DNA of 32,000 nucleotides from Microcystis aeruginosa NIES-843. GTDB taxonomy: Bacteria > Cyanobacteriota > Cyanobacteriia > Cyanobacteriales > Microcystaceae. Both the position numbers and the translations under genes were made by a program. The DNA is taken from NCBI RefSeq assembly GCF_000010625.1, contig NC_010296.1, positions 2,970,001 to 3,002,000 of the forward strand, in the 5' to 3' direction. Below are positions 1 through 32,000 of the stretch, one piece after another. The notes under the pieces were generated by a model. The model had not been told where the DNA came from and did not search any database. It worked only from the letters and a program-made list of their open reading frames with translations. How positions within the stretch are numbered: position 1 is the stretch's first letter; every line of letters begins with the position of its first letter.

Positions 1-15
1 AGCAAGCATTTTCGG

Positions 16-2956
16 TTATTGAGGATTTTTTCTTTTTGCGGGTTTTTGTTTGCTGGTAGGGAGTAGGGGAGCGGTTAATTTTTCATAGAGTTCAAAGAGG
101 TATTCAATACGGTTTAATTCACTGGTAAAGGGTTGGGGACGATAACACAAATCAACGGCTTTGTCAAGTTTTTGGTGAGCTTTGAGCAAGTCGGGAGGCA
201 TGGTTAAAGGATCGTATAAATCCGCAAGGCTACTATCAGGATATTTTGACCTTGTATCTAGCACAGCTTGAGCGCAGGTTTCGACGGTTTGTTTTTGTTT
301 GTCGGTGATATTTTCTGGAAAGGGGTAGTTATTATAAACAATATCTTTTGAGTAACGATAATCACTTTTTAATCGTCCGCAAACATATTTAACCCATGCC
401 ATGTGCATTTCTGAAGTAAGAATACCAAATAAATATAAATCGCCGTTCGGAATAGACTGACAAGTATCACTGACGATATTATCAGCCGTAAAAAAGCCAA
501 TGGGAATGTATTTTCTATTTTCTGACGTAGTTCTAGGTACAAGAATATAGTCTGATTTGGGTTGTGTGATTTGTCGAAATAAACAATGATAAGAATAGTT
601 TCGAGTTGAAGCTGCAATACTTTTTGATCTGAATTGCTTCACGGCTTCCACACGCTCCAAAATTTCAGGTATATTCTTTAGTTCATCGGGTTTAATATCG
701 AGTAGCCACAAACACCATTTTTTGCCACCATTTAAAAATTCTCTAGCACTAATAAAAGGTTTGATAAATTTAATCACCAAAGGATTTTTTAAGACAAGAG
801 TATTTTTTTCTTCTTCAGATAAAATAAAATTGCCTCCATCTGTTGGCTTATTGCCATACATCATATTAGGGACATTACAGAGAGGATATTTTCGATTAAA
901 AACCAAAATATTGTTTGCATTGATTAAGTAAGGATTAATATTTTGGGCTTTTATTAAAAGCGGCTCACTGGTTATAGTCTGATAGTCGAATAGATATTTT
1001 TCATTAGCTTCAAAACTAGCAAATCCAATAATCACACAATGAACCGCAGCATTACCTTTAGCTTCATTACTCCATTTGAAAGTTCTATGGGCAAAATGAA
1101 TACTGATATTAAATTCGTTTATTAAAACATTCCATAAGATAGATGATTGTTCCCCTTGAGAAATAGAATTAGTCGCCACTAATCCCACCTTGATTTTTGT
1201 GCTTTGAATAAATTGAGCAGATTTATAAAACCATGCTGATACATAATCCATAACCCCTGATCCAATAATTTTATCAAGAACTAGCTTTAAGTCTTCTTTT
1301 TGATCAAAATTTTGGTAATGATGCCCCACAAAAGGAGGATTTCCTAAAATAAAATTGAGCTTCTCTTTTGAGATAACTTCCTCCCAATCAATCCGCAAGG
1401 CATTTCCATTAACAATCTTTGCCGATTTCTTTAATGGTAAACGCACAAAATACTGACCAAAAGTATTACTAACTTTAATATTCATCTGATGATCAATTAA
1501 CCACATCGCCACCTCCGCCACCCTCACCGCAAACTCATCGTATTCAATACCAGCAAACTGATTAACATCTACCTGAATAATGGTACTAATATCTGTTACT
1601 AACTGCCCCGTTTTATCTAACTCCTGTAATACCAAAATCTCTAAATCGCGTAACTCTCGATAGGTAATAATTAAAAAATTGCCGCAACCACAGGCAGGAT
1701 CAAGAAAATATAAATTAGCAATCTTTTTGTGAAATTCTAGTAATTTATTGCGATTGCCTTTAATCTTCTCAAATTCTCTGTGTAAATCATCTAAAAATAA
1801 TGGTTTAATCACCTTTTGAATATTTTTCTCGGAGGTATAGTGCGCCCCTAAATTGCGTCGCTCTTTTGGATTCATTACCGCTTGAAACATAGAACCAAAA
1901 ATAGCCGGGGAAATTTTTCCCCAATCAAAAGCACAAGCTTCTAATAACATGACTCGCATCTTGCTATCAAAAGCCGCTAAAGGTAACGACTCCTCGAATA
2001 ACTTGCCATTTATGTAGGGAAATTGAGTTAAATTCTCATCGAGATTTTTTAATCTTTTGTCTCCTGGTGTATTCAAAACCTGAAAAATATAAGCAATGTG
2101 CATCGCCAAATCACTGCCATCTTCTTTGGTATGTAGATCGATATATTCCCAGAAAATCCCCTTATTAAAAATACCCGTATCATCGGCAAATAAACAAAAT
2201 AATAAACGCACTAGATAAACTTCCAAATCATGCCCGATATAACCAATTTCTTTGAGGCAATCATGAAGTTTTCCCATTAACTCGGCCGCTTGAATATTGA
2301 CGGGATCTTCGTCTTTATAAACTCGCTTTTCGTAACCAGCAATAAAATCAAATAAATGAACATTATCAACAAAATTACTTAATTCAAATTCCCATTGATT
2401 GCCCGAATCTAAATCATATAATTTAAACCGTTGAAAATCCGAGACTAAAATATAACGCGGTAACTCATGTTCCTTTAAATTGGGGAAATAATCCTTAGCC
2501 TGTTGTGTGGCTTTGTCTAAATCTTTTCCCTTCGATTTATGCTCAACTAAAATCGTTCCTTTCCAGAGTAAATCAATAAAACCCTGTTTATTATCGGCTT
2601 TTTTTATCGGTTGCTCAAAACTGGCTACCCTACGCCGTGAAAGGGAGCATCTCACTTACGCGATAAGTAATTATACTTAGCCTAAAAGCCACTCTTAATC
2701 GTGTCTTGGAACGAAATAGAGGCTTTTAAAGACTGCGTACATGGAGAATTAAAACAAGAATTACCCTCGAAAAGCCTATTTTTCCACTAAGTATTTATGC
2801 TCATTGCAAAGGTGAGATGCTCCCCCGTGAAATGCCAAAGACATGAAAAAACTCATTCCAAAAAGATTGAGATTCTGCTTTTTCTGAAGTCTCTCCTTCC
2901 CACTCTTTTTGAAAAGCGATGGCGCGATTTTTAATTTCATTCCAACTTAAAGGCAT
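16..2956 (-). pseudogene. MmeI-family Type IIL restriction-modification enzyme (fused endonuclease / N6-adenine methyltransferase / target-recognition domain), interrupted by a MITE
   Basis: The 879-aa ORF 16..2655 carries a PD-ExK-like 'IDLLWKGTILVEHKSKG', SAM motif I 'LDPACGCGNFL' and motif IV 'GNPPFVG'. The true N-terminus lies beyond a 182-bp insertion: 44 codons, MPLSWNEIKNRAIAFQKEWEGETSEKAESQSFWNEFFHVFGISR, with ATG at 2956. Deleting 2643..2824 plus one 8-bp duplication joins ...FGISR to RRVASFEQPIKK... in frame, giving 916 codons. This agrees with my recollection of the MmeI N-terminus and size. Confidence 0.85.
2643..2824. mobile_element. 182-bp MITE (family 1) inserted in the RM gene
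   Basis: Perfect 13-bp terminal inverted repeats: GGGAGCATCTCAC (2643-2655) and GTGAGATGCTCCC (2812-2824). Perfect 8-bp direct target duplication CCGTGAAA at 2635-2642 and 2825-2832. No ORF inside. The apparent GTG start of the truncated ORF lies inside the left TIR. Confidence 0.85.
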
Positions 2957-3165
2957 AGTTTTAATTCCTTATCTTTTGCGGGTTTGCTCAAAGATAGTAG
3001 AAAATGGTGTAGGGAGCCATAGACAGTCAGCAAGGGATACAGATAGCTTTCATCTTAGGTGATTTTTTGATAAACTACAAGGGAAGCTAGAAATTAGCAA
3101 CGCCTTGAGAATTGTATTCCCTTAGTTATAGTGTTTTCAAATGAAACGTGGAAAGACACCTGTAG

Positions 3166-3184
3166 GGGCGCAAGACTTGCGCCC
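3166..3184. repeat. GC-rich hairpin (GGGCGCAA-gac-TTGCGCCC), REP-like
   Basis: Perfect 8-bp GC-rich stem with a 3-nt loop, about 70 bp upstream of the DUF29 start. The spurious ORF 3141..3359 translates across it. Confidence 0.4.
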
Positions 3185-3256
3185 TCATAGCGTCCAAGAC
3201 TCAAACGTAAACGCTATATCAATGCAGTTATTGACACGAACGAACAACTTATCGCT

Positions 3257-3724
3257 ATGTCCAAGACTCTCTACGAACAAGATTTTCAATTGTGGCTCGC
3301 AACAACAATTAATCACCTACAGAAGCGGGAATTTGCTGCGCTGGATACTGATAACTTAATTGAGGAGTTAACCGAGTTGGGAAAATCGGAAAAAAGAACT
3401 TTAGAAAGTAATTTGATGATTCTTTTGGCTCACTTGCTCAAATTAAAAGTACAGCACGACGCACCGCCATCAATGAAGGATAGCTGGTATTGTTCTATTA
3501 TTGAGCATCGCCAGCGCATTGAGAAAAACTTACGCAATACGCCTTCCCTCAAATCCTATCTAGAAACTGCTATCCAGGAAGCCTATCTAGATGCTCGTCA
3601 AGTGGCAATTAAGGAAGGGAAACTTGCTCAATTTGGTGTTCCCATTCCCTCAGAAAATGATTATCCTCAAATTTGTCCTTTCTCCCAAGAGCAAATCTTA
3701 GATGAGAACTTCTATGGCAATTGA
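3257..3724 (+). CDS. DUF29 family protein
   Basis: The N-terminus 'LYEQDFQLWLATTINHLQKREFAALDTDNLIEELTELGKSEKRTLESNLMILLAHLLKLKVQ' matches the conserved DUF29 pattern common in cyanobacteria (YEQDF..W, LD..NLIEE...G.SE.R.L.S.L..LL.HLLK). Confidence 0.85.
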   Translation: MSKTLYEQDFQLWLATTINHLQKREFAALDTDNLIEELTELGKSEKRTLESNLMILLAHLLKLKVQHDAPPSMKDSWYCSIIEHRQRIEKNLRNTPSLKSYLETAIQEAYLDARQVAIKEGKLAQFGVPIPSENDYPQICPFSQEQILDENFYGN

Positions 3725-3859
3725 CCCAGTTTGCCGAATAAGTAAGGCTCTGAGCGCAATCTTTCTCGCTTCTACCAAATCAGCATCAAGTTTATCCCTC
3801 CCTACCGCTCAACGAGTCCGGATAGGGAATCTCTGGGATATTCGTGGAAATAATCTTGA

Positions 3860-4447
3860 TTAAGGTCTCTGGTCTTGATTTTGGGGATAACTGGGGAATA
3901 GATCCCTGGGGAAATCCTCGGCACTTAAACAGGTTTGTAAAGCTTGGGAGGGGTTATTTTTGTCCACACCACGACTGACAGCGATAACGCATTGGGAAAA
4001 GCGCCCGGGTAATAAACTTTGACGACAGGAATCTAAAACCTGTCTAGAAATCCCTAATTTATCGGGTTCCTTGGCTGTTTCTGTTTCCGTTTGTTTGAGG
4101 GAATTAGCGGCAAACAAGGGGGCAGCGCGATGGATATCGACCACACAATTACCTAGGTCAATAGGACGACGCACTTGAAAACAAGCTTGCAGAGCCAGAT
4201 TACCATCGATCGGGGTTTTGGATTTAATCATCACCACACACCGGGATAATTCTTTAGGAATTAATGCTTCTGAACAAGCGGTGGCGGCATCTTCGGGACT
4301 GACTCCCGTGCGGACAATCTGACTGATACAGGCACTAAATTGATTATTGTTGCCAAATGCGATCGCTGCTCGGTTCATTTCTACTAAGCCAAGGGAAATA
4401 GTAGCGATCGCGCTCCAACTAGCAATTTTTTTAATATGGTTTTTCAT
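3860..4447 (-). CDS. Secreted hypothetical protein with internal Cys-containing repeats
   Basis: N-terminal signal-like segment (MKNHIKKIASWSAIATISLGLV...AIAF). Eight Cys residues sit in a recurring unit of about 31 aa (xSxC[IV]xx[IV]...A.QxC.....P...L), seen three to four times. I recognise no family. Confidence 0.6.
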   Translation of the reverse strand: MKNHIKKIASWSAIATISLGLVEMNRAAIAFGNNNQFSACISQIVRTGVSPEDAATACSEALIPKELSRCVVMIKSKTPIDGNLALQACFQVRRPIDLGNCVVDIHRAAPLFAANSLKQTETETAKEPDKLGISRQVLDSCRQSLLPGRFSQCVIAVSRGVDKNNPSQALQTCLSAEDFPRDLFPSYPQNQDQRP

Positions 4448-4530
4448 TGTTTGCTCACACCCAAGATTTTAAGGCTAACTGGCCTTGATCTTAACAGATT
4501 CACGGGGAACAGGAAACAGGGAGATGGGGG

Positions 4531-4615
4531 AAGGGAGAAGGGAGAAGGGAGAAAAAAGGCTGACTACTGGCCCCTGACTCCTGACTCCTGACTCCTGATT
4601 CCTGACTCCTGACTC
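4531..4615. repeat. Two adjacent heptamer tandem arrays: (AAGGGAG)x3 and (CTGACTC)x6
   Basis: AAGGGAG occurs three times at 4531-4551. CTGACTC occurs six times at 4574-4615, with one CTGATTC variant. The arrays lie between the moeB stop (4636) and the start of the next minus-strand gene (4447). Confidence 0.9.
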
Positions 4616-4635
4616 CTAAAACCCAAGGGCCAAAA

Positions 4636-5808
4636 TTAGTATTCTGGTACAGTGGAATCGACTTCGCGACTCCAGGCGCTGATACCACCTTTGACGTTAA
4701 TTCCTTCGATACCTGCGTCTTTGAGGATAGCGAGGGCTTTAGCGGAACGTCCCCCCATCTTACAATGGGCGATAAGACGATAACCGTTGACTAATTCCTT
4801 AATTTTGGGAATTGCCGCACCATTTTCGATATCGGGTAAGGGAATTAACACCGAGTTGGGGATATTAGCGATTTGGTACTCGTTGGGATTACGCACATCG
4901 ATGAGAATGTAATCATTGGCATTGCTGTCAATTAGTGCTTTTAACTCTACTACGGTCATTTCTGTCATTTTTTGCTGTTCTGCTGCTTCTTGTGCTTTCG
5001 CTTGCGGGATACCGCAGAATTGTTCGTAATCAATTAATTTTTCAATGACGGGACGGATGGGATTCGGGCGCAATTTTAACTCACGGAATTTCATTTCCCA
5101 AGCATTGTAAAGCAGTAAACGACCACTGAGGGTATCCGGAGCGCCGAGGATAATTTTAATGGCTTCTGTGGCTTGAATTGTGCCGATTACCCCGGGTAAA
5201 ACTCCTAAAACGCCGCCTTCCGCACAGGAGGGAACCATCCCCGGTGGTGGCGGTTCGGGATAGAGATCGCGGTAGTTGGGACCGCCTTGGTAGTTAAAAA
5301 CGGTTGCTTGTCCTTCAAAGCGGAAAATTGAGCCGTAGACGTTGGGTTTGTCGAGAAGAACACAAGCATCATTAGTCAGATAACGGGTGGGGAAATTATC
5401 CGTCCCGTCGATGACTACATCATAGGGGGCTAAAATGTCAAGGGCATTTTCGGAACTTATGCGGGTTTCGTACAAATCCACCTGACAGTAGGGGTTAATT
5501 TCTAGAATTCTGTCCTTAGCGGAAACAATTTTCGGTTTGCCTACCCAAGAAGTGCCGTGAATAATTTGACGTTGCAGATTGGAACTATCGACGATATCGA
5601 AGTCAACAATACCGATTCTACCGATGCCAGCCGCCGCTAGATAGAGTAAAAGCGGGGAACCGAGTCCCCCAGTGCCGATGCAGAGAACACTGGCGGCTTT
5701 TAGTTTTTTTTGACCTTCTAAGCCCACTTCGGGCAGAATAATGTGTCGAGAGTAGCGTTGAACCTCCTCTTTGGAAAGTTCGATCGCCGCGAGATTAGGA
5801 TTTAGCAT
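4636..5808 (-). CDS. moeB: Molybdopterin-synthase adenylyltransferase / ThiF-family E1-like enzyme with C-terminal rhodanese domain
   Basis: 'RYSRHIILPEVGLEGQKKLKAASVLCIGTGGLGSPLLLYLAAAGIGRIGIVDFD' is the ThiF/MoeB nucleotide-binding fold. The C-terminal 'HCKMGGRSAKA' is a rhodanese active-site loop. The likely start is MLNPNL at 5808, which is typical of cyanobacterial MoeB. The ORF track extends 23 codons further, to 5877. Confidence 0.85.
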   Translation of the reverse strand: MLNPNLAAIELSKEEVQRYSRHIILPEVGLEGQKKLKAASVLCIGTGGLGSPLLLYLAAAGIGRIGIVDFDIVDSSNLQRQIIHGTSWVGKPKIVSAKDRILEINPYCQVDLYETRISSENALDILAPYDVVIDGTDNFPTRYLTNDACVLLDKPNVYGSIFRFEGQATVFNYQGGPNYRDLYPEPPPPGMVPSCAEGGVLGVLPGVIGTIQATEAIKIILGAPDTLSGRLLLYNAWEMKFRELKLRPNPIRPVIEKLIDYEQFCGIPQAKAQEAAEQQKMTEMTVVELKALIDSNANDYILIDVRNPNEYQIANIPNSVLIPLPDIENGAAIPKIKELVNGYRLIAHCKMGGRSAKALAILKDAGIEGINVKGGISAWSREVDSTVPEY

Positions 5809-5967
5809 AGATTGGGTAAATAGTGAAACCTCACTCGATTCGGGCAAGAATTTCGTCTCAGCACGGTTTAGAGACAAAAATCAGGAAGACTCGATCGCTT
5901 CCTGGATTTTCAATTCTTTCTATGCTTATGATAGTGTGAGGGTCTGGCTCCGTGTTGTTAATATTAG

Positions 5968-6363
5968 TTAACTTTCCCCTGCCACTTGGGTGCGATATTC
6001 ACTAGCGGAGAGGGTATCAGCCAAGGCAGTATCGGGATTTTCTACCCGCACTTTTAATAACCAACCCTCCCCGTGGGGATCATCGGCAATTAATTCGGGG
6101 GAGTCAATCATCGCTTGATTGCGATCGACTACGGTTCCCGAGACGGGAGGATAAAGATCTTCTACCGCTTTTACCGATTCGATCGTGCCGAAACTACTAC
6201 CCACTTTCAGCGCCTCTCCCAATTCGGGCAATTCTAGAAACACGATATCACCCAATTGATCGACGGCAAAAGCACTAATTCCCAAGGTAGCGATTTCACC
6301 TTCGAGTCTGACGTATTCGTGGGTTTCTAGGTATCTCAAATCCTCGGGATATTCCAGTTCCAT
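5968..6363 (-). CDS. gcvH: Glycine cleavage system protein H
   Basis: 131 aa with the lipoyl-lysine motif '[13 protein letters not shown]' and the conserved 'GEGWLLKV' near the C-terminus. Confidence 0.9.
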
Positions 6364-6459
6364 CGTCTGTCTCTAAATATTTACAGCATCAGATAGTTTA
6401 CTAGATCTCTTGGGGAAAATGTTGATTGGGTGGGGCTGTTTTATTGCCGATCGCTGCCT

Positions 6460-6674
6460 AGGGTTTGGTGAAAAAGTTTTTCCTGGTGGCAGGGTGTGGG
6501 GTGTGGGGTGTGGGGTGTAGGGTTTTACCGATTTTGAGGAGGTCAATTACCTAATTTTCAGGGAAAAAGTCCCTAAAATTTTCCCCCCATCACTCCAATG
6601 GTCGGCACTTTTTGAGGGAAAAAAAGTCTGAAAACCTTATCCAACCAAGTTTTTAGATTTATTCAGCCAACCCT
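6460..6674. mobile_element. 215-bp MITE (family A, copy 1), a non-autonomous derivative of the IS at 15869-17552
   Basis: Termini are AGGGTTTGGTGAA ... TTCAGCCAACCCT. The element is colinear, with no indels in my manual alignment, with the copy at 18051-18265 (roughly 25 substitutions in 215). It shares about 17 bp at the left end and about 30 bp at the right end (GGTTTTTAGATTTATTCAGCAAACCCT) with the IS. Flanks are GCCT/ACCT, a degenerate 4-bp duplication. Confidence 0.8.
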
Positions 6675-6811
6675 ACCTAGACAAAATTAATTACACCGAT
6701 CGAAGCCTGATTAAACAGCTAGAATTGGTCTAGGTTGATCGGGGAACATCGGAACACTGGAACAGTAGGGGTTAGCTGCTTTTTTAGCTCACTTAACAAT
6801 ACCCAGTTTAA

Positions 6812-9538
6812 ATGCCTCCTAGCTTACTTATGTTAAATCCCATCTTAGATCCTCGCGGTGGCGAACATCAAACCATAAGAGCCTTTTTTGAGCCAAAAAA
6901 CATCGCTGTGGTGGGATTTAATCGCCAAAATCCCCAACTTGATCGCACTCTTTTAAATAATCTCCATCATAATCCCGGTCAGCACCGTCTTTATCTAGTT
7001 AATCCTCACCCCGAAAACCGGCTCGATCTTCCCAGCTATAGCAGTTTAGAGGATATCCAGGCGGCGATCGATCTGGTAATTATCACCGCCCCCGCTCCCG
7101 AAATTCCCGCTATTATCGCCCAATCTGTCGAAAAAAAGGTTAAATGCGCCCTGATTCTCTCCACGGGTTTTCGGGAAACCGGCCAGATGGGGGAAAATTT
7201 ACTCAGGGAAATTAAAGCGATCGCTGGTCAAAAATTACGCATCATCGGTCCCCATAGCTCGGGAATCAGCAATCTCAGCCAAAATCTTAACGCCACCTTT
7301 TCCCCCATCCTGCCGAAAACTGGTTCAATTGCCCTGATTAGTCAAAGTGGGGCGATCGCTGCTGCCGTGCTTGATTGGAGTTTAAGCGAAAATGTCGGTT
7401 TTAGTCACTTTATCTCCCTCGGAGTTCTTTTAGATGTGGATTGGGGCGAATTACTCTATTATTTGGGAGACGATCCCCAAACCAAAAGCATCGTTATCTA
7501 CTTGGAATCCCTGAATAATGCCCGCTCTTTTCTGTCCTCGGCCCGAGAAGTTGCCCTAAATAAACCAATTATCGCCATTAGTCGCCACAGTACCGACTTT
7601 GACCCCACCGCTCTTTCCCATGCTGGCAAATTGACCAGCGATCAGCTAACTCTCTCCGCTGCCTTTGCTCGCTGTGGCATCGTGGAAGTACAAAGACTGG
7701 CCGATCTCTTGAATATCACGCAAGTTTTAGCGAAAATTCCCCGATTTCCCCGGGGAAAACGCTTGACAATCATCAGCAATGGTGTTGCTCCCGCTCTTTT
7801 AGCGGCCTCGGCTTTACTGGCGGAAGATGGACAACTGGCAACCCTTACCCCCGCAACGATCGGAAAACTAGCGCCTCTTGTTCCCGCGGATATCGTCCCC
7901 CAAAATCCCATCGATCTGCGTCGCAGCAGCGATCCCGATAGCTACGCTCGCGCCCTAGAGATCGCTTTAGCGGATGCACATACCGACGCGGTGTTGATGA
8001 TTCTCTCGCCTCGCTTTAACACTGATCTGCGAGAAATTGCCCTTAGAATTGCCTCAATCGCTCAAAATAGCACAAAACCCATTTTAGCAAGTTTGATGGG
8101 GGGAGAGGGCATTGCAGAGGGAGTATCGTTATTAAATCAGCAGGGTATCCCCACCTATCGCTATCCCGATTCGGCGGCCCGGGTGTTTAATTTGCTCTGG
8201 AAATATGAAGAGAATCTGCGCGGTCTTTATCAAACGCCAATTTTAACCAATTCCAGGGAAAATGGCTCTGATCGAGTTTTAGTGAGCCAGATTATCGAGC
8301 AAGCAGGGGATAGAACAATTCTCAGTGAGCTAGAGTCTTTAGAGCTACTGAAAGCTTATGGAATCCCTGTTATTGTCACTAAAGTCGCCGAAAGTGCCGC
8401 AGAAGCAGTTAATCTCGCTGAATCTCTCGGTTATCCCGTGGTGATGAAACTGCATTCGAGGACGATTATCCATAAAAGCGCGGTGGGTGGGGTACAATTG
8501 CCGCTTTTTTCCCCTAGGGCAGTGGTGCAAGCGTATCAAGCGATCAAAGCTAATGTTAGCGCACAAGTGGGTCGGGAGCATTTTCTCGGGGTGAGTATTC
8601 AACCGATGTTAGAGATCGATCGAGGATATGAGTTAATTATCGGCTCTAATTACGATGATCAGTGCGGACCGGTGATAATTTTCGGTACTGGTGGCCGTTT
8701 AGTCGATATTTTTCAAGATTACGCCACCGCTCTACCTCCTTTAAATACTAATCTCGCTCGCCGACTTTTAGAAAAAACCAAGATTTATCGGGCTTTTAAC
8801 GGGACAAATGGGCTTAAATCACTTAATTTAGCGAATTTGGAGCAAATAATCGTTAGATTTAGTAACCTGGTTAGTGAACAACCTCGCATTAAAACTATCG
8901 ATATTAATCCCTTTTTTGCCGATTCAGAGCAATTAATCGCCCTTTCCGCCTCTATCCTTCTTCATCCTCCAACTACTCCCCCAGAAAAGTTATCTCATCC
9001 GGCGATTCGTCCCTATCCCGAACATTATATAGAACCTTGGACGACGAAAAGAGGCTTAAAGGTGCTAATTCGTCCGATTCGGGCAGCAGATGAGCCTTTA
9101 GTGCGACAATTTCACCATTATCTCTCGGAAGAAAGCATTTATTATCGTTATTTTCACCTTGTCAATCTCGATCGCCAAACCGCTTATGATCGTCTTACGC
9201 GCATTTGTTTTATCGACTACGATCGAGTAATGAGCTTAGTGGTAGAGATTAATAACGATCAGACGGAAGAGCCAGAAATTATCGCTATAGGACGCTTAAA
9301 TAAACTGCACGGCGTTAATGTGGCGGAATTTGACTTATTAGTTAGGGATGACTATCAAGGTCAAGGAATTGGTACAGAGTTACTACAGCGTTTAGTCACT
9401 ATTGGCAAAAAGGAAGGATTAGAGGGAATTGAAGGGGAAATTTTAAGGGATAATCGCGCTATGCAGATGATAGCCGCTAAAGTGGGGTTTTCTCTCTATA
9501 AAACTGCCGATTTTGTCAAAGCGGAACTGAATTTATGA
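6812..9538 (+). CDS. Pat/Pka-like bifunctional protein: ADP-forming acyl-CoA synthetase (CoA-binding + ATP-grasp) fused to a C-terminal GNAT acetyltransferase
   Basis: 908 aa. N-terminal CoA-binding Rossmann segment ('NIAVVGFNRQ', 'LISQSGA'). Central ATP-grasp region ('LLKAYGIPV...GYPVVMKLHS'). C-terminal GNAT motif A ('VRDDYQGQGIGTELLQRL'). The architecture matches bacterial protein lysine acetyltransferases of the YfiQ/Pat type. Confidence 0.8.
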   Translation: MPPSLLMLNPILDPRGGEHQTIRAFFEPKNIAVVGFNRQNPQLDRTLLNNLHHNPGQHRLYLVNPHPENRLDLPSYSSLEDIQAAIDLVIITAPAPEIPAIIAQSVEKKVKCALILSTGFRETGQMGENLLREIKAIAGQKLRIIGPHSSGISNLSQNLNATFSPILPKTGSIALISQSGAIAAAVLDWSLSENVGFSHFISLGVLLDVDWGELLYYLGDDPQTKSIVIYLESLNNARSFLSSAREVALNKPIIAISRHSTDFDPTALSHAGKLTSDQLTLSAAFARCGIVEVQRLADLLNITQVLAKIPRFPRGKRLTIISNGVAPALLAASALLAEDGQLATLTPATIGKLAPLVPADIVPQNPIDLRRSSDPDSYARALEIALADAHTDAVLMILSPRFNTDLREIALRIASIAQNSTKPILASLMGGEGIAEGVSLLNQQGIPTYRYPDSAARVFNLLWKYEENLRGLYQTPILTNSRENGSDRVLVSQIIEQAGDRTILSELESLELLKAYGIPVIVTKVAESAAEAVNLAESLGYPVVMKLHSRTIIHKSAVGGVQLPLFSPRAVVQAYQAIKANVSAQVGREHFLGVSIQPMLEIDRGYELIIGSNYDDQCGPVIIFGTGGRLVDIFQDYATALPPLNTNLARRLLEKTKIYRAFNGTNGLKSLNLANLEQIIVRFSNLVSEQPRIKTIDINPFFADSEQLIALSASILLHPPTTPPEKLSHPAIRPYPEHYIEPWTTKRGLKVLIRPIRAADEPLVRQFHHYLSEESIYYRYFHLVNLDRQTAYDRLTRICFIDYDRVMSLVVEINNDQTEEPEIIAIGRLNKLHGVNVAEFDLLVRDDYQGQGIGTELLQRLVTIGKKEGLEGIEGEILRDNRAMQMIAAKVGFSLYKTADFVKAELNL

Positions 9539-9673
9539 AGCCTTTTTGACCAGCTGATCACTAATTTTTTGGCTGAATGGTTCGGGCTAATCCTTGCTCT
9601 AAAGTAAAGGGAGGTTGCCAATCCAGGGTTTTTTGAATAGGGCTAGAGTCAAGACAAAAATTGATTTAATTAG

Positions 9674-10576
9674 TTAAATTATGCCTTGGGAGCGCATTAA
9701 TTCTATCTCTTGTTGTAGTCCGGCTTCTAGAGTACGAGGAGTAAACCCTAAATCCCTTTTAGCTTCTTCGTGGGAATAAGCTTTGTCTTCTTGTAATCGC
9801 AAGATTTGTTCTCGTCGCACGGGGGATTTTTTACCTAATGTTTTTTCTAGTAGGGTAGCTGACCAGATGCCAAAGTTCAAGGGAAAGGACAGGGGACGCA
9901 CCGATTGGCCTAATAATTGTTCTATCAATAAAATTAACTGACGGAAGGAAACAATACTACCGCCGGAAAGATCGTAAGCACCTTTTATATCAGGACATTC
10001 CCAGACTTTTAACAACATCTGGGCAATGTCATCAGCGTGAACTGGTTGTAACAGGTTATCACCAGAGCCAAAAATGGGAAAGAATCCGTAGCGGTGACAG
10101 AATTTAATCAATTTGTGTAGGTTTTTATCCTTAGGAGTGCCATAAATCATTGTCGGTCTCAGCAGACAATAAGAAGCAGGATACTCTTGTAAATAATTTT
10201 CTGCTTGTTTATACTCGGCAGAATATTCATTATATTTTGAATATATTCCGGTAGTTCCAATAATAATTAATCGGGGAGTTTGTTGGAATTTTTTTAGACT
10301 ATTAAGTATAGTTGGTACTTGTCGAAGTTGGACGAGATGGATGATGGTTTCAAAACTATTTTTCCTAAAAATTCCTTCCCAGGTTTCTGAGATAGAGCTA
10401 TCGCCAAAATCGTAGGTTAAATTCAGTACTAGGCTATCTAACATACTGCGGTCGCTAGTGGGTCGAATTAAACAATGTATTTCTATTTCAGGCTTAGTAG
10501 ATGCCAAATGTTGCATGAAAAAACCACCAGGCAACCCCGTAGCACCTGTGATTAATATTTTATTCTCAATCATCAT
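9674..10576 (-). CDS. NAD-dependent epimerase/dehydratase family (extended SDR) protein
   Basis: The N-terminal 'KILITGATGLPGGF' is a Rossmann GxxGxxG motif. Its start overlaps the stop of the upstream glycosyltransferase by 11 bp. Confidence 0.75.
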   Translation of the reverse strand: MMIENKILITGATGLPGGFFMQHLASTKPEIEIHCLIRPTSDRSMLDSLVLNLTYDFGDSSISETWEGIFRKNSFETIIHLVQLRQVPTILNSLKKFQQTPRLIIIGTTGIYSKYNEYSAEYKQAENYLQEYPASYCLLRPTMIYGTPKDKNLHKLIKFCHRYGFFPIFGSGDNLLQPVHADDIAQMLLKVWECPDIKGAYDLSGGSIVSFRQLILLIEQLLGQSVRPLSFPLNFGIWSATLLEKTLGKKSPVRREQILRLQEDKAYSHEEAKRDLGFTPRTLEAGLQQEIELMRSQGII

Positions 10577-11687
10577 TTTTTCTCCTTTTTGCTAAAACTT
10601 GTTCATAAACCTGAAAGGTTTTTTCAAACATCTTCTCAAAAGTATATTCTGTTTCGTAGCGTTTGCGTCCTGCCGCTCCCATTTTAGCTCTGAATTGTTG
10701 ATCAAGAACTAATTGTAATAGTCTCTGGTGTAACGTGTTAACGTCTCCTCGCGCTACGGCGTATCCGGTTATTCCTTCCACAATTGCTTCCGACGCTCCA
10801 CCTACATCTGATACAATTACCGGTAATCCCGCTCTCATTGCTTCGATTGTAGTGCGAGGAAACCCTTCCCAATTAGATATTAAAGTAAATACTTGGGCTT
10901 GAGCTAAGACTTCAGCTACATTATTACGAAAACCTAAAAAGTTAACTCTGTCGATAATTTTTAGCTCCTTAGCTAAGGTTTTAATCTTTTCTAAATCCGG
11001 ACCGTCTCCGACTAAATCTAAATGGGCTTCGGGAATATTTTGAAAGGCTTTCAGTAAGGTTACATGGTCTTTTTGCTGATCAAATCTTGCCACCATAACA
11101 ATACGAACAGGGTTAGCATTACCAGGATTAGATCTCAATTCTGCGGGTAGATCTGGCATCCCATTATGAATGGTCAATAATCGCTGCGGTTGCATACCAG
11201 TTTTTATTCCAATTAATCGATCTTGTTCCGAAACACAGATAATTTTATTAGCTAAAGGTTCTGTGATTTTTTCTAACCACTGATAGATAGTGCGACTCGG
11301 CTCTGGTACACCTCCTGTAAAAGCCCAACCATGGGCGGTAAAAATGCAAGGAGTCTTACTTTTTTTGGCCGCTAATCGTCCTAAAATTCCCGCTTTACTA
11401 GAGTGAGTGCTGATAATATCTGGTTGGAATTCTACAATAATTTGTTTGATAAAATTCAAGGTTTGCCAGTCTTTAATTAAGTTAATTTTTTTACCAAAGT
11501 CTTGACAAGATACATTGGTTATGCGATGACTGATCAGATCGTCATTATAAATGCCTTTTATTCCAGTAACAACTAAGACCTGATGGTGAGAATCTTGCAA
11601 AAATCTCGCTAAATCTCGCACATGAACCTGTGCGCCTCCAACGGTATCTGCTCTAGTTATAATAAAAAGTATTTTCATTTCATGCAC
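10566..11687 (-). CDS. Glycosyltransferase family 4 (group 1)
   Basis: GT-B fold features: 'ILFIITRADTVGGAQVHV' at the N-terminus and the EX7E motif 'EGFPRTTIEAMRAGLPVIVSDVGG'. Confidence 0.85.
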   Translation of the reverse strand: MHEMKILFIITRADTVGGAQVHVRDLARFLQDSHHQVLVVTGIKGIYNDDLISHRITNVSCQDFGKKINLIKDWQTLNFIKQIIVEFQPDIISTHSSKAGILGRLAAKKSKTPCIFTAHGWAFTGGVPEPSRTIYQWLEKITEPLANKIICVSEQDRLIGIKTGMQPQRLLTIHNGMPDLPAELRSNPGNANPVRIVMVARFDQQKDHVTLLKAFQNIPEAHLDLVGDGPDLEKIKTLAKELKIIDRVNFLGFRNNVAEVLAQAQVFTLISNWEGFPRTTIEAMRAGLPVIVSDVGGASEAIVEGITGYAVARGDVNTLHQRLLQLVLDQQFRAKMGAAGRKRYETEYTFEKMFEKTFQVYEQVLAKRRKNDD

Positions 11688-11729
11688 AGTTTAGATTCTT
11701 GATTTATGGATAATTTTAGAAAAACAGTT

Positions 11730-12809
11730 TTAGGTTTTTAAGACTTGATTAGCTTTTTGCAATAGCTGCAACATTTTAGGGGCGGTTATTTGAATATTAT
11801 ACTTATCTTCGACAAGTTTTCTGCCAGCCCATCCCATGCTTTCTCTTAAATCTCGATCATGTTTCAGGTTTTGAAAAGCTTGCAGCCATTCAGCTTGACT
11901 ACTAGCTTGAAAGCCGTTGATACCCTCCTTAATAATCTCTGCGTTAACCCCCACTGGTGAACCAATAACTGGGCGAGTAGATGCCATATATTGGATTAGT
12001 TTAAATCCGCATTTTCCTCGCTCAAATGGTGTATCGGTAAGGGGCATAATCCCCACATCAAATTGTTGCATCTCTTTCACCTCGGTTGCCTCGGACCAGG
12101 GCTTAATTTCTAAAGGGATATCCTCTAGATTTATCTCTTTGGCACCGATAGCAACGACTTTGGCACAACCATCTCGACAAATTTCTTTTAAAACAGGATA
12201 AAGTTCTTGTATATAATCGACAAACTTCAATGGACTTCCTATCCAGCCGATGGTAAAGACTTCATTTTGAGGAGCTTTTGATAAGGGATAGCGATCAAGA
12301 TCGACGACGGTGGGTAATATTTCTACCCATTTAGCTCTTGCTTGTGTTGCTCTGTTAGCTAAGTAATCATTTCCCGCAATCACTAAGCGAGCATTCTGCA
12401 TTACTCGATCAATTTTCTGTCCCAATAGCCATCTAACTACAGAAGCAGAATGTTGATCGTAACGGTGGAATACTGCGTCATCATAGTCAACTACATAAGG
12501 CGTTCTTCCTCTGAGAAATAGTAATTCTAGCCAAGCTGGTAGCCAAGGTAATGCTTCCTTTTCCAACCAGATTAAATCGTATTTTTGAGATTTCAACAGC
12601 AGCGAAATTCTCTGTTGATAAGCAGATAATAATCTCGATAAAGGGTATTTTTTCCCTAAGTAGCGAGTTCTAAGATAATCATTATCTAATAAGGGAGCGG
12701 TCTCAAACTCTATTCCCTCTTTTTTCAAATAAGGCAAATATTGGTAAGTACGATAGCGGCTACTAGCACCTAAAGTATCATAGCGACTGAATAACAAAAT
12801 TTTCATCAC
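11730..12809 (-). CDS. Glycosyltransferase, group 1-like (GT-B)
   Basis: 359 aa. The C-terminal domain 'GKCGFKLIQYMASTRPVIGSPVGVNAEIIKEGINGF' resembles the GT1/GT4 nucleotide-sugar binding half. Confidence 0.7.
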   Translation of the reverse strand: MMKILLFSRYDTLGASSRYRTYQYLPYLKKEGIEFETAPLLDNDYLRTRYLGKKYPLSRLLSAYQQRISLLLKSQKYDLIWLEKEALPWLPAWLELLFLRGRTPYVVDYDDAVFHRYDQHSASVVRWLLGQKIDRVMQNARLVIAGNDYLANRATQARAKWVEILPTVVDLDRYPLSKAPQNEVFTIGWIGSPLKFVDYIQELYPVLKEICRDGCAKVVAIGAKEINLEDIPLEIKPWSEATEVKEMQQFDVGIMPLTDTPFERGKCGFKLIQYMASTRPVIGSPVGVNAEIIKEGINGFQASSQAEWLQAFQNLKHDRDLRESMGWAGRKLVEDKYNIQITAPKMLQLLQKANQVLKT

Positions 12810-12866
12810 TGTTGAGGATTTAATTAGATTATTTTCTTGTATAAACTGGAGAATTGAGGATATTCT

Positions 12867-13817
12867 CTAGGTATGGCGAAGATTATTAGCTCCTTTATAT
12901 CTCTCAATAATCATTTGATCAGAAACTACTTTCTCAGGAGATTTTTTTCCTAAGAAATATGTACAAGAAGCTCCATCGAGAGCCTGAGGATTATTTTTGA
13001 ATAGATAGTCAAAATATTTAAGCCAAGAAAACAATAATCTCACTATTGCTTTAGTTAATAATCTTGAGGTATTATTGCCAGCAAAACATAAAGCGAAATG
13101 TTCGATAGACCAGACTAAAACTGTTCCGGGTCCAGCAACTAAACCACTGGAAATTTCCGAAAAATAGTTAAACAAACGCCGATGACCAGAAAGGGTATAT
13201 CTGGTAAAATCATAGGCCCCTTCATGAACCTGCTGCATAAAGGGAATTTCTGAATAAATTACCCCGCCATCTTTGAGAACTCTGTGCATTTCACTAACGA
13301 CTTTTTCGGGGTAGAGAACGTGTTCTAAAACTGCTGTGGTAATAATACCATGAAAAACTTGGTCTTGAAAAGGAAGATCGTGAGCATCACAGAATAAATC
13401 GACATCTGCATTAACATCAACATCGGAATATATCAATTTGATATTGCTATATTCTGACATTAACCTATCCAAATCTCTTTTCTGATTTCCTCCACCCACA
13501 ACCAAAACATAGGCTAGGGTAAACTTTTCTAAAGTCTGAGCAAAATTTTGAATCCTCTCAATATAGATTAAGTTAATCGATGGACTAGGGACAATTTTTG
13601 AGAATATATTTTTTTCTTTTGGACTATGATTAGTCACCGTATTAGTATAAAAAGAGGGAGAAAAAATTTCATTATCTTCTCGAATGAATACTGGTTTATT
13701 ATTGACAATAGCAAATTCAGAATTACAGTTTTTGCAAATAATCTGATGATCATCAAAAATTAATTGACTACTTTGACACTTAGGGCATTGACTCAACGTC
13801 TGGATAAATTGTTGCAT
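12867..13817 (-). CDS. Class I SAM-dependent methyltransferase with N-terminal zinc-ribbon
   Basis: Cys pairs 'CPKCQS...CKNCNS' at the N-terminus. Methyltransf_11-like core ('VLVVGGGN', 'DAHDLPFQDQVFHGIITTAVLEHV', 'LKDGGVIY'). Confidence 0.7.
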   Translation of the reverse strand: MQQFIQTLSQCPKCQSSQLIFDDHQIICKNCNSEFAIVNNKPVFIREDNEIFSPSFYTNTVTNHSPKEKNIFSKIVPSPSINLIYIERIQNFAQTLEKFTLAYVLVVGGGNQKRDLDRLMSEYSNIKLIYSDVDVNADVDLFCDAHDLPFQDQVFHGIITTAVLEHVLYPEKVVSEMHRVLKDGGVIYSEIPFMQQVHEGAYDFTRYTLSGHRRLFNYFSEISSGLVAGPGTVLVWSIEHFALCFAGNNTSRLLTKAIVRLLFSWLKYFDYLFKNNPQALDGASCTYFLGKKSPEKVVSDQMIIERYKGANNLRHT

Positions 13818-13834
13818 TTTCTTACTCCGATCAA

Positions 13835-14716
13835 TTAACTGAAAGTCTGTTTTTTCTCAAGAAACAAAGTTACACTGGCAATATACTTAAGAAAAAATAT
13901 AGATAAAAACTCCAAGATAAATGAGCTATAATGGTTGGTATAGATTGATTTTGGTGTTCGTTTCATTTTCTTGTCTAGGTATAGTTGATAAAGTTCCCTC
14001 GTATATCTGAAAGATGTCCTTAAATTAGATATTTTGCCCATATTTAAAATCTCTTGGTAGCTAATATAGTTAGTAAAATAATGTAAATAATCCGTATGTT
14101 TTTCAGTCCAATCTTCCAAGGATATACCAGATTCTTTAGTCTGACGATGAAAAGTTCCTAAACCTAAAGTGCTTAAAAATTTAATGTTATCAAACAAAAA
14201 ATCAAAGTTTTTAACCTTATGGACTAAAGGTAAATGAATATGCCATTCCCAGAGAACGTTGGACAAGGGAAATAGATGTACAGAATATCCATTCATTGTT
14301 AATGTTCTAGATATCTCAAGAAAAAAAAGTAGATGATTCTTGACGTGTTCCACCACTTGGTTAGAAATAATTACATCAAAAAAATTATCTGGATATTGCC
14401 ACTTTTCATCATCATAAATTAAAGTTAGTCTTTCATGCCAATCTACCCCAGAAAAATTCTTTGATAGATTTTCAATTGTTTCATCCATAAACCCCTTTTT
14501 TTGAACACCATGATTAACCACGTCTAAACCATAGACTTTCCAATTAATATTTGGCTGTACACAGGGAAGATTTTTTGTCAAGTATGCAATCAATTGTCCG
14601 TTACCACACCCAACATCTAGAATTTTGACTTCTTGATCAGTTGAATGTCTGTAAGATTCAGTATTGATTATACTTAATAAATGTTGATAATTAGTAGGAT
14701 TTTCTACATTCTTCAT
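13835..14716 (-). CDS. Class I SAM-dependent methyltransferase
   Basis: Motif I 'ILDVGCGNGQLIAYL' and the post-motif 'FDVIISNQVVEHV'. Confidence 0.75.
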   Translation of the reverse strand: MKNVENPTNYQHLLSIINTESYRHSTDQEVKILDVGCGNGQLIAYLTKNLPCVQPNINWKVYGLDVVNHGVQKKGFMDETIENLSKNFSGVDWHERLTLIYDDEKWQYPDNFFDVIISNQVVEHVKNHLLFFLEISRTLTMNGYSVHLFPLSNVLWEWHIHLPLVHKVKNFDFLFDNIKFLSTLGLGTFHRQTKESGISLEDWTEKHTDYLHYFTNYISYQEILNMGKISNLRTSFRYTRELYQLYLDKKMKRTPKSIYTNHYSSFILEFLSIFFLKYIASVTLFLEKKQTFS

Positions 14717-14789
14717 AGACAGTTTCTAACCCGTTTGAATTGTTCATTTCTCAAATACGTTCATGCAAATATCGCTCGAATAAAAAGGA

Positions 14790-15800
14790 TTATTTGCAGT
14801 CTTTTAAAATTCTTTTCAAGGTTTTGTAATCCGTATGTAAATGGATATTGTTTTTAACAACCAAACCTCGTACAGCCCCCCAAATCCAAGATAAAATCAG
14901 CCCAGACAAACCAAAATTATCATAAATAACTCTAGCGTACTCCTGCTTACAATTCGCTAATTTTGAGTTATCTTGATAGGAACTGCTGGCACCACCAAGT
15001 CTAAAAAAAGCAATCGTAGATTTGTCTTTGATTGACGATGCACTCATCTTATAAATCTTTTGATTAAGATCGAAATCAGCATATACTTTATATTTGGTGT
15101 TGAACGGAAGTTGAGCAAGTAGCTTTTTCTTAATGAATAGTCCTTGCGGACATAAAGTATTTTTGAACACAATTAATGGATTATATCTACTAATCCGTAG
15201 CTGACCGTTATCCATAATTACATTGCCATGAATTATGTCCGTATTGTTTAAACTTGCTTTTTGAATAGATTGGCTAGGTATATTTAACAATATATCATCG
15301 CTCCCCAGGTAGTAAATGTAATCTCCTTGACTCAATTTCCAGCCTTTATTCATCGCATCATATATACCTTCGTCAGGTTCGCTCAACCAATAATCTATCT
15401 GATCATCATACTTACGAATAATATCAATTGTGCTGTCCCTAGAACCTCCGTCTATAATAATATACTCAACATTATTGTAAGACTGGCTAATGACACTCTG
15501 AATTGCTTGCTCTAAGTGCTTTTCTCCATTAAAAACTACCGTTATAATAGTAACCAGAGGAACTGCAAATTTTTCCGATAACTCACTTGTCTCTGGGTAG
15601 GAATGCTTGAAATATCCCTTTGTTCTTAATCCTCCTTCTCCCCTGCGTTCTGGATTTGGTGGCAAAAATAAATGAGATTGCACTTTTGCACAAGGATCGT
15701 TAATAATAGCAGGCCTCTCCATAGTTACTCGGCGAGTTGTAGAGAAGTTAGCATCTAGCTCGATAAATTTTTTCTCTTGTAATGGTGGCTTTATTGTCAT
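14790..15800 (-). CDS. Glycosyltransferase family 2
   Basis: 'VTIITVVFNGEKHLEQAIQSVISQSYNNVEYIIIDGGSRDST' and 'DEGIYDAMNKG' are typical GT2 (GT-A) signatures. The true start may be the internal Met at 15722. Confidence 0.85.
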   Translation of the reverse strand: MTIKPPLQEKKFIELDANFSTTRRVTMERPAIINDPCAKVQSHLFLPPNPERRGEGGLRTKGYFKHSYPETSELSEKFAVPLVTIITVVFNGEKHLEQAIQSVISQSYNNVEYIIIDGGSRDSTIDIIRKYDDQIDYWLSEPDEGIYDAMNKGWKLSQGDYIYYLGSDDILLNIPSQSIQKASLNNTDIIHGNVIMDNGQLRISRYNPLIVFKNTLCPQGLFIKKKLLAQLPFNTKYKVYADFDLNQKIYKMSASSIKDKSTIAFFRLGGASSSYQDNSKLANCKQEYARVIYDNFGLSGLILSWIWGAVRGLVVKNNIHLHTDYKTLKRILKDCK

Positions 15801-15868
15801 ATCTTATCTTGATATTGGTAAACTACAAGCGGTTTAATCGTAATTACAAACTAGCTCAGTTTGTAATT

Positions 15869-17552
15869 AGGGTTTGCTGAAAAAGTCATTGAAAAGTACA
15901 GGTCTCTTAATCAATGATTTCACTTAGCTACAAGCATAAGCTTTAGTTGTTGATTAATTTTTAAATTATAACTTATCCTAATCATTGACCGAGAAAAAGT
16001 GCTGTTTTTCCATTTCAGACATAAAAAAGCCCAAAAAACCTGCCTCAACAGGTTAGAAAGATTCATGACTAAAAAAGTAATAGCAATCGCTGAAAAGGAA
16101 GTATGAGGAAGTTTAGCCATCACTTTACCTAAGCTAAATCTTCTTTTCCCTTGTCCAAATTTGCCCTCTATACAATTCCGAATCCTCTCATCATCAGTAG
16201 CTTGTTTCTTTTGTTCTTTACTAACATTTTTGGCTGGTCTTCCTAATGGGGGACCACTGATTCTGATTCCCCTTTCTTTACACCAAGCTCGGTTTTCTCT
16301 GGTTCGATAAATTTTGTCCACATGAACTGATTCTGGATAGTATCCTGTATAGTCATAATAAGCTTCTATTTGTGCTTTTAAATCTCCCGATTCATTAAAG
16401 TTATCCCAACTAATCCGGTCTAAAAATATGTAACCATCTATACAGCTTGCTGAGAATTTGGCCCCAAATTCTACGGGTTTTCCAGCTTTTCCTCTGACTA
16501 TCGGACGGATGTGGGGTTGAGTTAAGCTGACAATTCTGTCTTCAATACTCTGTTTGTTATTTTGGTACATCCAGAGTTGTTGGCGATAAACTTCTGTGAC
16601 TACTAATAACAGTTTATAGTCTCTTTTTTTCAAGCTTTGTAGAGAGGCTCCTTCTGCTAAAAGTTGTTCAATATGGTCGAGATTTCTTTTCAGATATTGC
16701 AGTTGTCTTTTTAGAGCTTTTCGTCTTTGTTTGAAGGTAGGTTTTCTTTTTTTTGCTACTTCTAAATAACTTTTTCTGGCCAGGAGACGATAGGTTCTCG
16801 GTTTTTGAACAAGTTTTCCTTTTATAGTTTCATAGAGAATATCAATAATTTTTTCGGTTTGTTTTCTTCCTTGATTTAACAGGTTTAAATCCGTAGGATA
16901 ACTAATATCTGCGGGCGCACAACTGGCATCTAAAATTAATTTACCTCGATTTTCTGGTTGACTTTGGGTTTCGCTCTCTAACTTTTTTTCGGTGTTTTCT
17001 TCTTCTTTTATTTCTCTCGAATTTTTGACCATAAAGCGATTCACTTTATTAATTAGTTCCCGAGTGATTCTTTCTCGAAAGTGAACCAACATTGACGCTT
17101 CAAACTGGGGTTCATTGCTGTAGGCTGAAAACCCCAAGAAGTATTGTAAATAAGGATTTTCCTTGATTTGTTCTACCGTTTCTCTATCGCTTGTTCCTAA
17201 TTTTTCTTTAATAATTAATGCTCCTAGTGCTGTCCTAAATGTTTTGGCGGGTGCGCCCATTTCTTCTGAAAAAAGTGATGCGTATTCCGCTTCAAATTCT
17301 GACCAGGGAATGAGGTTGGCCATAATTACCCAACGATTATCTTGGGATAATTTCCCCTCAAAGGGCAGCTCGAAGTTTTCTGGTGGGGTTGAGGGTAACT
17401 CGCTTTTACGGTACATTAGCACTAATTAGAGAAGATGCAAGGGTGATGCAAGGGTTTTAAGAGATTCTAGCAGATTTAAGTGCATTTGGGAAGCTCTCAA
17501 TCAAGCTAAAAGCCCTTTCCTGTAAGGTTTTTAGATTTATTCAGCAAACCCT
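15869..17552 (-). mobile_element. IS element (IS5/IS1182 superfamily), 1684 bp
   Basis: Terminal inverted repeats AGGGTTTGCTGAA (15869-15881) and TTCAGCAAACCCT (17540-17552). Flanked by AATT on both sides (15865-68 and 17553-56). Contains one 500-aa transposase ORF. Confidence 0.8.
15920..17422 (-). CDS. Transposase, IS5/IS1182-like (DUF772-type N-terminus + DDE domain)
   Basis: 500 aa. The N-terminal 'FELPFEGKLSQDNRWVIMANLIPWSEFEAEYASLF' resembles the InsH/DUF772 transposase N-terminal domain. The C-terminal part 'VHVDKIYRTRENRAWCKERGIRISGPPLGRP' is typical of this transposase class. Confidence 0.85.
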   Translation of the reverse strand: MLMYRKSELPSTPPENFELPFEGKLSQDNRWVIMANLIPWSEFEAEYASLFSEEMGAPAKTFRTALGALIIKEKLGTSDRETVEQIKENPYLQYFLGFSAYSNEPQFEASMLVHFRERITRELINKVNRFMVKNSREIKEEENTEKKLESETQSQPENRGKLILDASCAPADISYPTDLNLLNQGRKQTEKIIDILYETIKGKLVQKPRTYRLLARKSYLEVAKKRKPTFKQRRKALKRQLQYLKRNLDHIEQLLAEGASLQSLKKRDYKLLLVVTEVYRQQLWMYQNNKQSIEDRIVSLTQPHIRPIVRGKAGKPVEFGAKFSASCIDGYIFLDRISWDNFNESGDLKAQIEAYYDYTGYYPESVHVDKIYRTRENRAWCKERGIRISGPPLGRPAKNVSKEQKKQATDDERIRNCIEGKFGQGKRRFSLGKVMAKLPHTSFSAIAITFLVMNLSNLLRQVFWAFLCLKWKNSTFSRSMIRISYNLKINQQLKLMLVAK

Positions 17553-17683
17553 AATTAGCCCTATGGAACTAGAAAGATTATTGCAGCTCTCTCATACTTG
17601 CCAAAATACTATTAAACTAGCCTGGGGGTTATATCAGCTAATATGATTAGCTAAAAAAATTAACTTTAAGACCTAGAGGAAGT

Positions 17684-17820
17684 AGACCTCTTGCAAAAGT
17701 CTTAAGTCGATCCTTGTACAGCAACATTTTTGAAGATTATCAACTACTAATAAATAATTAACTGAAAGTCCCTCCCATTATTGTTTCTATCGTTTGTTTT
17801 CGGATTTATGCAAGAAGTCT
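17684..17820. mobile_element. 137-bp MITE (family B), a derivative of the IS at 18601-19817
   Basis: Termini are AGACCTCTTGCA (17684-95) and TGCAAGAAGTCT (17809-20). They match the IS termini AGAACTCTTGCA / TGCAAGAGGTCT, and the shared subterminal TTATGCAAGA is also present. A 3-bp duplication AGT lies on both sides (17681-83 and 17821-23). No ORF. Confidence 0.7.
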
Positions 17821-17880
17821 AGTGTACCTGATCATGAACTTATTGTCAAGAAAATTTTTAACTAGCCGATAAGTAGTCGT

Positions 17881-18044
17881 GCAAAATTAATTTCCTAGTC
17901 GAGACAGGAGACTCCGAGACAGGAGACGGGGGACTCCGAGACAGCTATCAGGGATCAGATTTGAATTTTTAGTTCACTGTTTACTGGTCACAGCAAAAAG
18001 CTTTTGGCTGACGGGTGACGGCTTGGATGTGTAATTAATTTTGC
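17881..18044. repeat. 164-bp segment bounded by a 12-bp inverted repeat; possible further MITE
   Basis: GCAAAATTAATT (17881-92) and AATTAATTTTGC (18033-44). Internal short tandem motif GAGACAGGAGAC..CTCCGAGACAG. I found no convincing target duplication. Confidence 0.35.
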
Positions 18045-18050
18045 TTAGGT

Positions 18051-18265
18051 AGGGTTTGCTGAAAAAGCTTTTCCTGGGGGCAGGGTGTGGGGTGTGGGGT
18101 GTGGGGTGTGGGGTTTTACCGATTTTGAGGTAGTCAGTTGCCTAATTTTCAGGGAAAAAGTACCTGAATTTTGCCCCCGATCCCCGCAATGGCTGGCACT
18201 TTTTGAGGGAAAAAAAGTCTAAAAGTCTTATCCAACAAGGTTTTTAGATTTATTCAGCAAGCCCT
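18051..18265. mobile_element. 215-bp MITE (family A, copy 2)
   Basis: Termini are AGGGTTTGCTGAA (18051-63) and TTCAGCAAGCCCT (18253-65). Perfect 4-bp duplication AGGT (18047-50 and 18266-69). Same orientation and length as copy 1 at 6460-6674. Confidence 0.8.
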
Positions 18266-18600
18266 AGGTACTTACTAGAAAGCCAACGGCTCTCCCGATA
18301 TAATGGAGAAAAATGTTGGAATATCTTCCATTTAGCCTCCTGGACAGTCATTATAGACAATTACTCCAGCCCCGAATTAATTCAACGGGATGATTAGACC
18401 TCGACCTAATATTATCTCAAGACTAAAAGTTATTCTAGTCAGGGAACACACCCAAATAAAAATAATTTTAATTGCTTCATATTTTTTCAGTGAAATTGAA
18501 TTAGCGACGATAGATATACATTTCAGCTATCGAACTATTTAGTTAGTACATAAGCTAAAGGCAGGCTGTGATTGGGTTATAATTTTTGGAGATGTCTATT

Positions 18601-19817
18601 AGAACTCTTGCAAATTAATTATATGTTATAATGATGGGTTAACTAATTTTCCCCAAAAAATTAGTTAATCAGTACATTCGTCCTGAATGAAAACTTGAAG
18701 TTTAACTTTTAACTCAAAACTCTTTAGAGCTGCTTTAATTTGGTTATCAAAACCTCTTTATTTAAGCGGCACAAACTATCTCAATTTTTATAATTGAGAA
18801 TAAATTCTCCTTGACTTGATTAATCTTTAGGCAACTTTTAAGAAGCTGCTATACCTATCCCTAACTCACAGTTATAAATAGCCGCCAACAAGTTAACTCT
18901 TAAACTATATCTTCGACGACGATTCCGATATTTACAGGATAAGATTTTAAAGGTTTTGAGTTTCCTATTTATATGTTCAATGATAATCCTTTCTTTGGCT
19001 AAAGCCTTGTTATACTCTTTTTCTAACTCTGTTAATTTTCTATTTTTCGGTTTCTTTTTCGGTGTATAACTATTACTATGGTATGCAGCTATTCCCTGAT
19101 AACCACTGTCTTCTATGCTGGTAGTTAAAGGATGAAAACGAACTCGACTTTTTTTAAATAAACTAAAATCATGACCTCTGCCTTTCCCACAAAAGACACA
19201 GATAATTTCCTCTGTATTTTGATCAGCTACTAATTGGGATTTTAAAGTATGATAACCTCTTTTACCCCAAAAAAAATCTTTCTGTTTCTTTTGGGGGCGT
19301 TCAATGGGAGTTTCCGTTACATCCATTACCGTTACGACCGGTATCTCTGCTTGATTGAGTAAAGCTTTTTTTCCTTTTAAACGGAAGTTTCCCGATTGTA
19401 AAAGCATTTTTTCCGTCTTATTTACAATCCGACATATAGTTGATTCTGATAGTTCCCAGCTTGTACCAATGTGAAAATATGTTCTATATTCTCGCCAATA
19501 TTCTAACGTTACTAAAACTTGTTCTTCTATAGATAGTTTAGGTTTCAGTCCCCTTTTAGATGGTGAATTAGAGTCGGCTTCAACACTTTTTACTGATTCT
19601 ACCATCTTTCTATATGTTTGTTTATACACACCGAAACGGCGTTTGAATTGCTCATCTGATAAGTTTTGATAATCCATAATTTTGCTAATAAACATAGCAA
19701 AATTATAGATGATTTCCTGACCTAAGATCACATTTTATTCTTTTTTCCACTTCAATCTAAGAATTGAGAAAAAAGCAAAACCTTATATTATACCATAAAA
19801 AAATTATGCAAGAGGTC
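18601..19817 (-). mobile_element. IS element, IS5-family / Harbinger-PIF-like (DDE_Tnp_4 type), 1217 bp
   Basis: Termini are AGAACTCTTGCA (18601-12) and TGCAAGAGGTCT (19806-17), an 11/12 inverted repeat. A 3-bp duplication ATT lies at 18598-600 and 19818-20. Contains one transposase ORF. An AT-rich 12-bp-stem hairpin (18639-18668) lies downstream of the ORF, inside the element. Confidence 0.7.
18838..19677 (-). CDS. Transposase, DDE_Tnp_4 (Harbinger/IS5-like) with N-terminal HTH
   Basis: 'LSIEEQVLVTLEYWREYRTYFHIGTSWELSESTICRIV' is an HTH_Tnp_4-like segment. Catalytic candidates are 'VTVMDVTETPIERP', 'LVADQNT' and 'ERIIIEHINRKLKTFKIL'. The likely start is MDYQNL at 19677; the ORF track extends to 19731. 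Confidence 0.8.
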   Translation of the reverse strand: MDYQNLSDEQFKRRFGVYKQTYRKMVESVKSVEADSNSPSKRGLKPKLSIEEQVLVTLEYWREYRTYFHIGTSWELSESTICRIVNKTEKMLLQSGNFRLKGKKALLNQAEIPVVTVMDVTETPIERPQKKQKDFFWGKRGYHTLKSQLVADQNTEEIICVFCGKGRGHDFSLFKKSRVRFHPLTTSIEDSGYQGIAAYHSNSYTPKKKPKNRKLTELEKEYNKALAKERIIIEHINRKLKTFKILSCKYRNRRRRYSLRVNLLAAIYNCELGIGIAAS

Positions 19818-19847
19818 TATTGATTACTAGCCGGTCAACATCTAGAT

Positions 19848-20594
19848 TTATTCTGGCAAATCCCCAAAACGCTCTCGATAGCGTTGGAGCAATGCTTCTA
19901 AATCCTCAGCCCGCATTCTTTCCTGTTGGGCCCGCATTCTTTCTTGTTGGGCCCGCATTCTTTCCTGTTCAGTTAGCTCTGACTCCGTGGGCAGTAAATC
20001 GCCGGCAAAAGTCGCCCAACGCAGCCAAACTGCCTCGACTCCCTTATACTCCCCTTGCCAGCGTACCAAAGTTAACCCTAGCCTTTGACTGAAAAATCTT
20101 TCTCCCGTCTCTAGAGATAATGGCTCGTAGTTGCCGTCTCTGAGGATAAAACCTGCCCAGTCTTCAGGATTAAAGGGATCGTACCAGAAATATTCTGGCA
20201 CTCGCAAACGGTCTTGATAGATGGCTTTCTTTTCGGTTTTATCCTGTGGGGCAGTACTTTCGGAAAGGAGTTCGATAACCACGTCGGGAGCTTTCCCCTC
20301 TTCCCAAACTACCCAACTTTTTCTTTCCCCTTTAGGAACCCCCAGGACAGCAAAGAAATCGGGACCGCGAAAGTCCTCGCTTTTTAACTGTGCGGCACTG
20401 AAATAAACGAACATATTGCCGCCTACATAGCCATCTTCCCTAGCAGCTAACCAGGGTAACAAGGCATCTATGAGTATATCCATCTGGAGTTTATGTCGTT
20501 GGGTTTCCATGGGAACGCCGTCATCGCAGGGCAATTCATCTTGGGTAGGCAGTGAAAGTCGAGAAGGAGCAATAGTTGAAGTCATCGGAGTCAC
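19848..20594 (-). CDS. Uma2 family (DUF820) endonuclease-like protein
   Basis: 'PCDDGVPMETQRHKLQMDILIDAL...GGNMFVYF...PDFFAVLGVP...KSWVVWEEGKAPDVVIELLSEST...DKTEKKAIYQD.LRVPEYFWYDP' matches the conserved Uma2 / PD-(D/E)xK core that is abundant in cyanobacteria. Confidence 0.85.
   Translation of the reverse strand: MTPMTSTIAPSRLSLPTQDELPCDDGVPMETQRHKLQMDILIDALLPWLAAREDGYVGGNMFVYFSAAQLKSEDFRGPDFFAVLGVPKGERKSWVVWEEGKAPDVVIELLSESTAPQDKTEKKAIYQDRLRVPEYFWYDPFNPEDWAGFILRDGNYEPLSLETGERFFSQRLGLTLVRWQGEYKGVEAVWLRWATFAGDLLPTESELTEQERMRAQQERMRAQQERMRAEDLEALLQRYRERFGDLPE
19909..19971. repeat. 21-bp tandem repeat x3 inside the Uma2 3' end
   Basis: The unit GCCCGCATTCTTTC(C/T)TGTTGG occurs at 19909-29 and 19930-50, with a partial third unit at 19951-71. 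On the coding strand it encodes (QERMRAQ)x3. Confidence 0.9.
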
Positions 20595-20651
20595 GCTGGT
20601 GATGAGACTTAAGGAGCTTTTGTATCTAGCATTGGGGAAAACATCTAGCCG

Positions 20652-21044
20652 CTAGAATTGAGACTGGGACAAAATATTATGGTAATTATAGCCTTCTTCT
20701 AGGAAATTAGAGTTTTTTAAGCACATATTATAGGCTTGAGCCGCCTTCAATTTTTGGTACAGCAAAGGACTCTTTTCTCTACAAGACTGTTGTAGTTGCT
20801 GAAACTCGGCTTCACCCTTTTTCAGATAGGCATTGACAAGCTCTCGATTGGCCAGATAGAAAGCGATCGCGCCATAAACCTGTTCGAGGGAAAGGAGTGG
20901 GAAATTTTGGGCAATACTTTCGGGCGATTCTCCGTTCAAGAAAGAATAGACAACTGAATCAAGGGAGATACGAGTTCCTTCGAGCCAATATTCTTCTTCT
21001 CGTTGCTCGATGTACTGCTTTGTTGGGATGGAGGCTAATTTCAT
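20652..21044 (-). CDS. DUF433 domain protein (antitoxin-like HTH)
   Basis: 'GTRISLDSVVYSFLNGESPESIAQNFPLLSLEQVYGAIAFYLANRE' fits the DUF433 pattern (GTRI....V......G.s.eeI...yP.Lt.eqv..Al.Yy). It has a longer-than-usual coiled C-terminal tail. Confidence 0.65.
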   Translation of the reverse strand: MKLASIPTKQYIEQREEEYWLEGTRISLDSVVYSFLNGESPESIAQNFPLLSLEQVYGAIAFYLANRELVNAYLKKGEAEFQQLQQSCREKSPLLYQKLKAAQAYNMCLKNSNFLEEGYNYHNILSQSQF

Positions 21045-21108
21045 AGGAGTAATGTTGCTGTTTAGCTAAAAGGATAAGAAATCCCATTACCGAGTAGGAA
21101 TACCATTG

Positions 21109-21189
21109 CTAGGACTGGGGTATAGATTTTTGGAGATGTCTATTTATTATGATGATATTAGCGTCGAGAACGACGAATTTGAGCCTCAC
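21109..21189 (-). pseudogene. N-terminal remnant of a PIN-domain (VapC-like) toxin
   Basis: The GTG at 21189 overlaps the antitoxin TGA stop, forming GTGA. The translation MRLKFVVLDANIIIINRHLQKSIPQS* begins with the PIN signature (hydrophobic run followed by LDxN[IV][IL]I). It runs into repeat-derived sequence at about 21144 and stops after 26 codons. Confidence 0.45.
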
Positions 21190-21568
21190 TCGTCTAAATC
21201 CTTTCTCTTATTTGTTCTGTCCGCTTCACACATCTGACGAAACTCACGAACAATATCGTCTTCGGAAATTCCCTTTTGACTTAACAGGTACTCAAATTGA
21301 GCGGCCACCGCTTGTAAGGCAGCGATATCGGCGCTTTTACTCCCCTGTTTAACGGGGAAATAGAACCCAACAGTATGACCGTGACGTAGTACCTCAACGG
21401 GAGTCTCACCGTATATGTAAGCTAAACGGCGCTTAACCTGCATGATCCAACAGCTATAACCCTTTTGGAGTCTATATCGGTGATCCGAAGTAAAAGCCGT
21501 TTAGCTTATTTAGGGAGTTCGCTCCGAAATTCTCGCACCCCAATTTTCTCAATGTCATGCTTATCCAT
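21186..21568 (-). pseudogene. Phd/YefM-like antitoxin gene interrupted by an 87-bp MITE
   Basis: The upstream piece has ATG at 21568 and reads MDKHDIEKIGVREFRSELPK, then hits a TAA supplied at the element boundary. The downstream piece is the 85-aa ORF 21186..21443. Removing 21420..21508 gives ...FRSELPKYIYGETPVEVLRHGHTVGFYFPV... in frame (97 aa). That layout is typical of Phd/YefM: 'EFR..L' followed by 'PV.v.RHG..v..l.pv'. Confidence 0.55.
21420..21506. mobile_element. 87-bp MITE (family D) with TA target duplication
   Basis: Perfect 11-bp terminal inverted repeats AGCTAAACGGC (21420-30) and GCCGTTTAGCT (21496-506). Flanked by TA at 21418-19 and 21507-08. Only removal of the element plus one TA (89 bp) restores the host reading frame. 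Confidence 0.65.
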
Positions 21569-21579
21569 AGTCTCTCTCG

Positions 21580-21608
21580 TTGTGTACGCATTGTGTACAC
21601 AGTGTAGC
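21580..21608 (-). promoter_or_regulatory. Candidate operator: phased direct repeats upstream of the antitoxin start
   Basis: On the + strand, TTGTGTAC occurs at 21580-87 and 21591-98 (11-bp phasing). A degenerate third copy, AGTGTAGC, lies at 21601-08. The repeats sit 12-40 bp upstream of the ATG at 21568. Confidence 0.3.
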
Positions 21609-21741
21609 ACTATTTGAGAAAGGATATCAACAAATAGCTTTGCTCATGTTTTACCAGATTAAAAAATTTTTTTAGGTCAATTCTTAAACTTCTGGCGAGT
21701 TTCTTAATCGTCTTTTTGAGCATGGCTAAGACTGTTCAAGT

Positions 21742-22290
21742 TTACTTGAAAGATTGCAATACTTCATTATATAGCTTTAAATACTTAGATGCTTGAATCT
21801 CAAGAGTAAATTCTCGCACTACTTTTTCACGAGCGCAATCGCACAATTTCTGGTATCTTTCACTATCTTCTAATACCCAATGAATTCCTTGAGCTAAGTC
21901 TTCAATATCGTAGGGATGAGCCAGATAACCATTCTCTTGATGTTCGATCATATCAGGCATTCCACCAATTTTAAAAGCAACAGAGGGAGTTCCACAGGCG
22001 AGAGCTTCCATGACTGTGTTAGGAAGATTATCCTCAAGGGAGGGAGCGATGAAAATATCGGCGGCGGCATAGACTAAAGCTAGGGAAATGTCATCATTTA
22101 ATCTGCCTAAATAATGGGTTTTCAGTCCAAAATCAGGCGGATTAACTGGTTCAGAAGCACCGAAGACCACTAACTCTAATTTATGCTGCCATATTTCCCC
22201 CTGACTGAGTTTTTTTATAGCAGGTAGCAGCAGATGAAACCCTTTTCGGTTATCGCTTGTTGCCGTCATAGTGCCGAATAGAAATTGATT
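21742..22290 (-). pseudogene. C-terminal half of a GT4 glycosyltransferase, 5'-truncated at the IS630 boundary
   Basis: The native sequence starts at 'NQFLFGTMTATSDNRKGFHLLLPAIKKL' and includes 'EDNLPNTVMEALACGTPSVAFKIGGMPDMI' (EX7E). The first 16 codons of the track ORF (to 22338) are encoded by the IS630 terminal repeat. The N-terminal Rossmann domain of about 170-190 aa is absent on both sides of the IS. Confidence 0.75.
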
Positions 22291-22361
22291 TATAGCAATT
22301 CTTGGAGCTATGAGGTACAATGGAAAGCAAATAGACAAATAATAGAACTTACCGGCTTCCT

Positions 22362-22748
22362 ATGAGACCCTATTCCGTAGATTTTCGCCAAAAAATTATC
22401 GATGTCTGGAAGAAAGAAAAAATTTCCATTCGAGGACTAGCCCAGAGATTTGACGTGGCTAAAAGCTTTATTCAGAAGTTATTGAAGCAACATAAAGAAA
22501 CAGGAGATATCCGTCCTCGTCCGCAAGGGGGAAGTCCGCCAACCAAGTTAAATAGTGAACAACTGATAATTTTAATAGAAATCATCGAAGCTAACAATGA
22601 TGCAACTCTCGAAGAATTATCGGACTTACTGTATGAAAAGACACAGGTGAAAGTCAGTAGAGCCACCCTGGGGCGGCTTACGCAAAAACTCAATTACAGT
22701 TTCAAAAAAAAACACTACACGCGGCGGAAAAAGAAAGTGACAGGGTAG
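22362..22748 (+). CDS. IS630 transposase, N-terminal HTH part (orfA)
   Basis: 'YSVDFRQKIIDVWKKEKISIRGLAQRFDVAKSFIQKLLKQHKETGDIRPRPQGG' is a paired-like HTH typical of IS630 transposases. Confidence 0.85.
   Translation: MRPYSVDFRQKIIDVWKKEKISIRGLAQRFDVAKSFIQKLLKQHKETGDIRPRPQGGSPPTKLNSEQLIILIEIIEANNDATLEELSDLLYEKTQVKVSRATLGRLTQKLNYSFKKKHYTRRKKKVTG
22704..22712 (+). promoter_or_regulatory. A9 slippery run: site of the -1 frameshift or transcriptional slippage joining orfA and orfB
   Basis: In frame 0, TTC AAA AAA AAA CAC reads FKKKHYTRRKKKVTG*. One extra A in the mRNA, or a -1 ribosomal shift, gives FKKKTLHAAEKESDRVEQKRVEYWSEV..., which continues into orfB. Confidence 0.65.
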
Positions 22749-22759
22749 AGCAAAAAAGA

Positions 22760-23311
22760 GTGGAATACTGGTCAGAAGTTCGGGAAATTGAGGCATCAAA
22801 ACTAATTTTCATCGAGGAATCGGGGGTAAATTTAGCCCTTTTGAGACTCTATGCTAGAGCCTTAATTGGCCGAAGAGCTCGGGGAAGAAAACCACAAAAA
22901 AGAGGGAGAAATATTTCAATAATTAGTGCTATAAGCTTAGAAAAAGTTGTCGCATCAGTCAACATATACGGTGCAGTGGATGCGGTAACATTTGAAGGAT
23001 TTATTCTCAAGGAAGTGCTGCCAAAAATTAAAGAAGGAGACTGTCTGATCATGGATAACGCCAAGATTCATCTCGGAGAAATGGTCAGAGAAATAATCGA
23101 ACAAGAAAAAGCTAGACTCATCTATTTACCTCCTTATTCTCCCGAATTCTCTCCTATTGAAAACTTTTGGTCAAAAGTGAAAGCGACGTTAAGAAAACTG
23201 AAGGCGAGAACTTACAAAGACTTAATAGAAGGGATTGAATTGGCTATGTTAGAAGTTACTCAAAAAGATATTCGCAATTGGTTTACTCACTGTTGCTACT
23301 GTACCTCATAA
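22760..23311 (+). CDS. IS630 transposase, DDE catalytic part (orfB, -1 frame)
   Basis: 'LIMDNAKIH' and 'PPYSPEFSPIENFW' give the second D and the E with 34 residues between them. The first catalytic position reads 'FIEESG' where I expect the canonical DE[ST]. The frame is open upstream back to the A9 run, and the stop lies inside the right terminal repeat. Confidence 0.85.
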   Translation: MEYWSEVREIEASKLIFIEESGVNLALLRLYARALIGRRARGRKPQKRGRNISIISAISLEKVVASVNIYGAVDAVTFEGFILKEVLPKIKEGDCLIMDNAKIHLGEMVREIIEQEKARLIYLPPYSPEFSPIENFWSKVKATLRKLKARTYKDLIEGIELAMLEVTQKDIRNWFTHCCYCTS

Positions 23312-23336
23312 GTCAGAGAATTGCTATAGTTTCCAA

Positions 23337-24539
23337 CTAGGAAACAACTGTTTGGACAATATTCAGAAATTGTTCTGCATAAGTTTGGCATTCTATTTTA
23401 TTGTTGGTTTGCGCTTCTGATTCAGATATTAAATCTGGTCCAGGCATAAGCTTAGTCGTTAATAATTCAAGATGATTGGCAAGCTCTTGTGAAGAATCTG
23501 GTTTAAAAAATATAGCACCAGGAGAATTTTGCTCTTTGTGGACAGAAATATCTGATAATAATATTGTTTTACCTAACACTCGAGCATCTTCTACTACTGT
23601 ACTCCAGCCTTCAAACAATGAAGGCTGAATAACTGCTAACGATCTCCTCATGAGTTGAATCTGATCCCAACGGGGAATTAATCCAAGAATTATAAATTGA
23701 TCGCTTAAACAGTTTTTTTCAATTGAATTTTTTATTTCTTCTCCATACTTAGGAAATCGGCTATCATAAAGTTTACCAGTACACACAACTACGGGCTTGA
23801 CATTTGTTCTTTTCAATAAGATAAGTGCTTCTATGATAAGCTTATGATTTTTGTGTATCCAAAATTGATTGCTAACCAAAAAGAACTTGTTTGGAAGATT
23901 ATATTTTTCCTGAACTAATGTTGGAGCTAAATGATTGTCAAACCAGTCTTGATTGGGTATCGTTCTAAAACTTAATACAAATTTTTGAGCTTTAGATTCA
24001 GGGTAAAAAGCAGCAAAATCGCTCAAAGCACTTTTACTGCTAAAGACTATATTTAACGAATTGTTAGATAAATATTTAAATGCCTTATCACGGCTTTTTA
24101 TTTCTTTGGTAGAAAAATATGAGGGTAGATATTTATGTTGAAAATCTGGAATCCAAGTTGACCAACCGCAATTAAAATCCCAGGAAATACCCCAATTTAT
24201 TGGAACAGGATATACAAAGTCTATTTCTTTACTTTCTAAAAGTTTTATCAACCTTGTATCCTTTAGCCAAGTAGAACTTTGACCAACTTTCCATAATAAT
24301 CGATTCAAAAAAGAAGGCTTTATACAATTAGTTATGTATATTTGTTCCACTAGATTTTCCAGTTCTTCATAATAGCTTTTTTTGAGATTAGAACCAATAA
24401 ATAAATATAGCTTAATATGCTCCCTTTTATTGGCAGGTAACTCGGCAATAGATTTGACAAGATTTTTAATATAAATAATCCCCCCCATCCAGTTATCATC
24501 AGCTTGCATCAGAATACCAATATTTAAGGTTTTTATCAT
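23337..24539 (-). CDS. Glycosyltransferase, group 1 (GT-B)
   Basis: The C-terminal domain 'LVSNQFWIHKNHKLIIEALILL...VVCTG...PSLFEGWSTVVEDARVLGKTILLSD' contains EX7E. The likely start at 24539 forms an ATGA overlap with the upstream epimerase stop. The track ORF extends to 24563. Confidence 0.8.
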   Translation of the reverse strand: MIKTLNIGILMQADDNWMGGIIYIKNLVKSIAELPANKREHIKLYLFIGSNLKKSYYEELENLVEQIYITNCIKPSFLNRLLWKVGQSSTWLKDTRLIKLLESKEIDFVYPVPINWGISWDFNCGWSTWIPDFQHKYLPSYFSTKEIKSRDKAFKYLSNNSLNIVFSSKSALSDFAAFYPESKAQKFVLSFRTIPNQDWFDNHLAPTLVQEKYNLPNKFFLVSNQFWIHKNHKLIIEALILLKRTNVKPVVVCTGKLYDSRFPKYGEEIKNSIEKNCLSDQFIILGLIPRWDQIQLMRRSLAVIQPSLFEGWSTVVEDARVLGKTILLSDISVHKEQNSPGAIFFKPDSSQELANHLELLTTKLMPGPDLISESEAQTNNKIECQTYAEQFLNIVQTVVS

Positions 24540-25456
24540 CCCATTAGCTCCGCACGACACCATTGAGTATAGACACTGATTCCTCTATCAAGAGTTACTT
24601 CAGGAAGAAACCCAAGTTTTTTGAGACAATTTATATCCGCTTTCCAGTTTAAGGGATTGCCAATAGGTATTGTACCTTCAAAATGTACAGGAATATCGAG
24701 TTTCAACTGTTCTAGTATCAAGTTAACTAACTCCTTAATAGAGGTTTCTGTTCCACTTGCCAAATTATAAACATCGGCGTGACAAGGAGCTTTCTCTGTT
24801 AAGAGGTAGAGAGCTTTGGCTATATCTCGACTATGGATAAAATCACGACTTTCATTACCCGTTCCCTGTAGATTGAGAACGGGGTTTGTCAGAGCCTTAT
24901 GACAGATATCCCAGATAACTTGTCGCCTCAATCCCGGACCATAGGCAGAAAAGATGCGTACTGTAGCTGTTAGTAAACCATAAACTTGGAAAAACTCCCG
25001 GCAAAGTTGTTCACAGATTAGCTTATGGTAGCCATAGGGTGAAATAGGATTGAGGGAATGACTTTCATTAACGGGTAAAGTTTTGTGATTACCATAAACA
25101 GCAGCACTAGAAAGATAAATAACTCGGCATTGAGGTGCATGAAGGCGAAGTGCATCTAATAAGTTGAAAGTAACAACTACTCCATCGGTAAAATCTGCTT
25201 TTGGTTCACTTACTGAAAGAGGAACTGATGCCCTTGCAGCACAATGGATACAGACCTGTGGCTGTAGTTGTTCGATGAGTATGGCTAAATCAGGGGAAGG
25301 TAGAGTGAGTTGATGATAACGCAAGAGATCTTGAGTTGGCGCGTTTTCTGGAGGACGGGTTCCCAAACCGACAACAGACCACCCAGCTTGGGCGAATTCG
25401 CGAGCTATATACCGCCCAATAAATCCTGTAACACCAGTAATTAGAACAGTTTTCAA
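24536..25456 (-). CDS. NAD-dependent sugar epimerase/dehydratase (extended SDR, UDP-glucose 4-epimerase-like)
   Basis: 'VLITGVTGFIGRYIA' (GxxGxxG), 'SSAAVYG' and the catalytic 'YGYHKLICE' (YxxxK). Confidence 0.85.
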   Translation of the reverse strand: MKTVLITGVTGFIGRYIAREFAQAGWSVVGLGTRPPENAPTQDLLRYHQLTLPSPDLAILIEQLQPQVCIHCAARASVPLSVSEPKADFTDGVVVTFNLLDALRLHAPQCRVIYLSSAAVYGNHKTLPVNESHSLNPISPYGYHKLICEQLCREFFQVYGLLTATVRIFSAYGPGLRRQVIWDICHKALTNPVLNLQGTGNESRDFIHSRDIAKALYLLTEKAPCHADVYNLASGTETSIKELVNLILEQLKLDIPVHFEGTIPIGNPLNWKADINCLKKLGFLPEVTLDRGISVYTQWCRAELMG

Positions 25457-25654
25457 GACATTAATCCTAGAGTTTAGTTGGTGATAACTAATAGTATTTA
25501 CAGGTATCTGCTATTTCTCTGAATATCGATTCAATGACTAGAGGATATGTTTCTAAACATTTACTCCAACAACTATTCTAGAAAAAGTAGCGACAATTGC
25601 AGGAAAAAGCATTAACCTATGCGGCAAATTATAAAAATATGTGTTATTCAAATA

Positions 25655-26578
25655 TTATAATATTTCATAGCCGAGTTCAGATAATAGAGAATTATATTTT
25701 TCCTTAAAATACTGTTTATGTTCATCATTAAAATGGTTTTTCCAATCTCCTGTAATTCCCTTCCGATAATGACTCTTGATATTTTCTTCTCCTGGTTTTC
25801 TAGCCCCCGATAGTTTAATAAAATTATTATCATATACAATACTTAATAGCCGCCAAGGATAAAGCGGGGATCGAAAAGATAGCAAGTTCAAATTATTAAC
25901 GGGCATATATCTTGAGTATATTAGTTTTGAAATAACCTTCTGTAATCTGTAGTTTATCACAGATTTGAGAGCTATATTATTAGATTTTTCTAAAATTCCT
26001 AGAAACTGAAAAATATCTAGAAATTTGCTGTAGGGGTTAGAAACTAACTCTTCAAACTTGATCTCCATGATGTTAGGGCATGAGTAGTTCCACCCAAACA
26101 TATCTTTAAATACATTTACTTCTACTCCATCATATTTTAACCTCTCAAGATGTTCCATTGTTAAAAACAATCCTTCGTCTTTGGAAACTTTTTCTAATTG
26201 CTTTCTATAATCGACCAACTCAGGCCAGAATTGATCGCTGTGACTATACAGGTGAGAAAAGTAAGCTGATACTACTGTATCACGGGGGTCTCTGATCACG
26301 TGAAAACCTTTAAAATTTTGCAGGATTGGATTGACGTAATTTATATCGGCGTTGGTGTAGGATAAAAATTGAATTTTATTTCTGTTGATTGCTTCGGCTA
26401 AATCGAAGTTGAACATCTTGGGACTGTGGAAGTGCGTACTTTTAATTCCTATTTCCGAACACACCGAATAAACTACTTTTAAAATCCAGCTTGAACCAGC
26501 TTTATGATGACCGAAATAAGCTAGTATCGGGGTGTCCGTACTTATTGCAAGGTTTTTCATAAAAATATGATGAAACAT
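25655..26578 (-). CDS. Sulfotransferase family protein
   Basis: PAPS 5'-phosphosulfate-binding loop-like 'GHHKAGSSWILK'. 3'-phosphate-binding motif 'HVIRDPRDTVVSAYF'. C-terminal 'HYRKGITGDWKNHF'. Confidence 0.8.
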   Translation of the reverse strand: MFHHIFMKNLAISTDTPILAYFGHHKAGSSWILKVVYSVCSEIGIKSTHFHSPKMFNFDLAEAINRNKIQFLSYTNADINYVNPILQNFKGFHVIRDPRDTVVSAYFSHLYSHSDQFWPELVDYRKQLEKVSKDEGLFLTMEHLERLKYDGVEVNVFKDMFGWNYSCPNIMEIKFEELVSNPYSKFLDIFQFLGILEKSNNIALKSVINYRLQKVISKLIYSRYMPVNNLNLLSFRSPLYPWRLLSIVYDNNFIKLSGARKPGEENIKSHYRKGITGDWKNHFNDEHKQYFKEKYNSLLSELGYEIL

Positions 26579-26604
26579 TAAGGATGTAGTACCACATTAT
26601 AGCA

Positions 26605-27114
26605 TCAGAAAAGTTTTTTTGACAAGTTCAGCCTAAAAAAAACTTCTTTGGTAGAATGGCTCTTCGGTTTGTGTTATGCAATTGACGGGGAGTATAAGGG
26701 ATGGAACCCTTATATAGAAAGGCATTTAGCGATTTTTGTCAATTATTTTTGATCTAGAGCGAACTAATCAATTAAGTCTCTTGCCAGATAAGGATTTAGT
26801 CGATTTATGCCCCCCTATCGAACCATACCAAGTAACGAAGAACCGGTAGAATTATCTATAATTGTCAAAGGACGTTTTTCTATTTGAAAAAGACTGCAAT
26901 AAGCTTCTAGGTAAACAACCACAGCACTATTAATTATGTGGTCTTTTCCTTGAATTCCAGGCCCAAGAAAATCTACCTGATCATTTTCAAAAGCGAAAAA
27001 ATAGGGTTCTTTCTTGGGACTTATGTAAACTTCTGGGTGTTGCCCCAAGTATTGAGCTAGGGATGTGGTGCCAGACTTGGGGGCACCAATAATTAGGAAG
27101 TTAGGCATAGTCAT
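26605..27114 (-). pseudogene. Sulfotransferase N-terminal fragment carrying a MITE insertion
   Basis: 'MPNFLIIGAPKSGTTSLAQYLGQHPEVYISPKKEPYFFAF' is a classic sulfotransferase N-terminus with a PKSGTT P-loop. The ORF runs into the MITE at 26844 (...IIDNST|GSSLLGMVR*). After in-silico excision it continues only ...DNSTKEVFFRLNLSKKLF* (about 104 aa). It therefore lacks the RDP motif region and the C-terminal two thirds. Confidence 0.7.
26658..26844. mobile_element. 187-bp MITE (family E, copy 1)
   Basis: Termini are GGCTCTTCGGTT... and ...AACGAAGAACC, an imperfect 12-bp inverted repeat of the form GGYTCTTCGKTT. Perfect 8-bp duplication GGTAGAAT at 26650-57 and 26845-52. Colinear, in reverse complement, with 31352-31538. 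Confidence 0.85.
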
Positions 27115-27147
27115 ATAATTTAGCTCTCTACTAATAACAGTAATTAA

Positions 27148-27981
27148 TTAGAAATTATAACCCAATAAACCAGCTATATCCCGACTCGAATCTTCTATAA
27201 ACTTTCTATCTGACTCGGATAATTCTCGTCCACGATTGGCTACACCTTGACGAACAAATGACATTTTTTCGTTAACTAAATTTAAAGATGCGTGCTTTAA
27301 TTCTGATTCCTTCATTCGTTCTTTTGAACTCAAGGCGATCGCTTTTTCCAGAGAACTATCATCCATTATCATACCTAAAGACTCCATTAAAAGAAAGAGT
27401 TGTAATTTAGTATCTTCCAGAAAATCTTCATATCTAAATATTTTGATTCTCTGACTGGCTGGGTTGTGATCAAAATACCAAGACTTGCTGTGTTTTACCC
27501 AACTCATAATACCGTACTTATCATCTCTGATTAGCTCTGATATGGTAGTTGCCTCAGAAATTTGCTTTAGTCCCTTGAGATAATGATAATAGGAAACCAT
27601 TACATCTCTGGGATCTCTGACTAGGAGAATGACTCTGTAGTAGTACGGGTTATAGGCAGAGTGACTTTTAATAATTCTAGGTAAGTCTGTTCTTCCAAAA
27701 GGCCCAGTTGGCTGTAGGTTTATCTTGCCTCGCGGAGAAGGTATGATACCCAAGATAGTAAAAAAATTGACATCTTGATCTATTCGATAATGGACTTTGA
27801 TAGCATTAGCAATTAAAAATCTTAACCATGTGTTTCCTGATTTTGGATAGGAAACGAGGAAAACATCCTCTACCACATGATTTTTATGCAGAGAACGCCC
27901 ATACTTGATTTTTTTTGCTATTCGACTAGGCAAGGTCAAGATGTTTAAAGAATTCAATGGAAAGGATAGTATGTTTTTCAT
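27148..27981 (-). CDS. Sulfotransferase domain protein
   Basis: 'VSYPKSGNTWLRFLIANA' (5'-PSB loop), 'ILLVRDPRDVMVSYYHY' (3'-PB motif) and 'SFVRQGVANRGRE' near the C-terminus. Confidence 0.85.
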   Translation of the reverse strand: MKNILSFPLNSLNILTLPSRIAKKIKYGRSLHKNHVVEDVFLVSYPKSGNTWLRFLIANAIKVHYRIDQDVNFFTILGIIPSPRGKINLQPTGPFGRTDLPRIIKSHSAYNPYYYRVILLVRDPRDVMVSYYHYLKGLKQISEATTISELIRDDKYGIMSWVKHSKSWYFDHNPASQRIKIFRYEDFLEDTKLQLFLLMESLGMIMDDSSLEKAIALSSKERMKESELKHASLNLVNEKMSFVRQGVANRGRELSESDRKFIEDSSRDIAGLLGYNF

Positions 27982-28154
27982 AAGGTTTCGTCTTTATATA
28001 TTCACCAGTTTCTCACCGGCCATCATAACACACAGTTTTACATAATATAGGTCTTTCCTAGATCGCAAAAAGTACTTATCAAGTAACTATAAGCTAAGAC
28101 GCATTTAAACCGCTTATTCTTAGATTAGCCGAACCTCCCCCAATCCCTTTACTG

Positions 28155-28182
28155 TTGCCTTTTGCCTCTTGCCTTTTGCCTC
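28155..28182. repeat. 14-bp tandem repeat x2 (TTGCCTTTTGCCTC)
   Basis: Two perfect adjacent copies in the 368-bp gap between the Wzy-like gene stop and the sulfotransferase start. Confidence 0.8.
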
Positions 28183-28349
28183 GTTTCAACAAGCAATTTA
28201 AATTACGAACAGCTTAGCAGTTTTCATCAGAATCAGGCATGGGCAAGGGGCTTAAACCATTTGTTGGCAAAACTTGTCGATACGTCAGTAACGGGAAAAG
28301 TGCTATATTTAGTTAGTCCATAATTATAACTCCGTTTATAGAATTGAAT

Positions 28350-29717
28350 TCATATTTTATATCCTTTATATTTCTTGTATTTTTTTTTGTAGTATTCTCT
28401 GATTAAAAGTATTAACCAAATAATCAAAAAACGAAAGACAGAGCCTAGACTTAACAATAGCAAAAACAGGGCAATAAAAGAAGTAAAAATAATCAAGAAA
28501 TTATTTTTTGTAGAATCTCCAAATCTACAAATTAAGGCAATTGTAATTGGACCGATAAAAGCTCCTACCCAACCAAAATTAGATAAGGATTCCCCCAACC
28601 AAGTCCCTGTTATACCGAAGAGAACATCTTTGGGAGATATGTTAAAAGAGGCCGCTGCCACATATTTTTGGTAATTATAAGTAATGGGTTTACCTGGACA
28701 CAAAAAGCGAGGAATATATAAAACTAAAGCATGATAAACTGTCTGAAGTCGATGATCGAGTATCTTAAGTTTATCAGGATTTAATTCTGAATAAATAGAC
28801 AGTTTAAGCAGATGGTCTCTACCATAATCGAAACGAGATATTTCATACATTTGCTTTGTATCTATACCCCTGACTAAGGAAGTTTGATAAGAATAGGAAA
28901 AAAGACCAAAAACTAATAATAAACCCAATAAAAATGCTAAGATTTTTACTCTATTAAAAGCTTTTTTTAATAGAAAAGTGAGGATTAAAGCGAAAATCAT
29001 AAAAGCAACAATATGCCGCTTGCCGTTAAGCCATATTGTTATGGATGTTGGTATTATAACACTTGCCCAAAAGTACAAATTCATTAGTGACAAATTTTTA
29101 TTTTTTTGCAATAAAATCACTGTTATCATTCCACTCAAACTGAGTAAAGAAGAAAGATGTATAAGTTGATGAAATTTTTCCTCTTCTTCCGACAAGAGAC
29201 CAGCACCTTTTGCTCCGTAAGTGATGTAGAGACCGGGATTAGGACTAAATGACCAAAGAATGACAGGTAAGAATAAAAGAAAGTAACCAATAAGTAGTAT
29301 CATTAATAACTTAAATTGTTTACCGAGCTTATACCTATTGCTGGAACCAATTAAGTTAACCCAAAATGTTTGATTATTGATTAATAATCTTCCATGACTC
29401 TCCTTGTCTTTGGGGATTCCATTGTACCACAATACTACTGGCACGATAGCAATGTATAGGCAGTAAATCAAAAAGGTTGTTTCATCCCTAACAGCCACTC
29501 TTAGATTATCAAGTCCACGAAAAAAGTCGTACTTAGGTTCACCAATTACTAAATCTAATAATAACGGCACACCAAAAAATAAAAAATTAATGATAATTAC
29601 TAAGTAGGCAGAGTAATAGCGCTTAAATATTATATTCTTGCCGGACAAAAAAGCCCAAAATAAAAGCCAGGCAAAGGTTATTATCTTAACTAAGTTAATC
29701 TCATTTTCGCTCATCAT
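28350..29717 (-). CDS. Polytopic membrane protein, putative oligosaccharide repeat-unit (O-antigen) polymerase Wzy
   Basis: 455 aa, with about 10-12 hydrophobic segments and very AT-rich coding sequence. It lies directly downstream of a Wzx flippase in a glycosyltransferase cluster. I saw no diagnostic motif; the call rests on topology and context. Confidence 0.55.
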   Translation of the reverse strand: MMSENEINLVKIITFAWLLFWAFLSGKNIIFKRYYSAYLVIIINFLFFGVPLLLDLVIGEPKYDFFRGLDNLRVAVRDETTFLIYCLYIAIVPVVLWYNGIPKDKESHGRLLINNQTFWVNLIGSSNRYKLGKQFKLLMILLIGYFLLFLPVILWSFSPNPGLYITYGAKGAGLLSEEEEKFHQLIHLSSLLSLSGMITVILLQKNKNLSLMNLYFWASVIIPTSITIWLNGKRHIVAFMIFALILTFLLKKAFNRVKILAFLLGLLLVFGLFSYSYQTSLVRGIDTKQMYEISRFDYGRDHLLKLSIYSELNPDKLKILDHRLQTVYHALVLYIPRFLCPGKPITYNYQKYVAAASFNISPKDVLFGITGTWLGESLSNFGWVGAFIGPITIALICRFGDSTKNNFLIIFTSFIALFLLLLSLGSVFRFLIIWLILLIREYYKKKYKKYKGYKI

Positions 29718-29785
29718 ATCTCCTTAGTAAGTTTTCTCTGATAACATCGAAACGCAAATAATTAAGTAGGGAGGCAAAATTATTT

Positions 29786-29850
29786 GTAGGATGGGTTAGC
29801 GGTAGCGTAACATAATCGGGCGTTGGGTTTCATGCTTCAACCCAACCTAC
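29786..29850. repeat. Nested palindromic element (GTAGGATGGGTT ... GTTGGGTT-n9-AACCCAAC-CTAC)
   Basis: The outer arms GTAGGATGGGTT (29786-97) and AACCCAACCTAC (29839-50) pair at 11/12. The inner hairpin GTTGGGTT tcatgcttc AACCCAAC is perfect. The element lies between the wzx stop and the wzy start. It resembles the GTTGGGTT/AACCCAAC palindromes I recall as dispersed repeats in cyanobacteria. Confidence 0.5.
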
Positions 29851-29881
29851 GTTCATCTTATATTTAATTCCACCCACCCAT

Positions 29882-31183
29882 TTAAATTGCCGTAGATTTG
29901 ATGCCCAATTTTTGGCGTACCCAGATAGCACTGATAACATTGCCCACAATCATCGAGATTGCGGTGGCAGTGGCTGCACCATTCACCCCCCACTTCGGTA
30001 TTAGTAGCCAATTAAGACAGACATTTAACAAAGCGGCAAATGCCACAGTTGCTGCACTAAATTTAGCATGGCGGGTCATATTTAGCAATAGACCCACGGA
30101 ACCAGTCAGAGCGTTAACCAGATAGCCAATACTCAAAATTATCAAAGCTGTTTGTCCCTGTATAAACTCAGCACCAAAAAGCTGTAAGATCGAGTATCTC
30201 AATGCAATCAACCCCAAAGTCATGACTAGAGCAAACAAGCTGATTAAACGAGTGCTATGAGTAACCAGCCTTTGCAGTTGTTCCCGCTTTCCCTCTGCAT
30301 ACAGTGTAGCAAAAGTTGGCGAAAGGACGTTATTCAATATTCCCAGGGCAAAAACAATCAGAGAAGTGACTCGACTGACTACTGCGTAAACTCCCACCGC
30401 ACCCGCACCCTTGAAGGCACCGAGCATCAATATATCGATACGAGAGTTAATCACCGCTAGTCCTCCTAGCAAAATAAACGGTAAGCCGTCCTTCAGCCAA
30501 GTCAGAATTTTGTATTCAGGTTTAGCCTGTTTAACCTCTTGGGGAAGCACTCTGGCTAATAGTACCACACCAACGACAAAAGTAATGCCAAGAGATATCA
30601 ATTTTAAGCCCATCACCCAGACAGTGATATTTTCTTGATTTCTAAGAAACCAGTAGCTAGAAATCGTCAGGATAATAAAAACTAAGGGAGCTAGTAGATT
30701 TTCTGGCATTTGCCCTAAAACCACCCTGTGTAAACCCTTCATCGTCGCTAGTCTCAAGCTAGTTAAAGAGACAATTGGTAAGGAAATCATCGCTACACAC
30801 AGAGATGGTAATAAGTCCGGCTCCCTGACTTGTCCCCAGTTCAGAATAATAGCAATAGCAACTAATGCCATTAGGCTAGAAACTATGAAGACAATTGCAT
30901 TTGCCCATTGTAATAGACCACGCATTAATCCCCAAGCTGACTGACTACTATAGATAGCCACTTCTCTGACTAATAAGTTATTAAAGCCTAGAGTCGCAGG
31001 AATGCCCAGCAAAGCCGGCCAAGTCATTGCATAAGTATAAACCCCAAAGCCATTTTTACCGAGCCAGCGAGCTAGAATAATACTGGTCAGAAAACTAAGG
31101 GTCATGAAAGCAACTCTTAAACCAAGAGAACCCGTCGCATCTCGAATTAAACGTTCTTTCAGTTTTAAGGGAGTTTTCTTCAT
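29882..31183 (-). CDS. wzx: Wzx-type oligosaccharide flippase (MOP superfamily polysaccharide biosynthesis protein)
   Basis: 433 aa, about 12 TM segments. The N-terminal 'GSLGLRVAFMTLSFLTSIILARWLGKNGFGVYTY' is typical of PST/MOP flippases. Confidence 0.85.
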   Translation of the reverse strand: MKKTPLKLKERLIRDATGSLGLRVAFMTLSFLTSIILARWLGKNGFGVYTYAMTWPALLGIPATLGFNNLLVREVAIYSSQSAWGLMRGLLQWANAIVFIVSSLMALVAIAIILNWGQVREPDLLPSLCVAMISLPIVSLTSLRLATMKGLHRVVLGQMPENLLAPLVFIILTISSYWFLRNQENITVWVMGLKLISLGITFVVGVVLLARVLPQEVKQAKPEYKILTWLKDGLPFILLGGLAVINSRIDILMLGAFKGAGAVGVYAVVSRVTSLIVFALGILNNVLSPTFATLYAEGKREQLQRLVTHSTRLISLFALVMTLGLIALRYSILQLFGAEFIQGQTALIILSIGYLVNALTGSVGLLLNMTRHAKFSAATVAFAALLNVCLNWLLIPKWGVNGAATATAISMIVGNVISAIWVRQKLGIKSTAI

Positions 31184-31208
31184 CTTTTTCTTTGCTCCAG
31201 AGATGCTA

Positions 31209-32000
31209 CTAAGTCCATCGTGAATAAACTTTTCTGATTTCTTCCTCCGTGTAAAAATGATTAAAGTATTTAGAACTGCACATCTCCTCTACATAAGATA
31301 GTGGTAATTTGAGATTTTGCTTAAATTCTTTATACATATCTCGATAATTTTGGCTCTTCGGGACTTGGTATGGTTCGATAGGGGGGCATAAATCGACTCA
31401 ATCCTTATCTGGCAAGAGATTTAATTGATTAGTTCGCTCCAGATCGCCAACAATTGACAAAAATTGCGGCAATGTCTGTCTCTATAAAGGTTTCATTCCT
31501 TATAACCCCGTCCATTGCATAAGACAAACCGAAGAACCATAATTTTTATCTTCTCCCACGTTCGTCCTTACTAACTTAAATTCTTTTAAACCCAGAAATT
31601 CGGCGATTGCTTTTTCCTTTACACTGTCAGAGGTTTCTAGTTTGAGGATCAATAAATCCACATTATCTTTGTTAATTCTTAAATATCCCTGCTCTTTCGG
31701 AAAAGGATATTCATAAACATCTATCCCTAAAAATGGCTTGAAGTAATTATCGAACCAGTCTAGGGGAGTTGAATGAGGGAAAAAATTGATAAATATATCC
31801 CTTAGCTCTTGGGGAGTAAAATTGGATTGTTCATACTTTTTCCCTGTTTCTCTTTCAAAGTTCTGAAAAAAAGCTGCAACATTTCTACCTATTGGTTCCC
31901 TAGTTAAAGAAATAATTTTTACTTGTTTTTTCGGGGCAATTATTTTGTTATATAAAAATTTACCCTGTCTGAGTAGCATTTCTCTCTCCAGTTTTACGCT
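31209..32000 (-). pseudogene. Sulfotransferase-like / capsular-polysaccharide-synthesis family gene, interrupted by a MITE; 5' end runs off the window
   Basis: The track ORF 31500..31979 contains 'IISLTREPIGRNVAAFFQN', an RxP...R motif reminiscent of the sulfotransferase 3'-PB site. It ends in MITE-encoded GSSVCLMQWTGL*. Removing 31352..31538 plus one 8-bp duplication continues ...GEDKNYRDMYKEFKQNLKLPLSYVEEMCSSKYFNHFYTEEEIRKVYSRWT* to a stop at 31209, 25 bp upstream of the wzx start. The frame is open upstream of 31979 to the window edge. Confidence 0.6.
31352..31538. mobile_element. 187-bp MITE (family E, copy 2; inverted relative to copy 1)
   Basis: The + strand starts GGCTCTTCGGGACTTGGTATGG and ends ...CAAACCGAAGAACC. 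Perfect 8-bp duplication ATAATTTT at 31344-51 and 31539-46. The reverse complement aligns end to end with 26658-26844. Confidence 0.85.

Follow-up and report, generated by a model that had tools for sequence, protein, structure and literature searches.

Blooms of Microcystis rely on colony mucilage, and to our knowledge the genes and chemistry of this mucilage are poorly defined. A polysaccharide gene cluster of Microcystis aeruginosa NIES-843 raises the question of whether such a glycan could be sulfated and methylated, and whether the genes that would be required are present and intact in this strain. The window, i.e. the whole stretch of DNA analysed, comprises 32,000 nucleotides. An initial annotation of the window had proposed a pathway for a sulfated, O-methylated exopolysaccharide (EPS).

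Pfam profile searches of the window ORFs recovered all of the biosynthesis gene types named in that annotation (Wzx, a Wzy-like protein, glycosyltransferases, SDRs, methyltransferases and sulfotransferases), all on the minus strand, in line with the single strand claimed, the Wzy-like protein being assigned via TIGR04370. At least five glycosyltransferase genes, one of them truncated, had been expected, and four intact genes plus one truncated were identified. Both epimerase/dehydratase-type SDRs (24536-25456 and 9674-10576, each matching PF01370) and both SAM methyltransferases (12867-14716) were likewise found. The interval first assigned to the cluster, 23337-32000, covers half of the genes counted, but the remainder lie at 9674-15800. 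Synteny with Microcystis contigs placed the polysaccharide locus at 9674-32000 of the window and showed it to be chromosomal, conserved and varying between Microcystis strains; the closest homologues of its proteins are from Microcystis. The genes of the locus are as follows.

9674-10576, minus strand: SDR300, atypical NAD-dependent epimerase/dehydratase-family protein (PF01370, E 1.5e-11)
10566-11687, minus strand: GT4 glycosyltransferase, 373 aa (PF00534, E 1.9e-39; Glyco_transf_4)
11730-12809, minus strand: GT4-like glycosyltransferase, 359 aa (PF13692, E 6e-11)
12867-13817, minus strand: SAM methyltransferase with N-terminal zinc ribbon, 316 aa (Methyltransf_11, E 2e-10)
13835-14716, minus strand: SAM methyltransferase, 293 aa (Methyltransf_23/11/31, E 1e-10 to 3e-12)
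14790-15800, minus strand: GT2 glycosyltransferase, 336 aa (PF00535, E 1.9e-20)
19848-20594 and 20652-21044, minus strand: Uma2 and DUF433 gene pair (Pfam; same pair in syntenic loci L038 and L039)
21742-22338, minus strand: ORF of a truncated GT4, in which 21742-22290 is a remnant of the canonical 426-aa GT4
23337-24563, minus strand: GT4 glycosyltransferase of the variant cassette (PF00534, E 1.8e-16)
24536-25456, minus strand: SDR306, NDP-sugar epimerase/dehydratase of the variant cassette (PF01370, E 3e-48)
25655-26578, minus strand: ST307, PAPS-type sulfotransferase of the variant cassette (PF00685, 46 bits against a cutoff of 22 bits, Pfam E 5e-12)
26815-27114, minus strand: ST303 remnant, N-terminal fragment of 99 aa (PF13469, E 7e-7)
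27148-27981, minus strand: ST277, PAPS-type sulfotransferase (PF00685, 83 bits, E 2.9e-23)
28350-29717, minus strand: predicted Wzy-like repeat-unit polymerase, 455 aa (TIGR04370 over its full length, 26.9 bits, below the cutoff of 40 bits, E 2e-6)
29882-31183, minus strand: Wzx flippase of the MOP superfamily, 433 aa (PF01943, 68.5 bits against a cutoff of 28.2 bits, E 8e-19; MatE)
31209-32000, minus strand: NKWYS-family gene, 5' end beyond the window (PF10364, E 2e-19)

Sulfotransferase folds for the 307-aa and 277-aa proteins were supported by HMM searches in both cases, and the 5'-PSB loop, the 3'-PB motif and the fold itself are present in ST277 and ST307. ST277, which is conserved as part of the canonical locus too, aligned over its whole length with cytosolic SULT structures (E 3.5e-14) and contains the motifs PKSGNTW and RDPRD. 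For ST307, the motifs HKAGSSW, RDPRD...S and RKGITGDWKNHF (RKGxxGDW) aligned to SULT1E1 and were invariant across the family. When its AF2 model (pLDDT 86) was searched with Foldseek, the best 50 matches were all PAPS sulfotransferases (E ~1e-8, probability 1.0), and PAP/PAPS-bound SULTs were included among the matches at probability 1.0.

The public assembly collection has 81 blocks with a protein identical to this Wzx. Its neighbour at 28350-29717 is inferred to be a Wzy-like polymerase from the sub-cutoff TIGR04370 match, which was also obtained for 12 of its 15 homologues, from the names that homologues carry at NCBI, and from a membrane-protein model (AF2 pLDDT 78) with ~11 transmembrane helices and a ~90-aa loop bearing invariant Arg, Asp, Lys and Glu residues. 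Pfam returned no match for this protein, and Foldseek of the model against the PDB returned nothing significant (best E 0.9), so that structure backs neither side. The wzy allele varies between contigs whose Wzx genes share 99.9% nucleotide identity, differences that would resemble serotype-type diversification.

With regard to export, Wzc and Wza had been reported missing from the window. This holds inside the window, where no Wzc/Wzz co-polymerase was found, but in syntenic contigs with an identical Wzx a 770-aa Wzz plus P-loop protein (Wzc) adjoins the NKWYS gene. A contig carrying the window variant ends ~60 nt short of the expected Wzc start; by analogy with the syntenic contigs, Wzc probably lies directly past the window end here. 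Neither in the window nor in the syntenic loci of 21 kb (L038 and L039) did searches for Bac_transf, WecA-type and Poly_export domains locate a priming phosphoglycosyl transferase or Wza; the priming transferase and outer-membrane exporter may be coded at another site, like xssT of Synechocystis.

These observations bear on whether the product could be a sulfated, methylated LPS O-antigen, as opposed to a released or capsular exopolysaccharide. Wzx/Wzy pathways make O-antigens too (PMC4390846). The swapping of wzy alleles beside a conserved wzx resembles O-serotype variation, and the locus is without Wza. However, the protein adjoining the locus in syntenic contigs is a Wzc of the PCP-2a type and has a P-loop ATPase/kinase domain. 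Proteins of this type are typical of capsule and EPS systems, as distinct from the Wzz of O-antigen systems. As a WaaL-type ligase was not seen either, we regard an O-antigen as an improbable product.

The locus combines a Wzx/Wzy architecture with genuine PAPS-type sulfotransferases and with SAM methyltransferases, and its product is most reasonably taken to be a sulfated, methylated glycan. The initial proposal of a sulfated, O-methylated EPS pathway is supported in these three respects, but a tie to the xss cluster by descent and an unrecognised gene combination are not supported (see below). Our preferred reading, to which we assign a probability of roughly 65%, is that of a conserved, strain-variable Microcystis locus, most of which falls inside the window, with a Wzx/Wzy/Wzc-dependent pathway for a putative sulfated, methylated capsule or mucilage. 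In such a pathway, the GT4 and GT2 enzymes would assemble an oligosaccharide repeat unit, attached to a lipid carrier, on the cytoplasmic side of the membrane, with the SDRs providing a modified NDP-sugar. ST277 and ST307, both PAPS-dependent, and the SAM methyltransferases would decorate the repeat unit, which Wzx would flip across the membrane and the Wzy-like protein would polymerise. Wzc, probably coded past the window end, and a Wza coded elsewhere would then export the polymer as capsule or mucilage. What the analysis establishes are the protein families, the fold and cofactor motifs of the sulfotransferases, the synteny and the rearrangements; the acceptor molecule, the presence of sulfate and methyl groups on the polymer and the export step are inferred.

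The acceptors of the sulfotransferases are not readable from sequence, and the polymer is the putative one. A fold does not reveal a substrate, and the nearest solved relatives sulfate small molecules; the sulfotransferases and methyltransferases could in principle act on a glycolipid or secondary metabolite and be mere neighbours of the glycan genes. The genes nevertheless face the same way as wzx, wzy and the glycosyltransferase genes and are closely packed with them, their pairing recurs across Microcystis variants and unrelated phyla, and NRPS/PKS or lipid genes are absent nearby. We consider a substrate other than the repeat unit highly improbable, and retain the polysaccharide reading.

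The locus is interrupted by the following mobile elements.

15864-17557, minus strand: IS element A, 500-aa transposase (DUF772 and DDE_Tnp_1_2 by Pfam), 39-nt terminal inverted repeats
18600-19819, minus strand: IS element B, 297-aa DDE_Tnp_4 transposase (Pfam), 33-nt terminal inverted repeats
22291-23328, plus strand: IS630-family element (HTH_32 and DDE_3), 36-nt terminal inverted repeats
26658-26844, no strand: MITE copy 1, 187 bp, target-site duplication GGTAGAAT
31352-31538, no strand: MITE copy 2, 187 bp, target-site duplication ATAATTTT, inside the NKWYS gene

The canonical Microcystis gene order is photolyase, Wzc, NKWYS, Wzx, Wzy, ST, ST303, MT, MT21, GT4, DUF433, Uma2, GT2. The rearrangement in NIES-843 was defined by homology breakpoints, MITE target-site duplications and IS terminal repeats. 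Relative to the common Microcystis version, the strain has lost the XssA-like ST303, a pair of methyltransferases and half of one GT4, and carries instead a complete cassette of ST307, SDR306 and GT4, members that are always linked, bordered by a MITE and the IS630 element. The cassette GT4 is 408 aa in its longest ORF and 400 aa as called in public contigs, and SDR306 gave sub-threshold, about equal matches to the RmlB and GalE models. At one border, the IS630 transposase is split into ORFs of 128 and 183 aa, and the neighbouring GT4 remnant retains its C-terminal ~188 codons, the N-terminal domain being gone at the IS630 junction. This remnant is 64% identical in amino acids over 176 aa to GT4_426 of L038, and its nucleotide homology to L039 and L040 stops at 22283.

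At the other border, the ST303 remnant is 91% identical over 77 aa to the canonical 303-aa ST303, the first 77 codons being kept and the rest gone. Canonical ST303 in turn shows 25% identity to XssA over its full length (BLASTP, E 4e-20). MITE copy 1 lies inside the remnant ORF, ~40 bp beyond the end of canonical ST303 homology. Excision of this copy in silico left the ORF broken; the MITE was therefore rejected as the sole cause of ST303 loss, which points to a separate deletion or recombination. As judged from these breakpoints, the strain carries a mosaic allele in which an ST303/two-methyltransferase/GT4 module has been swapped for ST307/SDR/GT4, leaving 5' ST303 and 3' GT4 stubs. A different sulfated side residue is a likely consequence of the swap.

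In the NKWYS gene, MITE copy 2 (187 bp) displaces the last 44 codons, and its excision gave an ORF identical to the 280-aa protein of L004; an intact 280-aa homologue is present in both L004 and L038. The family has an invariant, P-loop-like QMGKVGS motif. Its only PDB profile matches were to heparan sulfate 3-O-sulfotransferases, at a REPxxRxxS motif (E 0.04-0.3), and profile-profile comparison with the ST307 family gave a probability of 0.4% (hhalign). Owing to this negative result, the NKWYS protein is not counted as a proven sulfotransferase, its sulfotransferase nature being only hinted at. Where four sulfotransferase-type genes, two intact and two disrupted, had been counted, intact ST277 and ST307 and the ST303 remnant stand, but for NKWYS the kinship is no more than hinted at.

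IS elements A and B, both missing from L039 (element A at the same site), part the upstream genes from six downstream ones; in L039, GT2 directly follows Uma2. Since the copy in this strain contains five insertions (three IS elements and two MITEs) and its GT4 and sulfotransferase remnants are truncated, its activity is uncertain, and the recent MITE hit in NKWYS together with the splitting of the operon by two IS elements means that output may be altered or reduced. The same features, namely the five insertions within the locus, GT4 and ST303 persisting merely as remnants, NKWYS without its last 44 codons and six downstream genes cut off, would fit a locus that is decaying and inactive, with polymer production stopped as in Microcystis lineages that lose colony mucilage. 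Against this, the remaining ORFs are all full-length and intact, the swapped-in cassette is complete, and the IS elements are placed between genes, not within surviving ones. Moreover, the same variant arrangement was found in several environmental metagenomes at >=99.9% identity, which argues that it persists in nature. We consider outright decay unlikely; the locus is a copy, rearranged and damaged by transposons in this one strain, of a variable Microcystis cluster that probably makes a sulfated, methylated surface or slime polysaccharide.

Base composition is consistent with this mosaic. The locus genes have a GC content of 0.30-0.43, whereas moeB, gcvH and a Pat-like gene have 0.46-0.49, which confirms the AT-richness noted in the initial annotation; the horizontal exchange suggested there fits internal cassettes better than the locus as a whole. 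We rejected import of the entire locus as the leading explanation, since Microcystis contigs share its flanks and gene order; internal cassettes appear to be what is exchanged. Cassette exchange within a conserved chromosomal locus would fit the low GC better than whole-locus import.

The locus was then compared with known systems. The xss (synechan) cluster of Synechocystis sp. PCC 6803 (sll5042-5060) is located on plasmid pSYSM (Maeda et al. 2021, PMC8205485), and its hallmark had been recognised in the window. Both are Wzx/Wzy-type clusters in which sulfotransferases sit among several glycosyltransferases. The PCP of xss is XssK, to which the Wzc of syntenic Microcystis contigs shows 27% identity along its full length. 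Neither cluster contains a gene for the outer-membrane exporter, which lies elsewhere in Synechocystis and may do so in Microcystis too. The Microcystis locus differs in being chromosomal instead of plasmid-borne, in having SAM methyltransferases and SDRs, both of which xss lacks, and, in NIES-843, in having its XssA-like sulfotransferase truncated. BLASTP of the window proteins against XssA-Q gave family-level matches or none (ST277 and ST307 against XssE, E 0.015-0.04), and Wzx and the Wzy-like protein had no BLASTP match to XssH/XssF. No XssQ/R/S regulators (STAND/NACHT, response regulator, histidine kinase) were found in the window or L038, nor an XssP-like priming transferase in the locus. 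A tblastn search with ST277 against a plasmid collection returned rhizobial and other sulfotransferases, with no Synechocystis pSYSM match. Membership of the xss system was thus rejected for want of orthology; the resemblance is one of architecture only, and common descent did not hold up.

Nor is the gene combination without precedent, although the initial annotation had not recognised it as characterised. Kehr and Dittmann (2015) described Microcystis loci in which putative wzx/wzy genes are accompanied, in a mosaic arrangement, by glycosyltransferases, epimerases, methyltransferases and sulfotransferases (PMC4390846, Figure 3), and Maeda et al. (2021) reported sulfotransferases in Wzx/Wzy clusters of many cyanobacteria and counted nine in M. 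aeruginosa NIES-843, with 'Sulfated EPS?' as the Microcystis entry in their Supplementary file 3 (PMC8205485). The former loci are of the same genus and kind and likewise mosaic between strains; their description is at the annotation level, covers NIES-843 and draft genomes, and may concern another chromosomal site (PMC4390846). The cassette replacement, the MITE/IS borders and the Wzc adjacency come from the present analysis, not from PMC4390846. Literature searches for work dealing directly with this locus or with sulfation of Microcystis mucilage turned up only PMC4390846 and PMC8205485.

Group 1/4 capsule and O-antigen loci of enterobacteria resemble the locus in that conserved flanks enclose a low-GC variable centre, wzy diverges while the adjacent wzx is conserved, and cassettes are bordered by mobile elements; the Microcystis locus differs in having sulfotransferases and in being without wza, wzb and a priming transferase. 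Rather speculatively, it could act as a mucilage 'serotype' locus, in which strains would trade self-contained modules (one sulfotransferase, one GT4 and sugar-tailoring genes) by recombination at MITE/IS borders and would swap wzy alleles as well. Sulfation and methylation patterns peculiar to each strain would follow, and these would govern colony morphotype, the binding of cations and how phages and grazers recognise the cells.

Clusters of this kind being already known in cyanobacteria, the present find is plausible and ordinary. Since sulfotransferases in cyanobacterial Wzx/Wzy clusters are already published, its value is that of a resource and hypothesis and not of a surprise. ST277, ST307 and, in other strains, the XssA-like ST303 are concrete candidates for establishing whether Microcystis glycans carry sulfate, and the canonical and cassette-swapped alleles are natural variants that could be compared chemically without genetic manipulation.

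Several minor features were also recorded. An Rfam scan returned no RNA families in the window. In the 316-aa methyltransferase, the Zn_Ribbon_YjdM match (residues 7-35) is below cutoff. The Uma2/DUF433 pair is kept inside the locus of other Microcystis contigs, its role not being obviously biosynthetic. The gene order around SDR300 recurs in L048 at 100% identity, and the Pat-like gene (6812-9538) abuts the distal end of the locus at SDR300.

The NIES-843 locus is a mosaic allele within an already known kind of locus. Gene content was established by ORF listing with Pfam and NCBIfam scans of the window, which gave a co-oriented minus-strand array spanning 9674–32000. In window order, its features are:

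9674–10576 (minus): SDR300, an SDR, first gene of the distal part
Distal part, continued: GT4 (373 aa), GT4-like (359 aa), zinc-ribbon SAM methyltransferase, second SAM methyltransferase, GT2
15864–17557: IS element between Uma2 and GT2, DUF772/DDE_Tnp_1_2 type, clear terminal inverted repeats
18600–19819: IS element between Uma2 and GT2, DDE_Tnp_4 type, clear terminal inverted repeats
19848–21044: DUF433 and Uma2 (putative endonuclease) pair
Middle, continued: 198-aa GT4 C-terminal remnant
22291–23328: IS630-family element, GT4 side of the replaced segment, 36-nt terminal repeats, transposase split into two ORFs
Proximal part: GT4 (408 aa)
24536–25456 (minus): SDR306, an SDR
25655–26578 (minus): ST307, a 307-aa sulfotransferase
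26658–26844: MITE copy 1, 187 bp, ST303 side of the replaced segment, target-site duplication GGTAGAAT
26815–27114 (minus): 99-aa N-terminal fragment of the sulfotransferase ST303
27148–27981 (minus): ST277, a 277-aa sulfotransferase
28350–29717 (minus): 455-aa polytopic membrane protein, Wzy-like
29882–31183 (minus): Wzx
31209–32000 (minus): PF10364 (NKWYS) gene, extending beyond the window
31352–31538: MITE copy 2, within NKWYS, target-site duplication ATAATTTT

All gene types counted in the initial annotation were recovered, but half of them fall outside the span it assigned to the locus (23337–32000). The lower GC it described was borne out, with 0.30–0.43 for locus genes against 0.46–0.49 for moeB, gcvH and the Pat-like gene. 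Its view of the gene combination as unrecognised has to be given up: putative wzx/wzy genes of M. aeruginosa NIES-843, neighboured by glycosyltransferases, epimerases, methyltransferases and sulfotransferases, were described by Kehr & Dittmann 2015 (PMC4390846), together with a mosaic gene distribution suggesting recombination. A literature search found no paper characterising the product of the NIES-843 locus. The Pat-like gene (6812–9538), a conserved distal border of the polysaccharide locus, encodes 908 aa with an acyl-CoA synthetase (NDP-forming) region fused to a GNAT domain, like Pat-like protein acetyltransferases. A complete 879-aa MmeI-type (type IIL) restriction-modification enzyme is encoded at 16–2655; its low GC (0.35) was noted, and it probably represents an independent, mobile defence gene.

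ST277 matched PF00685 at 83 bits (cutoff 22), aligned along its whole length with structures of cytosolic sulfotransferases (E 3.5e-14), and contains the motifs PKSGNTW and RDPRD. ST307 scored 46 bits against the same profile and carries three PAPS-binding motifs (HKAGSSW, RDPRD...S and RKGITGDWKNHF), collinear with oestrogen sulfotransferase and invariant or almost so across 27 members of a family with 2743 representatives at E ≤ 1e-3. The top 50 PDB matches of its AlphaFold model (pLDDT 86) were all PAPS sulfotransferases (E ~1e-8, probability 1.0). Motif, profile and structure matches thus uphold the sulfotransferase fold proposed for both proteins, and the lack of HMM support that would have spoken against it was not encountered. 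Mutual BLASTP of the locus sulfotransferases detected no resemblance, and they therefore represent distinct subfamilies. Action of the sulfotransferases on a non-glycan substrate appears very improbable. Maeda et al. 2021 (PMC8205485) placed cyanobacterial sulfotransferase genes mostly within Wzx/Wzy or ABC-type polysaccharide clusters, and listed nine sulfotransferases for NIES-843 with the remark 'Sulfated EPS?'.

Distant ST277 homologues beyond cyanobacteria likewise lie within glycan loci. In Olleya sp. R77988 (L034 5936–12774) the neighbours are a Wzy_C protein, two sulfotransferases, GT4 and a 461-aa membrane protein that hhalign relates distantly (84%) to the Wzy family of Microcystis; in a Verrucomicrobiae MAG (L015 7202–11826) two proteins are encoded upstream, one of sugar C-methyltransferase type and the other, of 458 aa, without family match. 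Both sit uneasily with a published statement that sulfotransferases are absent from the polysaccharide clusters of other bacteria.

The closest ST277 homologues are from Microcystis aeruginosa, and the Microcystis sp. BLCC-F210 chromosome carries a 93% identical copy. The canonical gene order, taken from contigs encoding identical Wzx, is photolyase and Wzc (770 aa, Wzz and P-loop domains), both on the minus strand, a 41-aa ORF, NKWYS (280 aa), Wzx, Wzy, a sulfotransferase (271 or 277 aa), ST303, a methyltransferase (268 or 312 aa), an FkbM-type methyltransferase (240 aa), GT4 (426 aa), DUF433, Uma2, and GT2 onward. Homology to this order ends at 26884 (codon 77 of ST303) and restarts only at 22283 (codon ~239 of the 426-aa GT4); between them lie ST307, SDR306 and a non-canonical GT4, always linked in public contigs. 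By the best reading, a 'sulfotransferase + GT4 + tailoring' module of NIES-843 was replaced by a different one of this type. The arrangement recurs at ≥99.9% identity in several metagenome assemblies and is therefore a circulating natural allele. In another contig (L048) the six distal genes and the adjoining Pat-like gene occur together with 100% identity, and in contig L039 GT2 directly follows Uma2 without intervening IS elements. Smaller unexplained insertions relative to L039 were seen at ~17690–17820 and ~18052–18264. The DUF433/Uma2 pair, also mid-locus in several Microcystis contigs (L038, L039), has a higher GC (0.42–0.49) than neighbouring genes.

Both MITE copies have the terminal repeats GGCTCTTCGG.../...CGAAGAACC and are flanked by target-site duplications of 8 bp. 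In-silico removal of copy 1 did not restore the ST303 ORF, which was therefore lost through a separate event; removal of copy 2 regained exactly the intact 280-aa NKWYS ORF, so this insertion is recent. A pathway crippled in NIES-843 is an unlikely rival reading. A related copy of the MITE lies just past the ST303 stop codon in L039 (11135–11320), and the repeat is a frequent end point of public contigs.

The 455-aa protein is likely, but not proven, to be the Wzy polymerase. It had no match in Pfam, aligned end-to-end with TIGR04370 ('oligosaccharide repeat unit polymerase') at 26.9 bits, under the 40-bit cutoff, and this profile was matched by 12 of its 15 homologues; homologues are few, the named ones being Microcystis, some labelled repeat-unit polymerases by their sources. 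Its AlphaFold model (pLDDT 78) is all-helical with ~11 membrane helices, a ~90-residue loop holds invariant Arg, Asp, Lys and Glu, and Foldseek of the model against PDB found no relative. Its position directly after wzx is consistent with a polymerase. The region 28306–29878 has no nucleotide match in L039–L041, which encode a 462-aa Wzy instead, although their wzx is 99.9% identical; by this comparison the difference reads as allelic replacement of the polymerase, as typical of serotype-like loci.

Taking the observed families, fold, motifs, synteny and rearrangements together, we infer, with a probability of about 0.65, a Wzx/Wzy/Wzc-dependent capsule or mucilage pathway with a sulfated and methylated repeat unit and one module exchanged. 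The repeat unit, as presumed sulfotransferase acceptor, would receive sulfate from PAPS-dependent enzymes and methyl groups from SAM-dependent ones, and capsule or mucilage would be assembled and exported via Wzx/Wzy/Wzc, presumably also in NIES-843. The initial annotation saw neither Wzc nor Wza in the window. In one contig carrying the window's own variant, the sequence upstream of NKWYS reaches to ~60 nt from where L038 has the Wzc start, and the Wzc co-polymerase gene is therefore expected by synteny, almost certainly, ~1.3 kb past the window end. No priming phosphoglycosyl transferase or Wza was found in the window or syntenic Microcystis loci. An O-antigen rather than EPS as product, which a serotype-like polymerase exchange might recall, seems improbable beside the predicted Wzc.

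Synechocystis xss proteins were compared with those of the window and of the canonical locus. Canonical ST303 resembles XssA over its full length (25% identity, E 4e-20), but is truncated in NIES-843, and canonical Wzc resembles XssK (27%, E 1e-64). Wzx and Wzy of the window did not match XssH and XssF, ST277 and ST307 matched at best only XssE (E 0.04 and 0.015), glycosyltransferase matches were family-level only, and XssQ/R/S-type regulators are absent. The proposed hallmark of the xss/synechan system, the sulfated-EPS cluster, thus survives as architectural likeness, not as orthology.

Assignment of NKWYS as a sulfotransferase is unproven on profile evidence: comparison with the ST307 family was negative, and PDB profile matches were non-significant (E 0.04–0.3), to heparan sulfate 3-O-sulfotransferases only, at the REPxxRxxS motif. 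PF10364 may be an unrecognised sulfotransferase family; the family, which includes an intact homologue of the window gene (L004 736–1578), has an invariant P-loop-like QMGKVGS and a REPxxRNxSAFF motif, which recall the pair of PAPS-binding motifs in carbohydrate sulfotransferases.

Follow-up and report, generated by a model that had tools for sequence, protein, structure and literature searches.

The window, i.e., the 32,000-nucleotide stretch of Microcystis aeruginosa NIES-843 DNA that was analysed (contig NC_010296.1, positions 2,970,001–3,002,000), contains a hypervariable, IS-riddled gene cluster of the Wzx/Wzy type whose product is probably a sulfated surface polysaccharide (Table 1). The Wzy-like membrane protein has no Pfam match, and its full-length similarity to TIGR04370 (oligosaccharide repeat unit polymerase) scores 26.9 bits, with the cut-off at 40. 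The insertion in the spacer between this gene and the intact sulfotransferase gene is absent from loci L094 and L108 and is repeated elsewhere in Microcystis loci. The cluster also carries three ISs and gene remnants.

Two full-length 187-bp MITEs in inverted orientation, each flanked by its own 8-bp TSD, bracket the wzx, wzy-like and intact sulfotransferase genes. The sequence-only reading had described such a pair, with roughly 85–90% identity by eye and a separation of about 4.5 kb. A script reproduces the coordinates, a global alignment of one copy with the reverse complement of the other gives 163/188 identical positions (86.7%), and the spacer measures 4,507 bp. Both copies have the termini GGCTCTTCG / GGTTCTTCG; the longest blocks of uninterrupted identity between them are 36, 20 and 19 bp. 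The two short MITE-encoded tails that had been noted, GSSLLGMVR and GSSVCLMQWTGL, each followed by a stop, are present among the ORF translations. A core 24-mer of the MITE occurs twice in the window and in none of 100 shuffles, so the match is not due to chance.

Table 1. Features of the polysaccharide locus and of the two MITE insertions (window coordinates)
Feature	Position	Strand	Basis or remark
GT1	23337-24563		swapped-in cassette
Epimerase	24536-25456		swapped-in cassette
Sulfotransferase, 307 aa	25655-26578	-	first gene of swapped-in cassette
Best promoter-like site of the region	26596-26625	-	TTGTCA-18-TATAAT with TG, 11/12 matches; consensus match only
Outer TSD, copy 1	26650-26657	.	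GGTAGAAT
MITE copy 1, 187 bp	26658-26844	+	'TAAC' subfamily; sequence read and script
Inner TSD, copy 1	26845-26852	.	GGTAGAAT
Sulfotransferase remnant, 99-aa ORF	26815-27114	-	homology to 303-aa gene, ORF translation
Sulfotransferase, 277 aa, intact	27148-27981	-	PF00685; identical to NIES-843 BAG03111.1
Small insertion, ~215 bp	28091-28305	.	wzy-sulfotransferase spacer; unrelated to the MITE pair
wzy-like membrane protein, 455 aa	28350-29717	-	weak full-length TIGR04370 match
wzx flippase, 433 aa	29882-31183	-	PF01943; identical to NIES-843 BAG03114.1
Orphaned NKWYS 3' end	31209-31343	-	native residues 239-280 and stop codon
Inner TSD, copy 2	31344-31351	.	ATAATTTT
MITE copy 2, 187 bp	31352-31538	-	'TCCC' subfamily; sequence read and script
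NKWYS (PF10364) gene, 5' part	31500-32000, runs off window	-	Pfam and relatives
Outer TSD, copy 2	31539-31546	.	ATAATTTT

The MITE family and its parent IS

A copy-number survey of the kind suggested by the sequence-only reading finds the core 24-mer at 93 loci of the genome collection, nearly all of them from Microcystis, and yields 74 full-length copies. A perfect 8-bp TSD flanks 51 of the 74, and these TSDs are 79% A+T; in the remaining 23 the TSD is imperfect, with at least three mismatches in 19. Mismatches at this level, seen in about a quarter of the copies, indicate that post-insertion rearrangements do occur in the family. The predicted parent IS with matching ends was recovered as well, namely, an element of 1,422 bp (e.g., L008 2676–4097 from Microcystis sp. 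BLCC-F210) that has the MITE's termini, is flanked by an 8-bp TSD and encodes a 404-aa ISL3 transposase (PF01610, E = 7e-70).

These MITEs belong to an already described Microcystis family that is mobilised by an ISL3 transposase. Stark 2024 (PMC11448079) reported an ISL3-mobilised 187-nt MITE with 8-nt repeats from M. aeruginosa PCC 7806 that transposed in laboratory lineages, and the MITE end and ISL3 end printed in the supplement match those found here almost base for base. For NIES-843, Kaneko 2007 (PMC2779907) listed MaeMITEb (187 bp, 132 copies) and ISMae36 (1,424 bp, ISL3, 32 copies); the family in the window is probably MaeMITEb, given its size and the shared genome, and would need an ISMae36-type IS in trans. 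The finding is ordinary and largely known already; the two accounts cited here do not specifically discuss the two insertion sites or their inverted pairing. At least two MITE copies occur in 6 of 70 loci of 8 kb each, so nearby pairs are common. Neighbouring pairs in the sampled loci are inverted in six cases vs direct in two, small numbers that fit recombinational loss of direct pairs.

Copy 2 and the NKWYS gene

The only Pfam match of the protein interrupted by copy 2 is NKWYS (PF10364), with none to the sulfotransferase models; one source labels it 'Sulfotransferase family protein'. The full-length gene of relatives encodes 280 aa and is intact in 10 of them, where 25 bp separate it from an identical wzx downstream, whereas the window shows a 159/191-aa ORF only. 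The truncated protein is native through residue 236 and continues into the 12-aa MITE-encoded tail GSSVCLMQWTGL, which gives the 248-aa BAG03115.1 of NIES-843. Codons 237–238 overlap the inner TSD, so that excision of copy 2 restores 43 codons; their stop ends at 31209, leaving 25 bp to the wzx ATG (31183), precisely as had been proposed.

Empty-site alleles, the check named in the sequence-only reading, are present in loci L094–L103 and L106, each with a single ATAATTTT; the BLAST pieces share the 8 bp of the TSD and no more. L106 has copy 1 but no copy 2; on either side of its copy-2 site it agrees with the window at 100% and 99.9% identity. The identity of copy 2 is 99.5% to genomic copies elsewhere (in M. 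ichthyoblabe FBCC-A1114) but 86.7% to copy 1, which belongs to a different subfamily. The empty sites thus bear out the claim that copy 2 entered a conserved gene recently, directly upstream of wzx, the restored ORF being the conserved 280-aa gene. Copy 2 is a very recent insertion, present in some strains and absent from others, and its removal of the last 44 residues probably abolishes the function of the NKWYS protein.

Alternatively, copy 2 could mainly alter transcription of wzx and the genes downstream, via read-through, mRNA structure or a MITE promoter, with the break in NKWYS secondary. Its position is 168 bp upstream of the wzx start codon; the DNA between them has no promoter-like site, and the insertion would add 195 bases to the transcript at that distance. 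The MITE folds mainly via pairing of its terminal repeats, without a U-tract terminator, and in PCC 7806 the same MITE, within sbp, is co-transcribed with it, the sbp-cysTWA operon being up more than 2-fold (PMC11448079). However, copy 2 has no promoter-like hexamer pair facing wzx, and causality is not established for sbp either, according to the authors of that study; a predominantly regulatory effect seems unlikely. The polar effect on wzx that had been considered possible finds no counterpart in the DNA: terminator-like sites were sought in both MITE copies and none was found, and the same MITE is transcribed through in sbp (PMC11448079). Strong polarity would therefore not be expected, and transcription may well read through to wzx.

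Copy 1 and the sulfotransferase remnant

The 99-aa ORF that ends in copy 1 is identical to a NIES-843 protein. Its codons 1–77 (27114–26884) are homologous to an intact 303-aa sulfotransferase gene of relatives, after which come 13 unrelated codons and a MITE-encoded tail of 9. The homology stops at 26884, 39 bp ahead of copy 1, and excision of copy 1 in silico restores only a 104-aa ORF; hence, copy 1 is not inside a whole gene. Beyond the MITE lies promoter-like intergenic DNA, with the promoter-like site of Table 1 between copy 1 and the next sulfotransferase gene. Copy 1 does not truncate a functional sulfotransferase gene, which corrects the sequence-only reading. Of the two MITEs said to lie inside a sulfotransferase-type gene, copy 2 does interrupt a conserved gene, albeit one with no match to the sulfotransferase models, and copy 1 occupies the tail of a remnant.

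Copy 1 is common to NIES-843, PCC 9432, MAG S633 and many metagenome contigs, with the tail GSSLLGMVR present in the first three, and is up to 97.3% identical to copies of other Microcystis genomes. Every contig with the 307-aa sulfotransferase gene reaches across copy 1 or is broken within it. A third, separate MITE insertion is seen in other strains, 13 bp past the 303-aa gene, with the TSD GAATTTTG. Copy 1 is the older insertion; it occupies the non-homologous tail of a remnant that a cassette swap left behind, and it has no obvious effect at the gene level.

Recombination between MITE copies

The sequence-only reading further proposed that RecA-type recombination between the inverted MITEs reversibly flips the 4.5-kb segment, switching export and polymerisation on or off. 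The geometry permits this: 187-bp inverted repeats with a 36-bp identical block in common bracket wzx, the wzy-like gene and a sulfotransferase gene, all on one strand, and inversions between Correia elements are documented in Neisseria (PMC3454330; PMC10969869). If the segment were inverted, the TSD-swapped junctions would read GGTAGAAT-MITE-AAAATTAT and ATTCTACC-MITE-ATAATTTT. No inverted junction was found, and all four assemblies that span copy 1 (L100, L104, L105 and L107) are in the parental order; metagenome scans for the outer junction of copy 2 gave no match to the parental or to the inverted state and so count neither for nor against inversion. The window is colinear with MITE-free relatives, which agrees with the earlier statement that the segment is un-inverted. 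An invertase, integrase or other recombinase gene was sought across the window and none is encoded. About 190 bp at 13% divergence make a very poor RecA substrate, and the copies, being of different subfamilies, share no more than 36 bp without interruption. Recombination drops log-linearly as divergence rises (PMC4824099). Furthermore, the pair is limited to strains with the recent copy 2, so a switch cannot be a conserved mechanism, and in these strains NKWYS is already broken in a cluster with three ISs and gene remnants. The inversion switch is thus geometrically possible yet unsupported, and we consider it highly improbable; meaningful inversion would not be expected.

Irreversible exchange is a different matter. 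The MITEs, copy 2 in particular, could serve as portable homology with about 100 other genomic and plasmid copies, giving rise to strain-level deletions, inversions and translocations; these would cut the polysaccharide operon off from its upstream region and produce strain variants, not a switch. The metagenome contig L118 (ERZ27268121) links the outer flank of copy 2 with foreign DNA and consists of the 5' part of NKWYS, AAAATTAT, a variant MITE, TAAATTAA and a TraG-like fragment. Its MITE differs from copy 2 at six places, within positions 73–154, and L122 from the same sample has the inner flank with the window-type copy 2 (141/141), a pattern expected from a crossover within the first 72 nt. 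The L118 junction, a hint of recombination at the copy-2 site that would also bear on the switch, is in line with the imperfect TSDs described above and with the Correia precedent in Neisseria (PMC3454330). However, this is a single contig whose assembly, at k = 141, ran across a repeat of 187 bp, and its unique segments abut repeats at both ends, so that a mis-join is possible; among the sparsely sampled copies of two complete genomes there are no reciprocal TSD-swapped pairs. The junction could reflect real MITE-MITE recombination or mis-assembly, and a hotspot of this kind is possible, if doubtful. Were the junction real, copy 2 would recombine, and a picture of two inert insertions would make the locus look more static than it is.

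Origin of the arrangement

Taken together, the observations are best explained by two cut-and-paste insertions, independent of each other, of a Microcystis MITE that is known and currently active, not by a switch (probability of roughly 85%). The independence of the two events follows from the different TSDs, the different subfamilies and the third, separate insertion (TSD GAATTTTG) in other strains. Under this scenario, an ISMae36-type ISL3 transposase would mobilise the 187-bp MITE, with its GGYTCTTCG inverted ends, in trans, each insertion duplicating an 8-bp AT-rich target. A sulfotransferase-epimerase-GT1 module would have taken the place of methyltransferase genes, together with the 3' part of a sulfotransferase gene and the 5' part of a GT gene; copy 1, the older insertion, landed in remnant, non-coding DNA immediately downstream of the swap breakpoint, and copy 2 arrived very recently, cutting NKWYS. 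The opposite orientation of the pair would then be the coin-flip outcome of two separate events and no designed inverted-repeat switch.

Conceivably, both MITEs and the 4.5 kb between them could be a unit moved whole by an ISL3 transposase, spreading the wzx-wzy-sulfotransferase core: the outermost ends at 26658 and 31538 form a proper inverted pair of the MITE end (GGCTCTTCGGTTTG / GGTTCTTCGGTTTG), and a Microcystis ISL3 transposase with matching ends exists. However, the outer flanks differ (GGTAGAAT vs ATAATTTT), and either MITE is flanked by a TSD of its own. L094 has this gene order with no MITE at all, and the segment was found in no other genomic context. L106, which has copy 1 only, shows that copy 2 came alone into a pre-existing colinear cluster. 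A composite transposon as the origin of the arrangement is thereby refuted and scarcely credible.

Comparison with known systems

Site-specific invertible switches such as fim, hin and the Bacteroides polysaccharide promoter invertons likewise have inverted repeats that flank a segment, the orientation of which would determine whether surface structures are expressed. In these switches the repeats are short, a dedicated recombinase of the tyrosine or serine type acts on them, and clonal populations contain both orientations, whereas the window pair consists of diverged transposon copies with no recombinase gene and a single observed orientation. Neisseria's Correia repeat-enclosed elements (CREE) are also short, non-autonomous, many-copy elements located in or next to genes; they are co-transcribed and have been linked to inversions of the chromosome via homologous recombination (PMC3454330; PMC10969869). 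They differ from the window MITEs in belonging to an unrelated sequence family and in their TA target; inversions and promoter activity are documented for CREE, neither for the window pair. The ISMae36-type IS (1,424 bp in NIES-843) shares with the MITE the terminus GGCTCTTCG(G/T)T, extended similarity of the terminal repeats (TTATGC motif) and the 8-bp TSD; the MITE differs in having no transposase gene and an unrelated internal sequence. The closest counterpart is the MITE of Stark 2024 (PMC11448079), with 187 bp, 9-nt imperfect terminal repeats starting from GGCTCTTCG, 8-nt direct repeats and a published end, GGCTCTTCGTTACTTGTATGGTTCGATAGGGGGGCATAAATC, that corresponds to copy 1 almost base for base. 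As here, its copies number from dozens to over 100 in a genome, genes as well as spacers are hit, and activity is evident over short time scales; the element itself is no different.

The MITE pair and its published family

The two elements of the window, copy 1 and copy 2, are each 187 bp long, and the positions and sizes proposed for them in the sequence-only reading are borne out both by inspection of the sequence and by script. As that reading also noted, with an identity of about 85-90%, the copies are in inverted orientation: aligned as reverse complements, they are identical at 163 of 188 positions (86.7%), and they are separated by 4,507 bp. GGCTCTTCG and the complement of GGTTCTTCG make up the inverted ends, and the likeness of the terminal inverted repeats continues imperfectly to about 40 nt. 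There is no transposase ORF within either copy, only the tails of host ORFs that enter them. A 24-nt core occurs twice in the window, both times in the copies, and 0 times in 100 shuffles; an Rfam search of the window identifies no RNA family.

Coordinates of the features discussed (window positions unless a contig is named)
Feature	Position	Strand	Remarks
MITE copy 1	26658-26844		both flanks GGTAGAAT, perfect 8-bp target-site duplication (TSD)
MITE copy 2	31352-31538		both flanks ATAATTTT, perfect 8-bp TSD
NKWYS gene (PF10364)	extends beyond window	minus	first in transcription order
wzx	29882-31183	minus	protein identical to BAG03114.1
wzy-like membrane protein gene	28350-29717	minus	position between wzx and modification genes fits
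Sulfotransferase gene, 277 aa	27148-27981	minus	identical to BAG03111.1
Sulfotransferase fragment (5' remnant), 99 aa	26815-27114	minus	identical to WP_041804129.1; one border of cassette swap
Sulfotransferase gene, 307 aa	25655-26578	minus	followed by epimerase, then GT1
GT1 3' remnant	21742-22338		far breakpoint of cassette swap
IS630-like element	22362-23311		HTH_32 + DDE_3 in two frames; adjoins GT remnant; absent from L104
IS, transposase gene	18838-19731		DDE_Tnp_4
IS, 1,694 bp	15864-17557		DUF772 + DDE_Tnp_1_2
MITE-like element, direct copies of about 220 bp	6459-6680, 18048-18271		88% identical
Insertion of about 215 bp	28091-28305		wzy-sulfotransferase spacer, within MITE-bracketed segment
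Restriction-modification gene	16-2655		complete, MmeI-type (type IIL), all five MmeI Pfam domains
Tandem heptanucleotide array	4560-4615		intergenic; CTGACTC/CTGATTC units
Third MITE insertion	L095 11135-11320 (also L096-L103)		TSD GAATTTTG; orientation as copy 1
Parent-type ISL3 element	L008 2676-4097		1,422 bp; TSD GAATTTAT; termini align with both MITE ends
L118 junction region	ENA ERZ27268121 k141_34229, 9308-11968

A search for the core 24-mer in genomes sampled one per species identifies 93 loci, nearly all of them from Microcystis; each of two complete chromosomes contains at least 15 copies. A BLAST search with copy 1 finds 74 full-length family members among these loci, 51 of which are flanked by a perfect 8-bp TSD (79% A+T). 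The core is also present in L002, L037 (in a bin assigned to Crocinitomicaceae), L053 (Merismopediaceae) and L072 (a 689-bp contig of Nocardioides allogilvus); for such hits on short contigs filed under unrelated organisms, contaminating or mis-binned Microcystis DNA is the likeliest explanation.

A parent insertion sequence (IS) had been predicted, and a search for the MITE ends at larger spacing indeed identifies one, in the locus L008. The 404-aa ORF of this element encodes an ISL3 transposase (PF01610, E = 7e-70) with a zinc ribbon and an HTH (PF14690, PF13542). The shared ends and the length of the TSD suggest that the MITE is mobilised by ISL3 transposase. MITE copies were also found within transposase genes (L060 3098-3284 and L092 3178-3364), neither with a matching TSD, and the copy in L060 interrupts a gene of its own ISL3 parent family. 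The two loci have inverted pairs around a segment of about 1.4 kb, which were considered as a recurrent structure and rejected, being MITEs inserted in transposase genes.

Both elements of the window belong to an already published MITE family. In NIES-843, Kaneko et al. (2007, PMC2779907) catalogued the 187-bp MaeMITEb (132 copies) and ISMae36, a 1,424-bp ISL3 element (32 copies). In PCC 7806, a 187-nt MITE with 8-nt direct repeats and 9-nt ends beginning GGCTCTTCG has been described, credited to ISL3 transposase and found to be active over laboratory time (Stark et al. 2024, PMC11448079). The MITE and ISL3 ends in the supplement of the latter paper agree at nearly every base with copy 1 and the L008 element, and the ORF peptide published there is MPPYRTITSNEE versus ATGCCCCCCTATCGAACCATACCAAGTAACGAAGAA in copy 1 (MPPYRTIPSNEE). 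NIES-843 has identical counterparts of the wzx protein, the 277-aa sulfotransferase and the 99-aa ORF, as well as a protein with the tail of copy 2, which places the window in NIES-843 or in a strain nearly identical to it. The genome analyzed here is probably the very one in which this class of MITEs was first catalogued.

Copy 2 and the NKWYS gene upstream of wzx

All genes in 23337-32000 are on the minus strand, and through the remainder of the window the polysaccharide cluster goes on with glycosyltransferase (GT) and methyltransferase genes. The wzy-like protein gives a full-length match to TIGR04370 at 26.9 bits versus a cut-off of 40, and no Pfam hit. In 10 contigs of relatives, an intact 280-aa NKWYS gene ends 25 bp before an identical wzx. 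The proposal that copy 2 truncates a conserved gene directly upstream of wzx holds, with empty sites in these relatives (L094-L103) and in the near-identical L106. The empty site reads ...GATAAAAATTATCGAGAT..., and the flanking BLAST pieces overlap by exactly 8 bp. L106 contains copy 1 and lacks copy 2; on the outer side, 462 bp of it are 100% identical to the window, and on the inner side, 4,660 bp are 99.9% identical. Copy 2 is present in the sister samples L100, L105, L119, L120 and L122, and copies of another Microcystis species match it at 99.5% identity. Thus, the empty sites, the near-identity of L106 and the 99.5% identical copies show that the insertion, previously described as recent, is very recent and strain-variable.

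With copy 2 in place, NKWYS loses residues 237-280 and with them the last part of its Pfam domain; the C-terminus of the 248-aa NIES-843 protein BAG03115.1, GEDKNYGSSVCLMQWTGL, is the tail encoded by this MITE. The 159-aa ORF of the window has no record in an exact look-up because the true product is this 248-aa protein, which starts outside the window. For the full 280-aa protein, PF10364 (NKWYS) is the sole Pfam match at E up to 1, and no sulfotransferase structure is matched by sequence. The protein contains GKVGSSS and LTREP motifs, which appear to recall PAPS-binding motifs, and the UniRef name of the NIES-843 protein is "Sulfotransferase family protein". Judging from the sequence, NKWYS is a conserved, putative modification gene recently knocked out by copy 2. 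Strong polarity of this insertion on wzx, raised as a possibility in the sequence-only reading, would be unlikely, given that no terminator-like site is found in copy 1 or copy 2, that the MITE RNA folds chiefly through pairing of the terminal repeats, and that, by RT-PCR, transcription passes through the 187-nt MITE inside sbp (PMC11448079).

Copy 1, the cassette swap and a third insertion site

Copy 1 had likewise been thought to truncate a sulfotransferase gene, and this part of the earlier interpretation fails: the element sits in a remnant. At this locus, relatives possess an intact 303-aa sulfotransferase gene (PF13469/PF00685) to which the homology of the window stops at 26884 (codon 77), followed by 39 bp of unrelated sequence, the MITE, and AT-rich DNA. 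Of the promoter-like sites in the region, the best lies in this AT-rich DNA, shortly before the next gene. In-silico excision of copy 1 yields merely a 104-aa ORF. The methyltransferase genes of the relatives (L094-L098) are replaced in the window by a sulfotransferase-epimerase-GT1 module. Given the homology break and the replaced module, copy 1 occupies what a cassette swap left behind rather than a functional gene. A MITE-mediated swap was ruled out because the break is 39 bp from the MITE and the TSD of copy 1 is intact.

Copy 1 is the older of the two insertions. Its MITE-encoded tail is shared by NIES-843, PCC 9432 and a 1954 MAG, and all contigs with the 307-aa sulfotransferase gene either span copy 1 or break in it; a metagenome scan for the empty site returned 0 hits, so that the pre-insertion state was not recovered. 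A third insertion of this MITE family, found in relatives 13 bp past the stop codon of the intact 303-aa sulfotransferase gene, is an independent event, and its site is empty in L094 (near 15010-15025). Thus, the cluster has been struck at three different sites in different strains, all within one 5-kb stretch.

Other mobile elements and variable genes

With the IS630-like element and the DDE_Tnp_4 gene, the cluster contains at least three ISs. The ends (TAGGGTTTGCTGAA...) of the directly repeated MITE-like element correspond to the terminal repeats that bound the 1,694-bp IS, and by size the two fit MaeMITEa (219 bp) and ISMae5 (1,694 bp), respectively (Kaneko et al. 2007). Neither L094 nor L108 has the insertion between the wzy-like and sulfotransferase genes, and other Microcystis loci contain repeats of it; its target duplication appears to be of the TA type, so that it probably represents another MITE family. 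Strains with identical wzx possess two unrelated wzy-like alleles, of 454/455 aa (window, L094, L100) or 462 aa (L095-L103); between the window and L095-L103, homology breaks right after wzx (29878; spacer 29718-29881) and resumes at 27903. Such an exchange is typical of serotype-like cassette variation. The window also includes a restriction-modification gene and a heptanucleotide array (see the table).

A junction at the copy-2 site in L118

In the contig L118, the 5' part of NKWYS is 99.9% identical to L106 and is followed, at the copy-2 site, by a MITE with the outer TSD half intact and six differences from copy 2 (positions 73-154). Next come TAAATTAA, a C-terminal TraG-like fragment (L118 10896-11682) and another MITE, which lacks a TSD. 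In L122, from the same sample, the copy 2 adjoining the wzx-side (inner) flank is of the window type (141/141). This arrangement could have originated by MITE-MITE recombination between copy 2 and another MITE, the L118/L122 pattern matching the outcome expected if the crossover fell within nt 1-72. Alternatively, the contig may have been mis-joined through the 187-bp repeat during assembly at k = 141. For the TraG-like fragment, a homology search gives only relatives at 65-71% identity, and a plasmid search no source record. At the left homology break of L118 (9308), a plasmid of Gloeothece verrucosa PCC 7822 shares 96% identity with a 77-bp stretch (9308-9384), which corresponds to L094 8439-8515, the Wzz-NKWYS spacer upstream of NKWYS and outside the window. 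An Rfam search upstream of NKWYS in L118 yields no match.

Inversion between the copies

The sequence-only reading proposed a potential switch, in which a crossover between the inverted copies would reverse the segment with wzx, wzy and one sulfotransferase gene. The geometry permits such a flip and MITE-associated inversions are known in Neisseria; nevertheless, the event appears mechanistically improbable, and the switch is unsupported by the data. Inverted repeats do flank the segment, trivially so: two copies have an even chance of opposite orientation, and MITE pairs at short distance are common (6 of 70 loci). The parental junctions read ...CTTCTTTGGTAGAAT/MITE/GGTAGAATTATCTATAATTG... 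and ...ATCTCGATAATTTT/MITE/ATAATTTTTATCTTCTCC..., and the inverted state would read ...CTTCTTTGGTAGAAT/MITE/AAAATTATCGAGATATG... and ...CAATTATAGATAATTCTACC/MITE/ATAATTTTTATCTTCTCC.... The parental junction is present in each of the four assemblies that extend across copy 1 (L100, L104, L105 and L107), with the proviso that consensus assemblies can miss rare subpopulations, and relatives free of the MITEs are colinear with the window, in agreement with the un-inverted state originally noted. A metagenome scan for the MITE end joined to ATAATTTTTATCTTCTCC, the copy-2 outer junction that is the same in both states, gave 0 hits and so favours neither state, and no reciprocal TSD-swapped pairs were detected among the TSD-less copies of two complete genomes (copies with the exact 24-mer).

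The copies themselves argue against the flip. They belong to different subfamilies, and their longest identical runs are 36, 20 and 19 bp. For RecA, repeats of about 190 bp that diverge by 13% are a very poor substrate. Recombination declines log-linearly with divergence (PMC4824099). A Pfam scan of every ORF of at least 90 aa in 1-23000 and of nine gene-sized ORFs in 22760-32000 yields just DDE transposases, glycosyltransferases, methyltransferases, the MmeI-type enzyme and similar proteins, with no integrase or invertase gene in the window and hence no recombinase gene near the pair. The combination of copy 1 and copy 2 is confined to a few strains with the recent copy 2. A composite transposon as the origin of the arrangement was excluded because the TSDs in the outer flanks differ (GGTAGAAT vs ATAATTTT) and because L106 shows that copy 2 came alone.

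Implications

The finding is largely known, a routine example of an active 187-bp ISL3-dependent MITE striking genes in an organism whose genome has already been said to consist of about 12% mobile DNA. The locus-specific gain is modest, namely, a very recent, strain-variable insertion that would inactivate a conserved polysaccharide-modification gene, NKWYS, just upstream of wzx. These observations fit the view that no part of Microcystis genomes is more plastic than the surface-polysaccharide clusters, a plasticity that bears on mucilage, colony formation and interactions with phages and grazers.

The residual interest lies in the polymorphism of the copy-2 site and the possible recombinant L118. 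It is very unlikely, in our estimate, that the MITE copies are live recombination substrates in natural Microcystis, whose exchange, possibly with wzx-wzy inversion, recurrently switches off or re-wires the surface polysaccharide. If they were, the copy-2 site would exist in three states within one sample series, empty, occupied and recombined, the last represented by L118, joined to a MITE beside a TraG-like gene on foreign or mobile DNA, and colony formation and phage susceptibility could be affected. The locus would gain further interest only if MITEs prove to drive recurrent cluster rearrangement at the read level. For the MITEs of Neisseria, inversions are documented, whereas the pair in the window is seen in the parental order only.
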